A DNA stretch of 64,000 bases, from positions 56,966 through 120,965 of the forward strand of contig CP179889.1 in the NCBI GenBank assembly GCA_047456315.1, in the 5' to 3' direction. How positions within the stretch are numbered: position 1 is the stretch's first letter; the number at the start of each line of letters is the position of its first letter. Under the pieces are notes generated by a model. The model was not told the DNA's origin, made no database searches, and worked only from the letters and a program-made list of their open reading frames with translations. Origin of the DNA: Candidatus Nealsonbacteria bacterium. Its GTDB lineage: Bacteria > Patescibacteriota > Minisyncoccia > Minisyncoccales > JANBVM01. The translations under genes and the position numbers were made by a program. Shown here one piece after another: positions 1-64,000 of the stretch.

Positions 1-1230
1 ATTCATCATGTTCATAACTTGTAACTTTAACAACTGGTCCCTGTCCCGGAACAGCACGAGGAGAATTACCGTCTTCTGTAATTTTGTATCCCCTATGATC
101 ATCTGAAGGATTTTCAACAATAAACCTATCAGAACTAACAGAAGACTTCTTTAGTTTATTAAAAGTATAATCACTTTCTGCTAAATGCTTATCAGAAATT
201 AATATCACTAAACTTCGATACTTATTGGCCAAATAAAACGCTTCTTGGGTTCTTGTAATTGCTTCTTGAGGATCGCCAGGAGCAACAACAATTCTAGTAA
301 ACTCACCTTGACCAATATTAACTGCAAACTTTAAATCAGCCTGAGCAGTATAAGTTGGAACACCGCTAGCAGGACCAGTTCTCTGAGCCAAGTATACAAC
401 TAAAGGAATTTCACCCATTCCAGCCAAGCTCATTGCCTCACCCATCAGAGCAAACCCTCCCCCTGAAGTTCCAACCATTGTTTTAGCGCCAGCAAAAGAA
501 GCACCAAGAGCAACATTAATAACTGCAATCTCATTTTCAAGCTGCAGAACTAATAAATTATGGTCTTTTTCTTTTGCTGCTAAATAATGCAGGATTGGAG
601 TAGCTGGAGTCATTGGATAAGCAACATAAACATCTACTCCTGAAGCTATAGCTCCAATTGAAACAGCTTTGTTTCCAGAAATAAAATACTTCTGATCACC
701 TAATTTTTCAAACTTTTCCTCTTCTTTGCCTAAATCATAACCAATCTTTGCTGCTTTTTTTATTAAATCAATTTTGCTGCCACCAAATCTTTCCTCTAAT
801 TCTTTCATTAAAAAATCCTCGCTCATGTCAAAAAACTTAAACAGCCAGCCAATAAAAACATCATTTTCTATTACTGGTTTAGCGTCTAAATCTTTTAAAA
901 TGGGTTGGATGTCAATAGGATAAAACTTTTTCTCTGTTTTTAAATCCTTGTCACCAATAATAAAGCCTTTTTCTTTTAAACCTTTAACATGTTTATCAAT
1001 TGTAGTTTGATCAAGCGCAACTATTAAATCATATTTATCGCTGTGGGAATAAACAGGCTTATCAGAGATTTTAATTACATTAAAGTTATGACCTCCCCTT
1101 ATTAAAGAAGGATAATCCCTGTAATTAAAAACATAATAACCTGAAGAAGAAAAAACCTCTCCTATAAAGCATGAGGTTACATTGGTTCCCTGGCCTGCTT
1201 TCCCTCCAATTAAAATTGTTTTTTCCATAA
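1..1230 (-). CDS. 2-oxoacid:ferredoxin oxidoreductase, fused gamma/alpha subunit. It is partial: the C-terminus runs off the window start.
   Basis: Manual minus-strand translation from the ATG at 1228-1230 gives MEKTILIGGKAGQGTNVTS (gamma-subunit GxGGQG-like start). Further in it gives VYVAYPMTPATPIL and TSGGGFALMGEAMSLAGMGEIPLVV, which match KorA/PorA alpha-subunit motifs. This ORF is not in the supplied ORF track. Confidence 0.6.
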
Positions 1231-1247
1231 ATTTTCTTTATTTTTAA

Positions 1248-3056
1248 TTACTCGACTGTTACGCTTTTCGCCAAATTGCGGGGCTTGTCTACATCTTTTC
1301 CAAGCGACACAGCCATATAATACGCAAAAAGATGAAGCGGGATAACTGATAACATAGGAGTTAACATTTCCAAGGTCTTTGGTATATATATTACATCATC
1401 AACTAGTTCTTTTATCCTTTCATTGCCTTCAGTAGCAATTGCAAGGACCAGTCCTTTTCTTGCTTTTACCTCTTCAACACCTAAAATCATTTTATCGTAT
1501 ACAGAATCAGAAGGACAAATCGCTATTGTTGGAAAATTCTCATCAACCAAAGCCAGGGGCCCATGTTTTAATTCACCGCTGGCTCCTCCTTCGGCATGAA
1601 GATAAGAAATCTCTTTTAGTTTTAGAGCTCCTTCTAAAGCAATAGGAAAATTATATTTTCTTCCAATAAACCAGAAGTTTTTAAAATCTTTGTATTTTTC
1701 GGCTATGGCTTTGATTTGTTCTTTATTTTCTAAAATCTGTTTAGCTAATTCTGGCAGCTTTTTCAATTCTGAGGTAATCCTCTGGCCAAAAACAAGCGAC
1801 ATATTGCGCTGCCTTCCTAAATAAACTGAAAGCATTGCCAAGGTTGCTAATTGACCTAAAAATACTTTAGTTGAGGCAACAGCTATTTCAGGACCTGAAC
1901 GAGTATAAACTCCAGCATCTGTTTCTCTGGCTTGGGTTGAACCAACAACGTTTGTAACGCCTATTGTTAAGATTCCTTTTTTCTTCATTTCTGTTAACGC
2001 TGCCAGAGTATCAGCAGTTTCTCCTGATTGGGAAACAAACACAGCAACAGTATTTTTATCAATAATTGGTTTTCTGTATCTAAATTCAGAACCAATCTCT
2101 GCTTCAGATAAAATGCCTGCGTATTCTTCCAGCATGTATTTGCCAATTCTAGAAGCATAACCAGCAGTGCCACATGCAACTAAAACAATCCTGTTAATCT
2201 TGTTTAACTTATCTCTTACGCTATCCAACCCGCCAAGCTTTACTGTCCCTTCATCAGGAATCAATCTGCCTCTAATCGCATTTTCAATTGTTTCTGGCTC
2301 TTCCATTATTTCTTTAAGCATGAAATGCTCATATCCTTTTTTTTGGGCATCTTCTGGAGTCCAGTCAATAGAAGTCATTGGTTTCTCTTTAAGAATGAAA
2401 AAATCTTCTGGTTTTAGAACAGCAACTTCATTATCATCTAGAGTAATAACTTGCCTGGTATGGGTTATTATTGCTGCTGGATCAGATGCAATCAAAAGTT
2501 CATCCTTACCAATGCCTAAAATCATTGGTGAAGATAAACGAGCTGCAACAATCTTTTGAGGCTCTTTTTTAGACATTAAAGCAATGCCATATGTTCCTCT
2601 AACATCTTTTAGTATTTTTCTAAGCGCTTCTTCTAAACTGCCATTATAATTATCCTCAACTAAATGGCACAATACTTCAGTGTCTGTTTTACTGGTAAAT
2701 TTATGGCCTTTTGAAATTAATTTTTCCTTAAGCTCCTTATAGTTTTCAATAATTCCATTATGAACCAGGAAAATATTTCTATTACAGTCAAAATGAGGAT
2801 GAGCATTTTCATCTGTCACACCTCCTGTAGTCGCCCAACGAACGTGACCAAGCCCAGTAACCCCCTCAACAGTTAAATTAGAAAGATTTTCTGATCTTGA
2901 AATCTTGCCCACCTTCTTATAAACAAAAGGTTCTTTGTCTTTATTAAAAACACAAAAACCGTAGCTGTCATAGCCGCGGTATTCCATTCGCTTAAGCCCG
3001 GATAATAAAATCGGGAAGGCGGGTTTTTTACCTAAATAACCTATAATGCCGCACAT
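1248..3056 (-). CDS. glmS: glutamine--fructose-6-phosphate aminotransferase (isomerising)
   Basis: 602-aa ORF with an N-terminal MCGIIGY class-II glutamine amidotransferase start, followed by two SIS domains. Confidence 0.93.
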   Translation of the reverse strand: MCGIIGYLGKKPAFPILLSGLKRMEYRGYDSYGFCVFNKDKEPFVYKKVGKISRSENLSNLTVEGVTGLGHVRWATTGGVTDENAHPHFDCNRNIFLVHNGIIENYKELKEKLISKGHKFTSKTDTEVLCHLVEDNYNGSLEEALRKILKDVRGTYGIALMSKKEPQKIVAARLSSPMILGIGKDELLIASDPAAIITHTRQVITLDDNEVAVLKPEDFFILKEKPMTSIDWTPEDAQKKGYEHFMLKEIMEEPETIENAIRGRLIPDEGTVKLGGLDSVRDKLNKINRIVLVACGTAGYASRIGKYMLEEYAGILSEAEIGSEFRYRKPIIDKNTVAVFVSQSGETADTLAALTEMKKKGILTIGVTNVVGSTQARETDAGVYTRSGPEIAVASTKVFLGQLATLAMLSVYLGRQRNMSLVFGQRITSELKKLPELAKQILENKEQIKAIAEKYKDFKNFWFIGRKYNFPIALEGALKLKEISYLHAEGGASGELKHGPLALVDENFPTIAICPSDSVYDKMILGVEEVKARKGLVLAIATEGNERIKELVDDVIYIPKTLEMLTPMLSVIPLHLFAYYMAVSLGKDVDKPRNLAKSVTVE

Positions 3057-3059
3057 TGT

Positions 3060-5456
3060 TTAAATTACAATGTTTATTAATTTTCCTGGAACAAAAATTA
3101 TCTTTTTAATGCTTTTACTTAATATTCTTTTTTTAACTTTTTCACGATTTAGTGTCAAATCGCGCGCTTCATCCTCAGAAATATCAGCCTCTACCTCAAT
3201 TTTATCCCGAACCCTGCCATTAATCTGAATTATTAAGGTAATTGTTTTTTCTTCTGCTAACTTTTTGTCATATTTTGGCCAGGATTGATCATGAACTGAA
3301 TCTTTGTTGCCAATTTTTCTCCAAAGCTCTTCAGCAATATGGGGTGCAAATGGAGCCAGTAGCAACAGCATCCTTTCAATCACATCCTTTCCAACGCTGT
3401 CCTTGTTTTTAAAACTAAAATTAATAAATTCCATAAAAGCAGCCACTGCTGTATTAAACTTCATTTTTTCCATGTCAGTTTCTACTTTCCTATTAAGTTT
3501 GTGAATTTCTTTTATTGCACTATCAGAATTTTTTTTATTCTCGAAACAATCTAAAGTTAATTGCCAGACTCTGTTTAGAAATCTGTTAACACCTTTTACT
3601 CCTTTACTGTTCCAAGAAATTGCCTGCTCAAAAGGACCCATAAACATTTCATAAACTCTTAAAGTATCAGCTCCATGTTCTTTAACAATATTATCAGGGT
3701 TAATAACATTACCAAATGATTTTGACATTTTCCTGTTATCTTCAGCTAAAACAATTCCATGGGAAGTTCTTTTCACATATGGTTCTGGATGGGAAACAAC
3801 TTTAATATCATAAAGAAACTTGTATATAAACCTAGAGTATAAAAGATGTAAAGTAGTATGCTCCATCCCGCCATTATACCAGTCAACTGGCATCCAATAA
3901 TTTAATTTTTTCTTGTCAGCTATTTGTTTGTCATTTTTAGAATCAACATATCTTAAAAAATACCAGTTAGAACCAGCCCAGTTAGGCATTGTGTCAGTTT
4001 CTCTTTTTGCGCTGCTCTTGCACTTAGGACATTTAACGTTAACCCAATCACTTATTCCAGCTAAAGGAGACTCTCCAGTATCAGTTGGTTCATATTTTTT
4101 CACATAAGGAAGCTCAACTGGTAAATCTTTTTCAGAAACAGGAACAATCCCGCATCTTTCACAGTGAATAATGGGAATGGGCTCTCCCCAATAATGCTGA
4201 CGGGAAAATATCCAGTCTCTTAATTTATAGCGAATTTGTTTTTTTCCTAATTTTTTATTCTCAAACCATTTAGTTATTTTTTTAATTGCCTCTCCTGACT
4301 TCAAACCATTGAATTCTCCTGAATTAACTAAAGTTCCATATTCAACAAAAGCTTGTTTTGAAACATCTCCTCCTTTTATTACTTCTCTTATTTCTAGATT
4401 ATACTTCTTAGCAAAATCATAATCACGTTTATCATGAGCAGGAACAATCATTACAGCCCCTCCTCCATAAGTTGCAACTACATAGTCGCCAATCCAGACA
4501 GGAATCTTTTCATTATTTATTGGATTAATACAATATGAACCAGTGAATATTCCTGTTTTTTCCTTTTCGAGTTTTGTTCTTTCAAACTCTGTTTTATTCT
4601 TTGATTGTTTAATGTATTTCTCAACCGCGCTTTTATTTTCATCAGTTATTAGTTTTTCAACTAATTTATACTCAGGAGCTAAAACAACAGCTGTTACCCC
4701 AAAAATAGTATCAGCCCTGGTAGTAAAAACAGAGATAACATCGCTGGAGTTTTCAATTTTAAAATCAATGTCCACTCCATAACTTCTACCAATCCATTCA
4801 AGCTGTTGAGCTTTAATTCTTTCTAAATAATCAACTTTCTCTAAATCTTCAATTAACCTATCAGCATATTTTGTGATTTTAAGCATCCATTGTTTTAGTT
4901 TTTTTTGTGAAACTTTTGCCTTGCATCTTTCACATTTTCCATCAATAACCTCTTCATTTGCCAGGCCAATTTTACATGATGGACACCAGTTAATAGGCAT
5001 TTCATCCTGATAAGCAAGATCGTTCTCAAAAAGCTTTAAAAATATCCATTGAGTCCATTTATAATATTTAGGATCAGTTGTATTAACTTCTCTTGACCAA
5101 TCAAAAGAAAGACCTAAACTTTTAAGCTGTCTTGTATAGTTAGCAATATTCTTTTTAGTTACTTCAATTGGATGGATACCAGTCTTAATTGCATAGTTCT
5201 CAGTCGGCAGACCAAAAGCATCCCAGCCAATTGGAAACATTACATTGAATCCCTGCATTCTGTATTTTCTTGCTATTGCATCAAATGCTGAATAAGACCT
5301 ACAATGGCCAACATGAAGACCAACTCCAGATGGATATGGAAATTCAATTAAAACGTATTTTTTAGGCTTTTTTGAAAAATCCTGAGCTTTATAAAAATCA
5401 TGCTTCTCCCAGTATTTTTGCCATTTAGATTCTATCTCTTGAGATTTGTATTGCAT
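3060..5456 (-). CDS. leuS: leucyl-tRNA synthetase
   Basis: 798 aa; HIGH-type motif (HVGHCRSY) and KMSKS motif; length and architecture typical of LeuRS. Confidence 0.93.
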   Translation of the reverse strand: MQYKSQEIESKWQKYWEKHDFYKAQDFSKKPKKYVLIEFPYPSGVGLHVGHCRSYSAFDAIARKYRMQGFNVMFPIGWDAFGLPTENYAIKTGIHPIEVTKKNIANYTRQLKSLGLSFDWSREVNTTDPKYYKWTQWIFLKLFENDLAYQDEMPINWCPSCKIGLANEEVIDGKCERCKAKVSQKKLKQWMLKITKYADRLIEDLEKVDYLERIKAQQLEWIGRSYGVDIDFKIENSSDVISVFTTRADTIFGVTAVVLAPEYKLVEKLITDENKSAVEKYIKQSKNKTEFERTKLEKEKTGIFTGSYCINPINNEKIPVWIGDYVVATYGGGAVMIVPAHDKRDYDFAKKYNLEIREVIKGGDVSKQAFVEYGTLVNSGEFNGLKSGEAIKKITKWFENKKLGKKQIRYKLRDWIFSRQHYWGEPIPIIHCERCGIVPVSEKDLPVELPYVKKYEPTDTGESPLAGISDWVNVKCPKCKSSAKRETDTMPNWAGSNWYFLRYVDSKNDKQIADKKKLNYWMPVDWYNGGMEHTTLHLLYSRFIYKFLYDIKVVSHPEPYVKRTSHGIVLAEDNRKMSKSFGNVINPDNIVKEHGADTLRVYEMFMGPFEQAISWNSKGVKGVNRFLNRVWQLTLDCFENKKNSDSAIKEIHKLNRKVETDMEKMKFNTAVAAFMEFINFSFKNKDSVGKDVIERMLLLLAPFAPHIAEELWRKIGNKDSVHDQSWPKYDKKLAEEKTITLIIQINGRVRDKIEVEADISEDEARDLTLNREKVKKRILSKSIKKIIFVPGKLINIVI

Positions 5457-5520
5457 ATAATTTTATGTTAGGCGATTAATCTTTATTTGTAAAATAATAA
5501 TGTATAATCAAAAATAAGAT

Positions 5521-6618
5521 ATGAAAACTGCTCTAATTTACAGTCCGGAATTAAAAAACTATAGTTTTGGCAAAAAACATCCTTTTACAAGTGATAGGTT
5601 TGAGAATTTTTTAGCTTTTTTAAAACAAAAACTGCCTGATTTGAATAATTTCTTTGAATTGATTGTTCCTAAACCAGCAAAAGATAAAGATTTAGAATTG
5701 TTTCACAGTAAAGAATATATTGAAGCAATGAAAAAAGCTTCAAAAGGAATTATTCTACCAAACATTTTTCAATACACAACCACAGATAACCTTGATCCAT
5801 CAACAGGATATCTACCAAAAGGAATTCATGAAGCTGGAAAGATTGTAGTTGGAACATCTTTAAAAGCTGCTGAATTAGTTTTTGAAGGAAAATTCAAAAA
5901 AGCAATTGCCTTAGGTGGAGGACTTCACCATGCTAAAAAAGAAAAAGGAGAGGGTTTCTGTATTTACAATGATGTTGTGATAAGCGCTAAAAAACTGCTT
6001 AAAATGGGAGCTAAAAGAGTTTTAGTTTTAGACACTGATGCTCATGCTGGAAATGGAACAGCTGAAGCTTTTTATCATGAAAATCAGGTCTTATTTATTG
6101 ATATCCATCAAGACCCAAGAACAATTTATCCGGGAACAGGATTTATCAATGAAATTGGAGAAGGAAAAGGAAAGGGTTTTACAGTCAATATTGCTCTTTC
6201 TCAAGGGGCTAGCGACAAATCTTACCAATATGTATTTGAAGAAATTATTTTCCCAATAACTAAAGAGTTTAAACCAGAAATAATTATTAGGAATGGAGGT
6301 TCTGATCCCTATTTTGGAGACGGATTAACAAATTTAGGTCTCACTTTAGATGGTTTCAGAATAATCGGGGAAAAAGTAAGAGAATTGGCTAATGAGGTTT
6401 GTAATAGTAAAGAAGTTGATTTGATTGCCTCAGGATACAATCAGAAAATCTTACCAGGTGCATGGCTGTCACTTGTCAGTGGGCTTTGTGATTTAGATAT
6501 AGAAATAAAAGAAGATAAAAAAGGATTTGTAAAAAAAGATTTTGGGTTGAAGGAAACAAAAAACATGATTGAAGGCCTCAAATTATATTTAAAAAGCTAT
6601 TGGAGATGCTTAAGCTAG
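5521..6618 (+). CDS. histone deacetylase / acetoin-utilisation (AcuC) family deacetylase
   Basis: GGGLHHAKKEKGEGFCIYNDVV and DTDAHAGNGT are characteristic of the class I/II HDAC fold. A TATAAT-like -10 element lies at ~5503. Confidence 0.8.
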   Translation: MKTALIYSPELKNYSFGKKHPFTSDRFENFLAFLKQKLPDLNNFFELIVPKPAKDKDLELFHSKEYIEAMKKASKGIILPNIFQYTTTDNLDPSTGYLPKGIHEAGKIVVGTSLKAAELVFEGKFKKAIALGGGLHHAKKEKGEGFCIYNDVVISAKKLLKMGAKRVLVLDTDAHAGNGTAEAFYHENQVLFIDIHQDPRTIYPGTGFINEIGEGKGKGFTVNIALSQGASDKSYQYVFEEIIFPITKEFKPEIIIRNGGSDPYFGDGLTNLGLTLDGFRIIGEKVRELANEVCNSKEVDLIASGYNQKILPGAWLSLVSGLCDLDIEIKEDKKGFVKKDFGLKETKNMIEGLKLYLKSYWRCLS

Positions 6619-7449
6619 CTATATATTAAAAAACTCTCTTGCGTTTTTTGTCGTTGCTTTTACTATTTTTTCAAAGCTTAACCTTTTGATTTTAGCAATC
6701 TCTTGAGCAATATATTTTACAAAAATAGGTTTATTGCGTTTTGTTTTTGTTTGAGGGGGAACTAAATAAGGGCAATCTGTCTCAATTAAAATTTTATCCA
6801 AAGGAGTTACTTCAATAACTTTTTTAAAATCAATATTTTCAATATTTTTAAAAATTATTCCATTAAAACCAATATAGTATCCAAATTCTAAATGCTTTCT
6901 AATATCTTCCTCTGTTCCAACAAAACTATGAGCAACTGCTTTTTTAGGCCTTAAATCAGGGTTCTCGGATAAAATTCTGAACAAATTATGATTAGCCATA
7001 CGACAGTGAAAAATCACTGGTAAATTCAGTTCTTTTGCTAATTCCAATTGTTTTAGTAATAAGTTTTCTTGCTTCTGTTTAAATAATTCCTTTTTGGTTT
7101 TTGGTCTCCAGTAATAATCCAGACCAATCTCGCCAATTGCTACTACTTTTTCGTTTTGAGCCAGTTCTTTGTACTTTTCATAATCAAATTCTTTTTCAAA
7201 ATAATCATCTCCAAATTCATCACTTCTTATTTTTACTAATCCAGTATCCAGAGCCATTGGGTGAAGTCCAACACTAGCATAAATTCCTTTTTCATAATTT
7301 TGAGCAAGCCTGACAACTTCTTCTGATGTTTTTAAATTTGTTCCAACATTAACAACCCAGACATTATTGTCCAGGCATTTTTTAATAACTTTCTCTCTGT
7401 CTTTATTAAAAGCAGGAAAATTTAAATGAGCATGAGTATCAATTAACAT
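6619..7449 (-). CDS. tatD: TatD-family metal-dependent hydrolase/DNase
   Basis: MLIDTHAHLNF start and later ETDCPYL are typical TatD motifs. The ORF-track N-terminal extension (MPRCCASDKIRI) is probably not translated. Confidence 0.85.
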   Translation of the reverse strand: MLIDTHAHLNFPAFNKDREKVIKKCLDNNVWVVNVGTNLKTSEEVVRLAQNYEKGIYASVGLHPMALDTGLVKIRSDEFGDDYFEKEFDYEKYKELAQNEKVVAIGEIGLDYYWRPKTKKELFKQKQENLLLKQLELAKELNLPVIFHCRMANHNLFRILSENPDLRPKKAVAHSFVGTEEDIRKHLEFGYYIGFNGIIFKNIENIDFKKVIEVTPLDKILIETDCPYLVPPQTKTKRNKPIFVKYIAQEIAKIKRLSFEKIVKATTKNAREFFNI

Positions 7450-7478
7450 GATTCTTATTTTATCCGAAGCACAACATC

Positions 7479-7673
7479 TTGGCAAAGGATTTATCTTATA
7501 ATAATATAACTGATGAGATATGTTTATCTAGTATTATGAATAAAAAAATAAAAAACGAGTTTATTTTCTATATTATTATTGTACTGTTTGTTATTTTAGG
7601 AATTCGATTATTTCCTGGAATTTGGTATGATCTCAAGCTCTATTTGTCTTTTCTTAAACAAATAATTCAATAA
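7479..7673 (+). CDS. small hydrophobic protein (possible single-TM peptide)
   Basis: 64-aa ORF with a strongly hydrophobic core (FIFYIIIVLFVILGI). Supported only by ORF and hydropathy. Confidence 0.25.
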   Translation: MAKDLSYNNITDEICLSSIMNKKIKNEFIFYIIIVLFVILGIRLFPGIWYDLKLYLSFLKQIIQ

Positions 7674-7684
7674 ACGAAAAAGTT

Positions 7685-8404
7685 GTGAAAAGAAGTTATC
7701 TAAAATTTATTCTCATTTCAATTGTTGTTTTTTTAATTGCTGGATTTTATTTTAAAGAAAGATTTTCTGACAGAATTCCTAAAGAGAATTATCAATATCA
7801 AGAAGTTAAGGAAAATGGAACAGGAATAATTAAAAAAGAAACTACTAAAATAGAGGAAAATTCAACAACAACAGAACCCAAGGAAGATTTAACTCCAAGA
7901 CAAGTAGTTGAAAGATTTATTGAGGCAGATACGCTTGGAACAAGACTAGGAGGAGAAATTGCCAAAGAAGCACCTAATATTGAGAATTATCGTTCTTCTA
8001 AATTCATGGATCCTGGATGGGATATAATAATGGTCATTAAAAATTATGAAATCGTTGATGAATATCTATCTAAAGAAGGAAATTCTTATTTTGTAAAGGT
8101 AAAATACTTTTGCAAAGAAGGAATTGCTTCTGGTTTCAGTGGAGCAAAAGATGAAAAAGTGATTATGACAACACCTAGTGATGTTCCTGGAGGAGAAGGA
8201 ATAATTGTAAGTTTTAACTGTGACAGCTTCTTCTCTCCATTAGCTGACCCTTCTATTATAAAGTATGATTTTGGATTCCAAACCGAAACTATAACTTTTG
8301 GATTGATAAAAGAGGAAGGAAGGTGGAAGATAGATTCACCTCTTAGTTGTCCTCGCATCTCAGAAGAAACTCTCAAAAAACATTTAGAGGATTTAAGTAA
8401 ATAA
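7685..8404 (+). CDS. hypothetical membrane-anchored protein
   Basis: 239-aa ORF with a GTG start and an N-terminal TM segment; followed by a GGGGCA/TGCCCC hairpin plus T-run terminator at 8407-8455. Confidence 0.5.
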   Translation: MKRSYLKFILISIVVFLIAGFYFKERFSDRIPKENYQYQEVKENGTGIIKKETTKIEENSTTTEPKEDLTPRQVVERFIEADTLGTRLGGEIAKEAPNIENYRSSKFMDPGWDIIMVIKNYEIVDEYLSKEGNSYFVKVKYFCKEGIASGFSGAKDEKVIMTTPSDVPGGEGIIVSFNCDSFFSPLADPSIIKYDFGFQTETITFGLIKEEGRWKIDSPLSCPRISEETLKKHLEDLSK

Positions 8405-8601
8405 AAAGGGGCAGTAAAAAAAATTGCCCCTGGATTGGAGGTTCTGTTTTTTTTAAAAAAAATCAAAAAACACCTAATGAGTTTAAAGATTATATTCAGA
8501 CAATAGAGGTTTGGAATATTTATAAAAACGAGAAATTTGGGTATATAATTCAATATCCACAAGATTGGACAATTATTAAAACCCAAGAAAATCATGGAAT
8601 A

Positions 8602-9051
8602 GTGCTTTCTAATGTAACATTTCAATCAAATAATTACGAAGAAAAAACAAACCCACAACCACAAACAGTAGAAGGTTTATGGCGAACACAGTTACTAACC
8701 AAAGGAACAACATTAATTTTTAATATCGTTAGAATTCCTCCTGATCCTAATTGGTGTATTGGTTTGTTTGAAGACAATCCACAAGAATGCACTTGGCATT
8801 ATTGGGCTAAAAGAGGAACTGATTGGCCATACGGCAAGATACTCAATCAAGAATTTATCACATTGAATGGAAGAGAGGTGTACAAGAAAGAGATAGAATA
8901 TCAAAATATAACCTCGATAGTAATTAGTTTCTCTGATCTAGAAGAAAAAACATTATTTGAGTTTATAATAGATACTCTTACAAAAGATAAAGAAAGAAAT
9001 TTAGAGCTCTTAGAACAAATAATTTCTAATTCTAAATTTTTAAAATCTTAG
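8602..9051 (+). CDS. hypothetical protein (start uncertain, possibly degraded)
   Basis: ORF with a GTG start. The same frame is open and protein-like back to 8401 with no ATG. A terminator hairpin (AGGAGT/ACTCCT plus T-run) follows at 9070-9100. Confidence 0.35.
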   Translation: MLSNVTFQSNNYEEKTNPQPQTVEGLWRTQLLTKGTTLIFNIVRIPPDPNWCIGLFEDNPQECTWHYWAKRGTDWPYGKILNQEFITLNGREVYKKEIEYQNITSIVISFSDLEEKTLFEFIIDTLTKDKERNLELLEQIISNSKFLKS

Positions 9052-9103
9052 TCTAGTTAAAGAAAGAAAGGAGTAAAAAAAACTCCTTTTATTTTAAAGC
9101 CTG

Positions 9104-9165
9104 GTTGTCTCTGTCTTTATTAAACGCAGAAAAATTTAGATGGGCATGAGTATTAATTCATTCGG
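9104..9165 (-). pseudogene. relic fragment duplicating the 5' end of tatD
   Basis: 9106-9160 is ~85% identical to 7395-7449. The minus-strand translation INTHAHLNFSAFNKDRD parallels TatD's LIDTHAHLNFPAFNKDRE, but no ORF continues from it. Confidence 0.5.
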
Positions 9166-9285
9166 CTTTGTTCAGGGTTGATGTTGGGTTTATCGAATCA
9201 TTAATTAGCATAATGTTTCATTTTATACTCTTTTTTGAATAAAAAAATATCCGCTAAAAGGCGGATTTTCATTTTTAAAAAATAA

Positions 9286-9663
9286 TTATTCTGCTTTGGC
9301 AAAGTTCACTCTGGGAACCTCAAAAAAATCAAGTTGATAGGACGAGCAAAAGCTCGTGATTATTTTAAGGTCAGCCGCGGTGGGATTGCGTAGAATAAAT
9401 TCATTTAGATTTGTTGTTGGGGATTTTTGGAAAAAAATAATAGAATTATCTCTTCCCCATAAAACCCAGTGTCTCCAATGTTTTATATTTTGAATCTCTT
9501 CTTCTACATTCTCTCCTGTCTTTGTTCTCTTCTCCAAGTCCCACTTTTTCTTTTCGGCCTTAAGATAGTCAGAGTAATACATTTTTTTGAAAACTTCTAA
9601 CAATCTTGTGGCCTCCCCTGAACTATACTCAAAAGGTTCCAGTCTTATTTCTTTCTTACTCAA
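9286..9663 (-). CDS. hypothetical protein
   Basis: 125-aa ORF; a bidirectional terminator (ATCCGC/GCGGAT hairpin flanked by A/T runs) lies at 9247-9285. Confidence 0.45.
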   Translation of the reverse strand: MSKKEIRLEPFEYSSGEATRLLEVFKKMYYSDYLKAEKKKWDLEKRTKTGENVEEEIQNIKHWRHWVLWGRDNSIIFFQKSPTTNLNEFILRNPTAADLKIITSFCSSYQLDFFEVPRVNFAKAE

Positions 9664-9747
9664 TATAAATCACTCTTTTATTATTTAATTTTTAATTATA
9701 TCCAATTTACTAAACTCAAACTACCATATTCTTTAAAAATGTCAATC

Positions 9748-11229
9748 TTATTTCACTCTCGGGAAAAGAGATTCTCTTTTTTCAATATCAAAAACATATT
9801 GTTTATCGTCGATTTTCATTCCAAGCTGGCATAAAATTTTCTCTGAAGTTTCAGGTAAAAATGGCTCTAATAATTGAGCAATATTAGTAATCGTATAAAG
9901 CAGATATAAAATATGTTTTTTTTGATTTTCGCTTTCTTCCCAGAGCTTATTCTTTTCAATACATTGATCGCAAAAACTAATTAATTCCCAAATTGAAATT
10001 AGAGCTTCATTGAATTTAAATTCTTTTAAAGCCTTTCTGTATTTTTCTTGAGCTTTATCTATTTTCTTCTGGAAATCTGTATTTTTAGCTTCCTCAACTC
10101 TTAAAACTTCAGTTTTTATTTCTGATTTCTCTGCCAAACTTAAAACTCTTGACACTAAATTACCAAGCCCTTTTGCTAAATCAGAATTATACCTTTCTTC
10201 AAGTCTTTCATAAGTAAAGTCACCGTCTTTAAATGGCGAGATTTCGCGCAGGAGAAAATATCTAACTGCTTCTGTGCCATATTTTTCAACTAGTTCAAAT
10301 GGATCAACAACATTGCCCAAAGATTTTGAAATCTTTTCGCCACCAACAGTTATGTATTCATGAATAAAGACTCTATCAGGCGCAGATAAACCAGCTGATA
10401 AAAGCATTCCTGGCCAGTAAACTGCGTGGAATCTTAAAATCCCTTTTCCAATGACATGAAGCTTATTATTGTTTTCTTGCCACCACTGCTTAAACTTTTC
10501 ATCATCTTCTGCATAGTTTAGGGCAGTAATATAATTTGCAAGTGCGTCAAACCAAACCCAGATAATCTGATTAGGATCACCAGGCACTGGAATACCCCAG
10601 CCATGAGCCCTTTCCTTTGAACGGGAAACACAAATATCTTTTAATCCTGAATTGATAAAACTTAAAACTTCATTTTTTCTGGTTTGAGGAATAATTTTAA
10701 TTTTATCTTTCTCGATTAATTCTTTTAATTGATTTTGATATTTAGAAAGTTTAAAAAAATAATTCTCTTCTTCAATTAACTCTGGCTTTTTCTTGTGTTC
10801 TGGACACAAACCATTAACAAGCTCTTTCTCTATATAAAACTCTTCACAATCAACACAATAAAGCCCCTTATACTTCTTCTTATAAATATCTTTTTTACAA
10901 GCAAGCCATAACTTTTCAACCCCTTTTACATGACGCTTCTCAGTTGTTCTGATAAAATCATCAAAGCTTAAATTAAGAACCTTTTTAAGGTTTTTAAAAA
11001 TTTCTGCATTTTTGCCAACAAACTCTTGAACCGGCACATTAGCTTTTTCAGCAGCCTGAACGTTTTTCAAACTATTTTCATCTACTCCGGTTAAAAACAA
11101 AACCTCCTCACCCAATGCTCTATGATAACGAGCTAGAACATCTGCCTGGATTTTTTCAAATGCATGGCCAATATGAGGGTTTGCATTCACATAATCTATT
11201 GCTGTTGTAATAAAAAACTTGCTTTTCAT
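9748..11229 (-). CDS. metG: methionyl-tRNA synthetase
   Basis: HIGH motif (HIGHAFEK), KISKS motif, and a Zn-knuckle CxxC...CPEH. Confidence 0.92.
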   Translation of the reverse strand: MKSKFFITTAIDYVNANPHIGHAFEKIQADVLARYHRALGEEVLFLTGVDENSLKNVQAAEKANVPVQEFVGKNAEIFKNLKKVLNLSFDDFIRTTEKRHVKGVEKLWLACKKDIYKKKYKGLYCVDCEEFYIEKELVNGLCPEHKKKPELIEEENYFFKLSKYQNQLKELIEKDKIKIIPQTRKNEVLSFINSGLKDICVSRSKERAHGWGIPVPGDPNQIIWVWFDALANYITALNYAEDDEKFKQWWQENNNKLHVIGKGILRFHAVYWPGMLLSAGLSAPDRVFIHEYITVGGEKISKSLGNVVDPFELVEKYGTEAVRYFLLREISPFKDGDFTYERLEERYNSDLAKGLGNLVSRVLSLAEKSEIKTEVLRVEEAKNTDFQKKIDKAQEKYRKALKEFKFNEALISIWELISFCDQCIEKNKLWEESENQKKHILYLLYTITNIAQLLEPFLPETSEKILCQLGMKIDDKQYVFDIEKRESLFPRVK

Positions 11230-11307
11230 ATTATTCCATTACTTCTTAATCCTTATATAAAAATTGGCCTATTTCAAGGCCTGTTCTTTGTTTAAAAAAG
11301 CATAACT

Positions 11308-12333
11308 TTAATCAACCAGACCGTCTTTTTTCCTTTCCTGCAGAAAATCTCTTAAAAACTCATAAATTATACTTGTCAAAGGAATTGCTAAAATTGCTCC
11401 TAAAAACCCTGCTAATCTTCCACCAACAAGTACAGCTATCAAAACTAAAATAGCAGGCAGTCCAACCAGCCTTCTAGTTAAAATTGGAGTGATAATATTT
11501 CCCTCTATTTGCTGAATCAAAATAAAAGCCAATAAAACAAACAGGGCTTTAAACCAGGAATCCAATGCTGCTAAAATAGTTATTATTGTGCCAGCAAAGA
11601 TAGGGCCCAGCACTGGAATAATGTCCATTACTCCTGCAAATAAACTTAGCATTGATGCATAATTTACATTTAAAACATTCAAGGTGATGTATGAAACTAG
11701 TCCAACAAACAAACTGCTTAAAATTCTTGTTCCAAACCAGGCAGCAGTTTTGTTCTGACACCTTTGCCATAAGTCCTGAAAATATCCTTCACTTTTTTTA
11801 GGAGCAAGGGCTTCAATTGCTTTTTTAACCTCCTTTTCTTCCATTGAAAAGAATATAGCAATAGCAAAAATAGTAACTGTTGAAAAGATTCCTCCAAAAA
11901 TAGAGACTAAAACCCCAAAAATACTTGAAGATGCTTGTATTAACCAGGTCTGCAAGGCCAAGGTAAAGGTTTCAAAATTCTCAAAAGCCTCCAGACCCAA
12001 TCCCCTTAGAGGAGGTGATAGTTTTCCGAAATACTGAGGAAAAAGCTGGGCAAATTGTTGTATTTCAAACACAAAAACAGGCACTGTCCAGTACAGAATA
12101 AAGCTCAGCAGTGCAAACACACTAACATAAACAAAAAGCGTGCCTATGACCCGAGGAATTCTTCTCCTCTCTAAAAAGTTGATTACTGGATTAAATAATA
12201 CTGAAATTACTAAAGCAAAAATAACTGAAACTAAAATGTCTCTTATCGAGTAAAGAGTGTAAAAAACTAAAATAGCAATGCTGATTTTTAGAATTGTTCC
12301 CCAAGATATATCTAAAACTCTTTCTTCGTCCAT
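11308..12333 (-). CDS. AI-2E family transporter (PerM-like permease)
   Basis: 341 aa with multiple TM segments and the typical AI-2E architecture. Confidence 0.7.
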   Translation of the reverse strand: MDEERVLDISWGTILKISIAILVFYTLYSIRDILVSVIFALVISVLFNPVINFLERRRIPRVIGTLFVYVSVFALLSFILYWTVPVFVFEIQQFAQLFPQYFGKLSPPLRGLGLEAFENFETFTLALQTWLIQASSSIFGVLVSIFGGIFSTVTIFAIAIFFSMEEKEVKKAIEALAPKKSEGYFQDLWQRCQNKTAAWFGTRILSSLFVGLVSYITLNVLNVNYASMLSLFAGVMDIIPVLGPIFAGTIITILAALDSWFKALFVLLAFILIQQIEGNIITPILTRRLVGLPAILVLIAVLVGGRLAGFLGAILAIPLTSIIYEFLRDFLQERKKDGLVD

Positions 12334-12341
12334 AGTTTAAA

Positions 12342-13607
12342 TTAAAGTTTTAATATTTTTTTAAATTTCTCTTTATTTTCAAATGGACCAATCAAAGCTA
12401 AGTTCAATTTCTGTGGCTGAAAAATATCTTTAGCAACTTTTAAAATATCGTTTGAACTAACTTTATCAACTTTTTTAAAAATCTCTTTTAAGGTTAAAAT
12501 CTTTCCCTCTAAAAGCTCTTGATTGGCAAAAAATGAAGCCAAAGCATCAGAAGGTTCCAACAGAAGCGCTGTTTTTCCTTTAATATAGTCCTTAGCTTTT
12601 TTTAATTCCAAAGTAGGAACTTTTTGTTTTGAAATTTTCTTGTATTCTTCTAAAACTGCTGAAATTACTATTTCTATCTTTTTATTATCCACTCCAATCT
12701 GGGTTAATAGATAACCAGAATCAGGATTTGCTTCAGAGATAGTACTGATGTAATAAGCTGCACCCAACTTTTCCCTTATTTTAGCAAATAAACGAGAACT
12801 CATCATTCCTCCTAAAATAACAGCTAATAGTTTTTGGGCGTGTCTTTGAACATGGAATAAATTATATGCCCTTACTCCTAAACATAAATGGGTCTGATCA
12901 GTTTTTCTTGTTTGAATAATTATTTCAGGACTGGATTGTCTTTCAACAACTGATTGTTTTTTTGCTGGCTCATCTTCTTTTATTTTTGAAAAGTATTTTT
13001 TAACTTTTTTAATCGCCAAATCACTATTTATGTTTCCAGCAACACAAACTATTGTGTTTGATGCCACATACTGACCACTCATATAATCAATCAACTTCTT
13101 TCTTGTCATCTTAGAAATATTCTCTTTTGTTCCAATAACATCCCAGCCAGCAGGCTGATCACCATATAAAAGCTTGGACCACAAAACATGAACATAGGTC
13201 ATTGGATGGTCTAATCGCATATTGACCTCTTCAGTAATTACTCCTTTTTCTTTTTGAATTTCTTTTTCAGCTAAGGTTGAATTTAGGAAAATATCAGAAA
13301 CCCAGTCCAGGGCTATCTCAAATTCTGTTGCAATTGTTTTTGCATAATAGCCGGTATACTCTTCAGAAGTAAAAGCATTGTATATTCCACCAATTTTATC
13401 CAGTGTTTCAGCAATGTCCATTGTTGAAGGTCTTTTTTTTGTTCCTTTAAAATACATATGCTCTAAGAAATGAGAGATTCCATTAACGTCTTTTTTCTCA
13501 TATTTAGAACCAGTCTTTACTAAAACTAAAACTGTGACAGCCTGGGTGCTTTTCTGAGGAACAGTGATAATCCGCAGTCCATTTTTAAGAGTTGTTTTTT
13601 TAAACAT
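12342..13607 (-). CDS. M16-family (insulinase-like) zinc peptidase
   Basis: HFLEHMYFKGT inverted zinc-binding motif (HxxEH). The likely true start is the ATG at 13607 (MFKKTT), because the ORF-track TTG start overlaps the upstream terminator T-run. Confidence 0.85.
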   Translation of the reverse strand: MFKKTTLKNGLRIITVPQKSTQAVTVLVLVKTGSKYEKKDVNGISHFLEHMYFKGTKKRPSTMDIAETLDKIGGIYNAFTSEEYTGYYAKTIATEFEIALDWVSDIFLNSTLAEKEIQKEKGVITEEVNMRLDHPMTYVHVLWSKLLYGDQPAGWDVIGTKENISKMTRKKLIDYMSGQYVASNTIVCVAGNINSDLAIKKVKKYFSKIKEDEPAKKQSVVERQSSPEIIIQTRKTDQTHLCLGVRAYNLFHVQRHAQKLLAVILGGMMSSRLFAKIREKLGAAYYISTISEANPDSGYLLTQIGVDNKKIEIVISAVLEEYKKISKQKVPTLELKKAKDYIKGKTALLLEPSDALASFFANQELLEGKILTLKEIFKKVDKVSSNDILKVAKDIFQPQKLNLALIGPFENKEKFKKILKL

Positions 13608-13630
13608 AACTATATATTTACATTCTATCA

Positions 13631-13800
13631 AAAAACCGCCTATTAAGCGATTTTATCTTAGCTCAGGCGGTAGGATTCGAACCCGCCTCGGTCGCCCTGT
13701 ATGCATAGGCGTCTCGGTCTCTCGAACAGTGCGCAAGATTGATGGAGACCCTGGACGATTTTCGAATCTTCAAGAAGGAAATTATTAGCAAGCGCCCGAA
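13631..13800 (-). ncRNA. GC-rich structured repeat element, copy A. It has a tRNA-T-arm-like core and an intrinsic-terminator-like 3' hairpin.
   Basis: Minus-strand sequence ...TTCGAGAGACCGAGACGCCTATGCATACAGGGCGACCGAGGCGGGTTCGAATCCTACCGCCTGAGC..., followed by CCGCC...GGCGG plus TTTTTT. It shares this core with 5 other loci in the window. Confidence 0.5.
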
Positions 13801-13834
13801 ATTTTAGGTATTCCTCTTTCCTATTTCTGGCTTC

Positions 13835-14413
13835 TTATTGAGAAGTCTCGATAGGAAGATTGTTTGGTGGAGAAACGATTTTCTTTCGTCTTTTAGTTCG
13901 CTCCTTAAGATACTTTTTTAAAAAGAATCCTCCCGAAAGAATCGCTAAAATTGCGAATATCCAAATTGAATTTTGGGAAATAAATCTTAAAACAGAAGCT
14001 AAAAATATTAGATTTTCTTCCTCAACATTTAATTGCACGGGGACTTTAACTCCAGGATTAACGCTAAAACTCTGACGATCTAATGGTTTAGCTAAAACCG
14101 AGAGATTAATCGCTTTTCTCCCCTCTTCTTTAGCCAAAAAAGTAATTTTAACTTCTTTATTTTCTCCTGCCTCTAAACGGAAATTGCTTGGCTCAATTTT
14201 TATCCACTCATTTAATTCATCAGGAAAAACCTGAAAAATTCCCGCTTCTTGGGAAATGTTATAAATTAAAATTTTAGCTTTTTTAGGCTGACCAACCTCT
14301 AATTCTAAGTCTAAAAATGAAGGTTTAGTTCCGATTCCAATAGCTAAAGCTGAATCAAAAGAGAAAAGGAAACAAAAAACAAAAAGTAGAATTGTTAAAA
14401 TCTTAAATTTCAT
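13835..14413 (-). CDS. hypothetical secreted/membrane-anchored protein
   Basis: 192 aa with an N-terminal signal peptide and a C-terminal TM plus basic tail. Confidence 0.5.
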   Translation of the reverse strand: MKFKILTILLFVFCFLFSFDSALAIGIGTKPSFLDLELEVGQPKKAKILIYNISQEAGIFQVFPDELNEWIKIEPSNFRLEAGENKEVKITFLAKEEGRKAINLSVLAKPLDRQSFSVNPGVKVPVQLNVEEENLIFLASVLRFISQNSIWIFAILAILSGGFFLKKYLKERTKRRKKIVSPPNNLPIETSQ

Positions 14414-16161
14414 TATTGATTAGCAATTGCCCAAAAAGTTAAATCACCCTCTTTAATTCCAAGATCTGTCCAGCCGGCAGGGATAGTTAATCCGACTAAA
14501 ACATTTTTCTCTGATCCAGTATTAATAATAGTGCTAAATTCTGGCCAATCTAATTCCTCTAAGGTAATATTTTCTCTAAAAATCTGCTCGCCACTAACAA
14601 TTCCCTCAAGATATATCCTGAGATCACCAGTATTAGTAATTACTAATAAATCACTGGCTTGAGCCCCGGGAGCTAATTGACCAAAATCAATCTGATTTTT
14701 GTCAATGATAAAAGCGATTTCTGGAACTGGTGGAGCTGGCTGGATTATCTCTACTCTCAACCCAACATTTTGACTAATTCCTTCTCCGACTAATAAACTT
14801 ACCTGATTAGTTTGGATAAAACCTGATTTTTCAGCATAAACTTGATAAATTCCTAGAGTATTAATGATTAAATCGGCTTCACCATCATTATCAGTGATAA
14901 AAGTCAGACTTCCAACATAAATTATAGCTTCAGCTAAGGGTTTCCATTCAGAATCTTCAAAATATTCCACTTTGGCTTCGAGATTATTTCCTGGATTAAC
15001 CTTTTGACCAGCCAGAGTTAATCTGATAGGTAACCAACCCCATTCACCAAAATACCACAAGACCTCATCGCCCGGTTCTAATGTATAGTCAGCTGCCCCA
15101 ATCATTGGTATTTCATAGTTAACAAAATAAAGCCAGCCAATTAAATCATGAGCTTCTTCTTCATTAATCTTTTTTAAATAAGGTCCCCAACTGGTTTCCT
15201 CAATCAAATAAGTATAGCTACAGACTTGGGCTCCATTTTCAATAATATCTAAGGCAGTAGTTGCTTTTACTTTTGCGTCACAAATATTGTTATTCTCTCC
15301 TTCAATTCTTAAATGATGTAACCTATTTATTGGATAATAATTTTCAGTTAGGGCAATTACTGCATAGGCAGTTAAAATTGGATAATCCTTATCTTCGGAG
15401 GCAATCCATTTAAAAGAGCCATCTGCTTTTTGTAATGATTTTAAGTGATCAACTGGATTTTGATCATTTTTCTGCCAATCGAAAGGATCCTGACCTAATT
15501 TATAAATTGCTGAGATGACCCAACCATCAGAGCCAGAATCGGATGGACCTGCAGGAAGATAAGGAAAACCACCATCATCATTCTGGCTTGATTTTAAATA
15601 ATCAATAGCTTTAATGATTGCTGGATCCTGAGAAGAAATCCCAGCTTCTAACAAAGCCATAATTGCAGCTGCTGTATCATTGGTGTCACTCTGGCCTAAA
15701 AGAGCATAACTCCAGCCACCATTTTCATTTTGATTATTTAAAATGAAATTTTTAGAATCTTGAATGATTTGATCGGAAATACTTTCACCAGCCGAAACTA
15801 AAGCCAAAATTCCCCAGAAATCATCATTTAATAAATCAGGAGAACCAATTTGATTATTTTGATAAAAGCTTTTCAGTTGAGTAACAAAATCAATATTGCT
15901 AAAAGTTTTTGGATTTTCGCCTGCAGCAATTAAGGCCAAAATAGTTTTTTCATAATCGGTGGCTAAGTTGCCTGTAACTTCTTTTAAATGGTTTAGATCT
16001 AAATCTATTTCGCCAGCCGCTACCAAAGCCATTGTTATCCAGGGATCGGGAGTCTGGGCTTTAAGGTAATTGATGGTAGAATTATCTATTTCCGCCAGAC
16101 CTGGTAAAACTAACGAAAAAATTAAGGTTCCTGCCAGAAAAAGTAAGATTGTTTTTTTCAT
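14413..16161 (-). CDS. secreted protein with terpenoid-cyclase/prenyltransferase-like (alpha/alpha toroid) repeats
   Basis: Signal peptide; repeated segments such as NENGGWSYAL, DDGGFPYLP and SDTNDTAAAIMALLEAG resemble PF00432/PF13243-type repeats; the C-terminus is beta-rich. Confidence 0.5.
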   Translation of the reverse strand: MKKTILLFLAGTLIFSLVLPGLAEIDNSTINYLKAQTPDPWITMALVAAGEIDLDLNHLKEVTGNLATDYEKTILALIAAGENPKTFSNIDFVTQLKSFYQNNQIGSPDLLNDDFWGILALVSAGESISDQIIQDSKNFILNNQNENGGWSYALLGQSDTNDTAAAIMALLEAGISSQDPAIIKAIDYLKSSQNDDGGFPYLPAGPSDSGSDGWVISAIYKLGQDPFDWQKNDQNPVDHLKSLQKADGSFKWIASEDKDYPILTAYAVIALTENYYPINRLHHLRIEGENNNICDAKVKATTALDIIENGAQVCSYTYLIEETSWGPYLKKINEEEAHDLIGWLYFVNYEIPMIGAADYTLEPGDEVLWYFGEWGWLPIRLTLAGQKVNPGNNLEAKVEYFEDSEWKPLAEAIIYVGSLTFITDNDGEADLIINTLGIYQVYAEKSGFIQTNQVSLLVGEGISQNVGLRVEIIQPAPPVPEIAFIIDKNQIDFGQLAPGAQASDLLVITNTGDLRIYLEGIVSGEQIFRENITLEELDWPEFSTIINTGSEKNVLVGLTIPAGWTDLGIKEGDLTFWAIANQ

Positions 16162-16445
16162 ATATTTTAAAACCCACTCTCTTCGAGTGGGTCAAATTAT
16201 TTCAAAATTAAAATAACCTTTTTCCCTTAGGCTCGAAGAGAAAATTAAAATTCATGATAGGCAGATCAGTTTTCTGGCTTATCCCATTTTGGGCTTCACA
16301 GCTGCGGCCCAGCGCCTGATTATAACAGGACTTTCCTGACTGTCCCTAAATATTAGGGCTGCCTTTTTTTTATTGTTTCAATTTTATCTTACTTTAGAAA
16401 ATGAACCTGTCAAGTGAATAACTTTGATGGTTTTTAATATAAAAA

Positions 16446-16640
16446 CCCTCGGGCGAAAAATCTCAGCTTTGCAGGCCGGACCCAAACCGGAGGCGGCTCG
16501 GTTGCCCAAACCGAACACAAGCCTGCTCCGGCGGTAGGACTTGAACCCCTCTCGGTCGCCCTAACGCCATAAGCGTCTCGGTTTCTCGAAAGGCTCGCTG
16601 CTGGGCTCCGGGGGCTGGACGAGGTTAGAGCCTGTTTTAT
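16446..16640 (-). ncRNA. GC-rich structured repeat element, copy B
   Basis: Minus strand carries ...TTTCGAGAAACCGAGACGCTTATGGCGTTAGGGCGACCGAGAGGGGTTCAAGTCCTACCGCCGGAGCAGGCTTGTGTTCGG... in strongly GC-rich intergenic DNA. Confidence 0.5.
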
Positions 16641-16842
16641 GACTTTTTCTCAGGTATGAAATAAATAAACCATACAAACCAAACAAGCCAAATGGCTCCT
16701 GAAAAATTTCCACTTAAAAGTCCTTGGATACCCCTTATCCCCATAAATCCGAGAAATCCTAACATCCAATTTTCTCTCATCATAAATATTTTAATTTTAA
16801 ATTTAATTAAAATATTTCAGACCTTTCATTTTCATTCTACCA

Positions 16843-16924
16843 AAAAACCGCCTGATTGGCGATTTTTAATGCGGCTCGGTCGCTCGAACCGAGTACAAGC
16901 CTGCTCCGGCGGTAGGACTCGAAC
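16843..16924 (-). ncRNA. GC-rich structured repeat element, copy C (3' module). It starts immediately after the glyS stop codon.
   Basis: Minus strand GTTCGAGTCCTACCGCCGGAGCAGGCTTGTACTCGGTTCGAGCGACCGAGCCGC...AATCGCCAATCAGGCGGTTTTTT. The 3' part is near-identical to the copy at 25642-25708. Confidence 0.5.
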
Positions 16925-16925
16925 T

Positions 16926-18326
16926 TTAACGCTCAATTTTCTTTTTTAAAAATTCAACTAACTCTTTTATTTTTACTCTAACTTGCTTTGTTGTATCACG
17001 ATCACGAACAGTGACATCATCTTGTTTTAATGAATCATAATCAATAGTAATACAAAATGGGGTTCCTATTTCATCTTGAGAATAATAACGTTTTCCAATA
17101 TTACCTCTATCATCCCAGGCAGTAGAGAATTCTGGCCTCAGTATTTCATAAACCTCTTTTGCTTTCTTAACCAGCTCTTCTTTATTGGCTAACAAAGGAA
17201 ATACTGCTACTTTATATGGAGCTAAATATGGTTTTAGTTTTAAAACAACTCTATCTTCTTTTTTTCCTTTTTCTTCAAAATAACTATCCAGTAAACAAAC
17301 CAGAAACGACCTGTCCATTCCAAAGGTTGGTTCCACTACATGAGGAATAAATTTTTCTTTTGTTTTTTCATCAGTATAACGCAAATCAACTCCTGATTTT
17401 TCCATATGATTCTTCAAATCAAAATCAGTCCTATAAGCTAAACCATAAAGCTCTTTAAAACTACCAAAAGGAAAATTATATTCTAAATCTTCTGTTTTTT
17501 TAGAATAATGAGATCTTTCATCATCTGTGTGTTCCCGCCACCTTAGATTCTTTTTATTTACACCCAAAATTTCAGTTGTCCATTTCCACATTTCTTTTTT
17601 CCAATAATCAAATAAATCCTGCCGTTTTTGTTTTTTAGGATTAAAGAAATATTCAAACTCAGACAGATTAAATTGAAGAGTTCTAAAAATAAAATTACCC
17701 AATGTTATTTCGTTTCTAAAAACAGCACCTGATTGGGCCAAACCAAAAGGTAATTCAGGTGATTGAGAATCTAGAACATTTTTAAAATTAATAAACATTC
17801 CCTGAGCAATCTCTCCCCTTAAATATGCCTTAGACCTGCTTTCATCAACAATACCAATATGAGTTTCAAATAAAAGATTAAATTGTCTTGGCTTTGTCCA
17901 ATTAAAAGCTTTACATGATGGACAAGCAACTTTCTCTTTATCAATAATCTCTTTCATCTTCTCAACACTAAAACCTTCAACTTTTATTTCTTTTCCTTTT
18001 TTCCTAAAATGATCTTCAATTAAATGATCAGCCCTGATTCTGCTTTTGCATTTCTTACAATCAATTAAAACATCAGTAAAACTATCAGTATGACCTGAAG
18101 CCTGCCAGACCTTAGGACTCATAATGATTCCTGAATCAAGGCCATAAATATCACTTCTCTTTTTAACAAAATGTTTCCACCAAAGATTTTTAATATTTCT
18201 CAAAAGCTCAACTCCTAAAGGACCGTAATCATAAGTATTAGCCAGCCCTCCATATATTTCAGAGCCAGGAAAAATAAAGCCTCGTCTTTTTGCTAATGAT
18301 GTAATTTTTGCCATTTTATCAGCCAT
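16926..18326 (-). CDS. glyS: glycyl-tRNA synthetase (alpha2 dimeric type)
   Basis: The N-terminus (MADKMAKITSLAKRRGFIFPGSEIYGGLANTYDYGPLG) is diagnostic of class II alpha2 GlyRS. Confidence 0.92.
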   Translation of the reverse strand: MADKMAKITSLAKRRGFIFPGSEIYGGLANTYDYGPLGVELLRNIKNLWWKHFVKKRSDIYGLDSGIIMSPKVWQASGHTDSFTDVLIDCKKCKSRIRADHLIEDHFRKKGKEIKVEGFSVEKMKEIIDKEKVACPSCKAFNWTKPRQFNLLFETHIGIVDESRSKAYLRGEIAQGMFINFKNVLDSQSPELPFGLAQSGAVFRNEITLGNFIFRTLQFNLSEFEYFFNPKKQKRQDLFDYWKKEMWKWTTEILGVNKKNLRWREHTDDERSHYSKKTEDLEYNFPFGSFKELYGLAYRTDFDLKNHMEKSGVDLRYTDEKTKEKFIPHVVEPTFGMDRSFLVCLLDSYFEEKGKKEDRVVLKLKPYLAPYKVAVFPLLANKEELVKKAKEVYEILRPEFSTAWDDRGNIGKRYYSQDEIGTPFCITIDYDSLKQDDVTVRDRDTTKQVRVKIKELVEFLKKKIER

Positions 18327-18328
18327 AT

Positions 18329-19990
18329 TTATTGAACCGCTCCGTTAGTTACTGTTGGATCATCGGGTAAAGTGGTATTAAGAGCTGAAGTTGAACCCTC
18401 AATTATGGCCTGAGTCCAGCTGTCTTCAGCCGTGATCTGTGCTTTATTAATTATATTTGGAATTAGACCTCTCTGATATGCAGCAGGAGTAAAGGTAACC
18501 TGGAAAGCAATTGTCAGAGGCTGCTGGGTAACCCCAATCCCTCTTTCTAAATCTCCTGCCAGCCAGACAATTTCTCTTGACTGAGAATCAAAGGTAAATC
18601 TCTCAAGCTCTGGTTCTGGAAAAACTCTGCCAGTCAATTCTATGTTTTGAGGCAAGGTTGCTTTTACTTTTGCGTTTTTCACATCTGAATAATAATTCCT
18701 AATATGCCACATAATCGTATAAGTAGTAGCTTGGCCTACTTGAGGCGGAACAGGACCAGAATTACCAAAAACCTCATCCTGAAAATATGCTTTTTGGTCT
18801 ATTCCAAGCTTTGAACCAATTTTTGTAACAAATTCTTCTTTAACCTGCCCAATAAATACTTTATTCTTTAAGACAGGGTTTTTAACACTGCCCAAGTCAT
18901 CTTTTAATTTTATGAAGAAATCAACCTTGCCCTCTTCCATTGGAATCAAGTATTGAAGGTCTGGAACCCTTCTCCAGTCAAAAACAATAGAATTATCTCC
19001 TGCCTGAAAAGCTCCGTAATCAGACTTTATTGTTTGAAAATCAAAAGCTTCTCCTTCTAATTGATTAACCATAAACAAATTACTGACACTATCTTCCCCC
19101 ACGTTTTTAAAGTAAATCTCATAGTGAAGCCAATCACCAGGCACAGCCACATATTGAGGATTACTGTTGATTTCTTGTCTGATATAAAGAGAATGCCTGA
19201 CCATTTCCACCCCTTTTATAGCTTCTTTTAGAATAATGAATTCACCATTTTTCCAGACACCTAGCTCAGCTTTAAAAACTTTTGCTTCCCCTAAGTCTCC
19301 AGAAAGCCTGCCTGATATCTCAATTCTTCCTCCCTCTGATTTGTTTAAAACAGGAATTTCCCATTCTGTCTGCTCAATTGATTTAGGAGTGGAGTTAATA
19401 AACTCAAAACCATAAGGATATTCAATCTGACACCTTAAATTAGTTAAAAGATGCTCAATATTTGAAAAATAATTAATGCGAAAAATAAAATCCTTGCCTG
19501 ATGCAACCTTAGAAGGCAAATCAAAATCAAATGTCAGGGGAGCTGATTTAATCTGACTGGTAAACTCAGAAGATGACTGGTACCTTGCTTTTAAGTCCTT
19601 TGGCTGATAGCTCAAAGATGCTTTGGTAATTTTAATATCTCCCTCTTTTCCCAAAATACTTATCTTGAATGAAAATGTCTTTTCTTCTCCTGGATAAATT
19701 GCCTCGCCCAATTCTTCTGGACCTAAAATCTGTCTTTCAAAAAATTCTCCGTCCTTTATAGAATATTCAGGCGCTTCAAAAACAAGCTCCGGGTTGTCTA
19801 AACGAAACTCTCCCTTGTTCTGGTACCTGACAACATATTCCACTTCTTCTCCTAAAGTAATTTCAGACGGCCCCAAAATATCCAATCTTAAAAGTTCTTT
19901 TGAATAAACATTCTTTTGCCAATTCCAAGCAAACCAGATTGCTCCTGATAATATGACTGCAATAACTAAATAATTTAAAATCTTTTTCAT
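18329..19990 (-). CDS. hypothetical membrane-anchored extracellular protein
   Basis: 553 aa with an N-terminal TM and a long beta-rich ectodomain. Confidence 0.5.
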   Translation of the reverse strand: MKKILNYLVIAVILSGAIWFAWNWQKNVYSKELLRLDILGPSEITLGEEVEYVVRYQNKGEFRLDNPELVFEAPEYSIKDGEFFERQILGPEELGEAIYPGEEKTFSFKISILGKEGDIKITKASLSYQPKDLKARYQSSSEFTSQIKSAPLTFDFDLPSKVASGKDFIFRINYFSNIEHLLTNLRCQIEYPYGFEFINSTPKSIEQTEWEIPVLNKSEGGRIEISGRLSGDLGEAKVFKAELGVWKNGEFIILKEAIKGVEMVRHSLYIRQEINSNPQYVAVPGDWLHYEIYFKNVGEDSVSNLFMVNQLEGEAFDFQTIKSDYGAFQAGDNSIVFDWRRVPDLQYLIPMEEGKVDFFIKLKDDLGSVKNPVLKNKVFIGQVKEEFVTKIGSKLGIDQKAYFQDEVFGNSGPVPPQVGQATTYTIMWHIRNYYSDVKNAKVKATLPQNIELTGRVFPEPELERFTFDSQSREIVWLAGDLERGIGVTQQPLTIAFQVTFTPAAYQRGLIPNIINKAQITAEDSWTQAIIEGSTSALNTTLPDDPTVTNGAVQ

Positions 19991-19995
19991 AATAA

Positions 19996-20724
19996 TTAAA
20001 TTTGTCCGCTTATTTCTAGAATAAAGGATAAATAATGTTTTGAAAACTCCTCTAACCCTTTTAACTCCTTATCATTTATCTTTAATCGAGAAATTGTTTT
20101 TAGTTCTTTTTCAGTAATAAAGCGTATTATTTTAATTGTCGCTGGGCTCACCAATATATCTAATTTATCTTTTGAAAAGCAATTTTTACAAATTATGCCT
20201 TGTTTTTTGGGGCTGAAATAAATACTTTCAGGTTTAAGCTTTTTTTCACAGGCCAGGCAATTATATAAGTTAGGTTTATAGCCCAAAACAGATAAAAATT
20301 TCCAAAGAAAATAATAATAAATTATTTCTGTGTTCTTGAAATTATTGTCATTTAACTTCTCAAAAACCTCCAGTAATAAACTCCAAATACTTTCATCGGG
20401 CTCCTGTCCCTTAATCAAATCATCTAGAACTTCTCCTATATTATATACAATATCAATCCTTTTTAAATCTTTCCTTAAATTCTTAAATTTTTCAATTACT
20501 ATTGCATCAGTTAATGTCTTGTAGTTTTTCCCTTGAATAAACTCAATTTCTGACAGGTAAAAAATCTCGATTCCTACTCTCAGCTTTGAGGTGGTTTTCC
20601 TTATTGCTCTTGCCAGAATTTCTAATCTTCCAAAGTCCTTTGTGTAAATACTAAATAACTGATCAGCTTCTTTCCTGTTAAGCTTTCTGAAAATAATACC
20701 TTTTGTTCTATGATGAACAAACAT
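19996..20724 (-). CDS. recO: DNA repair protein RecO
   Basis: N-terminal OB-fold region (GIIFRK...DQLFSIYTKDFGRLEILARA) and a C-terminal CxxC...CxxC zinc motif (CLACEKK...ICKNC). Confidence 0.75.
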   Translation of the reverse strand: MFVHHRTKGIIFRKLNRKEADQLFSIYTKDFGRLEILARAIRKTTSKLRVGIEIFYLSEIEFIQGKNYKTLTDAIVIEKFKNLRKDLKRIDIVYNIGEVLDDLIKGQEPDESIWSLLLEVFEKLNDNNFKNTEIIYYYFLWKFLSVLGYKPNLYNCLACEKKLKPESIYFSPKKQGIICKNCFSKDKLDILVSPATIKIIRFITEKELKTISRLKINDKELKGLEEFSKHYLSFILEISGQI

Positions 20725-20730
20725 TTAAAT

Positions 20731-21144
20731 CTATTTTTCTCCTAAGGCGTTCTTTAAAGTTTTGATCTTTTTCTCTATCCTCCATTTTTCCTTAGGATTC
20801 CTGTACTGCTCTTTTTGTAAATCTTTTATCACCTTTATTAATTTCTGTCTAGTTATGTGGGTTCCGTACTTCTGATGGGGGAAAATCTCTTTTTCCAACT
20901 CAACTCTTTCTTTTTCTTTTAAACCATGCTTAAAAAGAGACTGGCTTCTTAATCTCTGCCTAAGTTCTGATCTTGTAAGATGGCCCTTGCTCCCCCAGAC
21001 GCCTTTATCTACTCCCGGCTTTTTAATATCTGGTCTGGTTTCTGGTTTTTTTAATCTTACTGGTAAGCCATATTTTCTTGAGGAGCCTGACGATTCACCC
21101 CACATCTGTCGTCCGAATTGTCCACTTTTGTTTTCTAAAACCAT
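20731..21144 (-). CDS. hypothetical basic protein
   Basis: 137-aa ORF, lysine/arginine-rich, located in the ileS-recO-glyS operon. Confidence 0.4.
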   Translation of the reverse strand: MVLENKSGQFGRQMWGESSGSSRKYGLPVRLKKPETRPDIKKPGVDKGVWGSKGHLTRSELRQRLRSQSLFKHGLKEKERVELEKEIFPHQKYGTHITRQKLIKVIKDLQKEQYRNPKEKWRIEKKIKTLKNALGEK

Positions 21145-21159
21145 AATTATATATATAAA

Positions 21160-24100
21160 TTAGCTTCCGACCTTTTTAATAAATAACTGCAGTTTCTGGC
21201 CGTTAATAATAACCTGTTTTCCTTTTTTCAATTCTTTAACTAAATCCAGGTCCTTTGCCTTTGTTTCTTTGTTAATCATCTTTTCTTTTCTTAGCAACAG
21301 CTCGCTCATATCATGCTCTGCCTTGAATTGAATTATAATAACATCTTTTGGAGTTAGTTTCCTGCTCTTTCTCATTTCTTGAATGTTTCTAATAACCTCT
21401 CTTGTTATTCCCTGCTCTTGCAGTGATTTAGTGATTTCTGTGTTTAGTTTTATCTGTTCTCCAAAACCAATGTCTAAAACATTGACTTCCTTTTTAATTA
21501 AATCTAAAAGCTCTTTTTCATTTTTTAATTCTTTATCTTTGATTGTTAATTCTTGCAGAGCCTGTCTTACTTTTATTTGAGCTTTTGCTCTTTCAGCTAA
21601 ACCTAGTTTTACTATTTCTCTTGCTTTTTCCATCTTTTTATTCAATTCCTCATCAATAGATTTTTTAGTTGCTTTAGGCCAATCCTCTAAATGAATTGAT
21701 TCTTTTGTTTCTAATCCTGATTTTTTAAAATCCTGATATATATATTCAGTAAAAAAAGGAATAAAGGGAGCTGATAATTTTATTGTTTGAAAGATTACAA
21801 AACTCAGAGTTCCAGCAGCATCTCTTAATTCTTCTTCATTCTCAGGCTGCTGAAATCTTTTCCTTGACCTTCTGATGTACCACAAAGAAAGTTCATTCAT
21901 AACAAACTTTTCAATACTTCTGGCTGCACCGGTTATATCATAACTTTCCAGCAATTTAGTGGTTTTTACAACCAACTCATTAAGTTTAGAAATAATCCAT
22001 TTGTCTAAAATATGCTTGGAGCAGGGATTTTCAAAACTCAAGAACTCATCATCAGCATAAGTTTTTAAAAATATATAAGAATTCCATAAAGGAAGAATGA
22101 ATTTTCTTAAAACATTTTCAGGATCTTTCTCCGAGAATAGCTTAGAATCACCAGGATGACTAGAAGTGTAAAATGACCACCTTAAGGCATCAGTTGAGTA
22201 TTTTTCAATAATATACCAGGGATCAATTATATTTCCTTTTGATTTTGACATTTTTTCACCTTTTTCATCCAAAATATGGCCCAAAGAAACAACGTTTTTA
22301 TATGCTGGCCCTTTTCCAAGCAAAGTAGAAATAGCAAGCAAAGTATAAAACCAGCCCCTAGTCTGGTCTATTGCCTCGCAGATATAATCAGCAGGAAACT
22401 GCTTGTTTTCGTCAATCAGTTTTCTATTCTCAAAAGGATAATGATATTGAGCAAAAGGCATTGCTCCTGAATCAAACCAGCAGTCAATTACTTCTTCAAC
22501 TCTTTCCATTAAAGCTTGGCAGCTTGGACACTGAAACTTTACATTATCAATAAAAGGCCTGTGCAAATCCAACTCTAAGTTTTTATTAAAAGGCAATATC
22601 CTAAACTCTATGTTTTCTAATTTGCCTGTTTTTGTTCTATTTCCTTTTTCCCGCCACTTTAAAATCTTTTCAAGCGACCATCCTTCTAAGGTTTTCTTTA
22701 AAATAGCTAAAGGAAGTCCATGAGAAATAATTAAAATATTCTTTCCTTTGTATTTCTCATCAGTTTCCTTTAAGAAACTGTACATTCTTTTTTTAATATC
22801 TCTTACACTTTCACCTTTTGGAGTTTTTGTTTCTGTTAAACTTCCTTGTTTTTTAAAATAATCCCAAACTAATTTTGGCGCCTTGCCGTTAAAAATACCA
22901 ACATTAAACTCCCTTATTTTTTTGCTGAATTTAACTGGAGCTTTGGTTATTTCAGCTATAATCTCAGCAGTTTGTTTTGTTCTTAATAAGTCAGAAGAGA
23001 AAATAAGGTCCAAGCCCTGTTTTTCCAATTTATCTCCTACTTTTTTTGATTCTTCTTTCCCTTTATCAGTTAAAGGGCATTGAAATTTCTCAGGCCAGCA
23101 CGATGTAACTCCTTTCACTTGTTTTACACTTTCACCATGACGAACTGTAAAATAATTATTATTAGTGAACCTCTGCTTCAACAAATCATCAACACCGCCA
23201 ATTACCACCTGGTTTTTACAATGAGCGCACTGCCAGATAGGAAGAGGGGTTCCCCAATATCTTTCTCTTGAAATTGCCCAGTCTTTAACCTCTTTTAACC
23301 ATCCGCCAAATCTTCCTTTTTTAAGATAAGATGGATACCAATTTATCTTTAAATTATTAGCAATTAAGTCCTTTTTAACTTTTGTCATTTCTATAAACCA
23401 GCTCTTTTTTGCGTAATAAAGAAGCGGTGTCTTGCATCTCCAGCAAAATGGATAATCATGTTCATAAAGTTCTTGCTTGAACAACAACCCTCTTTCTTCT
23501 AAATCTTCAATTATCAATGGGTCAGCTTCTTTGAAATACATTCTTGCCCATTTTTCAACATTTAATCTAAATCTCCCCTCGTCATCAATATTCAATAAAA
23601 TTGGCAGTTTATTCTTTTTACCAGCTTCCATATCATCTATGCCATAAGCAGGAGCGATATGAACAAGGCCTGTTCCTTCATCTAAAGAAACAAAATCTCC
23701 CCCAATAACCTTGTAAGCATTTCTTGAAACTTCATCTTCCGCTGGATACAGAACTTCGTACCTTAAATTAAACAAATCCTTTCCTTTGAATTCCTGGATA
23801 ATTTCACCTTCAAGCCCTAATTCCTTAATTCTTTCTTTTGCTAATATTAAATACTCCTCATTAATTTTGATTTTTGCATAAATAAATTTAGGATTTACTG
23901 CCACAGCTACATTTCCAGGCAATGTCCAGGGAGTAGTTGTCCATACTAAAAAAGAAGTATTCTTAAAATTAGGGCTGATAATCTTAAGCTTGATAAAAAC
24001 TGATGGTTCTTTTATCTTTTTATACCCTTGAGCCACTTCATGAGACGAAAGAGGAGTCCCGCATCTGGGACAATAGGGAACAACCTTAAAGTCCTGAATT

Positions 24101-24597
24101 AAGAGCTTTTTCTCCCAGATTTGTTTTAATATCCACCATAATGACTCAACATATTCAGCATTATAGGTAATGTAAGGATTATTAATATCAACCCAGTAAC
24201 CGATTTTCTCTGTTAAATCTACCCAGTCCTTTGTAAAATTCCAAACAGATGTTTTACATTTTTTATTGAACTTAGAAATACCATATTTTTCAATGTCTTT
24301 TTTTGATTTAAGCCCTAGTTTTTTTTCAATCTGAAGTTCAACAGGAAGACCATGGGTGTCCCAGCCACCTTTTCTTAAAACCCTGAAACCCTTCATTGTC
24401 TTGTATCTGCAGATTATGTCTTTAAAAATTCTGGCTAAAACATGATGAAGTCCTGGAGGCGCATTAGCAGTAGGAGGGCCTTCATAAAACACAAAATCAC
24501 GAGCTTTAGCTCGTTGTTTTATGCTTTTTTCAAAGATTTTATTATCTTTCCAGAATTTTAAAATTTTCTTCTCTGTTTTAGTAAAATTGAAATTCAT
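21160..24597 (-). CDS. ileS: isoleucyl-tRNA synthetase (type 2) with an inserted histidine-phosphatase (PGAM-like) domain
   Basis: 1145 aa. It has a HIGH-region, the RERYWGTPLPIW and DLHRPFID motifs, WFDSGAMPFAQ and KMSKSKGN. About 200 aa between residues ~478-675 carry RHGES...SSDLLRTKQTAEII...ISHG. Confidence 0.93.
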   Translation of the reverse strand: MNFNFTKTEKKILKFWKDNKIFEKSIKQRAKARDFVFYEGPPTANAPPGLHHVLARIFKDIICRYKTMKGFRVLRKGGWDTHGLPVELQIEKKLGLKSKKDIEKYGISKFNKKCKTSVWNFTKDWVDLTEKIGYWVDINNPYITYNAEYVESLWWILKQIWEKKLLIQDFKVVPYCPRCGTPLSSHEVAQGYKKIKEPSVFIKLKIISPNFKNTSFLVWTTTPWTLPGNVAVAVNPKFIYAKIKINEEYLILAKERIKELGLEGEIIQEFKGKDLFNLRYEVLYPAEDEVSRNAYKVIGGDFVSLDEGTGLVHIAPAYGIDDMEAGKKNKLPILLNIDDEGRFRLNVEKWARMYFKEADPLIIEDLEERGLLFKQELYEHDYPFCWRCKTPLLYYAKKSWFIEMTKVKKDLIANNLKINWYPSYLKKGRFGGWLKEVKDWAISRERYWGTPLPIWQCAHCKNQVVIGGVDDLLKQRFTNNNYFTVRHGESVKQVKGVTSCWPEKFQCPLTDKGKEESKKVGDKLEKQGLDLIFSSDLLRTKQTAEIIAEITKAPVKFSKKIREFNVGIFNGKAPKLVWDYFKKQGSLTETKTPKGESVRDIKKRMYSFLKETDEKYKGKNILIISHGLPLAILKKTLEGWSLEKILKWREKGNRTKTGKLENIEFRILPFNKNLELDLHRPFIDNVKFQCPSCQALMERVEEVIDCWFDSGAMPFAQYHYPFENRKLIDENKQFPADYICEAIDQTRGWFYTLLAISTLLGKGPAYKNVVSLGHILDEKGEKMSKSKGNIIDPWYIIEKYSTDALRWSFYTSSHPGDSKLFSEKDPENVLRKFILPLWNSYIFLKTYADDEFLSFENPCSKHILDKWIISKLNELVVKTTKLLESYDITGAARSIEKFVMNELSLWYIRRSRKRFQQPENEEELRDAAGTLSFVIFQTIKLSAPFIPFFTEYIYQDFKKSGLETKESIHLEDWPKATKKSIDEELNKKMEKAREIVKLGLAERAKAQIKVRQALQELTIKDKELKNEKELLDLIKKEVNVLDIGFGEQIKLNTEITKSLQEQGITREVIRNIQEMRKSRKLTPKDVIIIQFKAEHDMSELLLRKEKMINKETKAKDLDLVKELKKGKQVIINGQKLQLFIKKVGS

Positions 24598-24647
24598 ATA
24601 TATCTTAAAATATCATTTTAAGAGTAAAAATGCAATCAAACTTAATA

Positions 24648-24845
24648 GTTCGAGTCCTACCGCCGGAGCCAAGCTGTGAGGCTTTCGAGAGACCGATTTG
24701 CCTCATATTTTTGGAAAAAGTTCGAAAAAAAATCGCCCTACCCCGACTGGAATCGAACTTTGTTCGAGACAGGGAGTAGCGGTTTGAATCCTAGCCCCGC
24801 AGAATTTGAAGCCCGAGATTGTTCCTCGGGTTTGACTTTTTAAAA
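24648..24845 (+). ncRNA. GC-rich structured repeat element, copy D
   Basis: GTTCGAGTCCTACCGCCGGAGC...GGCTTTCGAGAGACCGA... followed by a second tRNA-like segment (AGCGGTTTGAATCCTAGCCCCGCAG) and a CCCGAG/CTCGGG hairpin plus T-run. Confidence 0.45.
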
Positions 24846-24914
24846 AATGCTTTGTAAGATTTATTTGATAAACAAGCAAAAAGATCTTTACCAATAAAAA
24901 AGAGGTAGAAAAAA

Positions 24915-25508
24915 ATGGATTTGGTTAAAAGTGAAGTTAAGAAAGAATTCCATAGAGGTGCGTGGGAATCTCCCGGTTTACGTGATGATCAAATTAGAAA
25001 CTACTTTGAGGAATTAGCTAAAAAGAAGGAAATAGAAATTTTCTCTGTTTCTATTGATGATAGGAAAACCTTAAAAAATGATAAGGACAAAAGAATAGTT
25101 GAAGTCAAAAAAGGGGCAACCTTGCACCCCAAAGAAAAATTAGAGAGTTATTTGAATTACATAATTAAAACTCGGCAGGGGGTAATGTATACTTTAGAGA
25201 TTAAAGGTGGTTATTTCTGTATCGGTGCAGAAGGACCTGGCAGCGCAAGCTGTAGTTGTTGTCTGGATAGGCTTAACAGAAAGCTTGATTTGAGGAAAGT
25301 AAAAGAAACAAGCGGTGGGTTATCTCTTCCCAGTTTGTCTTTCCCTAAGGATACAATAGTTGCTAAGTTTTATTTTTCTTACCATGAATATGATCCTTAT
25401 CATTCCAAGCAATGGACATCGTCTGTTTATTTTTACGGGAAAAGAAGTGTTAGAAACAAGCTATTCAAGAATGTATATGAATTCTTTAAAGAAAATTTAA
25501 AAATCTAA
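24915..25508 (+). CDS. hypothetical protein with a Cys cluster (CIGAEGPGSASCSCC)
   Basis: 197-aa ORF. Confidence 0.45.
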   Translation: MDLVKSEVKKEFHRGAWESPGLRDDQIRNYFEELAKKKEIEIFSVSIDDRKTLKNDKDKRIVEVKKGATLHPKEKLESYLNYIIKTRQGVMYTLEIKGGYFCIGAEGPGSASCSCCLDRLNRKLDLRKVKETSGGLSLPSLSFPKDTIVAKFYFSYHEYDPYHSKQWTSSVYFYGKRSVRNKLFKNVYEFFKENLKI

Positions 25509-25599
25509 TTTTTTTAATATCGTTGAGCCAAGAACTTTATTCTTGGTTTTTTTATTCAGACATTTGCTAAAATATACTCCAAATCCCCAAGACTTTCCC

Positions 25600-25708
25600 T
25601 AATTTCTGCCCAATCTACGGTTCTAAACGCGTCCAATAGGGGGAGCAGGCTAGTGCTCGGTTCGAGCGACCGAGAGGCATAAAAATCGCCATTAGGGCGG
25701 TTTTTTTT
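25600..25708 (+). ncRNA. GC-rich structured repeat element, copy E (3' module)
   Basis: GGAGCAGGCTAGTGCTCGGTTCGAGCGACCGAGAGGCATAAAAATCGCCATTAGGGCGGTTTTTTTT; near-identical to the 3' part of copy C. Confidence 0.45.
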
Positions 25709-25746
25709 GTTACTTTTTTCTCTCTCAATCGTAATATTAAATAGAA
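25709..25746 (+). promoter_or_regulatory. conserved upstream motif (copy 1) preceding the chagasin-like gene
   Basis: GTTACTTTTTTCTCTCTCAATCGTAATATTAAATAGAA lies ~40 nt upstream of the ATG at 25783; a near-identical copy is at 26431-26468. Confidence 0.5.
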
Positions 25747-25782
25747 AGGTCATTAAGACATATAATTAATTATTAAAAGAAT

Positions 25783-26301
25783 ATGTTAAAGCTAATTACT
25801 ACCGTTTTTATTTCATTGCTTATTATTGTCGGTATAAGCTACGGAGCAAACCATTATATCGTTGCTCCAGCAACAGAAAACACAAAAGACGCTGGCATTC
25901 AAATAATAGAAAAGGAGGTTGGCGAAGATTTTGAAATAGTCTTGGAGGCCAATCCCACTACCGGCTATCAGTGGACAGTGGAGTTTGATGAAGAATTTAT
26001 TGAATTGGTTGACAGAAACTATATTGTCCAGGAGCCAACCTTTTCAAAAGATGCAATGGTTGAATCTGTTATGGCTTCCAGAGATGGAGAAATTCCGACC
26101 GAGGATCTTCCTGATGGAGCAAGAGAGATTATTGACAGCGAGATTGAAGAGGGAACAATAGGGTTAGTCGGAGCAGGCGGCCAGGAATTCTTCAAATTCC
26201 TTGCCCTGAAAAAAGGAGATGTAGAAATAAGGTTTTCTTACGAGAGATCTTGGGAGGAAGAACCTATTAAAATCCTGACCTACAAAGTGATAATCAAGTA
26301 G
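25783..26301 (+). CDS. chagasin-family (MEROPS I42) cysteine-protease inhibitor, secreted
   Basis: Signal/TM N-terminus, the NPTTGYQW signature motif, a GAGG loop; size of 172 aa; followed by an AGCAGGG/CCCTGCT terminator at 26310-26340. Confidence 0.75.
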   Translation: MLKLITTVFISLLIIVGISYGANHYIVAPATENTKDAGIQIIEKEVGEDFEIVLEANPTTGYQWTVEFDEEFIELVDRNYIVQEPTFSKDAMVESVMASRDGEIPTEDLPDGAREIIDSEIEEGTIGLVGAGGQEFFKFLALKKGDVEIRFSYERSWEEEPIKILTYKVIIK

Positions 26302-26362
26302 GATTACAAAAAGCAGGGATAAGAGCCCTGCTTTTTGCTCCAAGATAGTGTAGGATACAGTA

Positions 26363-26465
26363 ATGGAGCAAGAAATTGTTGAGCAATGCAAAAAAGGAAA
26401 TTTGGAAAAGTTTGAAAAACTCTACAACAGTGTTACCTTTTTCTCTTTCAATCGTTATATTAAGT
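26363..26465 (+). pseudogene. possible remnant of an ECF/sigma-70 family sigma factor N-terminus
   Basis: 34-aa ORF beginning MEQEIVEQCKKGNLEKFEKLYNS resembles the start of sigma-70 region 2. It terminates inside the conserved upstream motif of the next gene. Confidence 0.25.
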
Positions 26466-26468
26466 AGA
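26431..26468 (+). promoter_or_regulatory. conserved upstream motif (copy 2) preceding the Cys-rich protein gene
   Basis: GTTACCTTTTTCTCTTTCAATCGTTATATTAAGTAGAG lies ~40 nt upstream of the ATG at 26510. Confidence 0.5.
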
Positions 26469-26509
26469 GGAATCGAAAAATATATAGAAACTTAATTTTT
26501 AAAAATAAT

Positions 26510-27550
26510 ATGTCTAAAATAATCATTGCAATCATTTTTATAATAATTGGAATTGTAGCAGGATTAGGTTATTGGTTTTATCAATCAATGTCCGAAGAGC
26601 TAACTGAAATAGAACAAGCCTGTGTACACTCTGGAGGAACAATCTCCACATCATTGTGTTGTAAAGCAACTGGTGATTTTCCTAACCTGTGCCTTGTTGG
26701 TCCTTGTGGTTGTTCACCAGATAATAGTCATCAGGTAAAGATTTGCGATTGCGGACCTGATAAATGTTTTGATGGAAGTGAGTGCGTATCTTTAGATGAA
26801 GTTTCAGTTCTTCTTGAAAGCATTGAACAAGAAACTGGGATAGATTTTTCAGAAGCACAACCAGTTGATTTTAAATGGGTAGTTAAAGTAACTCCAAAAG
26901 TAGAAGAGGAAGCTGTGTCTGGGAAAGGATTTGAAGCTGAACGTATATCAAGCGAGCAGTACGATAGTGTTGAGTCTTTTCTCATAGATAGAGGTTTTAA
27001 AAAGGACCTTTATAATATAGCTGATGGCACTTTTGTTGGATTGAAAGGATATAAAAAAGACCAGATTATTTGTACTGTTTCTGGAGGGTCTACTCCGCAA
27101 GAACCTGATATCAATGATGTAACAGTGAAATGCGGGAAGTTAGAGATAATTATTGATCTGGAAGAACTCTCTCAGTGTGCAAAAGATGGAGAAACATTCT
27201 CAACAATCGATGATGGATACCCAGTCCGTTGCTGTGAAGGTCTAAAAGAATGGTCACCTATTCCAGATACACGTTTTTCAATCGCAGATGTATGTTATGA
27301 AGTTGGGTTACCATTGGAATCTAACATAGGACTTTGTATAAAGTGTGGGGACGGGGTTTGTGAAAACCATCCGCAATATGATGAAAATCCATGCAATTGT
27401 CCTGAAGATTGCGCAGGAAAGGACAAATCGCATTTTTCCAGTATAGAAGAATTTTGCCAGAGCAATGACTGGAAAATGTCTCTTTCCAAAGCCTGCGAAG
27501 AACAAGAACCTATTAAGGGTTCTCCAATATGTGAATTATGCGCTTTTTAA
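26510..27550 (+). CDS. Cys-rich membrane-anchored secreted protein with an internal duplication
   Basis: 346 aa with an N-terminal TM. There are two Cys-rich modules, each beginning CxxSGG(T/S) (CVHSGGT... and CTVSGGS...), and a CGDGVCENHPQYDENPCNCPEDC block. Confidence 0.6.
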   Translation: MSKIIIAIIFIIIGIVAGLGYWFYQSMSEELTEIEQACVHSGGTISTSLCCKATGDFPNLCLVGPCGCSPDNSHQVKICDCGPDKCFDGSECVSLDEVSVLLESIEQETGIDFSEAQPVDFKWVVKVTPKVEEEAVSGKGFEAERISSEQYDSVESFLIDRGFKKDLYNIADGTFVGLKGYKKDQIICTVSGGSTPQEPDINDVTVKCGKLEIIIDLEELSQCAKDGETFSTIDDGYPVRCCEGLKEWSPIPDTRFSIADVCYEVGLPLESNIGLCIKCGDGVCENHPQYDENPCNCPEDCAGKDKSHFSSIEEFCQSNDWKMSLSKACEEQEPIKGSPICELCAF

Positions 27551-27559
27551 AGAAATAGT

Positions 27560-27680
27560 GAGTAACGAGGCGTGGAATACCTGCTCTAGAGATTGAACTA
27601 TTTCCGAGACCGAGCCGTCCATCCTGCTAGGGCGACTGAGAGGGGTTCGAGTCCTACCGCCGGAGCAGGCGGTTTTTAAA
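27560..27680 (+). ncRNA. GC-rich structured repeat element, copy F, ending in an intrinsic terminator
   Basis: TTTCCGAGACCGAGCCGTCCATCCTGCTAGGGCGACTGAGAGGGGTTCGAGTCCTACCGCCGGAGCAGGCGGTTTTT. CCTGCT pairs with AGCAGG, and CCGCC...GGCGG plus T-run forms the terminator. Confidence 0.5.
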
Positions 27681-27698
27681 TTCTCCTAATTTTAATCT

Positions 27699-29285
27699 CT
27701 ACATTTTTTCAGGAGCTGAAATTCCCATCAAGTCAAAAGTTTCTTTAAGTGTAATTTTAACAGCTGATATCAAAGATATCCTAGCCTGCTGTAGTTTTTT
27801 ATCATCAGTTAAGACCTTGCAGTTTTGATAGAACTGATGAAAAGCAGTTGCCAGATCAAAAGCATACTGAGGCAATCTCTGAACTTGATAATCTTTGCTT
27901 ATTTGCTCAATAATTCCCGGGAATCTAATAAGTTGCTTTATTAATAAGGCCTCGGAAGCGTGATTTAATAAAGAAAAATCAGGCTCTGTTTTTTTTGCTT
28001 TAATTTTTTTTAAAATACTGCAAATTCTTGCATAAGCATACTGAACGTAGTAAACCGGGTTTTTCTGTGATTGTTCCCTTGCTAAATCCATATCAAAATT
28101 CAAGTGGGTGCTAGCTGATCTTTGAAGGAAAAAGAATCTAACAGCATCTTTACCAACCATATCAATCAAATCATCCATTGTTACATAATGACCTGCTCTT
28201 TTGGACATTCTTAATTTTTCCCCTTTTTCAAAAAGGGTAATAAACTGCAGAATTATGATTTCAAGCTTGTTTTTGTAACCAAGCACCTCAACAATTGCTT
28301 TAAGTCCAGCTATATCCCCATAATGATCAGCTCCCCAAACATTAATCACCTTGTCAAACTTCTTGTCTTTAAACTTATACTCATGAAGAGCCATGTCTCC
28401 TGCTAAATAGGTTTTCCATTTATCTGATTTTACTATCACCCTGTCTCTGTCATCGCCGTATTGCTTTGATTTGAACCATAGGGCTCCATCTTTTTCATAC
28501 AGAAAGCACTTTTCCTTTAATTTATCTATTACCTTGTCAACCCGTCCTGACTTATGGAAACTTGTTTCTGAAATCCATTCATCATACTTTATTCCCATAT
28601 TGTCAGTGGTTTTTTTAATCATTTCTTTAATAATAATCTTGGCTGCTTTTTCACCAGCCTTGTAAACATCCTTTTCTTTTATTCTTTTACTCAAATCATC
28701 AATATAGTCTCCCTTGTATTTGGCATCTTTATCTTTTAAAACAGAATGCCCTAAAGTCATAATCTGCATTCCATAATCATTTATGTAATAAGCTTTTTCT
28801 GTTTCATAGCCAGCTTTTTTCAAAACATTTGCCAGCACATCACCAAATGCCCCGCCCCTGGCATTGCCAACTGTTAGAGGTCCTGTTGGATTTGCAGAAA
28901 TAAATTCAACCTGAACTTTTTGATTTCTGCCAATATCCAGCTGACCGAATTTTTCTTTTTTCTTAAGGATTTTTTTAACTCGCTCCTCTAAATATTTACT
29001 TGAAACAAAAAAATTAATGAATCCTGGTTTTAATATCTTAATCCTTCTAAATAAATCTGGTATTTTAATTTTGAAATTTTCAGTTAACAATTCCGCTGTT
29101 TCTATTGGGTTTTTCTTTGTTTTTTTTGCAATTATCATTGCAATATTAGTAGAATAATCACCATGAATTTCTTGTTCAGGACACTCAACTTTAATCTCGC
29201 TAATATCAAAAACAGGAATCTTCTTTTGTTTCTGAAGCTTAGTTATTGATTCTTTTATTAATTTTTTAATATCTTCTTTAATCAT
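27699..29285 (-). CDS. argS: arginyl-tRNA synthetase
   Basis: SANPTGPLTVGNARGGAFGD (the ArgRS HIGH-equivalent region) and a C-terminal DALR anticodon-binding domain. Confidence 0.92.
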   Translation of the reverse strand: MIKEDIKKLIKESITKLQKQKKIPVFDISEIKVECPEQEIHGDYSTNIAMIIAKKTKKNPIETAELLTENFKIKIPDLFRRIKILKPGFINFFVSSKYLEERVKKILKKKEKFGQLDIGRNQKVQVEFISANPTGPLTVGNARGGAFGDVLANVLKKAGYETEKAYYINDYGMQIMTLGHSVLKDKDAKYKGDYIDDLSKRIKEKDVYKAGEKAAKIIIKEMIKKTTDNMGIKYDEWISETSFHKSGRVDKVIDKLKEKCFLYEKDGALWFKSKQYGDDRDRVIVKSDKWKTYLAGDMALHEYKFKDKKFDKVINVWGADHYGDIAGLKAIVEVLGYKNKLEIIILQFITLFEKGEKLRMSKRAGHYVTMDDLIDMVGKDAVRFFFLQRSASTHLNFDMDLAREQSQKNPVYYVQYAYARICSILKKIKAKKTEPDFSLLNHASEALLIKQLIRFPGIIEQISKDYQVQRLPQYAFDLATAFHQFYQNCKVLTDDKKLQQARISLISAVKITLKETFDLMGISAPEKM

Positions 29286-30461
29286 TTATTTTTTTATTCT
29301 ATTGTGCAGTCTCATATGACCCTCTTGAATTCCTTCTGAGACCAAAGCTCTTAGCGCTGCTAGGTTTTGAGCCAGACCAACACCAGCCATCACACAAGCT
29401 AATTCCTGGGCTGATTTCACGTTTAATATCTTTAAAGAAACCCTTGCTACTGGATTAGCTGATACTGTTCCCCCAATTATTCCAACTGCTATTGGAACTG
29501 TCATCTCTCCAATTAAATCTCCGCTACTGCTCTTTGTCCATCTGGTCAAGGGCAAGTATTTCCCTGATTTTGCTGCATAACCATGGGCTCCTGCTTCAAG
29601 AGCTCTCCAATCATTTGAAATGGCTAAAGCAACTGCCCCCATTCCATTTAAAATACCTTTATTATTAGTCACAGCCCTATAGATATCAATTTCAGCTATA
29701 GCTTGAGCTTTAATAATATCTTCAACTACTTGTTTACCTTTAAATCCTTTTGTTGTTAAAGATTCTTTTAAAACTTTTCCTTTAACTTTTACTAATCTTT
29801 TGTCAGCTAAATTAGAAACAATTTTAAGAACTGCTTTTTTGTTGACAATCTTTTCAATCAAAGGAGAAACACCTTCGAGCATTGTGTCTACTGTATTAGC
29901 TCCCATAGCATCTTTAGTATCTACCAGCAAATGAATTCTTAAAATTGCCCCTATATTTTTATTATTTAAAACAGTTATTTCTAAATCTTTTGCACCAGCG
30001 CCCATTCTTATTAAATCAGGTTGTTTGGAATTAGCTAGTTTAATAATCTCTTTTTTATTTTCTAAAATCTTTTCTTTAATTTTTTGAATATTTTCTATTT
30101 CCGTTAAATAAATCTGTCCTATCATCTGATTACCCAAATTCTCAGCTTCAATCCCTCCATTTTCTCTTAAAAGCTTTGCTCCATAGCAGGCTGCAGCAAC
30201 TACAGAAGGCTCTTCAGTTACCATTGGCACCAGATAATCCTTTTTATTTATCAAAAAGTTTACAGCAATACTATAAGGAAGCGAGAAAACACCAATCACA
30301 TTTTCAGCCATCCTGTCTCTTATTTCTGGCTTTAATGTGCCCTTTTCAATGATTTCAATTTCCTTGTCAGTTAAATCAGCAAATTCTTTTACTTTTTTAA
30401 GTTTTTGTTCTTTGTTTAGCTTAAAAAAACCAGGGATTCTGCTGTTTTTTTTCTTATCCAT
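29286..30461 (-). CDS. mvaA: hydroxymethylglutaryl-CoA reductase, class II
   Basis: ENVIGVFSLPYSIAVNFLINKKDYLVPMVTEEPSVVAAACYGAKL matches class II HMGR. The start is assigned to MDKKK (the ORF-track start is 84 nt further upstream). Confidence 0.88.
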   Translation of the reverse strand: MDKKKNSRIPGFFKLNKEQKLKKVKEFADLTDKEIEIIEKGTLKPEIRDRMAENVIGVFSLPYSIAVNFLINKKDYLVPMVTEEPSVVAAACYGAKLLRENGGIEAENLGNQMIGQIYLTEIENIQKIKEKILENKKEIIKLANSKQPDLIRMGAGAKDLEITVLNNKNIGAILRIHLLVDTKDAMGANTVDTMLEGVSPLIEKIVNKKAVLKIVSNLADKRLVKVKGKVLKESLTTKGFKGKQVVEDIIKAQAIAEIDIYRAVTNNKGILNGMGAVALAISNDWRALEAGAHGYAAKSGKYLPLTRWTKSSSGDLIGEMTVPIAVGIIGGTVSANPVARVSLKILNVKSAQELACVMAGVGLAQNLAALRALVSEGIQEGHMRLHNRIKK

Positions 30462-30500
30462 TAATTTAAGCTTATCCGATTTTTCTGCTAAAATCAAAGT

Positions 30501-30941
30501 ATGAAAATAATTACTGAGAACAAAAAAGCATATTTTAATTACCAAGTCCTGGAAAAATTTGAAGCAGGCATTTCTTTAATTGGACAGGAAGTAAAATCAA
30601 TTAAACTGGGAAAAATCAACCTGGCCGGAGCTTATGTCGTTCTAAGAAGGGAAGAAATCTATTTAATTGGAGCTAATGTTCCACCCTATCAGCCAAAAAA
30701 TGCACCTAAAGATTACGACTCTAAAAGGCCAAGAAAACTTCTTCTCAGAAAAAAAGAAATTAAATATTTAATAGGAAAATCAAGGCAAAAAGGTTTGACA
30801 ATGATACCTTTAATAATCTATACTAGGAAAGGTAAAATAAAGCTGGAATTCGGTTTAGCTAAGGGAAAGCGAAAATTTGATAAAAGAGAAGCTATAAAAA
30901 AAAGAGAAGTTCAAAGAGAAATCAAAAGAACATTAGGATAA
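30501..30941 (+). CDS. smpB: SsrA-binding protein SmpB
   Basis: 146 aa with NKKAYFNYQVLEKFEAGISLIGQEVKS, typical of SmpB. Confidence 0.92.
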   Translation: MKIITENKKAYFNYQVLEKFEAGISLIGQEVKSIKLGKINLAGAYVVLRREEIYLIGANVPPYQPKNAPKDYDSKRPRKLLLRKKEIKYLIGKSRQKGLTMIPLIIYTRKGKIKLEFGLAKGKRKFDKREAIKKREVQREIKRTLG

Positions 30942-30945
30942 AAAT

Positions 30946-31285
30946 GGGGACGTCAAGATTCGACAGGAATTTGAATAAAAAATGCAAGTCGAGCTTCGAA
31001 TCTCGTAAATCTTCGAAACAACATTAAGTGCCAATAACTTATTTGCACCCGCATTAGCTACTGCTTAATGCCGTCTGCCTTACTGATTCTCGATAGGTAA
31101 AAGCGGGCGTGATATTATCGGGATAGATAGTTTTTTAGGAACTGGGAAAACTATCAAAAATCAACAGAACAAAAATCAGAAAAATTTTGTCCAGTTTAAA
31201 TTTTCTGAGTTCAACTAACTGGGCTAAACTTGTAGAGTTATTTTAGAATAATTCCTGGACAAGGGGGCAGATCCCTTCGTCTCCA
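30946..31285 (+). ncRNA. ssrA: tmRNA (transfer-messenger RNA, ssrA)
   Basis: 5' GGGGACGUCAAGAUUCGACAGG (compare consensus GGGGCUGAUUCUGGAUUCGACGGG). The 3' end AAGGG-GGCAGAU-CCCUU-CGUCUCC-A gives an acceptor stem GGGGACG/CGUCUCC with a G3-U70 pair and discriminator A. It sits directly downstream of smpB. Candidate tag frame: GCC AAT AAC TTA TTT GCA CCC GCA TTA GCT ACT GCT TAA. Confidence 0.8.
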
Positions 31286-31287
31286 CT

Positions 31288-31788
31288 ATGTTTAAAATGG
31301 TAAAAACAAGTTATGGGAAAATAAAAAACCTTTCTAGCCCAGAGGCGGCTTATACGGCTGGCTTAATTGATGGAGACGGTACAATTGCTTTGAGTCGCTC
31401 TCAAAGCAAGAATCGAAATAAAAAAGAGTATCGCAGATTAGAAGTTAAAATAAGCAATACAGATTTTAATCTACTTAGTTATATTAAAAATATAGTCGGT
31501 GCCGGACAGATATCAAAGAAAAGGCCGCGCAATGAAAGACAGTCAATATCTTACGCATACAGAATCTGTAATCGACAAGCATTCAATCTTTTAACTCAGA
31601 TTTCATCCTGTCTTAAAACCTATAAGCAAAAACGTGCGAGGCTAGTTTTAGAAAATTATATAGAATTAACTCCCCGCAACGGAAAGTATTCCCAGGAAAT
31701 CCTTGCCAGAAAAAAACGATTCGTGAAAGCTTTTTTCGCTATACCATCGACAATGAAAATAAAGCCGAAAATCGCAAAATATTATTAG
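31288..31788 (+). CDS. LAGLIDADG-family homing endonuclease (single-motif, I-CreI-like size)
   Basis: 166 aa with AAYTAGLIDGDGTIAL (the LAGLIDADG motif). It starts 3 nt after the tmRNA 3' end. Confidence 0.75.
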   Translation: MFKMVKTSYGKIKNLSSPEAAYTAGLIDGDGTIALSRSQSKNRNKKEYRRLEVKISNTDFNLLSYIKNIVGAGQISKKRPRNERQSISYAYRICNRQAFNLLTQISSCLKTYKQKRARLVLENYIELTPRNGKYSQEILARKKRFVKAFFAIPSTMKIKPKIAKYY

Positions 31789-31798
31789 TTTTATTGCA

Positions 31799-32335
31799 TT
31801 GATTAAAAAACCATTAGTAAACAACAGAATAAGGGCTCGTGAAGTAAGGCTGATTGATGAGACCGGAAAGCAAGTCGGGGTTGTTCTATTGGAAAAAGCG
31901 CTCCAGATGGCTCAAGAGCGCAATTTAGACTTAGTTCAGGTTACAGATAAAGTTGAACCACCTGTCTGTAAGATTACAGATTATGGAAAATATCTTTACA
32001 AGCTTCAGAAAAAAGAGAAGAAAGAGAAAAAAACCAGCGAAATAAAGGGAATAAGATTAAGATTTAATATTTCTCCTCATGATATGGAAACAAGAGCCAA
32101 TCAGTCAGAAAAATTCTTAAGAAAAGGAAATCTGGTAAAAATAGAGATGTTGCTGCGAGGAAGAGAAAAAGGGCTTGGTCACTTTGCCAGAAAAAAGATA
32201 AATGACTTTGTACAAATCCTAAATGAGAAAATCCCAGTGAAAATTGAAAGCGCTTTAAAAAGAGCTCCCAATAAATTCATAATGATTGTTTCAAAAGATC
32301 AAAAACAGGAGGAAAGAAAGGAAGAAAATAAATAA
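31799..32335 (+). CDS. infC: translation initiation factor IF-3
   Basis: NNRIRAREVRLIDETGKQVGVV is typical of IF-3. It uses a non-AUG (TTG/ATT) start, as is common for infC. Confidence 0.9.
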   Translation: MIKKPLVNNRIRAREVRLIDETGKQVGVVLLEKALQMAQERNLDLVQVTDKVEPPVCKITDYGKYLYKLQKKEKKEKKTSEIKGIRLRFNISPHDMETRANQSEKFLRKGNLVKIEMLLRGREKGLGHFARKKINDFVQILNEKIPVKIESALKRAPNKFIMIVSKDQKQEERKEENK

Positions 32336-32336
32336 T

Positions 32337-32528
32337 ATGAAAACAAGAAAATCAGTAGCAAAACGTTTTAAAATAACAAGAACTGGCAAAGTTTTAAGAA
32401 GGGCGGTTGGCCTTTGTCATTACAGAGCTAAAAAATCAGGCAAACAAATCAGGAAAAGAAGAAAGCTTGTTCCTTTAGCGCCTGCTGAAGCAAAAAAAAT
32501 AAAAAAGATTCTTAAATACCAAAGATAA
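32337..32528 (+). CDS. rpmI: 50S ribosomal protein L35
   Basis: MKTRKSVAKRFKITRTGKVLRR; in the infC-rpmI-rplT operon context. Confidence 0.88.
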   Translation: MKTRKSVAKRFKITRTGKVLRRAVGLCHYRAKKSGKQIRKRRKLVPLAPAEAKKIKKILKYQR

Positions 32529-32530
32529 CT

Positions 32531-32902
32531 ATGACAAGAGTAAAAAGGGGAAAAACTGCACACAAAAGAAAAAAACGTATTTTAAAACTTACCAAAGGTT
32601 ATCGTTGGGGAAGAAAATCAAAATACAGACTGGCAAAAGATGCCCTATTTCATGCCTGGACTCATGCATATAAGCACAGGAGAACTAAAAAAAGAGTTTT
32701 CAGAGGCCTCTGGCAAATCCAGATTAATGCTGCAGCTCGTGAAAAAGGAATCTCATATAGCAAGTTCACTAATCTTTTAAAAAAGAATAAGATTGGAATT
32801 GATAGAAAAATATTATCCCAGTTAGCACAAAAACACCCTAAAATATTTGAAAAGATTCTTGAGAAAGTAATTGTAAAAAAAGAATCAAAAAAAGCCGCCT
32901 AA
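32531..32902 (+). CDS. rplT: 50S ribosomal protein L20
   Basis: MTRVKRGKTAHKRKKRILKLTKGYRWGRKS; followed by a bidirectional terminator (GCCGCC/GGCGGT hairpin) at 32893-32925. Confidence 0.92.
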   Translation: MTRVKRGKTAHKRKKRILKLTKGYRWGRKSKYRLAKDALFHAWTHAYKHRRTKKRVFRGLWQIQINAAAREKGISYSKFTNLLKKNKIGIDRKILSQLAQKHPKIFEKILEKVIVKKESKKAA

Positions 32903-32920
32903 AAGGCGGTTTTAAAATAG

Positions 32921-33343
32921 CTACAGTTTGTTTTTAATAATGAGATCATTAACTTTTTTTAAAACTTTCTTGGCATTTTCAAATGTTAATTGTTCTAGGG
33001 CTTTGTCATAAGGAAGCCATTTAAAACCAACATGTTCATAAGAAAGCTTGATTTCTTTTGTTTTGGTTTCAGCTAGAAAAAATATCACTGTTTTAAAAAT
33101 TGTTTTGCCTTGTTTTTTAAAAAAATACTCTATTTTTTCTTCAAGATTTTCAATAAATCTTAAATCATCAATCCCAGTCTCTTCTTTGGTCTCTCTCGTG
33201 ATTGTTTGTTTTAAATCTTCATTCCTTTCAATCTTGCCTTTAACAAAATCCCAATGCCCTAATTCATAATGCAAAACAAGGTAATAAATATTATTTTTGT
33301 CTTTTCTAAAGATTACTGCTCCAGCTGATTTTTCTACTGGCAT
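32921..33343 (-). CDS. NUDIX hydrolase
   Basis: Nudix box GKIERNEDLKQTITRETKEETGI (Gx5Ex7REUxEExGU). Confidence 0.8.
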   Translation of the reverse strand: MPVEKSAGAVIFRKDKNNIYYLVLHYELGHWDFVKGKIERNEDLKQTITRETKEETGIDDLRFIENLEEKIEYFFKKQGKTIFKTVIFFLAETKTKEIKLSYEHVGFKWLPYDKALEQLTFENAKKVLKKVNDLIIKNKL

Positions 33344-33344
33344 A

Positions 33345-35063
33345 CTACTGAAAATTCTTTAGTAATTTATTTAAAGGTTGAGTGTTTATAATATCTTTTT
33401 TTTCTGCCCAACCACGACGGGCCTGAGCTACTCCTAAGTTCATAAATTTCATATGTTCTTTGTGATGCGAATCTGTATTAATAATCATTTTCACTCCAGT
33501 TTCTTTAGACCTTCTAATATTTAAATCATTTAGGTCTAATCTTAGAGGATAAGCATTAATCTCTAAAACAACTCCAAACTCTTTTGCAGCTTTTAAAATT
33601 TTATCAAAATCTATTTCATACTCTTCTCTTTGTTTAAGCAGTCTTCCTGTTGGATGAGAAATTATATTAATGTGTCTATTTTTCATTGCCTTGATTATTC
33701 TTTTAGTCATTTCATCTTTTTTCATCTTAAGGCTTGAATGAATTCCAGCAATAACATAATCTAATTTTTTCAAGGCCTCGTCATTAATATCAATTGAACC
33801 GTCTTTTAAAATATTTGTTTCAGCGCCCTGAAGTACTTTAAACTTCTTCTTTGCAAACTTTTTATTCAACTTATCAATTTCTTTGCGTTGTTCTGATAAT
33901 TGCTTTTCATTTAAACCATGTTCAATTCTTAAAAACTTGGTGTGGTCTGAAATGCCGATGTATTCATAACCCATTTCCATTGCTTTTCTAGCCATTTCTG
34001 AAATTGAGTTTTCTCCTCCATTCCAGCTTGAGTGACAATGTAAATCTCCTTTAATGTCTTTTAACTGCAGTAATTTAGGAAGATTTCCTTTTAAAGCTGC
34101 TTCAATTTCTCCCTGGTCTTCTCTGAGTTCTGGGGGAACCCAGTCCATACCCAATAATCTATAAATTTCTTTTTCGTTTTTCCCTGCAATTTTTCTTTTT
34201 CCTTTAAATAAACCGTATTCATTAAGTTTTAGTCCTTTAGAAATTGCAATCTTTCTTGTAGCAATATTGTGTTCTTTTGAACCAATAAAATATTGAAGAG
34301 CAGCTCCATAGCTTTCTCTTGGAACAACTCTGATGTCAATATCAAAACCAGTTTTCATTCTTACTGATGCCCTGGTAGTTCCTTTGCTCCATACTTTTTC
34401 AATTCCATCTAAATTTACAAAAAAATCCATTACTTTTTTTGGTTTTTTAGAAGCCACCAAAATATCAATATCCTTTATTGTTTCTCTCATTCTTTTTAAA
34501 GAGCCAACTATATCAATTTTTTCAACTTCTTTTAATCTTTCTAATCTTTCATAAATTTCTTGAGCTACTGGTAGAATTTCTCCCAATAAAAATCTTCCTT
34601 TTCCTTTTTTCAAAAACTCAATACCCTCTAAAATGTTTTTTTCTGTTTTTTCTCCAAAGCCAAAAAGAGGCGCGATTTTATGCGCCTTAGCTGCTTTTTC
34701 TAATTGCTTAACATTTCTAATTCCTATTTTTTGATATAGTGTCTTGATTTTTTTAGGACCCAATCCTTCAACAGCAGTTAAAGCGCTCAAGTCAACTGGA
34801 GATCTTTTTTTAAGATTTTCGTATTCTTTAATTTTTCCAGTTTTTAAATACTCTTCAATCTTTAAGGCAATATTCTTACCCACACCAGGTATTTTATCGA
34901 GCCCTTTTAATCCTTCTTTAAAATAAATATCAGAAACACTTCTTTCTAAATTCTCCAAAGTTAAAGCAACTCTCTGATAAGCACGGGGTTTAAAAGGAAC
35001 TTCTTCCATTTCTAAATATTCTGAGATTTCGTAAAATATTTTGGCAATTTCTTGGTTTTTCAT
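33345..35063 (-). CDS. polX: DNA polymerase X family protein with a PHP domain
   Basis: N-terminal HhH motifs (GIGKNIALKIEEYL, GLGPKKIKTLY), a Pol beta-like core, and a C-terminal PHP domain (DLHCHSSWNGGENSI...TDSHH). Confidence 0.85.
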   Translation of the reverse strand: MKNQEIAKIFYEISEYLEMEEVPFKPRAYQRVALTLENLERSVSDIYFKEGLKGLDKIPGVGKNIALKIEEYLKTGKIKEYENLKKRSPVDLSALTAVEGLGPKKIKTLYQKIGIRNVKQLEKAAKAHKIAPLFGFGEKTEKNILEGIEFLKKGKGRFLLGEILPVAQEIYERLERLKEVEKIDIVGSLKRMRETIKDIDILVASKKPKKVMDFFVNLDGIEKVWSKGTTRASVRMKTGFDIDIRVVPRESYGAALQYFIGSKEHNIATRKIAISKGLKLNEYGLFKGKRKIAGKNEKEIYRLLGMDWVPPELREDQGEIEAALKGNLPKLLQLKDIKGDLHCHSSWNGGENSISEMARKAMEMGYEYIGISDHTKFLRIEHGLNEKQLSEQRKEIDKLNKKFAKKKFKVLQGAETNILKDGSIDINDEALKKLDYVIAGIHSSLKMKKDEMTKRIIKAMKNRHINIISHPTGRLLKQREEYEIDFDKILKAAKEFGVVLEINAYPLRLDLNDLNIRRSKETGVKMIINTDSHHKEHMKFMNLGVAQARRGWAEKKDIINTQPLNKLLKNFQ

Positions 35064-35078
35064 AACCAGTAGAGAATT

Positions 35079-35753
35079 TTAAAATGGTAACCTGGAACGG
35101 GGAACTCTTGGAAGAACTTTGTCGTGAGGAGCTACCTCTTTACGTATTAAAAGAAGCAGTAAAGCTGAAACAAAAGTAAAAGCACTTACTAAAACAAAAA
35201 TAATTTTAAAACCAAATATTGCAACTAAAATACCACCTGTAGCGCCTGCAATTCCTGAGCCAAAACCCAGTGCAGTGCTTCTTAATCCCCACTCATATGC
35301 CTCCTCTCCCTTATCAATGTGTCTTGTAAACACAGCCGACCAAGAAGGTATTACCATGGCCATAGCAACAGCCTGAACACATTGAGCAGCATAGATGTGC
35401 AAAGGTTCTGATGAAAACATAAAAATAAAAGGAACAAAAGCGCTTAAAAATGTTCCAGAAAACATAAACCAAAAATCATCCTGCTCGCCATGGTTTTTAT
35501 CTAAATATCTGCCAATTGGAATCTGGAGAATTGATTTTAATAGCCAATAAGTTAAAGAGGCAAAACCAGCAACCTGAGCAGCATGAGCAGTACTGTCAAT
35601 GGCAATATTTTGAACAATAAATATTGCAAAGATAGGACCAACAAATCCCCAGCCAGCAGCCATTACAAGGTCGCTTGTTATCAGAACTCTAATAATTTTG
35701 TTAATAGATTTTGACATATTCTTTATTATACTAAGTCCTTGTTTTAATCTCAA
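35079..35753 (-). CDS. hypothetical integral membrane protein (MFS-half-like, ~6 TM)
   Basis: 224-aa hydrophobic ORF. Confidence 0.5.
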   Translation of the reverse strand: MRLKQGLSIIKNMSKSINKIIRVLITSDLVMAAGWGFVGPIFAIFIVQNIAIDSTAHAAQVAGFASLTYWLLKSILQIPIGRYLDKNHGEQDDFWFMFSGTFLSAFVPFIFMFSSEPLHIYAAQCVQAVAMAMVIPSWSAVFTRHIDKGEEAYEWGLRSTALGFGSGIAGATGGILVAIFGFKIIFVLVSAFTFVSALLLLLIRKEVAPHDKVLPRVPRSRLPF

Positions 35754-35855
35754 ACCTTGCTAGATAATAATAAAAAGGGGCCGAGGGATAATCCTCGACT
35801 TTTTAAAAGACTATATCTCTATATTCAAAATAACAGCTACGTATAAACTGTCAAT

Positions 35856-36884
35856 CTATAACTTATCTTTCTCTATAAACTCACCAACTCTTTCAATCTT
35901 CTTAGAAAACATATCTTTAAAAAATCCCACTCCAACCCGAAACACTATTATAATTCCAAGCAAAGCAACTAATAGCTCTGCTCCTCTGATTATCATTGTA
36001 AAAGCAGTTGCTGATGAAAGAGTCAGCCCTAAAGATTTAAAAGCAAAAATTTGAATTACTTCATGAGAACCTAAAGATGTAGGAATTGGAATCATTGCTG
36101 CTAAATATGTAAAACCTAAAACAGACAGCGATGATAAAAATTCAATATTTCTTCCTAAAAAAAGAATCAAAACCCAGGCCCTTAAACACATTACCCCTGC
36201 CCGTAAAAATGAAAGGGTAAAGCTTTTTTTCATGAATTTATTTTCCCATTTGAAAAAATCAAAAATCTCCTTTTCAGCTTCAAAAAGAAGATTGTTCTGA
36301 TTGTATTCTTTAAAACCGCTGACTTTAAAAAGAAACCTAACAATGCTTTCTTTTTTTGAAACTTTAAAATAGAAATATGCGATTGCTAAAAAGAAAGCTA
36401 AAAATATACTGCCAAAAATCATTAACAAGTTTTTAGAAGGCAGACCTATTTTATAAAGAAAATAAAAGCTTCCTAAAACAATTACTATTAAGTTAATTGT
36501 CCACTCTAGAATTCTGTCAATAAAAACAGAAGCCATTATTTTTGACCAAGCAACTTTGTTTTTCCTTCTTATAATATAGCCTCTTAAAAGCTCCCCAGCC
36601 CAAACAAGCACAGGGGCTAAAAACATTACAGAAAAACCGGCTAAAAAAGCCTTGAAAAGCTCAAAAAATGAAATCTCAACATCTTGAGCTTTTAAGATTA
36701 CCTGCCATTTTCTATTACCAATAAGCAATACAAGAAGCGTTAAAGAAAAAATAATTATACCGTGAATACCAGTAAAAAGCAGAAAAGCAGAACTTATTTC
36801 GCTCCAGCCAACAGTTTTTCCAATCCATAAAAAAATTCCGATTCCAATGAAAAGAGAAATTAAAAAAAGAAACAGTTTTTTCAT
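35856..36884 (-). CDS. hypothetical integral membrane protein (UPF0104/flippase-like)
   Basis: 342 aa with multiple TM segments; an operon terminator hairpin (AACTCCT/AGGAGTT) lies upstream at 36921-36950, on the minus strand downstream of mvk. Confidence 0.5.
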   Translation of the reverse strand: MKKLFLFLISLFIGIGIFLWIGKTVGWSEISSAFLLFTGIHGIIIFSLTLLVLLIGNRKWQVILKAQDVEISFFELFKAFLAGFSVMFLAPVLVWAGELLRGYIIRRKNKVAWSKIMASVFIDRILEWTINLIVIVLGSFYFLYKIGLPSKNLLMIFGSIFLAFFLAIAYFYFKVSKKESIVRFLFKVSGFKEYNQNNLLFEAEKEIFDFFKWENKFMKKSFTLSFLRAGVMCLRAWVLILFLGRNIEFLSSLSVLGFTYLAAMIPIPTSLGSHEVIQIFAFKSLGLTLSSATAFTMIIRGAELLVALLGIIIVFRVGVGFFKDMFSKKIERVGEFIEKDKL

Positions 36885-37062
36885 ATTCTAAATTATATCA
36901 GCAATAAAAAGTAAAACAAAACTCCTCAAAATCAAGGAGTTCTGTTTCCTTTACGCCTCAATCTATTAATAATTAAATTCCACCGTATAGTTTCTGAATC
37001 CCTTCTATATCGCCACTCTCAAAAACTGTTTCTTTTTTTTATTCCCTCTTTTTTAGAAAGAT

Positions 37063-38016
37063 TCATTCTATTCTAACCCCTTCAGCTAGAATCTTTGCTT
37101 TAATTATGACGCCTCCTGTCTTTTCTATCGCTTTTTCTACATTATGAAAATTTTCTTTACTAGTTATAGCAATCATACAATCCCCTCCACCAGCTCCTGA
37201 TAGTTTAGCACCATAAGCACCAGCATCTAAAGCTGCTTTTATTAAACCCTCAAGCTCTTTAGAACTAACATCAAGTTTTCTTAAAAAATCCTGGTTTAAA
37301 TTCATAAGTTTTCCAACTTGTTTCCAATTTTCAGTTTTCAATTCATTTCTTGCCAAATTCACAATATTTTCAATCTCATTAAAAATATTATTTATTTTAT
37401 CAGGGTCTTTTGACTTTTTCTCAGAAACCATTTTCACTAAAGTTGGCGTATCAGCTTTAATACCAGTATAACCAATAACTAAAGGAATGCTTTTAATATC
37501 AATAGGTTTAATAATTTCCCCGCCTGTTTTAAAAAATAAGATTCCTCCATAAACTGCAGCTGCCACATCAAACCCTGAGCCCAATCCCTGAACATCTAAA
37601 ACAGTCTTATATGAAAGATTAAAGATTTCTTTTTCATTCATCTTTATCTTAAATAACTCTGATAGTCCTTTAATAGCTGCCACAACCACAGCAGAAGAAC
37701 TACCCAGACCAATCTTATCTGAAAATTCACTTTTAGTTTTAATATCCAGGCCGGATTTAACATCATATTTTTTAAAAAAATTCCTTATGGCAGTTAAAAT
37801 AAAGCTCACCTTTTTAAGATGAGTTTTTTCTAAATCAGATATATTTTTATTCTCAATATTAAGCTCTGGTGCATCTAGAATAAGGTTGTTGTCATTTCTT
37901 TTTTCAATAGAAACACTAATTCTATGCTCAACAGAAGCCACAATACATGGCTTATTATAAATAACAGCGTGTTCACCAAATAGCATTAGTTTTCCTGGTG
38001 CTGAAGTTTTAATCAT
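37063..38016 (-). CDS. mvk: mevalonate kinase (GHMP kinase)
   Basis: APGKLMLFGEHAVIYNKP and the GHMP motif GLGSSSAVVVA. Confidence 0.85.
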   Translation of the reverse strand: MIKTSAPGKLMLFGEHAVIYNKPCIVASVEHRISVSIEKRNDNNLILDAPELNIENKNISDLEKTHLKKVSFILTAIRNFFKKYDVKSGLDIKTKSEFSDKIGLGSSSAVVVAAIKGLSELFKIKMNEKEIFNLSYKTVLDVQGLGSGFDVAAAVYGGILFFKTGGEIIKPIDIKSIPLVIGYTGIKADTPTLVKMVSEKKSKDPDKINNIFNEIENIVNLARNELKTENWKQVGKLMNLNQDFLRKLDVSSKELEGLIKAALDAGAYGAKLSGAGGGDCMIAITSKENFHNVEKAIEKTGGVIIKAKILAEGVRIE

Positions 38017-38017
38017 C

Positions 38018-39010
38018 TTAAAACAAATGTTTCTTAATTAATTCTGGACCTTGTCCGGGCTTACAAATAATAACTTGTTTTACACCATTAAGAGATTGCA
38101 GTCTCTTTTTAACTTCTTCAGCCTGATTTTCTAAACAAATAACCTTAACCTGAGGGCCAGCGTCTATAGTAAAATAACACTCTAAACCTTGTTCTCTCCA
38201 TTCTAATATTGAGTGTATTATTTTTAATGTTACTGGATGCCAATAAATTATTGGAGGATTTGTTGTAATCATTGTTGAATGCATTTTTAAGCAATTCATC
38301 TCAGCTGTGCTTCCAACCAGAGTAATGTCTTTTTTAAGAATGCCTTGCTTTACGTTATCTAAATCTCTTTCTATTGTATTAAGCCAGGATTTATACATAG
38401 GTGAAGTTTCAACAGTTTTAGCCATGCCAGCACGGCTGGAAACTTTCTTGGCTTTAGTTGAAACAATAGTGACAATCATTCGAAATTCTGGCCAATAATC
38501 AGCGAGAGCAATTTGTTTAGCGTAACTGTCAGTCCCGTTTCGTTTTTCTCCTTTAACCCACTCTACAAATCCCTCTAAACAGCTTCTCGTAGAGGAACCG
38601 CTTCCCTGACGAGAAACAATAGATAATTCCTTTGAATCTAAATTCATTCCAAGTGCTTTTGTTGCAGCAAGGGTTAGGGCTGCAAAGCCTGAAGCTGAGC
38701 TTGCCAATCCTGCTGCTGTTGGAAAATTGTTTTTGCTGACAATTCTTGCTTTTTTATTAACTCCTGCTATTTTTTTGATTAAATCCAGATGACGGATTAA
38801 CTTTTCCAGTTCTTTCCCTTTTTTGATTTCCTGACCATCTAGAATAAAAACATCTTGGTCATATCCATTAAACTCAACGGTTGTAATAGTGCTTAATCCA
38901 TCCAAAGTCAAAGAAATAGAGCTGTTATAAGGCAAGAATAGTTCTGGATCTCTTTTGCCCCAGTATTTTACAAGAGCAATATTGGCATTAGCTATAGCTG
39001 TTTTTTTCAT
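38018..39010 (-). CDS. mvaD: diphosphomevalonate decarboxylase
   Basis: NIALVKYWGKRD...PTAAGLASSASGFAALTLA matches MVD family motifs. Confidence 0.88.
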   Translation of the reverse strand: MKKTAIANANIALVKYWGKRDPELFLPYNSSISLTLDGLSTITTVEFNGYDQDVFILDGQEIKKGKELEKLIRHLDLIKKIAGVNKKARIVSKNNFPTAAGLASSASGFAALTLAATKALGMNLDSKELSIVSRQGSGSSTRSCLEGFVEWVKGEKRNGTDSYAKQIALADYWPEFRMIVTIVSTKAKKVSSRAGMAKTVETSPMYKSWLNTIERDLDNVKQGILKKDITLVGSTAEMNCLKMHSTMITTNPPIIYWHPVTLKIIHSILEWREQGLECYFTIDAGPQVKVICLENQAEEVKKRLQSLNGVKQVIICKPGQGPELIKKHLF

Positions 39011-40020
39011 ATAATCTCAACTCCTTTTACTCCAATTTTTGCCTGGAAAGACTTAAAACCATTGTTCCTGAAAACATTTTTTAAGTTAAGTATGCTTTCT
39101 TTATCTTTTGTCAAAATCAAGCAGCACCCTCCGCCCCAGGCCCCGGTTGGCTTGACTCCCAGGGCATTGTTTTCTAAAGCAATCTCAACTATTTTATCTA
39201 GTTCGGGAATTGAAATATCTAACTTTTTTAACTCTTTGTAATACTGCGTCATTAAAACGCCCAAATCATTTAAGTTTTTTGAAATTAAAACATTTAAAGC
39301 TTTTTTTGAAATATCATCTAAAGAATTCAAAACAGAATTAACAAACCGAGGATTTTCTTCTCTTTGTTTTCTAACAAAAGAAACCATCTCAGATGTTTTA
39401 ACTTTTTTATCACTATCAACTATTAACAAGGGAATTTCAAAGTTAATTGTTAAAGGATCCACGCCTTCTGACTTTTTATACTTTACATAGCCCCCAAAAG
39501 TAACAGCATTATTATCAATACCAGAAGGAGTGCCTCCGTGAGCTATTACATCGCCCTGGTAGGCAAAATCAGAAACATCTGTTTTAGAAAAATCTTTTGT
39601 TAAATAGTTTAGCGCTCCTAAACTAATGGCTGAGAAAACTGATGAGCTTGAGCCTAAGTTCTTGGGCACTTGAGAATTAATTTCAATATCTAAACCCTTA
39701 AATCCATGTTTTTGAAAAATACTGCTGAGAACAAAAAAGCTTGGAATTAATTCATTGTCCTTATAAATTTCTTTTATTTTATCAAAGTTCTTTTCTTTTA
39801 TGAGAACGCTTATTTCTTTATATAAGTCAAAAAGCTCTTTTTCTTTTAAAGAGCGGTTCATATTCAAGTTTTTGGAATTTATTAAAACTACTCCCTTATC
39901 AGAAAGAGAAAACCTTACATTGCACCTTTTATCAATGCTACAAGCAATGCCTAGTTTATCATAAACAACTGCATGTTCTCCAAACAGAATGATTTTACCC
40001 GGAGAAGATGTAGTTATCAT
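39007..40020 (-). CDS. GHMP-family kinase, probable phosphomevalonate kinase (second mevalonate-pathway kinase)
   Basis: SPGKIILFGEHAVVYDK and GHMP motif PKNLGSSSSVFSAISLGA; overlaps the mvaD start by 4 nt (operon). Confidence 0.7.
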   Translation of the reverse strand: MITTSSPGKIILFGEHAVVYDKLGIACSIDKRCNVRFSLSDKGVVLINSKNLNMNRSLKEKELFDLYKEISVLIKEKNFDKIKEIYKDNELIPSFFVLSSIFQKHGFKGLDIEINSQVPKNLGSSSSVFSAISLGALNYLTKDFSKTDVSDFAYQGDVIAHGGTPSGIDNNAVTFGGYVKYKKSEGVDPLTINFEIPLLIVDSDKKVKTSEMVSFVRKQREENPRFVNSVLNSLDDISKKALNVLISKNLNDLGVLMTQYYKELKKLDISIPELDKIVEIALENNALGVKPTGAWGGGCCLILTKDKESILNLKNVFRNNGFKSFQAKIGVKGVEII

Positions 40021-40040
40021 TCTTAAAGATTATCAATAAT

Positions 40041-40790
40041 TCAAAATAATGCAAACCTGGCTTCAAGAAAAGATTCCACCTCTAAAGCAACATTGTCCCA
40101 GCTATAATAATGACCAGGCAGATAAAGGGCTTCTGAAAAAGAAAGTTCTTCTCGTAAAATCTGAGCTGAAATCCATTTGCAAGGTGATTTCAAAAAAGCG
40201 GAAATCAGTATCTTTAAATTCATCTCAGAAAGAGCATCTTTGCCTTTATTGTTGAGCAAAAGAACATTGTCAGAATCTAAAACCTTTTCCCAGAAAGGAG
40301 TGCCCACTTCAACAGCAAAAACACTGTTCCTTTGATTTTCTGAAACCTTCATTATTGTTCTGTTAACAAATATTGCTCCATTTGAGAGCCCAGCCATAAT
40401 TATCTTATTCTCAGGATGACTCTTTATAAACACCTCAATCTCATTAGCTAGTTTTTGAGACTGCTTGGGAAATAAGCTCAATGTTTCCCTAACTCCCTCA
40501 ACTCTGCCTAAAAAACTCTCTTTGGTTCTTGTGTAAGGAACAACTATTGAATTGTATCCTAAATGACTTAAGGTCTCTTGAATACCATCAATAATTGGAG
40601 TAAGGTCGCTGGCCTCTTCTGGAGGCGTATCTCCCCAGCCGCCAGAGTTAAAAATAATAACTATATTATTTTCTGAAATTGAACTTAAAGCAGCTTCAAA
40701 CCTTGAATTATCAGGAACTTCCCCTAATAGAAAAAACAATCCTGTTAAAAGGATTATGAAGGTAATTAATTTTGTATTTTTTCTGTTCAT
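40041..40790 (-). CDS. hypothetical secreted protein (possible alpha/beta-fold)
   Basis: 249 aa with a signal peptide. Confidence 0.45.
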   Translation of the reverse strand: MNRKNTKLITFIILLTGLFFLLGEVPDNSRFEAALSSISENNIVIIFNSGGWGDTPPEEASDLTPIIDGIQETLSHLGYNSIVVPYTRTKESFLGRVEGVRETLSLFPKQSQKLANEIEVFIKSHPENKIIMAGLSNGAIFVNRTIMKVSENQRNSVFAVEVGTPFWEKVLDSDNVLLLNNKGKDALSEMNLKILISAFLKSPCKWISAQILREELSFSEALYLPGHYYSWDNVALEVESFLEARFALF

Positions 40791-40793
40791 TGG

Positions 40794-42104
40794 TTATTTA
40801 TAGAACTTTTTTTTCATTTCGTCCATAAGCTTAAAATTTGTTTCATTATCAGAAATCTCAAAAGCCCATTCCCAGATTGGAGCGGCAGAAAATTTCTTAT
40901 TCTTTTTCTCGTATATAAGAGCCTGGAGTAAAACTGCCATAACGTTTAATTGTGAGAGAAAACGACCCTCAACAGTGCTTTTGGTCCTATATTCATGCCA
41001 AAGGTTAAATATCTCTTTTCTGGAAGGACCTCTTAATCTCAAACTAAGCCTTTTAAAAGCTTTTTTTTCTTTTTTAAAATCTTCAATATACTTTCTCATC
41101 TTTTCTTTTTTTGAAAGCCGTGGCCATTTTTTCAGAATCTTTTTTTCTTTTCCTTTTGATTTACTTAGAATCCTATCGTAAGGAGTTGAATCGCCGGTGT
41201 AAACAGCAGAAATCTCATGGATTAAAGCCATTTTAAGAAGTTTCTCTGTATTATAGGTTCTTTTTTTAGGGCTTCCAAAAAGCCAAGCCATTAAACTCAG
41301 TGTAAAAATATGCTCTGCAACTGTTTCAGGATTTTTCACATCTCTAACTGTCCAGTATAAACGAGGCATATGTTTTAACTTTCCTATCTCTAAAAGAAAA
41401 TCTAAAATACGTATCAATTCTTTTTCTCTTTTTTTAAAATATTTTGAAACTTTAACTTTTTCTCCAAAAACTCTTCTATAGCGACGATAAAGCCTTCTTT
41501 TAATGACAGCCAAGAAATCTAAAAGCAAAGGGTCTTCCACTACTTCTTCAGTCCCTTCCCACCAACTATCTCCTCCTATGCTCTTATCGCTCCCGAAGTA
41601 TTCAATTGACTGAAGAAGAGTTTCGATTCTGTCTAACTGTCTAACAAATTTTGCCTCTTTACTTATCCTTTTTTCATTATCATACCAATGAGAATAAAGT
41701 TCATTTCTTAATTTTGTTTCAAGGGAGCCAGTTAATTTTAAAAAAGCTTTTTTTTCTCTCCTGAATTTTACCTTCTCTCTTTTTTCTTTTTCATTTTTTG
41801 AAAGACGCACCCATTTCATTAATAACTCTTTATCTTTTTTCTTTTTCACGGAAAGTCCTTGATAATAACCAAAAGGAGTGATATCTCCAGTATAAACTTC
41901 AGCAAGTTCATGAAAAAGAGCAATTTTAATTGCTCTTTCTACGTTTAATCCGGCTTTTTCACCCATTAACCAAGCAGTAACTGCAACCCGAAAAGTATGA
42001 CCTGCAATTGATTCTGGATTCTTAACCCCCAGTAAAACCCAACCGGTTCGAGGCATTTCTTTTAATTTATTCACCTCAGTTAAAAATTTGAGAGTATTTT
42101 TCAT
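40794..42104 (-). CDS. tandem HD-domain phosphohydrolase (two YfbR-like 5'-deoxynucleotidase-type HD domains)
   Basis: Two repeats of the H...HD...D pattern: AGHTFRVA...LFHELAEVYTGDITP and AEHIFTLS...LIHEISAVYTGDSTP. Confidence 0.7.
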   Translation of the reverse strand: MKNTLKFLTEVNKLKEMPRTGWVLLGVKNPESIAGHTFRVAVTAWLMGEKAGLNVERAIKIALFHELAEVYTGDITPFGYYQGLSVKKKKDKELLMKWVRLSKNEKEKREKVKFRREKKAFLKLTGSLETKLRNELYSHWYDNEKRISKEAKFVRQLDRIETLLQSIEYFGSDKSIGGDSWWEGTEEVVEDPLLLDFLAVIKRRLYRRYRRVFGEKVKVSKYFKKREKELIRILDFLLEIGKLKHMPRLYWTVRDVKNPETVAEHIFTLSLMAWLFGSPKKRTYNTEKLLKMALIHEISAVYTGDSTPYDRILSKSKGKEKKILKKWPRLSKKEKMRKYIEDFKKEKKAFKRLSLRLRGPSRKEIFNLWHEYRTKSTVEGRFLSQLNVMAVLLQALIYEKKNKKFSAAPIWEWAFEISDNETNFKLMDEMKKKFYK

Positions 42105-42107
42105 GAG

Positions 42108-42581
42108 CTAAAATGAAAAATATTTAATTTTTTTAATTTTATAGGCTATTTCAATAGGCGAAGTAACTTCTATCGTTTCATTGACCTTATGTCCCAATAA
42201 AATTTTCCCTATTGGAGATGATGAAGAAATCTTGCCTTCGTTGGGATTGGCTTCTAGCGTGCCAACAATTGTAAACTCATTAATCTCGCCATCAGCTTCC
42301 TCTAAGGTAACTGTTGCCCCTAAATGAACAATATTGCGCTGGTTTTTTGGAGGCAGTTTAATCAACTCAATATTCTTTAAAACATGTTCTAATTCAACAA
42401 TTCTACTTTCTAAAAAACTCAAATCTTCCCGAAAGACAATGAATTCAGGATTTAGATCATCAGACTGCAAAAGCTGAGGAGATTCTCCTTTTGTTTTTGC
42501 CATTCTGATTCTTTTCAAATTTTCGTATTCTTTCTTTACTCTATCTATTCCTTTTTTTGTTAGATAGTATTTTTTTAGCAT
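42108..42581 (-). CDS. greA: transcription elongation factor GreA family
   Basis: N-terminal coiled-coil and a C-terminal FKBP-like domain (ISSSSPIGKILLGHKVNETIEV). Confidence 0.75.
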   Translation of the reverse strand: MLKKYYLTKKGIDRVKKEYENLKRIRMAKTKGESPQLLQSDDLNPEFIVFREDLSFLESRIVELEHVLKNIELIKLPPKNQRNIVHLGATVTLEEADGEINEFTIVGTLEANPNEGKISSSSPIGKILLGHKVNETIEVTSPIEIAYKIKKIKYFSF

Positions 42582-42840
42582 ATGAACGTTAAAAGGCCTC
42601 ATGTTTTAGAGGCCCAGTAGATTTCTTTTATTTTTCAAATTCAGACCCTCGTCATTCTACTGAACCCGTCTTTGTTCTTGTTTTATAAATTGTAGTTAAA
42701 AAACAAATTACAAAATCAACAGAAAAAATGGTCTTAAAAATAAAAGGATTCAGTTTTTTTCTTTTAACCATAGTAATTTAACACTTTTATTATAGACAGA
42801 TAAAAACCTGTGTCAAGAACTCTTGTCTATATTCAAATAA

Positions 42841-43815
42841 TTAACTTGATTCTTCGCCTGTCAGATTTGACCACTTACCGCATCTGTCTCCCCAACGAGC
42901 AATAACTTTTCCATCTATTCTTGCCTCAATAACTTCGCATTGATTAGGACAGCCCTTACAATCAAAAGAAGTGCATTTAATATCCTTGTCAGAAATCTCA
43001 AAACCCAAGAATTTTGTTATTGATGGAGGATTCTCCTTAACTAAGAGAGCAACTCCAAAAGCTCCCATCACAGTATTGTATTCTGGAACAACAATCTTCT
43101 TTTCTAGAGCGTTTTCAAATGCTTTTCTCATTCCTATGTTCTCAGAAACTCCTCCTAAGAATATAACTGGGTCTTTGATATTCTTGCCCTTAGCTACATT
43201 AGCTAAAAAGTTTCTAGCCAAACCCTGACAAAGACCTGCTACAATATCTTCTATTTTATGACCAATCTGTTGTTTATGAATCATATCTGATTCGCAAAAC
43301 ACCGTACATCTCGAGCCGATAGTGGTTGGGTTTTCTGAACTCAAGGCCAGGCTCCCAAATTTTTCAATTGGGATTTTCAGTCGAAATGCCTGAGCATCAA
43401 GAAAGGATCCTGTACCCGCTGCACAAACGAGATTCATAGCAAAATCAACTGCTACTTTATCTTCTAAAATAATAATTTTTGAATCCTGTCCGCCAATTTC
43501 AATTATGGTTCTAGCATCAGGAACAATAAAAGAAGTTCCTTTGGCATGAGCAGTAATTTCATTTTTTATCAAGTCAGCGCCTGTTATTACGCCAGATAAA
43601 TGCCTGGCTGAACCTGTTGTCCCTACTCCAGCAATCTCAACTTCTAATTGACCTTGTTTAATTTTAGCCTTTAATCCTCTTAAACCTTCCTGAACAGCAG
43701 TAATTGGGTTTCCTTTTGTACGAAGATAAGAAGAGTAGATGATCTTGCTCTTATCATTAATTAAAACTATTTTCGTGGAGATAGAGCCCACATCAATACC
43801 TAAATATGTTTTCAT
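42841..43815 (-). CDS. BadF/BadG/BcrA/BcrD (HgdC-type) ATPase, 'CoA-substrate-specific enzyme activase'
   Basis: MKTYLGIDVGSISTKIVL, GVGTTGSARH, and a C-terminal Cys pair typical of the [4Fe-4S]-bridging activase. Confidence 0.75.
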   Translation of the reverse strand: MKTYLGIDVGSISTKIVLINDKSKIIYSSYLRTKGNPITAVQEGLRGLKAKIKQGQLEVEIAGVGTTGSARHLSGVITGADLIKNEITAHAKGTSFIVPDARTIIEIGGQDSKIIILEDKVAVDFAMNLVCAAGTGSFLDAQAFRLKIPIEKFGSLALSSENPTTIGSRCTVFCESDMIHKQQIGHKIEDIVAGLCQGLARNFLANVAKGKNIKDPVIFLGGVSENIGMRKAFENALEKKIVVPEYNTVMGAFGVALLVKENPPSITKFLGFEISDKDIKCTSFDCKGCPNQCEVIEARIDGKVIARWGDRCGKWSNLTGEESS

Positions 43816-44915
43816 GCTTTCTTGTTTTTAAAATAATTCAATATTACATCAACAAAAGCTTCAAGACGGGTATTAATTCCAGCCTCAGCCACTTGTTCAT
43901 CTATTGATAATGAGAGAAATGGAATTCCTTTTTCTTTATGAATCTTTTCCAGAATTGGTCTGACAGTAACCTCAGGCATGCAAGCCATTGGCAGTATCTG
44001 GATTACTCCGTCAAATCCCTTCTCGCAGTAATCAAGCATTTCATAGATTGCATCTCTTCCATGGCCCCCAACAGTTGATTTTAAATATGGATTTATTTTC
44101 TTTTGAATTATCCAATCTTTCCAGGGAAAAAGTATTTTTTTTAAATGATAACTGAGATCCATTTGCCTGTGAACTTCTATTCCCTCCAAACCAAGCTTTC
44201 TTTCAGTTTCAAAATTAATAGCTGGGTCACAAACCGTATAAATCTCTCCTATTAAAGCTATTCTTGGCAATATTTTGCTTTTATCAAGCTTAACTTTAGA
44301 AAATCTCCTTAAAATCTCCCTCTTTATCCCATTAAAATCTTTCTGATCTTTTAAATTTTCAAGCTCAAGAAACGACCATAAAAGAATCTTATCAGTTTTA
44401 CCTTTTTTAATTTCCCTTGGTCTATAATACTGACATTTTCTTTCTAATCCTTCAATTAAGTTTAGTTTTTTAAAGAAAAACACTGCTACTTTAAATAATT
44501 CCCAGGAAGAGACACCAGATATTTTTTTTAGTTTTGTGAAAATATCTTTAGCGCTTGTTCTTAAATCTATAAAATCAACCTCCCAGCCAGCTTCCTTTAA
44601 GATTTTGCGTTGAATTGCTCCATAATATCTCTGACGACAAGAACCACCAACATTCTGCACCATAAAAACAGTATTAGCTCCTTTTTTTAAAGCAGGCAAA
44701 TAACTGCCGACAGTAGCCTTCATTGGAAAACAAAACATCTCTGGCGTTAATTTAGAGCCCTCAATAATTGTTGATGGATTTGCCTTTTCAGGGGGAATAA
44801 CTTCCAGGCCTAATTGCCTCAGTAAAGAAGCAAAAGCAATACTATAGTTTCCCCAACGGGCAAAAGTGACTATTGGTTTTTTCATAATTTTAAATTGAAG
44901 AGATTGTATCAACAA
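43812..44915 (-). CDS. uncharacterised activase-partner protein (2-hydroxyacyl-CoA dehydratase-like / DUF2229-like)
   Basis: 367 aa; C-terminal IDEQVAEAGINTRLEAFVDVI motif shared with the next ORF; 4-nt overlap with the activase gene. Confidence 0.5.
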   Translation of the reverse strand: MLIQSLQFKIMKKPIVTFARWGNYSIAFASLLRQLGLEVIPPEKANPSTIIEGSKLTPEMFCFPMKATVGSYLPALKKGANTVFMVQNVGGSCRQRYYGAIQRKILKEAGWEVDFIDLRTSAKDIFTKLKKISGVSSWELFKVAVFFFKKLNLIEGLERKCQYYRPREIKKGKTDKILLWSFLELENLKDQKDFNGIKREILRRFSKVKLDKSKILPRIALIGEIYTVCDPAINFETERKLGLEGIEVHRQMDLSYHLKKILFPWKDWIIQKKINPYLKSTVGGHGRDAIYEMLDYCEKGFDGVIQILPMACMPEVTVRPILEKIHKEKGIPFLSLSIDEQVAEAGINTRLEAFVDVILNYFKNKKA

Positions 44916-45804
44916 AAGCTTCTAACCTCGTTTGAAGCCCTGCCTCTCCGGTATGTTCATCAATAATAATATATAAAAAGGGAATTTTCTTTGTTTTAAA
45001 TTCTTTTTCAACAATCTCTTTTAATACTGAATCACAACCACACTGAAAAGAAGATAGCTGAATAGCTCCAATAATATCATATTGAAAAATCTTTCTTATT
45101 TTTTCAATTATCTCATTTCCGAATTCCCAATGAAAATCTATTAAAAAAGGTTCCTCATTTTTAACTGTTTGGGTTAAATCAGAGCTTTTAAGCTCAACCT
45201 CATCTATGAATATTGACTCCACTCCTAATTTCTCTAATTTTTCTTTTGTCCTCAGATTAACATAATCATCGTAAAGATTATATGGGTGAGATATTAAAAC
45301 AATTTTTTGTTTTTTTGAAGACATCTTTTTAAAAAAATCTTGCTGCTCTTTCTTTTTTAATTCTTCTTCTTTTAAATTGGCTGTTTTAAACGCCTTGCTG
45401 ACTTGTTGGCTGTTTTTCTTTAATTTTCTTCCTAATTTTCTAATGCTCTTCTCAAATGATTCTTTTTTCTCATCAAAGGTCTTGGTTAAAATCGGGGTCT
45501 TTACCAGAATTTTTGCTAAGTCAGGCAGAGCAAAAAACTTAGGGCAGTATTCAAGTTTTTCTTTATTGGTTTTCAATCTTGGAACAAAAATTAAATCACA
45601 TTTTTCATCAAGCCACAATAAGTGGCCCCAATAAACCTTATTTGAAAAACAGGTTTCAGGATCAGCAACCTTTATTCCTTCTTCAACAATTCGTTTATTT
45701 GTTAAAGGAGAAAGCAAAATTTCAAAACCAAGCTCCTTAAAAAAGGTCTCCCAGAAGTATGGTCTTTTAAAATAGATTAAAGCTCGAGGAATGCCTATTT
45801 TCAT
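44890..45804 (-). CDS. uncharacterised activase-partner protein (paralog of the 43812-44915 product)
   Basis: 304 aa; C-terminal IDEHTGEAGLQTRLEAFVDTI. Confidence 0.5.
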   Translation of the reverse strand: MKIGIPRALIYFKRPYFWETFFKELGFEILLSPLTNKRIVEEGIKVADPETCFSNKVYWGHLLWLDEKCDLIFVPRLKTNKEKLEYCPKFFALPDLAKILVKTPILTKTFDEKKESFEKSIRKLGRKLKKNSQQVSKAFKTANLKEEELKKKEQQDFFKKMSSKKQKIVLISHPYNLYDDYVNLRTKEKLEKLGVESIFIDEVELKSSDLTQTVKNEEPFLIDFHWEFGNEIIEKIRKIFQYDIIGAIQLSSFQCGCDSVLKEIVEKEFKTKKIPFLYIIIDEHTGEAGLQTRLEAFVDTISSI

Positions 45805-45806
45805 AA

Positions 45807-47054
45807 TTAAAAAAGTGTTGTCTGTTTTGATGTTTTTTTTGGCTCTTGTTGGGAAAAAATCCTTACTGTTCCATAAACACCGTCATAACCCGGCTCAATA
45901 AAAACTTTCCCTTCTTTTACTCTTAATATTCCTTCAGCAATTTCAGACCCAGCAACTTCTTCTATATCTTTTTGAGAAACATCAAGTAAAATATTAAGCT
46001 CGCTGCCAAGCTTTTCTATCAAATTATTATACCCTTGTTCAACTTTTTTGGAAGCAACTGTAAATCCTAAAGATTCAGCAATTATCTCTCTTAACGGAAC
46101 CAAACTTTTAAAAGGAATTACGTTGTCTGGCTTAAATCCTTCTGGTTTCACTGATATATCTTCAATTCTATTTAAAACCCCAACTGTTAAAGGTTTACCA
46201 CAGTTAGGACAAATATTATTATATTTCTTTGTTTCACTCGGTGAAAGCCTAATTTGACAAGCCCGATGGCCATCAAAATGGTATTTTCCTTCCTGAGGAA
46301 AGAATTCAATTGTATAAAGAAATTTTTTCTTGTCTTTTGATTTTATAACTTCAAAAATAGCTGGGTAGCTTAACTCTGTATCAAAAACATTTGCTTCTCT
46401 TCCTATCTTCTCGGGCGAATGGGCATCTGAATTTGAGATAAGTGTTAATCTTTGACCTTCAGGTGTGCGCCAAAGCATTGAAGGATTAGCAGAAAGCCCG
46501 GTTTCCAATGCATAAATATGTTTTGTATATTCTTCAAAACACTCTTCAATTGAATCAAATCCTGATTTTGAACCAAATAAAGAAAACCAGGGAGTCATCA
46601 CATGAGCTGGGATAACCAAACATTCTTCTGAAACATCTAAAACAATCTTTGCCAATTCTTTTGCGTCTAATCCTAAAATTGGTCTGCCATCAGCTTTCAG
46701 GTTTCCAATAAAATCCAGATGGCTATTAATCTTTTCAACAATCTTAAAAGAAGGAGCAAGAATAACAATATGAACTTTTCTAACCCTGCCTTTCTTTGAA
46801 TAAATGCAACTAATTTCAGCAGTTAAGATAAACCTAATTCCTTTATTGTTGTTTTTAATCTTAAAAAGCCCGCTTTCAGCAGGTTCTAATTTTTCTTTTA
46901 ATTCTTTGAGCCAAACAGGATGAGTAAAATCACCTGTGCCTAAAACATTGATTCCTTTAATTCGTCCCCACTTATCAAGATTTTCCAAGTCCATTCGGGG
47001 AGAAGTGGCTCGTGAGAATTTGGAATGTAAATGAAAATCAGCAACAAATTTCAT
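45807..47054 (-). CDS. PHP-domain Zn-ribbon protein, endonuclease Q (EndoQ)-like
   Basis: N-terminal ADFHLHSKFSRATS (PHP metal site) and a C-terminal CPNCGKPL zinc ribbon. Its ~415 aa length matches EndoQ/TIGR00375-type proteins. Confidence 0.55.
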   Translation of the reverse strand: MKFVADFHLHSKFSRATSPRMDLENLDKWGRIKGINVLGTGDFTHPVWLKELKEKLEPAESGLFKIKNNNKGIRFILTAEISCIYSKKGRVRKVHIVILAPSFKIVEKINSHLDFIGNLKADGRPILGLDAKELAKIVLDVSEECLVIPAHVMTPWFSLFGSKSGFDSIEECFEEYTKHIYALETGLSANPSMLWRTPEGQRLTLISNSDAHSPEKIGREANVFDTELSYPAIFEVIKSKDKKKFLYTIEFFPQEGKYHFDGHRACQIRLSPSETKKYNNICPNCGKPLTVGVLNRIEDISVKPEGFKPDNVIPFKSLVPLREIIAESLGFTVASKKVEQGYNNLIEKLGSELNILLDVSQKDIEEVAGSEIAEGILRVKEGKVFIEPGYDGVYGTVRIFSQQEPKKTSKQTTLF

Positions 47055-47476
47055 TAATCTCTTTTAAAAAGCTTGACTTCAAGAAAACCAAAACCAATAA
47101 AAACTATAAGTGATAAAAAAGTGGCAACAATAGCTATGGAATAAAATCCGACTCCAACAGCTATTCCTATGGCGGAAGAAACCCACAAACCAGCAGCAGT
47201 AGTTAATCCTATTACACCTGATGATTGTTGAAAAATAACTCCACCGCCAATAAAACCAATTCCAATCGCAACAGCCTGAATTATTCTTAGGATATCAAAA
47301 TTTCCTGGAAAAGTCCTGCTTATCTCTAATGCTACGATTGCAAAAAGACAAGTGCCCAGCGACACTAAGCTATAGGTTTGAGGTCCGGCTTCCCTTTTTT
47401 TATACCTCCTTTCCAAACCAAGCAAGCTTCCTAAAATAACAGATAAAAACAATTGACAAATTATTTCATTGCTCAT
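47054..47476 (-). CDS. MgtC/SapB family membrane protein
   Basis: 140 aa; GLERRYKKREAGPQTYSLVSLGTCLFA is the MgtC N-terminal signature. Confidence 0.7.
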   Translation of the reverse strand: MSNEIICQLFLSVILGSLLGLERRYKKREAGPQTYSLVSLGTCLFAIVALEISRTFPGNFDILRIIQAVAIGIGFIGGGVIFQQSSGVIGLTTAAGLWVSSAIGIAVGVGFYSIAIVATFLSLIVFIGFGFLEVKLFKRD

Positions 47477-47500
47477 ATTTTAAAAAATTATTAAATAAAA

Positions 47501-47770
47501 TTACAATTTATATACTTTATAGCCCTGTCTTGCTTTTTCCTGGATTTTTAAACCCACTGAATCTCCTGACTTAGCCTGCTCAATTTTCTTATGATCAACC
47601 TCCATCGATTCAACTGTCTGGCTGAAATCAGTTTCTCCTCCCACTATTCTTATCTCATCTCCAACTTTCAAGCTATCAGTTATCTTAATAACTACAACTG
47701 AAATCTTGCCAAAATAATGGGTAACTTCTCCTATTAATTTCCCTTCTTCTGAAGGTGCTTTATTTGGCAT
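47501..47770 (-). CDS. small beta-barrel protein (EF-Tu domain-2-like)
   Basis: 89-aa ORF; GDEIRIVGGETDFSQTVESMEVDHKKIEQAKSGDSVGLKI resembles a translation-factor beta-barrel domain. Confidence 0.4.
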   Translation of the reverse strand: MPNKAPSEEGKLIGEVTHYFGKISVVVIKITDSLKVGDEIRIVGGETDFSQTVESMEVDHKKIEQAKSGDSVGLKIQEKARQGYKVYKL

Positions 47771-47788
47771 ATTTAAAAAATTAATAAA

Positions 47789-48343
47789 TTATTTGCCGAC
47801 CTTTAATTTTTGTTTTTTAATGTCATTAATCAAATTCTCCACCAAAGCTTTAGGTTCTCTTTCATAAAAAACCCGCCTGTATCCTCTGAACGGACCTTTG
47901 GCAATCTGCCTTATCTTATCAGCTGTTCCTCCTGTTCCTTCTAAAACACCAACAGGTTTTTGAATTTCAAAAGCAGTAAAAAATTCATGAAAAGTGCCCA
48001 TCCTTCCGCAGATCACCAAAACACCATCAGCAGCTTTTGTCATTATCATATTTCTGCCAGTATAATCAGCGCCAGTATAAATCATTACATCAAAAGGCTT
48101 TGTGGGAAGCTTATAGGTTTTTATATGAGCAGCTTCAGAAATAGCAGGAGAAAAGCCAACCGTAAATCCGCCCACTTCTTTAAAACCCAGGGTGGCAAAA
48201 TAAGGAACACCAGTAGTGCCTCCTGTAATTAAAACGCATTTATGGCGAGCAATTTCTCTGCCAACTTCTTTAGAGATTTCCTCTATTTCTTCACAACAAT
48301 GATCGGTTTTAGCTGCGCCTGAGACCACAATTTTATAACTCAT
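47789..48343 (-). CDS. LOG/TIGR00725-family Rossmann-fold protein
   Basis: KCVLITGGTTGV...PVGVLEGTGGTAD pattern typical of SLOG/LOG proteins. Confidence 0.65.
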   Translation of the reverse strand: MSYKIVVSGAAKTDHCCEEIEEISKEVGREIARHKCVLITGGTTGVPYFATLGFKEVGGFTVGFSPAISEAAHIKTYKLPTKPFDVMIYTGADYTGRNMIMTKAADGVLVICGRMGTFHEFFTAFEIQKPVGVLEGTGGTADKIRQIAKGPFRGYRRVFYEREPKALVENLINDIKKQKLKVGK

Positions 48344-48583
48344 AATAATATAATTTTATCCTTGTTTTTGGCAAAAATCAAACTAAAAAACAAAAGCTTT
48401 GTACTTTTGTTTCTTAGCGAGGAGGGAACAATCTTCTATGAACTTGGCCCACGCCTGACAGGATTGGACAAATCCCGGAATTCCTTAAGACCTCCTCCAT
48501 TAAACATTGTTTGTCCTGCACGAATTTATCGCACACCCCCCTCAGTTTCTAATTTTAATTTAGTGGCAAATATTGTCAAGTAA

Positions 48584-49345
48584 TCAGTGATTTATGAAAT
48601 TTTGCTCATCAATGACGATGGTTGACTTTGAAGGTACTGCTTTTTGAACTACTAACTTCTTTGCAACTATGTAAATGTTTTGACGATACTTTCCTTTGTT
48701 TTTAATAATTCCTAATTTTTCAATTTCAAAACCTGCCTCTTTAATTAATTTCCCAAGTTCTCTTTTTGAAAACCAATGATAATATCTCTGAGCTTTTTTA
48801 CCCCAGGGCTCAAAAAGATCTTTCCAGTCTAGTTTTGATTTTCCAATTAGTTTTAAAAGTGTATATTTAACTAATAAAAATATTTCTTTTATTTGATGGA
48901 ATTGCCAGACAGTTAAAATTAACAAGCCTCCTGGCTTTAACACTCTTTTTGCCTCATTTAAAAACTGGAGTCTTAATTCTTTTGATGGAATATGATGAAG
49001 CACTGCAATGTTGTAAACTGCGTTAAAGTAACTGTCAGGGAAAGAAAGCTTTAAAGCATCCTCAACCCTAAAATCTGCTTCAGGATATCTTTCCCTTGTA
49101 AGTTCAACTAATCTTTTAGAACTATCAATACCAATGTATTCAACCTGCTTTTCTTTAAAAAGAGGGTAATATCTTCCATTACCGCAGCCTGAATCCAATA
49201 CCTTGTCACCAGGAACTAAGTAGTCATCAAATAAAAATATAATTTCTTCCCATGTTTTTTCCCTGGTTCTTGAAAATTCTTCAGCAATTAAGTTGTAATC
49301 CTCCCTGGTTTTAACTAATAAATAATGTGCGTATTCTAGATTCAT
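48584..49345 (-). CDS. class I SAM-dependent methyltransferase
   Basis: Motif I VLDSGCGNGRY. Confidence 0.75.
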   Translation of the reverse strand: MNLEYAHYLLVKTREDYNLIAEEFSRTREKTWEEIIFLFDDYLVPGDKVLDSGCGNGRYYPLFKEKQVEYIGIDSSKRLVELTRERYPEADFRVEDALKLSFPDSYFNAVYNIAVLHHIPSKELRLQFLNEAKRVLKPGGLLILTVWQFHQIKEIFLLVKYTLLKLIGKSKLDWKDLFEPWGKKAQRYYHWFSKRELGKLIKEAGFEIEKLGIIKNKGKYRQNIYIVAKKLVVQKAVPSKSTIVIDEQNFINH

Positions 49346-49346
49346 A

Positions 49347-50909
49347 ATGAAATATCAAAAATTAATAATTGAAGATTTAATTGAGAGAAGAATTAAAAAC
49401 TCTTCTGATTTGGCTGTCTTTAAAAGGCGGATTTCAAAAAAGTATAAGATTCTTACTCCAAGTAATATCCAATTATTAAAAGCTTATCATGAATTAGCAA
49501 GGAAAAAAAGTATTAAAAAATCAAAAGCTATTGAAGAGCTGCTTAAAACAAGACCTATCCGTTCTTTATCAGGAATTGTAAATATCTCAGTTTTAACAAA
49601 ACCTTATCCTTGCCCAGGAAAATGTATTTACTGCCCCTTAGAAAAAGGGCTTCCAAAAAGCTATTTATCAGGGGAGCCAGCAGTCCAGCGCGCCAAGGCA
49701 TTAAACTTTGATCCTTACAATCAAACAAAACAACGCATTAAAATGCTGAGGCAAGCTGGTCATCCAACTGATAAAATTGACTTTAGGGTTATTGGAGGAA
49801 CATGGTCATATTATCCCAAAAACTATCAGACAAGGTTTATTAAAAGATGCTTTGATGCTTGCAATAAAAAAACAAGCAATAACTTAACCCAAGCCCAGAA
49901 GCTAAATGAATCAGCGAAGCATAGAATAATTGGTCTGTCTGTTGAAACAAGGCCTGATTTTATTAATGAGAATGAAATTAAAAGATTAAGAAATTTAGGA
50001 ATTACAAAAGTAGAGCTTGGTGTCCAAAGCACAGATGATAATGTTTTGAAACTAAACCTTAGAGGACACAAGGTTAAAGAAACCATAAAAGCCACTAAGC
50101 TATTAAAAAATGCTGGTTTTAAAATCTCTTATCAAATAATGCCTAACTTGCTTGGCTCAACCCCTAAGAAAGATATTAAATCGATTAAGACCATTTTCTC
50201 TGATGAAAGATTCAGGCCAGATTTAATTAAAATATATCCCTGCGCCCTAGTAAAAGAAGCTCCTCTTTATAGGTTGTATAAAAAAGGAAAGTACAGACCA
50301 TATTCTTTAAAAGTATTAATTAAAATACTTTGTGAGATAAAAAAACAAATCCCATATTACACAAGGATTGAAAGAATCATCAGAGATATTCCTGCGCCAA
50401 AAATAGTAAAAGGACCTGTTAAAATATCTAATTTAAGAGAGGTTGTTGGTGAACAGTTAGAAAAACAAGGGTATAAATGTAAATGCATCAGGTGCAGAGA
50501 AATAAAAGCGAAATATGATTCAAAAGAAAAAATATACTTGTTCAGAGAAGATTATAATGCTTCAGGAGGAAAAGAAATCTTTCTAACTTTTGAAAATAAA
50601 AACAGAACCAAGCTTTACAGTTTGTTAAGGTTGAGGATTCTATCTGGCAAGATGTTTCTACCTGTTTTAAGAAATAGCGCTATAATTCGTGAAATTCATA
50701 CTTACGGACAGCTTATTCCAATCTCTAAAAAAGGAGCTTCGGCCCAGCATAAAGGATTGGGTAAAAAACTAATTCAAAAAGCTGAAAATATTACTGAAAA
50801 TGAATTTGGTCTTAAAAAAATTACTGTTATTTCAGCAGTGGGCGCCAGAGGTTACTGGAGAAAATTCAACTATAAGCTAAAAGAAACCTACATGGTTAAG
50901 CTGCTCTAA
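49347..50909 (+). CDS. elp3: Elp3-like radical SAM / GNAT acetyltransferase (tRNA U34 carboxymethyluridine synthase homolog)
   Basis: 520 aa with a radical-SAM cluster motif (CPGKCIYCP) and a C-terminal GNAT domain. Confidence 0.8.
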   Translation: MKYQKLIIEDLIERRIKNSSDLAVFKRRISKKYKILTPSNIQLLKAYHELARKKSIKKSKAIEELLKTRPIRSLSGIVNISVLTKPYPCPGKCIYCPLEKGLPKSYLSGEPAVQRAKALNFDPYNQTKQRIKMLRQAGHPTDKIDFRVIGGTWSYYPKNYQTRFIKRCFDACNKKTSNNLTQAQKLNESAKHRIIGLSVETRPDFINENEIKRLRNLGITKVELGVQSTDDNVLKLNLRGHKVKETIKATKLLKNAGFKISYQIMPNLLGSTPKKDIKSIKTIFSDERFRPDLIKIYPCALVKEAPLYRLYKKGKYRPYSLKVLIKILCEIKKQIPYYTRIERIIRDIPAPKIVKGPVKISNLREVVGEQLEKQGYKCKCIRCREIKAKYDSKEKIYLFREDYNASGGKEIFLTFENKNRTKLYSLLRLRILSGKMFLPVLRNSAIIREIHTYGQLIPISKKGASAQHKGLGKKLIQKAENITENEFGLKKITVISAVGARGYWRKFNYKLKETYMVKLL

Positions 50910-50941
50910 ATCTTTCTTCCTATCACTTGAGTTTTTCTTTA

Positions 50942-51814
50942 TTAGAAAAGTTTTGTTATAAAATAACCGATTATTGAAAATAGCGCAATGGACGGCAAGG
51001 CTGGAATTGCTTTTCGATGTTTTTGAGAAATAAAAAACAAAAAACCAGCTAAAAGTCCAAGCAAAGAAAATAAAGCAACAATTAAGGACTTAATAATTCC
51101 ATGAGGAATTAAAGAAACGCTAAAAAGCAACGGGAAAACTATATCCCCTGCGCCCAAAACCATAAATTTCCCGCCAGGAGTTATTTCTTTTAAATTACTA
51201 CTAAAAGAAACTATGTCAGGAGGAATAACCAGTCCCAAAATAGCACGACTCTCAATCATTCCTTTTGCAATTTCAACCATGTGCTTTGTCTTATAAACCG
51301 CAATAACATCATAGATTGAAAAAACCACCAATAACACTGCTACCACTCCAGGGGTAAAACTCAAGCCCAAGACACTGCCAGCTCCTGCTACTGCTAAAAT
51401 CATTAACAAATCCTGAATAAAAATAGATGGCCGTTTAATCCACCAGAAAATTAAAAGACCCATTAAAACTAAAGCATAAATATCTGAAATCCAAATACTT
51501 AACGTTAATATTCCACCCATCAAAACAGTTGAAATAAAAAGTAATTTAAAGACAGCTGTTTTTTGTTTTCGGAACTTAATAAAACGAGTTAAAAGAAAAA
51601 TAAATAAGGTGGCTAGAAGAAAATAAACAATGAATTGAATAAAAGGGAATTCAACAACTTCAATTTTTTCAATTTCTAAAACCCTGGTAATTTTCAATGA
51701 GTTAATAATTCCCAGACCTAAAGCTGAAAGAAATAAAAAGCCCTCAATAATAAAAACTTTCCATGTTAAAACAGGGAATCTATCAGAAGAATTATCTGAA
51801 GTAGAATCAGGCAT
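50942..51814 (-). CDS. presenilin/signal-peptide-peptidase-like (A22 family) intramembrane aspartyl protease
   Basis: Polytopic membrane protein carrying YD (FSIYDVIAVY), GxGD (LGAGDIVFP) and PAL (AIPALPSIALF) motifs in the canonical order. Confidence 0.7.
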   Translation of the reverse strand: MPDSTSDNSSDRFPVLTWKVFIIEGFLFLSALGLGIINSLKITRVLEIEKIEVVEFPFIQFIVYFLLATLFIFLLTRFIKFRKQKTAVFKLLFISTVLMGGILTLSIWISDIYALVLMGLLIFWWIKRPSIFIQDLLMILAVAGAGSVLGLSFTPGVVAVLLVVFSIYDVIAVYKTKHMVEIAKGMIESRAILGLVIPPDIVSFSSNLKEITPGGKFMVLGAGDIVFPLLFSVSLIPHGIIKSLIVALFSLLGLLAGFLFFISQKHRKAIPALPSIALFSIIGYFITKLF

Positions 51815-51815
51815 C

Positions 51816-52013
51816 TTATTTTTCTTTGGTCAATTTCAAAATCTCGCTAGCTGGATAATGAGGCGCTATTCTCTTAATTTTATCTAAAATCTTTTCTTTT
51901 TCAGATTTACTTTTTGCCTCAAGATACCCGTCTTTCAGCTTTTTGATCTTCTGCCTTTTCTTTCTCTTAGCCCTTATTTCAAATTGTCTTCTTTTAACAG
52001 AACCTTTACCCAT
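51816..52013 (-). CDS. small lysine-rich protein
   Basis: 65-aa ORF immediately downstream of the Nif3 gene. Confidence 0.35.
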   Translation of the reverse strand: MGKGSVKRRQFEIRAKRKKRQKIKKLKDGYLEAKSKSEKEKILDKIKRIAPHYPASEILKLTKEK

Positions 52014-52019
52014 AATTCG

Positions 52020-52976
52020 TTATTTATTAATTCGTGAAATCCTAATTAAACCTGAACATGAAATAATTTCAATTCCTCTACGTTCAAGTTCATCTAAAAA
52101 AAGATTAATGCCCAGGGAGTCTGAACTCATGTGTCCGGCAATAACAACATTGACATTAGCTGCTTCAGCCTCTTTTTTATGTTCCTCTGAAATGTGCATT
52201 CCGATTGTTGTTCCAACTCCAGCTATGGCAATTTTCTCGTATAGCTTGGAAGAACCCTCTGTTCCACCGGTTATTTCTGTTAAAGCTATCTTGCCGCAGC
52301 GGTTTTCTTTGTTTCCAGCAAATATCTTAGGACCTGCTCCGATTTTCATTGCGTGTCTGTACTCTGGAATTGTTTTTAGAAATTCAACTAAATCCTCAAT
52401 CCTTATTAAATCATGCTTTTTTTCTTCAATTTTGTCTTTTAAAAACTTAGCTGCTAAATTATCACAGGCTGTATGAAGACACATTAAATTAAAGCCTAAT
52501 AGCTTTGCCGCATCAATTGTTCTTTGGTGATTTAGCTTGTTAACACCGCGAGCCACTTCTGAGATTTTTTCTCTCATCAAACCCTCAGCAACATTTATTG
52601 GAACTCCATACATATTTAAAATATCACACTGCAGGTCCATTACATCGTATAGATTAGCCAGGGCCTTGCCCAATGGATGATGGGAAATAACTAAATCAAT
52701 ATTTCCAAGCTCTTTGGCTAACAGAATTTCAGCTGGTTCAATATCAATACCCATTAAGATTCTTTTTATTTCTTTATCTTGGGCAATATATAGAATCTGG
52801 GAATCAGAATAAGGATTTTTTAAAGTTTCTTTATCAAAAAACTGCTTTTGTTTTTCAGACAGCTTTTCATATTTCTTTCTTCTTCTTTGAAGAAGTTTCT
52901 CAATAAACTCTCTTCCCCTGAAATCAGCCTCAATCCCTTTATTTATTGCCAGATTATATATTTCTTGAATCCTCAT
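52020..52976 (-). CDS. Nif3-family (DUF34/YqfO-like) dinuclear-metal-centre protein
   Basis: 318 aa; LVISHHPLGKALANLYDVMDLQ is the Nif3 signature; a domain is inserted in the middle. Confidence 0.7.
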   Translation of the reverse strand: MRIQEIYNLAINKGIEADFRGREFIEKLLQRRRKKYEKLSEKQKQFFDKETLKNPYSDSQILYIAQDKEIKRILMGIDIEPAEILLAKELGNIDLVISHHPLGKALANLYDVMDLQCDILNMYGVPINVAEGLMREKISEVARGVNKLNHQRTIDAAKLLGFNLMCLHTACDNLAAKFLKDKIEEKKHDLIRIEDLVEFLKTIPEYRHAMKIGAGPKIFAGNKENRCGKIALTEITGGTEGSSKLYEKIAIAGVGTTIGMHISEEHKKEAEAANVNVVIAGHMSSDSLGINLFLDELERRGIEIISCSGLIRISRINK

Positions 52977-53110
52977 TTTTTTTTGAAAAATCTCTGGTAC
53001 AACTCTTGGATTAATTCTTCTTGTTTTTTAGCATCTGAAAACCCGCGCCTGATTCTGGCTTTCTCTTTTCGAATATATTTCTTTACTGATTTTGGCAGTC
53101 TTTTCTTCAT
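52974..53110 (-). CDS. small basic protein (45 aa), translationally coupled to the Nif3 gene
   Basis: Manual minus-strand translation from the ATG at 53110 gives MKKRLPKSVKKYIRKEKARIRRGFSDAKKQEELIQELYQRFFKKK. The stop TGA overlaps the Nif3 ATG (ATGA). This ORF is not in the ORF track (<60 aa). Confidence 0.35.
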
Positions 53111-53167
53111 AAACTAAAAAACAATTTGATTCAGAATTGTAGTAATTTAATAATTTTTTCATTTTAA

Positions 53168-54607
53168 TTATTCACCTTTGACTACAGCTAAAGGTACTAA
53201 TTTTGCCACTTTTTTAGACAACTTAGCGTTGTGAACCACATCAATCACACTTTCAATGTCCTTGTATGCTTGGGGAGCTTCCTCAGCAATTCCACGATTG
53301 CTCCAGCACTTAACAATAATTCCTTTTTGTTTTAACGTTTTTACAACATTTTGTCCAGAGATTGTTCTTGTCGCCTGTTTTCTTGACATTGTTCTTCCAG
53401 CACCATGACAAACACTGTGCCAAGCTTCTTTAGACCCTTTAGTCCCTGCTAAAACGTATGATGATGTTCCCATGCTCCCTGGCACTAACACAGGTTGTCC
53501 GCTCTCTTGATATTCTTTGGGAATCTCAGGATGATTTGGGGGAAAAGCTCTAGTTGCTCCTTTTCTATGAATACATAACTTCATAGTTTTACCATCAATC
53601 TCATGTTCTTCGATTTTAGCAATGTTATGAGCAACATCATAAAGAAGACGCAGATTTTGTTTTTCTCCTAATATTTTCTTCCACACTTGCCTTATATAAA
53701 AAGTTATCATTTGACGATTAGCCCAGGCATAGTTTGCGCCGGCAGACATTGCCTGGAAAAATCTTTTGCCTTCTTCAGAATTAAAAGGAACGCATGATAA
53801 TTCTCTATCTGGGACCTTAATTTTATACCTTGACATAGCTTGAGCCGTTACTCTTAAATAATCTGAACAATTTTGATGGCCAAGTCCACGAGAGCCGGTA
53901 TGTATCATTATTACAACCTGGTCTTTGAATAATCCAAACACATTAGCTATATCTTCATCAAAAATAGCATCTACCCTTTGAATTTCACAGAAGTGGTTGC
54001 CACTACCAAGAGTTCCAACTTGATTCCTTCCTCTGTTCTTAGCTCTATCAGAAACAAAAGAAGAATCTGCTTCTTCTAATTTTCCCCTAGACTCACAATT
54101 TTCAATATCTTCTTTATTGCCATATCCTTGTTTAACCAAATATTGAACCCCTTCTTCTAAGATTTTATTAATTTGAGCAATACTTAATTTAATTTTCCTT
54201 CCTCTTCCCAATCCTGATGGAATCTGCGCCTGAATTCCTGTAGCAAGTTCATCAAGGTGGTTTTTAATTTCTTCATAAGTTAAGCTTGATTTTAATAACC
54301 GAACGCCGCAGTTTTGATCAAAACCTATTCCAGAAGGTGAAATTACTCCGCTTGGAAACTTAGTCGCAGCCACACCACCAATAACAAATCCGTAGCCTGT
54401 ATGAATATCTGGCATGGCTAAAGAATATTTCACAATGCCTGGTAAAGCACAAACATTAATAACTTGTTCTAAAGCACCAGGCTCTATGGATTCCAACATT
54501 CTTTCTGAAGTATAAATTCTAGCTGGGACACGCATATCAGGCCTAAAGCTTTTAGGTATTTCCCATAACCAATTAGATATTTTTTTAAAATTATTTTTTG
54601 ATACCAT
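53168..54607 (-). CDS. rtcB: RNA-splicing ligase RtcB
   Basis: 479 aa with HTGYGFVIGG, CHGAGR and the Mn-binding His pattern. Confidence 0.9.
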   Translation of the reverse strand: MVSKNNFKKISNWLWEIPKSFRPDMRVPARIYTSERMLESIEPGALEQVINVCALPGIVKYSLAMPDIHTGYGFVIGGVAATKFPSGVISPSGIGFDQNCGVRLLKSSLTYEEIKNHLDELATGIQAQIPSGLGRGRKIKLSIAQINKILEEGVQYLVKQGYGNKEDIENCESRGKLEEADSSFVSDRAKNRGRNQVGTLGSGNHFCEIQRVDAIFDEDIANVFGLFKDQVVIMIHTGSRGLGHQNCSDYLRVTAQAMSRYKIKVPDRELSCVPFNSEEGKRFFQAMSAGANYAWANRQMITFYIRQVWKKILGEKQNLRLLYDVAHNIAKIEEHEIDGKTMKLCIHRKGATRAFPPNHPEIPKEYQESGQPVLVPGSMGTSSYVLAGTKGSKEAWHSVCHGAGRTMSRKQATRTISGQNVVKTLKQKGIIVKCWSNRGIAEEAPQAYKDIESVIDVVHNAKLSKKVAKLVPLAVVKGE

Positions 54608-55859
54608 AATTTAGTTTTTCGAATTCTTGTTTTACTATTTTTTTATCATCCCATGGGATTTTCTTGCCTTTTTCAATACATATCCAGGGCTCGCAACCTT
54701 TTCCTGTTATTATGACAACGTCATTGGTTTTTGCTTTTTTTAAAGCACTGTTTATTGCTTTTTCCCTGTCCATAATCTTTTCTGCCTTATTTTCAGCGCC
54801 TTGGGCAACTTGATCAATAATATCTTTTGGATTTTCATCATAAGGGTCTTCGTTTGTAATTATAATATGCTGGCAGTATTTTGCTGCAATTTTTCCCAAA
54901 ACAGGTCTTTTCCACTTATCCCTTCCTCCGCCAGCTGCACCCAGAACACAAATCATTTTAGGAGAATTAAAATTATTTTTAATTGAGCTGTAAACCTTTT
55001 CAAGAGCATTAGGAGTAAATGCATAATCAACAATAACCTTAAAAGGTGATGCAACAACTATTTCCATTCTGCCTGGTATATATTTTATCTTTTCTAAAGC
55101 TTTTTTACAGGTTTCTAAACTAATATCTTCCGACAAACCAACACAGATTGCTGCCAGGGCATTATAGACGTTAAACTTACCAATAAGATTAAGCTTAAAA
55201 TCAATGTTATTAACTTTAAAAATAGTGCTGTTTGGATTAGCTTCATAGTTTGTAGCAATCAGCTGATGGTCAATGTTTTTATTAGCTGTCAGACCATAAC
55301 CATATTTTTTATCAGCTTTATACTTTAAAAAATGATTAACATTTTTATCATCAGTATTAAGAACATGAACATCTTTTGTGATTTTAAAAAGTTCTTCTTT
55401 TGCCTGACGATATTTTTCAAAAGAGCCGTGCGCTTCAATATGCTCTGGGCTAAGATTTGTAAAAACTGCCAAGCTAAAATCAATAAATCTGTGGCGGTGC
55501 TGTTTTATACCCTCTGAAGTCACTTCTATAACAGCGTACTGGCACTTTGAATTAACTGCTCGCTTTAAAAGTTTCTGCAAAGTAAAACGCCCTGGCATTG
55601 TCATTTTAAGCATGTTTATCTCTTCTTTGTCAGCTATTTTAAATTTAATTGAGGACAAGGCAGCTATTTTAAAACCAGCTTGTTCTAAAATACTGGATAT
55701 CATCTCAATGACAGTTGATTTTCCATTGGTTCCAGTAACTCCAATAACTTTTAATTTTTTAGAAGGAAAACCATAAAGCACAGCTCCCAAAAAAGCTAGT
55801 AAAAAATGATACCAGTCCAATAAGAAATAAGGGATAAGTTTTTTAATAATTTGTTTCAT
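54591..55859 (-). CDS. Mur ligase family protein
   Basis: P-loop VIGVTGTNGKSTV plus Mur ligase middle and C-terminal domains; 422 aa. Confidence 0.65.
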   Translation of the reverse strand: MKQIIKKLIPYFLLDWYHFLLAFLGAVLYGFPSKKLKVIGVTGTNGKSTVIEMISSILEQAGFKIAALSSIKFKIADKEEINMLKMTMPGRFTLQKLLKRAVNSKCQYAVIEVTSEGIKQHRHRFIDFSLAVFTNLSPEHIEAHGSFEKYRQAKEELFKITKDVHVLNTDDKNVNHFLKYKADKKYGYGLTANKNIDHQLIATNYEANPNSTIFKVNNIDFKLNLIGKFNVYNALAAICVGLSEDISLETCKKALEKIKYIPGRMEIVVASPFKVIVDYAFTPNALEKVYSSIKNNFNSPKMICVLGAAGGGRDKWKRPVLGKIAAKYCQHIIITNEDPYDENPKDIIDQVAQGAENKAEKIMDREKAINSALKKAKTNDVVIITGKGCEPWICIEKGKKIPWDDKKIVKQEFEKLNYGIKK

Positions 55860-55957
55860 TATTCCTTATTTTTACATAAATCTAGGAAATTATGAAAAGA
55901 ATAAAAAAGTCTTGATTTAATAATTGAAATAACATAGAATATATTTGATTTAATATT

Positions 55958-56221
55958 ATGCCAATTAAAAAATCTGCAAAAAAAGCTCTGAGACAAAGTA
56001 AAAAAAGAAGAACAAGAAATAGGGCTCAAAAACAAAAAATTAAAACCCTTTTAAAAGAAGTGAAGGGTTTTATTTCAGAAAAGAAAACCAGTGAAGCAAA
56101 AAAGCTTTTACCTAAAGTATATAAATCCCTGGATAAAGCAGCTAAAGTTAATTTAATGAAAAAAAACACTGTTTCAAGAATAAAATCAAGGTTAACAAAA
56201 GCTCTTACTAAATCCCAGTAA
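55958..56221 (+). CDS. rpsT: 30S ribosomal protein S20
   Basis: MPIKKSAKKALRQSKKRRTRNRAQKQKIKTLLK. Confidence 0.88.
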   Translation: MPIKKSAKKALRQSKKRRTRNRAQKQKIKTLLKEVKGFISEKKTSEAKKLLPKVYKSLDKAAKVNLMKKNTVSRIKSRLTKALTKSQ

Positions 56222-57152
56222 TTAACAAATCCAAAGCCGCCTCAGGATCAGATTTCCCTGTTTTAATACTAAGGTCTATCTCAAATATTTTTTGGTAGAT
56301 CTTTTTAAGTTCTAAAAAATCAAATTTTCTTGCCAGGACAGAGCTTTTTTTAATGACAAAAGGATGAAGTCCCGAAGAATAAGGAGAAAGGTTTTTAATA
56401 AGCAGGTCCTTAATAATTAATAAATTCCTGAACTGATAGTTAATCATTGAAAACAAATAAAAAGGACTGTCTCCTTTTTTTATATGATCCCTCAAAAGCT
56501 TTAGGGCTCTTTTTTTATCTTTTGAAGCTATGGCATCAATAGTGTTAAATATATTTGGTTCAACATAAGGCTTTATTAAAAGCTCAATATCTTTTACTTC
56601 TATTTCCTCGCCGTTCTTAAAATGAGCCAGTTTTTGAACCTCATTTATCATTTGCCAGGGGTTATTCTCAACAAAAGCTATAAATTTATCTAAGGCCTGC
56701 TCTTTGATTTTTGCTTTTCGCTCTTGAAATTCTTTTTTTAACCAATTCCTTAATTTTAAACCCTCAAGTAATTGGAACTCCTGGTTCTTGGCATATTTAT
56801 TTAAAAACTTAAGCAAAGCATCTCTTTTATCAACCTTGTCTGCTTCATAAAACAGAATTGTATTGTCAGATTCAATGAATTTTTTTCCTTTCTTCACAAA
56901 GCTTTTTTTAAAATCAGTATTTGAAAAAACATTTGTCAGTATTAATAATTTTTTCTCCTTAAATATTGAGGTTTGCTTAAGCTCATCTTCCAGTTCCTTA
57001 AAACTCAACTTCCTCACATCAAGATACTTCAAACTAAGCCCAGTTTTATGGATTTTCCTGTAATGCTCAGTTAATTCTTTTAGCTTCTTCCCAGACCTAT
57101 AATTATCTTGACCGTAAAGAAAAATAATCATAATTTTTGACACTGAGGGCAA
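56208..57152 (-). CDS. holA: DNA polymerase III delta subunit
   Basis: MIIFLYGQDNYRSGKKLKEL N-terminus; 314 aa; HolA-like architecture. Confidence 0.7.
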   Translation of the reverse strand: MPSVSKIMIIFLYGQDNYRSGKKLKELTEHYRKIHKTGLSLKYLDVRKLSFKELEDELKQTSIFKEKKLLILTNVFSNTDFKKSFVKKGKKFIESDNTILFYEADKVDKRDALLKFLNKYAKNQEFQLLEGLKLRNWLKKEFQERKAKIKEQALDKFIAFVENNPWQMINEVQKLAHFKNGEEIEVKDIELLIKPYVEPNIFNTIDAIASKDKKRALKLLRDHIKKGDSPFYLFSMINYQFRNLLIIKDLLIKNLSPYSSGLHPFVIKKSSVLARKFDFLELKKIYQKIFEIDLSIKTGKSDPEAALDLLITGI

Positions 57153-58009
57153 AAATGAGCTGACCTCCCTCCTATTTTTTTTCTTTTAATTTCACTTTTG
57201 CATCTAGGACATTTTTCTCCCTCTTTTCGATAAACTTTTCGTTTCAATTCATAAAATCCTTTTGTTCCATCAACTAATCTAAAATCAGAAATACTTGTTC
57301 CTTTAAGCTCAACTGCTTTTTTTAGAATTACTTTCATTGACTGATAAATTCTTTTAAGCTCTGTATTTGACAGATTTGAAACATCTTTGAAAGGATGAAT
57401 TTTTGAACGCCATAAAATCTCATCAGAATAAATATTTCCAATCCCAACAATAACATTCTGATTCATTAAGACTTGCTTGATTTTACCTTTTCTCTTTTTA
57501 CCAAGCGCTTGTTTGAATTTTTCAAAAGTAAAGTTTTTTTCTAATGGTTCAGGGCCTAGTTTTTTAAAACTTTCAGAAACTTTTAATTCATTTTTATCCC
57601 AAAGCTCAATTTTTGCAAACTTTCTTAAATCTGATAAAGCTAGTTGTTTTCCATCTTCGAAAAAAATAATGAAACGTAAATAATCATTTCTTGAATCATT
57701 TAGCATAGGGCCTTTTATCTTAGAAATCCATTTTCCCTTTTTCATCTGCCATTTACCAAAAAGTAAATGCCCTGTCATTTTTTGATGAATTAAAAGTATT
57801 TTATTACCTGACAAATTAATTAAAATATTCTTTCCTCTTCTTTTTATCTTTTCTGCTTTCCTTCCTTTAAGATGCTGCTTGAAATTTTCAAAACTGCCTG
57901 GTTTCTTTACAAGCTTTTTAGCATCTATCCAGACATCCTTGATTCTTTTGCCAATAATTGTTCTTCTTAATCCTCTTACTGTTGATTCTACTTCTGGCAG
58001 CTCTGGCAT
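57128..58009 (-). CDS. mutM: formamidopyrimidine-DNA glycosylase (Fpg/Nei family)
   Basis: MPELPEVE N-terminus (catalytic Pro2), an H2TH domain, and a C-terminal CxxC...CxxC zinc finger. Confidence 0.9.
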   Translation of the reverse strand: MPELPEVESTVRGLRRTIIGKRIKDVWIDAKKLVKKPGSFENFKQHLKGRKAEKIKRRGKNILINLSGNKILLIHQKMTGHLLFGKWQMKKGKWISKIKGPMLNDSRNDYLRFIIFFEDGKQLALSDLRKFAKIELWDKNELKVSESFKKLGPEPLEKNFTFEKFKQALGKKRKGKIKQVLMNQNVIVGIGNIYSDEILWRSKIHPFKDVSNLSNTELKRIYQSMKVILKKAVELKGTSISDFRLVDGTKGFYELKRKVYRKEGEKCPRCKSEIKRKKIGGRSAHFCPQCQKL

Positions 58010-58145
58010 AATACTTTTTTATTAACATAATTGGTGTTAAATAAAAAGACCAGCACCATAATCCTCTATCAATTAAAAAACCACCCTCTAGACTGAATAT
58101 TAAAATATTAACAGCCAAAAGGGTGGCCTTTTTATAAGATCTCAA

Positions 58146-58514
58146 TTATTTCAAATTATTCTTAATTTTTGAAATAATCTCTCCAGGAGTAAAGTGGGCC
58201 TTAATTAAATAATCAACAGCTCCCATTTTTAAACCCTTCTCAACCTCTTCTTTTTGTCCAAGGTTAGATAATATAATTACTGGAATGGATTTTACACTCT
58301 CATCTTTTTTTATCCGGGACAAAACCTCAAACCCATCGATACTAGGCAGAATCAAGTCAAGTAAAATCAAATCAGGTTTTTCCTCTTTAACTTTTTTGAT
58401 TCCCTCTTCTCCGTCCGCTGCTCCAACTGCGTCAAAACCCTCATCTGTAAGTTTACGAGAGATAAGTTCTCTTAAGAATCTGTCGTCTTCAATAATTAAT
58501 ATTTTTTTTGCCAT
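58146..58514 (-). CDS. stand-alone response regulator receiver domain (CheY-like)
   Basis: 122 aa; DD...D phospho-acceptor pattern (ILIIEDD...LILLDLILP) and a conserved K. Confidence 0.85.
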   Translation of the reverse strand: MAKKILIIEDDRFLRELISRKLTDEGFDAVGAADGEEGIKKVKEEKPDLILLDLILPSIDGFEVLSRIKKDESVKSIPVIILSNLGQKEEVEKGLKMGAVDYLIKAHFTPGEIISKIKNNLK

Positions 58515-58534
58515 ATTAACTAATAATTATAATA

Positions 58535-58903
58535 TTATTGACCAATTTGCTTTCTTACCTTATCAACAACCTCTTGAGGATCAAATTCTGTTTTAATTAA
58601 CCAATCTCTTGCCCCAAGATACTTAGCCTTATCAAGCTCCACTGGTTGGCCTGAATTGGAGATAACGATAATAGGTATTTTCTTCAGTTCTGGATCTTTA
58701 CCCATTTCTTCCATCACTTCATAACCGCTCTTTTTAGGCATAACAATATCCAATAAAACAATATCTGGCTTTGTTTCTCTTAAGGCCTTCAATCCTTCTT
58801 CTCCATTATGAGCTACTGAAACATCATATCCTTCCTGAAGCAGCTTTTTTTTAAGAAGGTCAATTATTATTTCTTCATCCTCGACTATTAAAACTTTTTT
58901 CAT
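58535..58903 (-). CDS. stand-alone response regulator receiver domain (CheY-like), paralog
   Basis: 122 aa with VLIVEDEE...IVLLDIVMP. Confidence 0.85.
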   Translation of the reverse strand: MKKVLIVEDEEIIIDLLKKKLLQEGYDVSVAHNGEEGLKALRETKPDIVLLDIVMPKKSGYEVMEEMGKDPELKKIPIIVISNSGQPVELDKAKYLGARDWLIKTEFDPQEVVDKVRKQIGQ

Positions 58904-58975
58904 GGTTATAACTATATATTAGCATTAATTAACGGTTTTATTATAACAAACTAGTAAAAAGAAGCCAATGTCAAG

Positions 58976-60532
58976 CTAGGCCTTCTTTAAGCGCTTATTG
59001 ATTTGATTCCTGATCGGGATAGTAAAATAAAAAGTAGTGCCTTTCTTTGGCCCGGATTCAAACCAAATTCTGCCGTCATGGGATGAAATAATGTTTTTAG
59101 TGATAAAAAGACCAAGGCCTGAACCATCGGTTTCCATTTTTATAACATTTGCTCCTCTGAAAAATTTTGTAAACACCCTTTCTTGTTGCTTCTCTGGAAT
59201 ACCCACACCAGAGTCCTTTACTGAAACAATAACTTCTTTACCGTTGCTGTCTAAGGTGACCACTACTTTACCCTTGGCAGAAGTATATTTTAAGGCATTA
59301 TCTACAAGATTCTGGAAAGCTAGTTTCATTTTTTCAACATCCAATAAAACTTTTGGAATTCTTTTTTTAATTTGTTTAAATTCAAGAGTTACCTGTCTTT
59401 TCTTTGCATCTCCTTGACAAGAATTAATCACAAATTGAAGAACCGGACCAATGTCGTTTAAGGCGGGCCTATGCAAATATCTTCCTTCTTCAATTCTTGT
59501 TACATTCAAAAGGTCGTTAATCAAAATTATCATTCTTTCGTTTGAACGATAGGTTTTGTTTAAAAACTCACGTTGCTCTGTTGATATTTCTCCTAAATCC
59601 CCGTCCAGCATCATTTTTAATGTCCACTTTATTGCAGAAAGAGGAGTTCTTAACTGATGAGCAGCAATAGAAACAAATTCAGTTTTCATGCGTTCAACTA
59701 TTTTTTCACGGCTGACATCGTGAAGTATTACCAAAGACCCAATTTTTGTCCCGTTTGTCATTAAGGGAACTGTGGAAACTTCCAAGATAAAATTCTCTGT
59801 TAATTTCAGTTCTCTTCTAGACAAACCTTCTCTTATTTCTCCGCCAATTAAATCTGCTAAATTTTTAACCGGATCAAACTTAAAAAAATCTACAGCTCTT
59901 TGCCCGATTAATTTCTCTCTTTCAATCATTAATAAGCTTTCAGCCCGTGGGTTCATTAAAGCCAAATAGTTTGTTTTATCAAAAACCAACAAACCATCAG
60001 TAAGATTGTTAATGATTTCCTGGGTTTTGCTTCTTTCTTCTTCAGCCACTTGTCTTGCGCCTTCAGTGTCTTCCAAGATATTCATTAAAGCTAATTGAGC
60101 CTCTCTTAACTCTCTTTCACCTTCTTTGATTTTTGTTAAATCAAAAAGCCCTAAAAAATAACCAACTACTTCTCCTTTTTCATCTTTTCTTACTCTTGTA
60201 AAAGCCTGAATAAATATCTTTTCTTTTCCTTTGGGAGAGAAAGTCATTTCTTTCCCCTTAACAATTCCTTTTTCTAAAGTGTCTTTTGTTAAATTTTCTG
60301 CTTCATCCTTCTTAAATACTTTCTCAATAGCTTCCCCGATGATCTCATAAGATTTAAATCCTGAAATATTTTCAAAAGCAGGATTGATTTCTAGAACCAC
60401 ACCAATCGGGCTAACAAAACAAATCGGCAAAGGAGAAAAACTAAAAAGATCATGAATGTAGCTTTCAAGTGATGCTAAGTCATCAGCTAAAAGAGATAGC
60501 TTTTTTTCTTCTGATGGTTCTGTTACTGCCAT
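58976..60532 (-). CDS. sensor histidine kinase with PAS domain(s)
   Basis: HisKA H-box SIAAHQLRTPLSAIKW and HATPase_c G-boxes (DSGVGIP, GSGLGL); N-terminal PAS-like regions. Confidence 0.85.
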   Translation of the reverse strand: MAVTEPSEEKKLSLLADDLASLESYIHDLFSFSPLPICFVSPIGVVLEINPAFENISGFKSYEIIGEAIEKVFKKDEAENLTKDTLEKGIVKGKEMTFSPKGKEKIFIQAFTRVRKDEKGEVVGYFLGLFDLTKIKEGERELREAQLALMNILEDTEGARQVAEEERSKTQEIINNLTDGLLVFDKTNYLALMNPRAESLLMIEREKLIGQRAVDFFKFDPVKNLADLIGGEIREGLSRRELKLTENFILEVSTVPLMTNGTKIGSLVILHDVSREKIVERMKTEFVSIAAHQLRTPLSAIKWTLKMMLDGDLGEISTEQREFLNKTYRSNERMIILINDLLNVTRIEEGRYLHRPALNDIGPVLQFVINSCQGDAKKRQVTLEFKQIKKRIPKVLLDVEKMKLAFQNLVDNALKYTSAKGKVVVTLDSNGKEVIVSVKDSGVGIPEKQQERVFTKFFRGANVIKMETDGSGLGLFITKNIISSHDGRIWFESGPKKGTTFYFTIPIRNQINKRLKKA

Positions 60533-61131
60533 TTTACTGTGAATTCATGATAAGGATCTCCTTTAAAAACACATTTTGTTTCTCGGGAATCTATTTTTGA
60601 TGCTTTAACTAGCATCTGCACGATTCCTGCAAAATACCCTTCTAAATAAATACAATACACAGGATGAAGGTCAAATTCCTCCACTCTTATAACAGCGTAT
60701 TTTTGCTTTTCATCCAGCTCTACTGGAACCAGTTTTCCAACTGTCCAGTGCTTGCTCCATATTTTAGGGGATTCCTTCATGACAACCCTTTTCACGGAAA
60801 GAAAATATTTCGTAAAAAGTCTGATAATTAAAGACATCTTTGTTGCAAAGGTTCCCATTTTCCTGATATCATTATCATTAAAATTAAAAATCTCTTTAAT
60901 TACTAAAAGAGAAAGGACTCTTAATCCAACAGGGTAAAACCCCATAGTGCTTATCTGATTGTACTTAATTGGATGACCAAGCTCTTCTAGTTTCTTCTCC
61001 AGCTGCGCTATTCCTTTTTTTCCTTTTTCTTTAAGAATGTATTCTTCATCAGTTTTTAAAACAACACCTCTCACTTCACCCTTAATTTGCATTAGCTGGT
61101 CAATTGTTTCCTTATTAATAGTTTCACTCAT
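60523..61131 (-). CDS. hypothetical sensory/accessory protein upstream of the histidine kinase
   Basis: 202-aa ORF overlapping the HK start; has a C-terminal Cys/His-containing region. Confidence 0.4.
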   Translation of the reverse strand: MSETINKETIDQLMQIKGEVRGVVLKTDEEYILKEKGKKGIAQLEKKLEELGHPIKYNQISTMGFYPVGLRVLSLLVIKEIFNFNDNDIRKMGTFATKMSLIIRLFTKYFLSVKRVVMKESPKIWSKHWTVGKLVPVELDEKQKYAVIRVEEFDLHPVYCIYLEGYFAGIVQMLVKASKIDSRETKCVFKGDPYHEFTVKWQ

Positions 61132-61133
61132 AA

Positions 61134-62036
61134 TTAAGATTGCTTATTATTTTTATTATTTTTTTGAAGTTCTTTTAACTTTTTCTTTAATTCTACCATC
61201 TTTATTTCTCTTCCCACAGCAAACTTCTGGAATCTTTCCAGTTCCTGAACCTTTTTTTGAATTTCTTTTGTTCTTTTTTTAACTTTTTCTTCAAGACCTT
61301 GAGTTAATTCTTCCAGCTCATTAACTCTAGCTCTTACCCTTACTTCTAAAGTTTTTTTAGTATCTTCTAAAATAGCTCGCGTGCTTTCTATCTCTTTTAC
61401 TTTTTGTTTTAAATCTTTGTTGGTTTTTTCCAACTCAACTTGTGTTGCTGATATACTACTGCTTTGTTTTCTTATTATTTTCGAATAGCGATTTGCAACC
61501 AGCACTGACAATATAAAAATCACAGAAATTGTAAAAACTCTTGAAAAAATATGATATGGGTCTTTATAAACTCCAGTAGGTCCAAAAGGAGCTGCATGAG
61601 GAATAATATCAAAATATTCTAAAGCAACTAGAGCTGAAAAGGATAGTATGGATAAAAAGGTTATGATAAGGCTTCTTTTTTCGGACAAAAGAAAAACTGA
61701 ATAAATTATTATCGTAGAATATAAAAGAGGAACAAAAGATTCTATTCCTCCAAGATAATAAACAATCATTGTTAGAATTAAAATATGGATAATAAAAAAC
61801 CTAAAATGAGCCCTATTAATAACATCTATCTTCTTTTTTCTTTCTATATAAAAACGAAAAACCAATAAAGCTGCTATCCAGAAAATCAGCCAGAAAAAAA
61901 CTTGAAAAGGAAGAGGAACTTCAAAAACATATTTTAAAATAAACAAAACAACAAGAAAAACTACTAAGGTAATCGTTGTCGAAATAATGGCCCAGACCAC
62001 TTTTTTTAATAAAGGTTTTATCTTCTCGTTATTCAT
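61134..62036 (-). CDS. hypothetical membrane protein with a C-terminal coiled-coil
   Basis: 300 aa; ~6 TM helices followed by a charged, heptad-like tail (ELEKTNKDLKQKVKEIE...). Confidence 0.5.
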   Translation of the reverse strand: MNNEKIKPLLKKVVWAIISTTITLVVFLVVLFILKYVFEVPLPFQVFFWLIFWIAALLVFRFYIERKKKIDVINRAHFRFFIIHILILTMIVYYLGGIESFVPLLYSTIIIYSVFLLSEKRSLIITFLSILSFSALVALEYFDIIPHAAPFGPTGVYKDPYHIFSRVFTISVIFILSVLVANRYSKIIRKQSSSISATQVELEKTNKDLKQKVKEIESTRAILEDTKKTLEVRVRARVNELEELTQGLEEKVKKRTKEIQKKVQELERFQKFAVGREIKMVELKKKLKELQKNNKNNKQS

Positions 62037-62054
62037 ATATTTCTTTTAAATATT

Positions 62055-63002
62055 TTACCATAATGTTAATTTTTGAACACTTTTTTCTTTTTCTTGCTCC
62101 GGCTCTTTAATTCTTTTAATTAAAGTATAAAATTCAAACTTCTCAAGTATCGAAATTGCTTTATTTTCATCATAATTCTCCCACTTATACTTTTGAGGAC
62201 TAACTTCAATTGGGACATTTTTATAAATCGTAGCCAGCTCCTGGCTGAAAAAAGCTTGTTCTTTGTATTTAGTTAAAAGCTCTTTTATTCTGGGCTTTAT
62301 TTTCTCTGATTCTTCTGTTCTTTCTTCTAACTGCTTGTAAATATTTTCCAGTGTTCCAAATTCTTTTAAAAGACGTATTGCAGTTTTTTCTCCTATTCCT
62401 GTTATTCCTGGAATATTATCTGAAGGATCACCCCTTAAAGCTCTTAAATCAATTAACTGATCAGAATTCAAACCCTCATATCTTTCCCTGACTAAATCCT
62501 CATCATAAAGTACAGTATTTTTAACTCCTCTTTTTAAAAGATAAACCTTGGTTTGCTTGTCAACTAATTGGAGAGTGTCCAAATCTCCACTTAAAATGAT
62601 TGTTTCAATTTCAGGAAAAATTTGTTTTTTAGAAAACTTTTTACTAATTGTCCCTATAATATCGTCTGCTTCAAACCCCTCTTTTTCTATAACTTGAACA
62701 TCAAAAGCTTTTAAAACCTGTTTTACTTTTGGAATCTGCTCATAAAGCTCATCTGGCGCTTTTGGTCTTTTTGCCTTGTATTCTTTAAATTTCTTATGGC
62801 GAAAAGTAGGGGCAGGGAAATCAAAGCAGGCTGCAATATAGTCTGGTTTGAATTCTTTAATTGCTTTTAGAAAAACAAGTAAAAACCCATAAATTGCATT
62901 AACTATTTCCCCTTTTTTGGTTGTTAAAGGGGGTAGAGCATGAAAAGCTCTATGAATCACTGAATTGCTGTCAATAATAATTAAGCGTTTTTTTTTGGCC
63001 AT
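62055..63002 (-). CDS. 5'-3' exonuclease (Pol I N-terminal / FEN-like)
   Basis: RLIIIDSNSVIHRAFHALPP plus H3TH motifs; 315 aa. Confidence 0.85.
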   Translation of the reverse strand: MAKKKRLIIIDSNSVIHRAFHALPPLTTKKGEIVNAIYGFLLVFLKAIKEFKPDYIAACFDFPAPTFRHKKFKEYKAKRPKAPDELYEQIPKVKQVLKAFDVQVIEKEGFEADDIIGTISKKFSKKQIFPEIETIILSGDLDTLQLVDKQTKVYLLKRGVKNTVLYDEDLVRERYEGLNSDQLIDLRALRGDPSDNIPGITGIGEKTAIRLLKEFGTLENIYKQLEERTEESEKIKPRIKELLTKYKEQAFFSQELATIYKNVPIEVSPQKYKWENYDENKAISILEKFEFYTLIKRIKEPEQEKEKSVQKLTLW

Positions 63003-63445
63003 TTAATTGTTATCTTTCTTTTATTTTTATTATAAAACTCAAAATTAATAAAGGTTGTGCTTGGGGGTAGTATTTTTTCAATACGCTTAGCCCACTCAAT
63101 AGCAACAATGTTTTTAGAACCAGTAATAATTTCTTTAAATCCTAAATCTGAAATCTCTTTCGGTTCTTTAATACGGTAGCAGTCAATATGAAAAAAGAAT
63201 TTAAAGTTTGGATGTTTAATTTTGAATTTTTTCAGAATAACAAAGGTCGGGCTTAAAATCTTTTCTCTTATTCCCATACCCCTAGCAAAACCCTGCAGGA
63301 ATGTGGTTTTTCCTCCACCTAATTCACCCTCTAAAGCCAGAACATGTGCTTTTCTTTTACTCTTTGTTTTTAGAATTTTTTCTGCCAAGCCTTTGCCTAA
63401 ATCTCTTGTTTCTTTGGCAGTATTGGTAATATATTTAAATTTCAT
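62981..63445 (-). CDS. tsaE: tRNA threonylcarbamoyladenosine biosynthesis protein TsaE
   Basis: Walker A LEGELGGGKTTFLQGFARGMGI is typical of TsaE/YjeE. Confidence 0.85.
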   Translation of the reverse strand: MKFKYITNTAKETRDLGKGLAEKILKTKSKRKAHVLALEGELGGGKTTFLQGFARGMGIREKILSPTFVILKKFKIKHPNFKFFFHIDCYRIKEPKEISDLGFKEIITGSKNIVAIEWAKRIEKILPPSTTFINFEFYNKNKRKITIKWPKKNA

Positions 63446-63549
63446 TTTTGAACTAAAAATTAGTGAAATTGACTTTTAAATGAAGATAATATAAATTCAA
63501 TTAATACTGACTTATCAATTATTTCTCGCTTTATCTATTTTAGATTTTT

Positions 63550-64000
63550 ATGCAAGAAATTTCAAAAAAAATTACAGGAGAGACAGAAATAACAAAAGAT
63601 ATTTTCTCTGAAATCAAAAAGGAGGTAGAAAACATCTCTGGCTTTAAAAAGAAAATTGAAGACTCGCTTAAAGGAAGATTAACGGGAATATTAGAGATTA
63701 TTTTAGGAGGAACGATATTTCTTAAGGCCTCTGACATCCATTTTGAACCAAAAGAGGAAAGTATGGATCTTCGTATTAGAATAGATGGACTTTTGCAAAG
63801 CGTTTTGTCTTTAGATAAAAAGACATACCAATCAATAATATCAAGAGTAAAGCTTCTTTCAAAGCTGCAATTAAATATTACAGATCGACCTCAGGATGGT
63901 CGGTTTTCTATTTTAATGCCACCTGAAAAAGCAGATGAGAAACCTTTGCTAATAGAAATTAGAACCTCAATCCTTCCATCTGAATACGGAGAAACAATAG
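63550..64000 (+). CDS. type II/IV secretion system ATPase (GspE/PilB family), N-terminal part. It is partial and continues beyond the window end.
   Basis: ASDIHFEPKEESMDLRIRIDGLL matches the conserved GspE N-terminal-domain motif. Confidence 0.7.
   Translation, partial: MQEISKKITGETEITKDIFSEIKKEVENISGFKKKIEDSLKGRLTGILEIILGGTIFLKASDIHFEPKEESMDLRIRIDGLLQSVLSLDKKTYQSIISRVKLLSKLQLNITDRPQDGRFSILMPPEKADEKPLLIEIRTSILPSEYGETI

Follow-up and report, generated by a model that had tools for sequence, protein, structure and literature searches.

The 166-aa open reading frame (ORF) located between the tmRNA gene (ssrA) and infC of this Candidatus Nealsonbacteria bacterium, a member of the CPR with a tiny genome, is a free-standing LAGLIDADG homing endonuclease gene (HEG), which forms a bare insertion at the tmRNA 3' end. 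The ORF itself is of an ordinary selfish kind and has already been annotated as a LAGLIDADG endonuclease. The explanation that we consider best, and very probably correct, is that it is a free-standing I-CreI-like HEG of the homodimeric type at the 3' end of an uninterrupted tmRNA gene, and that it belongs to a family linked to ssrA 3' ends in several phyla and in phages. Throughout this study, the window means the whole stretch of DNA that was analysed (64,000 nucleotides).

The HEG and its junction with ssrA

On the basis of ORF calling and Pfam searches, the order of the locus is smpB, tmRNA, the 166-aa ORF, infC, rpmI and rplT, all on the plus strand. The upstream flank is smpB (30501-30941; Pfam SmpB, E = 5.7e-51), which encodes the protein partner of tmRNA and precedes a standard, unsplit and intron-less tmRNA gene (30946-31285, counted through the discriminator base). 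The ORF (31288-31788) begins with ATG, is intact and carries a single LAGLIDADG motif, YTAGLIDGDGTIAL, at 31351-31392 (residues 22-35 of 166). A spacer of 10 nt (31789-31798) separates its stop codon from the start of infC (31799-32335; Pfam IF3_N and IF3_C), the gene for IF3, after which come rpmI and rplT.

The insertion junction (31278-31287) consists of the acceptor 3' strand CGTCTCC, the discriminator A (31285) and the bases C and T. The preliminary description had placed the start of the ORF 3 nt past the acceptor strand, and this was exact: CGTCTCC ends at 31284 and the ATG begins at 31288. Because the ATG begins two bases past the discriminator, the A of the start codon takes the place of the last A of the CCA tail; the genome reads CTA here, and therefore the CCA of the tmRNA is not encoded. 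The same register, A-C-N-ATG, was found in all CPR loci that have the ORF in the orientation of the window (6/6). In these six loci the junction could be written as discriminator-C-N-ATG-TT(A/T)-AA..., and the end of the ORF was at most ~40 nt away from infC. No Shine-Dalgarno sequence was evident before the ATG of the window ORF on reading of the sequence.

From the tmRNA end to infC the insert measures ~513 nt and is essentially a bare single ORF. It nearly fills the ssrA-infC spacer, which in ORF-less relatives is occupied by a short A/T-rich stretch alone, infC starting 8-150 nt past the tmRNA. The base composition of the ORF is the same as that of its flanks, with no compositional anomaly, and thus the ORF is not a recent arrival. 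The exact protein is already on record, from a 647-kb contig, as 'LAGLIDADG family homing endonuclease, Candidatus Nealsonbacteria', the top hit of 38 homologues.

The tmRNA gene and its T-loop

A covariance-model check of the tmRNA 3' end, as foreseen in the preliminary description, gave a clear answer: Rfam RF00023 matched positions 30946-31288 of the window over the full model (1-374; 139 bits, E = 2e-54), and the discriminator stands at 31285. The tag frame, GCC AAT ... GCT TAA, could be read directly from the sequence and corresponds to ANNLFAPALATA*. The acceptor stem is formed by GGGGACG on the 5' side and CGTCTCC (31278-31284) on the 3' side, with a G3:U pair among its base pairs. The T-arm (31261-31277, plus strand) has the stem AAGGG (31261-31265)/CCCTT (31273-31277), and direct reading gave a 7-nt non-canonical T-loop, GGCAGAT (31266-31272). 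This T-arm is homologous to the site of the group I intron (TTCGAT^T) of relatives in other phyla. ARAGORN reported neither a tmRNA nor a tRNA in the whole 64-kb window, and no tRNA in those CPR loci whose output was inspected. The odd T-loop probably accounts for the failure of this program to find the tmRNA of the window. As a practical warning, CPR tmRNAs with odd T-loops escape ARAGORN.

The T-loop had been described as non-canonical and had been offered as a hint of an intron. The former is right, whereas the latter did not hold, as a near-identical loop, GGCAGAA, was found in two relatives that lack the ORF (L128 and L156). Other ORF-less relatives had AGCAAAA, TCCAAAT or loops of 6 nt, of which there were many (TTCGCC, for example). 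In the strictly resolved subset, 26 loci showed 19 distinct T-loops, and only 5 of them had the canonical TTCRANN. Judged from these sequences, the non-canonical T-loop is a lineage trait and is not diagnostic of the ORF. The tmRNA of the window is ~93% identical to that of its closest relative, the ORF-less L092; the T-loop differs at 5 of 7 positions and the rest of the molecule at 21 of 333 (Fisher p = 3e-5). The idea that the T-loop in CPR is an intron scar or a mutation conferring immunity to the HEG was set aside on account of the same or other odd loops in ORF-less relatives, and it survives as a speculation.

A candidate ssrA promoter (TTGACA-18-TATACT, 30795-30824, plus strand; 11/12, a consensus match only) is located ~120 nt ahead of ssrA, within the 3'-terminal portion of smpB. 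From this candidate promoter to the end of rplT, no terminator-like site was detected.

Conserved residues and predicted fold of the protein

That the 166-aa ORF has one LAGLIDADG motif, as originally described, was confirmed by Pfam, whose LAGLIDADG_1 model matched with E = 1.5e-9 and 39 bits (cutoff 23.1). The core of the motif reads GLIDGDG, and in the profile alignment D30 aligns with the catalytic D20 of I-CreI and K113 with I-CreI K98. A family alignment of 21 members from different phyla showed D28, G29 and K113 to be invariant, residue 30 to be always D or E, and G31 to be nearly invariant. All 13 invariant and all 24 near-invariant positions of the family are kept in the window ORF. 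A C-terminal motif, LTPRNGKY, was invariant in the same alignment; it is specific to the family and absent from I-CreI.

An AF2 model was built on the 21 family members (pLDDT 87.4). It has an alpha-beta-beta-alpha-beta-beta-alpha core (H17-30, E31-37, E49-57, H60-70, E74-78, E88-94 and H95-108) together with C-terminal helices. The top PDB matches of this model in Foldseek were I-CreI (first), I-MsoI and I-CvuI, with TM values of 0.64-0.73 and E values of ~1e-8. A profile search of PDB sequences also matched I-MsoI and I-CreI, and its second-best sequence hit was the bI3 maturase 2ab5. No NCBIfam model matched the ORF family; PHROG 5046 does match it and carries the wrong label HNH.

I-CreI-type enzymes are homodimers that act on pseudo-palindromic sites of ~22 bp. 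Three of them, I-CreI, I-MsoI and I-CvuI, are homodimeric single-motif enzymes of green-algal chloroplast 23S rRNA introns. The window ORF, with 166 aa and one motif per chain, resembles them in size (~160 aa), in the number of LAGLIDADG motifs, in the predicted fold and in the equivalents of D20 and K98, but it is only 20-26% identical to them and has no intron host. The earlier proposal of an I-CreI-type enzyme is thus well supported by the predicted fold and by the conservation of both residues. Judged by sequence and model, the features of the ORF should be those expected of an active single-motif enzyme.

Presence, absence and decay among close relatives

A metagenome scan with the SmpB of the window provided the 80 closest loci (67-85% SmpB identity). 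It should be noted that some apparently HEG-less loci in the SmpB tree end shortly after smpB, and these are in effect unscored. In nearly all scorable loci, smpB, ssrA and infC followed one another with a short spacer, and the ORF was present in only one of them (L114). The two nearest relatives, L092 (85% SmpB identity) and L093 (82%), lack it. Comparison of the spacer in related genomes, which had been put forward as a way of checking the preliminary description, therefore revealed a patchy distribution and not a gene conserved in all relatives at this position.

The synteny smpB-ssrA-(HEG)-infC holds in CPR relatives. In the SmpB tree the ORF-bearing loci were scattered among ORF-less ones, and their HEGs formed one clade in the HEG tree. 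Intact copies of the ORF persist in several scattered CPR lineages, and in one Nealsonbacteria species representative (L013) the gene at the same site is broken into fragments and is a pseudogene. Such sporadic presence at a fixed site, together with a degenerate copy, is what characterizes a mobile element. The pattern is the invasion, persistence and decay of a homing endonuclease and does not fit a conserved host gene.

The HEG copies in CPR are 56-67% identical to the window ORF, and SmpB and IF3 from the same loci show a comparable divergence. Since the HEGs have diverged about as much as these proteins and the composition of the ORF equals that of its flanks, the CPR clade of HEGs is old. 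From these sequences, ancient vertical descent with many losses would fit the CPR clade as well as repeated transfer. The IF3 of the window was nearest to those of the HEG-less L092 (77%) and L093 (76%), and was 68% identical to that of the HEG-bearing L001; these identities gave no evidence of a recently co-converted flank.

A family tied to tmRNA genes in several phyla and phages

Relatives of the ORF were found in at least 138 species (scan with one genome per species). The best 80 of these were mostly Gammaproteobacteria and Nitrospirota, with a few CPR, one Fraserbacteria and one Anaerolineae genome. The family as a whole is spread over Gammaproteobacteria, Nitrospirota, CPR, Chloroflexota, Fraserbacteria and phages, and its hosts include cultured Halieaceae (Seongchinamella, Parahaliea and Pseudohalioglobus).

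A tmRNA gene adjoins the HEG in every homologue locus that could be resolved. In L009 (a 3.9-Mb contig), L008 (603 kb) and L010, the tmRNA gene lies directly upstream of the HEG, and the downstream neighbours are other than infC. Four CPR-type loci (Ryanbacteria, Kaiserbacteria, Saccharibacteria and L039) have the HEG convergent with the tmRNA gene, 23-117 nt from its 3' end. More distant relatives on viral contigs (28-39% identity) adjoin phage tmRNA genes or are located within tRNA arrays of phages; the homologue in the cultured Sphingobium phage Lacusarx, annotated as "HNH endonuclease", abuts an annotated phage ssrA. The HEG family is linked to ssrA and not to infC.

Free-standing HEGs are found in phage tRNA gene clusters, for example T4 SegB, a GIY-YIG enzyme. 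The distant phage relatives of the ORF, in tRNA arrays or beside phage tmRNA genes, resemble this type, whereas the window ORF belongs to another enzyme family and resides in a cellular genome.

T-loop introns beside the HEGs of other phyla

The preliminary description had pointed out that group I introns have been reported in tmRNA T-loops. This proved to be a good lead, as most relatives in other phyla have such an intron beside the HEG. We classed 80 species-representative loci by scripts anchored on the acceptor stem. In 57 of them, which is a lower bound, the T-loop carried an insert at TTCGAT^T and the HEG followed 27-247 nt past the tmRNA 3' end, whereas in only one (L066) did the HEG lie inside the insert. 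Ten loci were intron-less, with the HEG either on the strand of the tmRNA (six loci) or convergent with it (four loci). Placement was left unassigned in the remaining 12, mostly at contig ends. A looser script detected a T-loop insert in 66 of 84 loci, and again L066 was the only one with a long internal ORF. Thus, an ORF-less intron in the adjacent gene is present in at least 57 relatives of other phyla and absent from the window.

The inserts measure 250-450 nt and, apart from that of L066, have no long ORF; the HEG begins just beyond the 17-nt 3' exon. In these non-CPR relatives the Rfam tmRNA match breaks off in the T-loop, and the remainder of the T-arm with the acceptor strand (T-CCCGC-CGCCTCC-ACCA) resumes 250-450 nt later. 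The layout of L009 may serve as an example: its 5' exon is followed by a 261-nt intron and the 17-nt 3' exon, after which a terminator hairpin and a promoter-like TATAAT precede the HEG. The inserts are located at position 7 of the T-loop, which is the principal site of known group I introns in tmRNA (PMC11915505). The Rfam Intron_gpI model gave matches to inserts with E values of 1.5e-7, 1.6e-5 and 2.7e-4; it is insensitive here, as 3 of 15 intron-form loci were matched, all below the gathering score. Because of this insensitivity, the identity of the introns rests also on the exact restoration of the T-arm, on the core motifs that the inserts have in common and on the published site.

In the HEG tree, four intron-less Halieaceae loci with the HEG were nested in the intron-associated clade. 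Their T-loops are TTCGAGA or TTCGAAA, whereas all intron-bearing loci restore TTCGATT on splicing. This difference is no more than an indirect hint that the HEG may cut intron-less alleles close to the insertion site and that the intron may confer immunity. The HEG of L066, which is internal to an intron at T-loop position 7, was sister to the CPR clade of the window.

Proposed mechanism and alternative explanations

With moderate confidence, we infer that the enzyme would cut ORF-less ssrA in or near the conserved DNA of the T-arm and acceptor stem. This stretch is a partial palindrome, the kind of site favored by homodimeric LAGLIDADG enzymes. Repair of the cut allele would take an ORF-bearing copy as template, with homology provided by the strongly conserved flanks ssrA and infC, and in this way the gene would be copied in. 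Less firmly, alleles with the ORF, an intron or a changed site may escape cutting, and the variability of T-loops in CPR might reflect conflict with the HEG rather than relaxed constraint. It should be noted that the T-arm sequences of CPR are very variable, which counts against this mechanism, since a target in the T-arm would be poorly conserved in the CPR clade. With regard to expression, the HEG is probably served by read-through from the ssrA promoter. It is conceivable, though speculative, that tmRNA 3' maturation could release a nearly leaderless HEG-infC mRNA, because no terminator is predicted from ssrA to rplT, a strong promoter-like site lies upstream and the ATG stands two bases past the discriminator in 6/6 CPR loci.

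These parts may be combined into a broader reading, in which the HEG family would be the mobility engine of the ORF-less T-loop introns of tmRNA. A homodimeric LAGLIDADG enzyme would cut the near-palindromic T-arm DNA of naive ssrA, and would drag in its own gene, together with any neighbouring intron on the other side of the 17-nt 3' exon, which would amount to collaborative homing in cellular genomes. The intron or mutations of the T-loop would confer immunity, and the extraordinary T-loop variability of CPR, along with the clustering in the loop of differences between the window and L092, would be a scar of the conflict. With the start codon at the site of tmRNA 3' processing, synthesis of the nuclease would hinge on maturation of the tmRNA. 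Taken with all of its parts, this reading is tentative, and we think it rather more likely to be wrong than right.

Several other explanations of the window ORF have to be weighed. A once-mobile HEG could have become fixed as an immobile passenger, still intact and on its way to decay. The composition of the ORF, which is indistinguishable from that of the flanks, a divergence of the CPR HEGs as deep as that of host genes, the decayed copy at the same site in L013 and the few obvious conserved targets left by the variable CPR T-arms would all agree with such a relic. However, the ORF is intact and keeps every invariant and near-invariant position, the catalytic D and K included, and without selection on the element the persistence of intact copies in several scattered lineages would be difficult to account for; we regard the relic as unlikely. 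A domesticated protein, kept by cell-level selection as a maturase or chaperone of the tmRNA or its intron, or as a DNA-binding regulator of the ssrA-infC operon, is still less probable and would come as a surprise to us. LAGLIDADG maturases do exist, and they have often lost the catalytic acidic residue. A host role would be in line with the constant position and junction in the six CPR loci, with likely co-transcription with ssrA and infC, with the rank of the bI3 maturase 2ab5 among the PDB hits, and with the company that the gene keeps in other phyla, where an ORF-less intron might need a helper. On the other hand, the catalytic acidic residue is conserved here, the tmRNA of the window has no intron to mature, the gene is missing from all but one scorable locus of the 80 closest SmpB relatives, including the nearest two, and in L013 it is a pseudogene.

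The preliminary description had left a choice between a free-standing HEG that invaded the ssrA-infC spacer and a sign of an intron or a split ssrA. The former is strongly favored by the predicted fold, by a spacer filled by the ORF, by the patchy presence and by the decayed copy in L013. An intron-encoded, split, permuted or two-piece arrangement in the window might be suspected from the T-loop introns associated with relatives of the ORF, one of which harbors the HEG, as well as from the non-canonical T-loop and the failure of ARAGORN. Yet the standard Rfam tmRNA model is contiguous from end to end with T-arm and acceptor stem intact, the ORF begins past the discriminator, and loops of the same type occur in relatives without the ORF. 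A search of 30400-32400 for group I introns, again an idea of that description, yielded no Intron_gpI match at E <= 10, and tmRNA_permuted gave only weak, sub-threshold matches there. Thus, this arrangement is essentially refuted, and we give it hardly any credence. The same negligible probability applies to the idea that the ORF was left behind by a genomic island or prophage which an integrase had inserted into the ssrA 3' end. Although the 3' end of ssrA is a classic target of integration (PMC11915505), the insert of ~513 nt holds one ORF and is directly followed by infC-rpmI-rplT, as in ORF-less relatives. ORF calling and Pfam revealed no integrase near the ORF, the ssrA 3' end occurs only once in the window, and no att-like repeat flanks the ORF; the absence of such a repeat and of an integrase rules out an island of this kind. 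A free-standing, I-CreI-like HEG linked to ssrA 3' ends therefore remains our preferred explanation.

Comparison with known systems and implications

A previous survey reported 883 intron-form tmRNAs, of which 36 (4.1%) had an internal LAGLIDADG gene, located in P7.1 or after P9, and this fraction was called low compared with archaeal rRNA introns (PMC11915505). HEGs outside the tmRNA gene are not mentioned in that study, which uses neither the word 'downstream' nor the word 'free-standing'. The window ORF is similar to these intron HEGs in its association with ssrA and in its LAGLIDADG superfamily, and it differs from them in being outside the tmRNA, past the 3' end of a gene that has no intron. 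Also in contrast with the intron-internal HEGs of that survey, at least 57 relatives have theirs beyond the 3' exon rather than within the intron.

Collaborative (trans) homing has been described in phages, for mobE with the nrdB intron/I-TevIII in phage T4 (PMC2790892) and for F-CphI with the psbA intron in cyanophage (PMC6083498). By analogy, the arrangement of intron and HEG in the relatives appears to resemble these cases: the HEG is located immediately next to a gene whose intron has no functional ORF of its own. In the relatives, the intron is followed by the 17-nt exon, by ~50-100 nt and then by the HEG, an order that fits such a pairing. In systems of the mobE/F-CphI type, the presence of the intron should protect the site, and the intron should be co-mobilised. 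The two phage examples concern protein-coding genes and HNH or Endo VII-type enzymes, whereas the relatives studied here involve a cellular RNA gene and a LAGLIDADG enzyme, and the window differs from both in having the HEG without any intron. Full-text literature searches, whose coverage was incomplete, found no description of an ssrA-flanking LAGLIDADG family, which is apparently undescribed.

Our results suggest that at least a proteobacterial and Nitrospira subset of tmRNA introns has the HEG just outside the gene, where intron-centred searches miss it. Such an outside HEG offers a testable explanation for the spread of ORF-less tmRNA introns. If collaborative homing is indeed at work, a cellular RNA gene would join the phage protein genes for which it has been described. 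In addition, the family provides a collection of natural meganucleases with candidate targets that can be easily enumerated.

Detection and annotation of ssrA and the endonuclease gene

When the whole 64-kb window (1-64000) was searched with ARAGORN, no tRNA or tmRNA gene was reported, and the tmRNA (30946-31285) was found by Rfam only, as the sole Rfam match in the window. Thus, standard annotation would miss this ssrA gene, and the endonuclease ORF abutting its 3' end would then look like an orphan. The encoded protein (31288-31785) matched PHROG 5046 (E 2.5e-19), which is labelled 'HNH endonuclease', and the same label appears on several phage GenBank entries of the endonuclease family. Because the family is LAGLIDADG, these labels are wrong. 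More distant relatives of the endonuclease (28-39% identity) were located in phage tRNA gene arrays or directly adjoining phage tmRNA genes that in some cases were permuted (L172 and L175-L178, on viral contigs; L174, L181, L185, L189, L194 and L195; and L213). The last of these loci (2447-3335) belongs to the cultured Sphingobium phage Lacusarx, in which the endonuclease gene, annotated as 'HNH endonuclease', overlaps the annotated ssrA by ~50 nt.

Variant endonuclease loci in bacteria

In a Nealsonbacteria species-representative genome (L013, 336-888), the junction was the same as in the window and the endonuclease gene was a pseudogene, broken into an N-terminal piece of 32 aa ending in a stop and a C-terminal piece of 56 aa. 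A Candidatus Fraserbacteria locus (L066, 2143-3220), placed by the endonuclease tree as sister of the CPR clade of the window, had the homologous gene inside a group I intron of the tmRNA T-loop; this gene started ~13 nt past the 5' splice site and its 3' end extended into the intron core. Four Halieaceae loci (L059, L070, L084 and L085), including those of cultured Seongchinamella strains, had intron-less tmRNAs with a T-loop of TTCGAGA or TTCGAAA and the endonuclease gene 175-300 nt downstream. The closest relatives of these four endonuclease genes lie beside intron-bearing tmRNAs in which TTCGATT is restored, which suggests that the intron was lost and that the site changed with it.

T-loops of CPR tmRNAs

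The tmRNA T-loop was hypervariable in the CPR clade, with 19 distinct loops among the 26 loci that could be strictly resolved from the 80 closest SmpB relatives. Half of these loops were only 6 nt long and the canonical TTCRANN loop was present in just five of the 26, and GGCAGAA occurred repeatedly on different T-stems in the tmRNA 3' domains of the same 80 relatives. Between the window and its nearest relative, whose tmRNAs are 93% identical, the differences were concentrated in the T-loop (31266-31272; p 3e-5). Such hypervariability could reflect either relaxed constraint or conflict with an element targeting the T-loop.

Neighbouring genes and expression of infC

A full-length HMG-CoA reductase gene adjoins smpB (29286-30545, minus strand; Pfam E 8e-103), which is notable given the reduced metabolism of the organism. 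Downstream of rplT, the minus strand carries a NUDIX hydrolase (32921-33343) and PolX (33345-35063), a PHP-domain DNA polymerase of family X; PolX also directly follows rplT in the Gribaldobacteria loci L003-L005. In both the window (31795-31801) and the 80 closest relatives, infC apparently has a non-ATG start, TTG or ATT within ATTGAT(T/A)AAAAA, only a few bases past the tmRNA or the endonuclease gene. Across the whole CPR clade, transcription of infC-rpmI-rplT therefore probably starts at the ssrA promoter, and 3' processing of the tmRNA probably frees the downstream mRNA.

Follow-up and report, generated by a model that had tools for sequence, protein, structure and literature searches.

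Intramembrane aspartyl proteases of the A22 family are best known from archaea and eukaryotes, and the presenilin-type enzymes are central to Alzheimer research. A gene of this family lies in the 64,000-nucleotide stretch of a Candidatus Nealsonbacteria genome that was analysed here (contig CP179889.1; hereafter the window), and it raises the questions of which branch of the family its product belongs to, whether the gene is resident in its bacterial host, and what such an enzyme might do there. We know of no natural substrate or cellular role that has been established for any prokaryotic presenilin homologue.

The protein itself is already known. NCBI lists the identical sequence, on a contig of 647,540 bp, under the name 'MAG: presenilin family intramembrane aspartyl protease [Candidatus Nealsonbacteria bacterium]', and the presence of such proteins, which are common in CPR bacteria, has reportedly been published. 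Raut, Glass and Lieberman are said to have described, in 2021, IAP orthologues in uncultivated CPR bacteria and to have suggested transfer from DPANN archaea; we take the window gene to be one of these orthologues, and it shows no substantive difference from that clade as reportedly described. Our literature search on presenilin or IAP in Patescibacteria, CPR and DPANN returned only papers on the gut microbiome and Alzheimer's disease, or irrelevant ones. The window therefore adds an instance rather than a discovery, and what is contributed here is a prediction of orientation, a set of motif signatures for subclades (GGGD/IPALP, GSGD/MAALP and GTGD/MPALP), and a conserved genomic neighbourhood.

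Family Membership and Motifs

A single open reading frame occupies exactly 50942..51814 on the minus strand, with an ATG start and the stop codon inside the end coordinate, and encodes a protein of 290 aa with nine transmembrane (TM) helices. It is a real, full-length member of the presenilin/signal peptide peptidase (SPP) family (MEROPS A22, PF06550). The Pfam profile PF06550 ('Signal-peptide peptidase, presenilin aspartyl protease'), proposed as a check in the initial annotation of this DNA, matched at 75.9 bits, well above the gathering score of 23.9 (E = 5e-21), and the match spanned profile positions 35-280 of 283. When the single protein was compared with all PDB sequences by phmmer, the only match was the archaeal enzyme PSH (4HYC/4HYG/4Y6K; E = 4e-14), and in that alignment D169 and D224 fall on PSH D162 and D220. 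Since the Pfam match is this strong and the PDB match is restricted to archaeal PSH, the motifs and the family assignment are far beyond chance. A profile built from the alignment of relatives found PSH at E = 5e-19 and gave a weak match to the C-terminal fragment (CTF) of presenilin-1 (E = 0.12) that ran from GxGD to PALP. Against a profile of 13 archaeal PSH sequences, hhalign returned a probability of 98.7% for TM5-TM9 only, the four N-terminal helices (TM1-4) being too diverged for profile alignment. PF04258 was co-annotated on some close relatives.

The catalytic motifs each occur once in the translation and in the canonical order. The YD motif (Y168-D169; 51308..51313, minus strand) supplies the first catalytic aspartate in TM6, and the GxGD motif (G221-A-G-D224; 51143..51154, minus strand) supplies the second at the start of TM7, directly after a short beta-strand. 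The PALP motif (P271-A-L-P274; 50993..51004, minus strand) precedes TM9 and aligns with the PALP of the human presenilin-1 CTF (2kr6) and with the AGLP of PSH. Between TM6 and TM7 lies a loop of about 42 residues (176-217; 51164..51289, minus strand), short like that of PSH and predicted to be cytoplasmic, which contains the invariant KTKHM segment. A 15-residue hydropathy scan found nine hydrophobic segments, so that the open reading frame, its translation, the hydropathy profile and the structural model described below all bear out the earlier observation of YD, GxGD and PAL in canonical order within a protein of about nine TM helices.

While every sequence and structure feature of A22/PF06550 was found in the protein (the HMM match, aspartates on TM6 and TM7, PAL(P), a nine-TM fold, and both aspartates at the same predicted depth and face), three narrower assignments failed. 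The NCBIfam model NF041679, an equivalog for archaeal PSH, matched at 92 bits (E = 4.6e-26) and fell short of its cut-off of 125 bits, which is why NCBI names the CPR proteins without the term 'PSH'. The features of presenilin proper and an SPP-type orientation were likewise lacking, as described below.

Structural Model and Membrane Orientation

An AlphaFold2 (AF2) model, built on an alignment of 35 close relatives, had a mean pLDDT of 85.8 and a pTM of 0.85. It placed TM helices at residues 13-49, 58-78, 82-108, 111-127, 131-152, 155-175, 222-234, 240-263 and 273-289. A further helix (177-188) lies in a loop, and there are two short beta-strands (194-197 and 218-221). In this model D169 lies within TM6 (155-175) and D224 at the beginning of TM7, and PALP immediately precedes TM9 (273-289) and runs into its first residues. 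A Foldseek search of the PDB returned PSH, human SPPL2a or presenilin-1 (within gamma-secretase) for every match with E <= 0.2, with TM-scores on the target of 0.70-0.74 for PSH and 0.69-0.72 for SPPL2a; the next matches were unrelated GPCRs with TM-scores below 0.2.

The GxGD signature is also carried by the A24 enzymes, the type IV prepilin and preflagellin peptidases PilD and FlaK, which are common in bacteria. There is practically no chance that the window protein is one of these, and the A24 reading was ruled out by Pfam and Foldseek: the Pfam search gave no A24 match at E <= 0.01, neither PilD nor FlaK structures appeared among the 50 Foldseek matches listed, and only A22 proteins combine nine TM helices with PALP and KTKHM.

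Topology was predicted by counting lysine and arginine residues per loop over the 35 sequences, with the AF2 helices as boundaries. The N-terminus and loops 2-3, 4-5, 6-7 and 8-9 carried on average 2.7, 3.8, 0.7, 6.9 and 2.5 such residues (16.6 in total), against 2.9, 0, 0.1, 0 and 0 (3.0 in total) for loops 1-2, 3-4, 5-6 and 7-8 and the C-terminus. A bias in the same direction was seen in a broader set of 154 sequences and in PSH itself. By the positive-inside rule alone, the predicted arrangement is N-in/C-out with a cytoplasmic TM6-7 loop, which is the orientation of presenilin and PSH. D169 would then sit 6 residues inside TM6, counted from its cytoplasmic end, and D224 about 6 residues inside TM7, counted from its cytoplasmic start. 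The initial annotation had named aspartates predicted on opposite membrane faces as an example of a topology incompatible with the A22 fold; the model helices and the charge count (16.6 vs. 3.0) instead place both, among nine TM helices, at equal depth near the same, cytoplasmic, face.

Among characterised proteins the closest counterpart is PSH (MCMJR1) of Methanoculleus marisnigri (4HYG, 4Y6K), a member of the same Pfam family that is similar in length (301 aa vs. 290 aa), also has nine TM helices and a short TM6-7 loop, lacks partner subunits, and has the same predicted orientation. The YD...KTKHM and GxGD...P segments of the two proteins are nearly identical, and these PSH structures ranked first among the structural matches, at TM-scores on the target of 0.72-0.74. 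The differences are that the catalytic halves are only about 33% identical, that TM1-4 cannot be aligned by profile, that PSH has AGLP where the window protein has canonical PALP, and that PSH has GMGD where the window protein's group has GAGD or GGGD; in addition, the window protein scores below the NF041679 cut-off and its host is bacterial.

Presenilin-1 (A22A, gamma-secretase) shares the fold (Foldseek E = 2e-4 to 1e-2, TM-score 0.5-0.66), the YD and GxGD motifs, an exact PALP, the N-in/C-out orientation predicted here, and a beta-strand before GxGD, predicted in the window protein, that is comparable to the substrate-pairing strand in 6IYC and 6IDF. In contrast to presenilin-1, the window protein has neither the long cytosolic loop nor the autoproteolysis site, the partners nicastrin, APH-1 and PEN-2 are not expected in prokaryotes, and the sequences are only marginally similar (E = 0.12 to the CTF). 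A placement in presenilin proper (A22A) failed on the TM6-7 loop of about 42 residues; length and architecture match those of stand-alone PSH. SPP and SPPL2a (A22B; 9K92) are, like the window protein, stand-alone nine-TM GxGD proteases, with TM-scores of 0.69-0.72 in our search, but the window protein lacks the lumenal PA domain and the KKXX tail, and its predicted orientation is opposite to that of eukaryotic SPP. It was on this orientation, predicted over both the 35 and the 154 sequences, that a placement in SPP (A22B) failed.

Conservation of Catalytic Residues

Conservation was assessed in the alignment of 35 close relatives and in the broader one of 154 sequences, which comprised the window protein, 150 cluster representatives and three PSH sequences. 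Invariant among the 35 were F165, S166, Y168, D169, A172-M179 (AVYKTKHM), L220, G221, G223, D224, F227-L229 and I270-P274 (IPALP). In the broader alignment D169 was kept in 152 of the 154 sequences, D224, G221 and G223 in 150 each, and P274 in 148. This pattern is as expected of an active enzyme, and we infer from it that the family is apparently active. Degenerate motifs (YN, FI, GGE) were found in three of the 150 representatives (P0158, P0184 and P0229), which form a small nested group and may be pseudoproteases.

These three sequences indicate that loss of catalysis happens within the clade, and channel activity has reportedly been observed for archaeal GxGD proteases. Both points could be taken to mean that the window protein is a non-proteolytic derivative, a pseudoprotease, scaffold or presenilin-like ion-leak channel, in which the fold is kept and catalysis is not needed. 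We consider this very unlikely, as both aspartates, both glycines of GxGD and PALP are kept in the window protein and in nearly all of its relatives, and such invariance is expected only where catalysis is under selection.

Genomic Neighborhood

The host is a Patescibacteria (CPR) bacterium of Nealsonbacteria type, and the window contains bacterial markers that include tmRNA, ribosomal proteins S20 and L20, Mur ligase, IF3, GreA, the pol III delta subunit, Fpg and RecO; the initial report of a presenilin/SPP-type protease in a bacterial genome is upheld by these markers together with the PF06550 and fold matches. Upstream of the protease gene on the same (minus) strand lie a gene for a very basic 65-aa DUF6800 protein (51816..52013; PF20607, 35.1 bits), a NIF3-like gene (52020-52976), rtcB (53168-54607) and a Mur ligase gene (54591-55859). 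On the other side, on the plus strand, is the gene for Elp3, a radical SAM/GNAT tRNA U34 modification enzyme (49347..50909; TIGR01211, 549 bits vs. a cut-off of 350; PDB Elp3 matches at E = 1e-127), followed by a methyltransferase gene divergent from it (48584-49345) and, farther out, by genes for a SLOG protein, a small EF-Tu-domain-2-like protein, MgtC and a PHP-type protein.

The block as a whole recurs elsewhere. Within 6 kb of the protease in 80 inspected loci, Elp3 was found in 51, NIF3 in 50, Mur ligase in 43, the methyltransferase in 42 and RtcB in 41, and the protease was often flanked, on one side or the other, by extra inserted genes. At one Nealsonbacteria locus (L056) the protease has a tandem paralogue that is divergent and intact.

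The initial annotation had noted Elp3 beside the protease as a second gene of archaeal or eukaryal type. The adjacency stands, with a spacer of 32 nt in the window and co-occurrence in 51 of the 80 loci, but the notion of a shared archaeal-type module does not, as the two genes are convergent (tail-to-tail) and belong to a wider conserved block. For the same reasons the adjacency is lineage-wide synteny, and neither an operon nor the sign of a functional link; Elp3 was rejected as a functional partner on the convergent arrangement, the frequent insertions between the genes and the synteny of the whole block.

The DUF6800 gene is positioned differently. Only 1 nt separates its stop codon from the start codon of the protease gene, and because the genes are co-directional and this close they are likely co-transcribed. 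Simple promoter and terminator scans around the protease gene found no more candidates than did scans of shuffled sequence. In the 11 protease-anchored loci with a detectable DUF6800 gene, this gene was in every case the immediate upstream neighbor of the protease, whereas in metagenome loci anchored on DUF6800 the protease was adjacent in six of nine informative cases and absent from adjacency in the other three. On the strength of these three, DUF6800 was downgraded from obligate partner of the protease to synteny, and it is best described as a frequent, non-obligate neighbor that is possibly only syntenic.

Distribution and Origin

Homologues of the protease are numerous. A first search gave 597 proteins among the scored candidates, of which the best 120 were 54-100% identical to the query, and those with names were Patescibacteria, Paceibacterales or Nealsonbacteria. 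A scan of GTDB with two clade-specific peptide patterns, using one genome per species, identified at least 309 species representatives that encode a relative. Nearly all of the 80 loci inspected from these bore the label of a Patescibacteria lineage or of an unclassified 'bacterium'; among the lineages named were Nealsonbacteria (with two complete chromosomes), Staskawiczbacteria, Wildermuthbacteria, Paceibacter and Parcubacteria. Many of the 80 bore generic 'uncultured Candidatus Saccharibacteria' binchicken labels, which are probably placeholders since many of these loci had Nealsonbacteria-type synteny. One contig was labelled Bacillota and is probably mis-binned.

An exhaustive profile search of 1.84 billion cluster representatives (clustered at 50% identity) recovered 1425 clusters at E <= 1e-3, of which 822 reached E <= 1e-10 and 245 reached E <= 1e-30. 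In a neighbor-joining (NJ) tree, the kind of comparison with archaeal PSH that the initial annotation had proposed, the best 150 representatives all fell on one side of a long branch from the PSH of Methanomicrobiales. They were divided into subclades with GGGD or GAGD and IPALP (the window's group), GSGD and MAALP, and GTGD and MPALP. Identity to the window protein within the clade fell to about 30%. When the most basal clade representatives were used as seeds, the names retrieved were almost entirely of the Patescibacteria group (Patescibacteria group, Uhrbacteria, Parcubacteria), with one 'Binatia' and no archaeal names, and among the best 120 matches of a search seeded with PSH there were only Methanomicrobiales-type proteins. 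The description of the family as uncommon in bacteria consequently fails for the CPR lineage, with at least 309 GTDB species and 245 clusters at E <= 1e-30, but may hold outside it.

With the family best known from other domains, and with Elp3 and RtcB, which have archaeal or eukaryal affinities, as neighbors, the gene might be read as one recently acquired from archaea, or as part of an archaeal fragment that was mis-binned. This is highly improbable on several grounds. The GC content of the gene region (0.32) is that of its surroundings and unremarkable in a window that is uniform at 0.30-0.38; bacterial markers stand around the gene, with S20 and Mur ligase nearby and, at a distance of about 20 kb on this contig, tmRNA; and the gene order Mur-RtcB-NIF3-protease-Elp3-MTase is found again across the 80 loci, with protein identities of 40-86%. 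The clade is also internally deep, set off by its long branch from Methanomicrobiales PSH, and has basal members with almost only Patescibacteria-group names. Given that identity within the clade falls this low, the protease gene is old and widespread in the CPR radiation, and is neither a recent import nor a contaminant.

Discussion

The checks proposed in the initial annotation all favoured its reading. We consider it very probable that the window gene encodes a stand-alone di-aspartyl intramembrane protease of A22/PF06550, with a presenilin fold, in a Patescibacteria genome, and that it works by the mechanism proposed here. It belongs to the same Pfam family as PSH but to a distinct bacterial clade, and by analogy we propose a PSH-like mode of action. 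D169 on TM6 and D224 on TM7 would face one another in a water-accessible cavity open to the cytoplasm, where the two aspartates would activate water, and PALP at the N-terminus of TM9 would pack against and support the active site. A single-pass TM substrate helix would dock laterally and then unwind, as in PSH and gamma-secretase, and the unwound segment might pair with the short beta-strand before GxGD (218-221; a second strand lies at 194-197) before being hydrolysed inside the bilayer. The substrate-bound gamma-secretase structures 6IYC and 6IDF were among the fold matches, and the predicted strands resemble their arrangement. Partner subunits and autoproteolytic activation are not expected because the TM6-7 loop is short, and the enzyme would act without either. 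MCMJR1/PSH is active alone in vitro, and is the archaeal case in which aspartate-dependent intramembrane proteolysis sensitive to transition-state inhibitors was shown (PMC2947513). For a homologue from Haloferax the function is listed as unknown (PMC9263693).

The orientation bears on the likely substrates. Eukaryotic SPP is oriented oppositely to presenilin and cleaves type II segments and signal peptides. Because the orientation predicted for the window protein is that of presenilin and PSH, TM segments of type I orientation (N-out/C-in stubs) are more likely substrates than signal peptides, where the link from orientation to substrate is drawn by analogy with the eukaryotic enzymes. The same fold and chemistry could also serve a true signal peptide peptidase that clears type-II-oriented remnants after signal peptidase cleavage, and which might replace SppA or RseP in a reduced genome. 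The PF06550 family name mentions this activity, homologues in archaea have been put forward as candidate SPPs (PMC8305020), and broad conservation in small CPR genomes fits a housekeeping role. We nevertheless regard an SPP role as unlikely, as the predicted N-in/C-out arrangement and cytoplasmic TM6-7 loop point to an orientation opposite to that of eukaryotic SPP.

A more specific proposal extends the preferred reading of a presenilin-oriented protease, and is offered with little confidence. The Patescibacteria IAP clade might represent an anciently resident, presenilin-oriented 'stub-clearing' protease that takes part in surface remodelling of these episymbiotic bacteria. It could remove TM remnants of type I orientation, such as the C-terminal anchors that stay in the membrane once surface proteins have undergone sortase-type processing or ectodomain shedding. 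If this were true, a class of natural substrates would be assigned to a prokaryotic presenilin homologue for the first time, and bacteria would offer a model of substrate selection of the gamma-secretase kind.

Our findings indicate that a large bacterial radiation carries a conserved, stand-alone presenilin homologue that is apparently active, judging from its sequence, and that combines a predicted presenilin orientation with an exact PALP. The small PALP-bearing enzymes of CPR bacteria are therefore candidates for simple structural and mechanistic models, and may offer a route to the role of such a protease in a minimal cell.

Conservation and divergence of the protease

Directly upstream of the presenilin-family protease gene lies a gene for a very basic 65-aa DUF6800 protein (window 51816-52013, minus strand), and this arrangement recurs among relatives. 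DUF6800 was directly 5' of the protease in all 11 protease-anchored genome loci in which it was detectable, and when metagenome loci were instead anchored on DUF6800, the protease adjoined it in 6 of the 9 that were informative. Tandem presenilin-family genes were found in one Nealsonbacteria MAG (locus L056, 4503-5387 and 5454-6407), where the second copy shares about 29% identity with the window protein and retains the YD, GGGD and PALP motifs.

Nested in the bacterial protease clade was a small subgroup, comprising the cluster representatives P0158, P0184 and P0229 from the profile search and nearest to loci L057 and L058, in which the catalytic signatures are gone: YD is replaced by YN or FI, and GxGD by NGGD, GGLE or WGGE. 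The subgroup members may be pseudoproteases. Close relatives were also found on two short contigs with other phylum labels, one labelled "Bacillota bacterium" (L018, QLUR01000047.1) and one "Candidatus Binatia bacterium" (P0442, from the search seeded with basal clade members); these contigs are probably mis-binned Patescibacteria rather than true occurrences in Bacillota or Binatia.

Other features of the window

The window encodes a class I aminoacyl-tRNA synthetase of unusual architecture (1145 aa; 21160-24597, minus strand), with tRNA-synt_1, Anticodon_1 and DUF5915 domains and an inserted histidine-phosphatase domain (PF00300, 111 bits) that occupies residues 485-648 and splits the catalytic domain midway. 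An Rfam match indicated a complete tmRNA at 30946-31288 on the plus strand (139 bits), but ARAGORN detected none anywhere in the window; a LAGLIDADG homing-endonuclease ORF (31288-31788, plus strand) begins on the final base of the Rfam match. Also found on the plus strand were genes for a histone-deacetylase-family protein (5521-6618) and a chagasin-family (I42) cysteine-peptidase inhibitor (25783-26301). Minus-strand genes at 29286-30545 and 37063-40020 encode HMG-CoA reductase, two GHMP kinases and a diphosphomevalonate decarboxylase-like protein of the mevalonate pathway, which is usually tied to archaea and eukaryotes and is a further trait of this kind in the Nealsonbacteria genome.

The Elp3 gene (49347-50909, plus strand) is divergent from a Methyltransf_11 gene (48584-49345, minus strand), the two being spaced by 1 nt. 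The top PDB match of the Methyltransf_11 protein was the tRNA methyltransferase Trm9 (5CM2_Z, E = 1e-13), although other class I methyltransferases scored barely worse, and in 42 of the 80 related loci both genes lie within 6 kb of the protease. Taken together, the divergent pairing with Elp3, the best match to Trm9 and this recurrence suggest that in CPR bacteria the two genes form a pair for (m)cm5U wobble modification in the style of eukaryotes and archaea.
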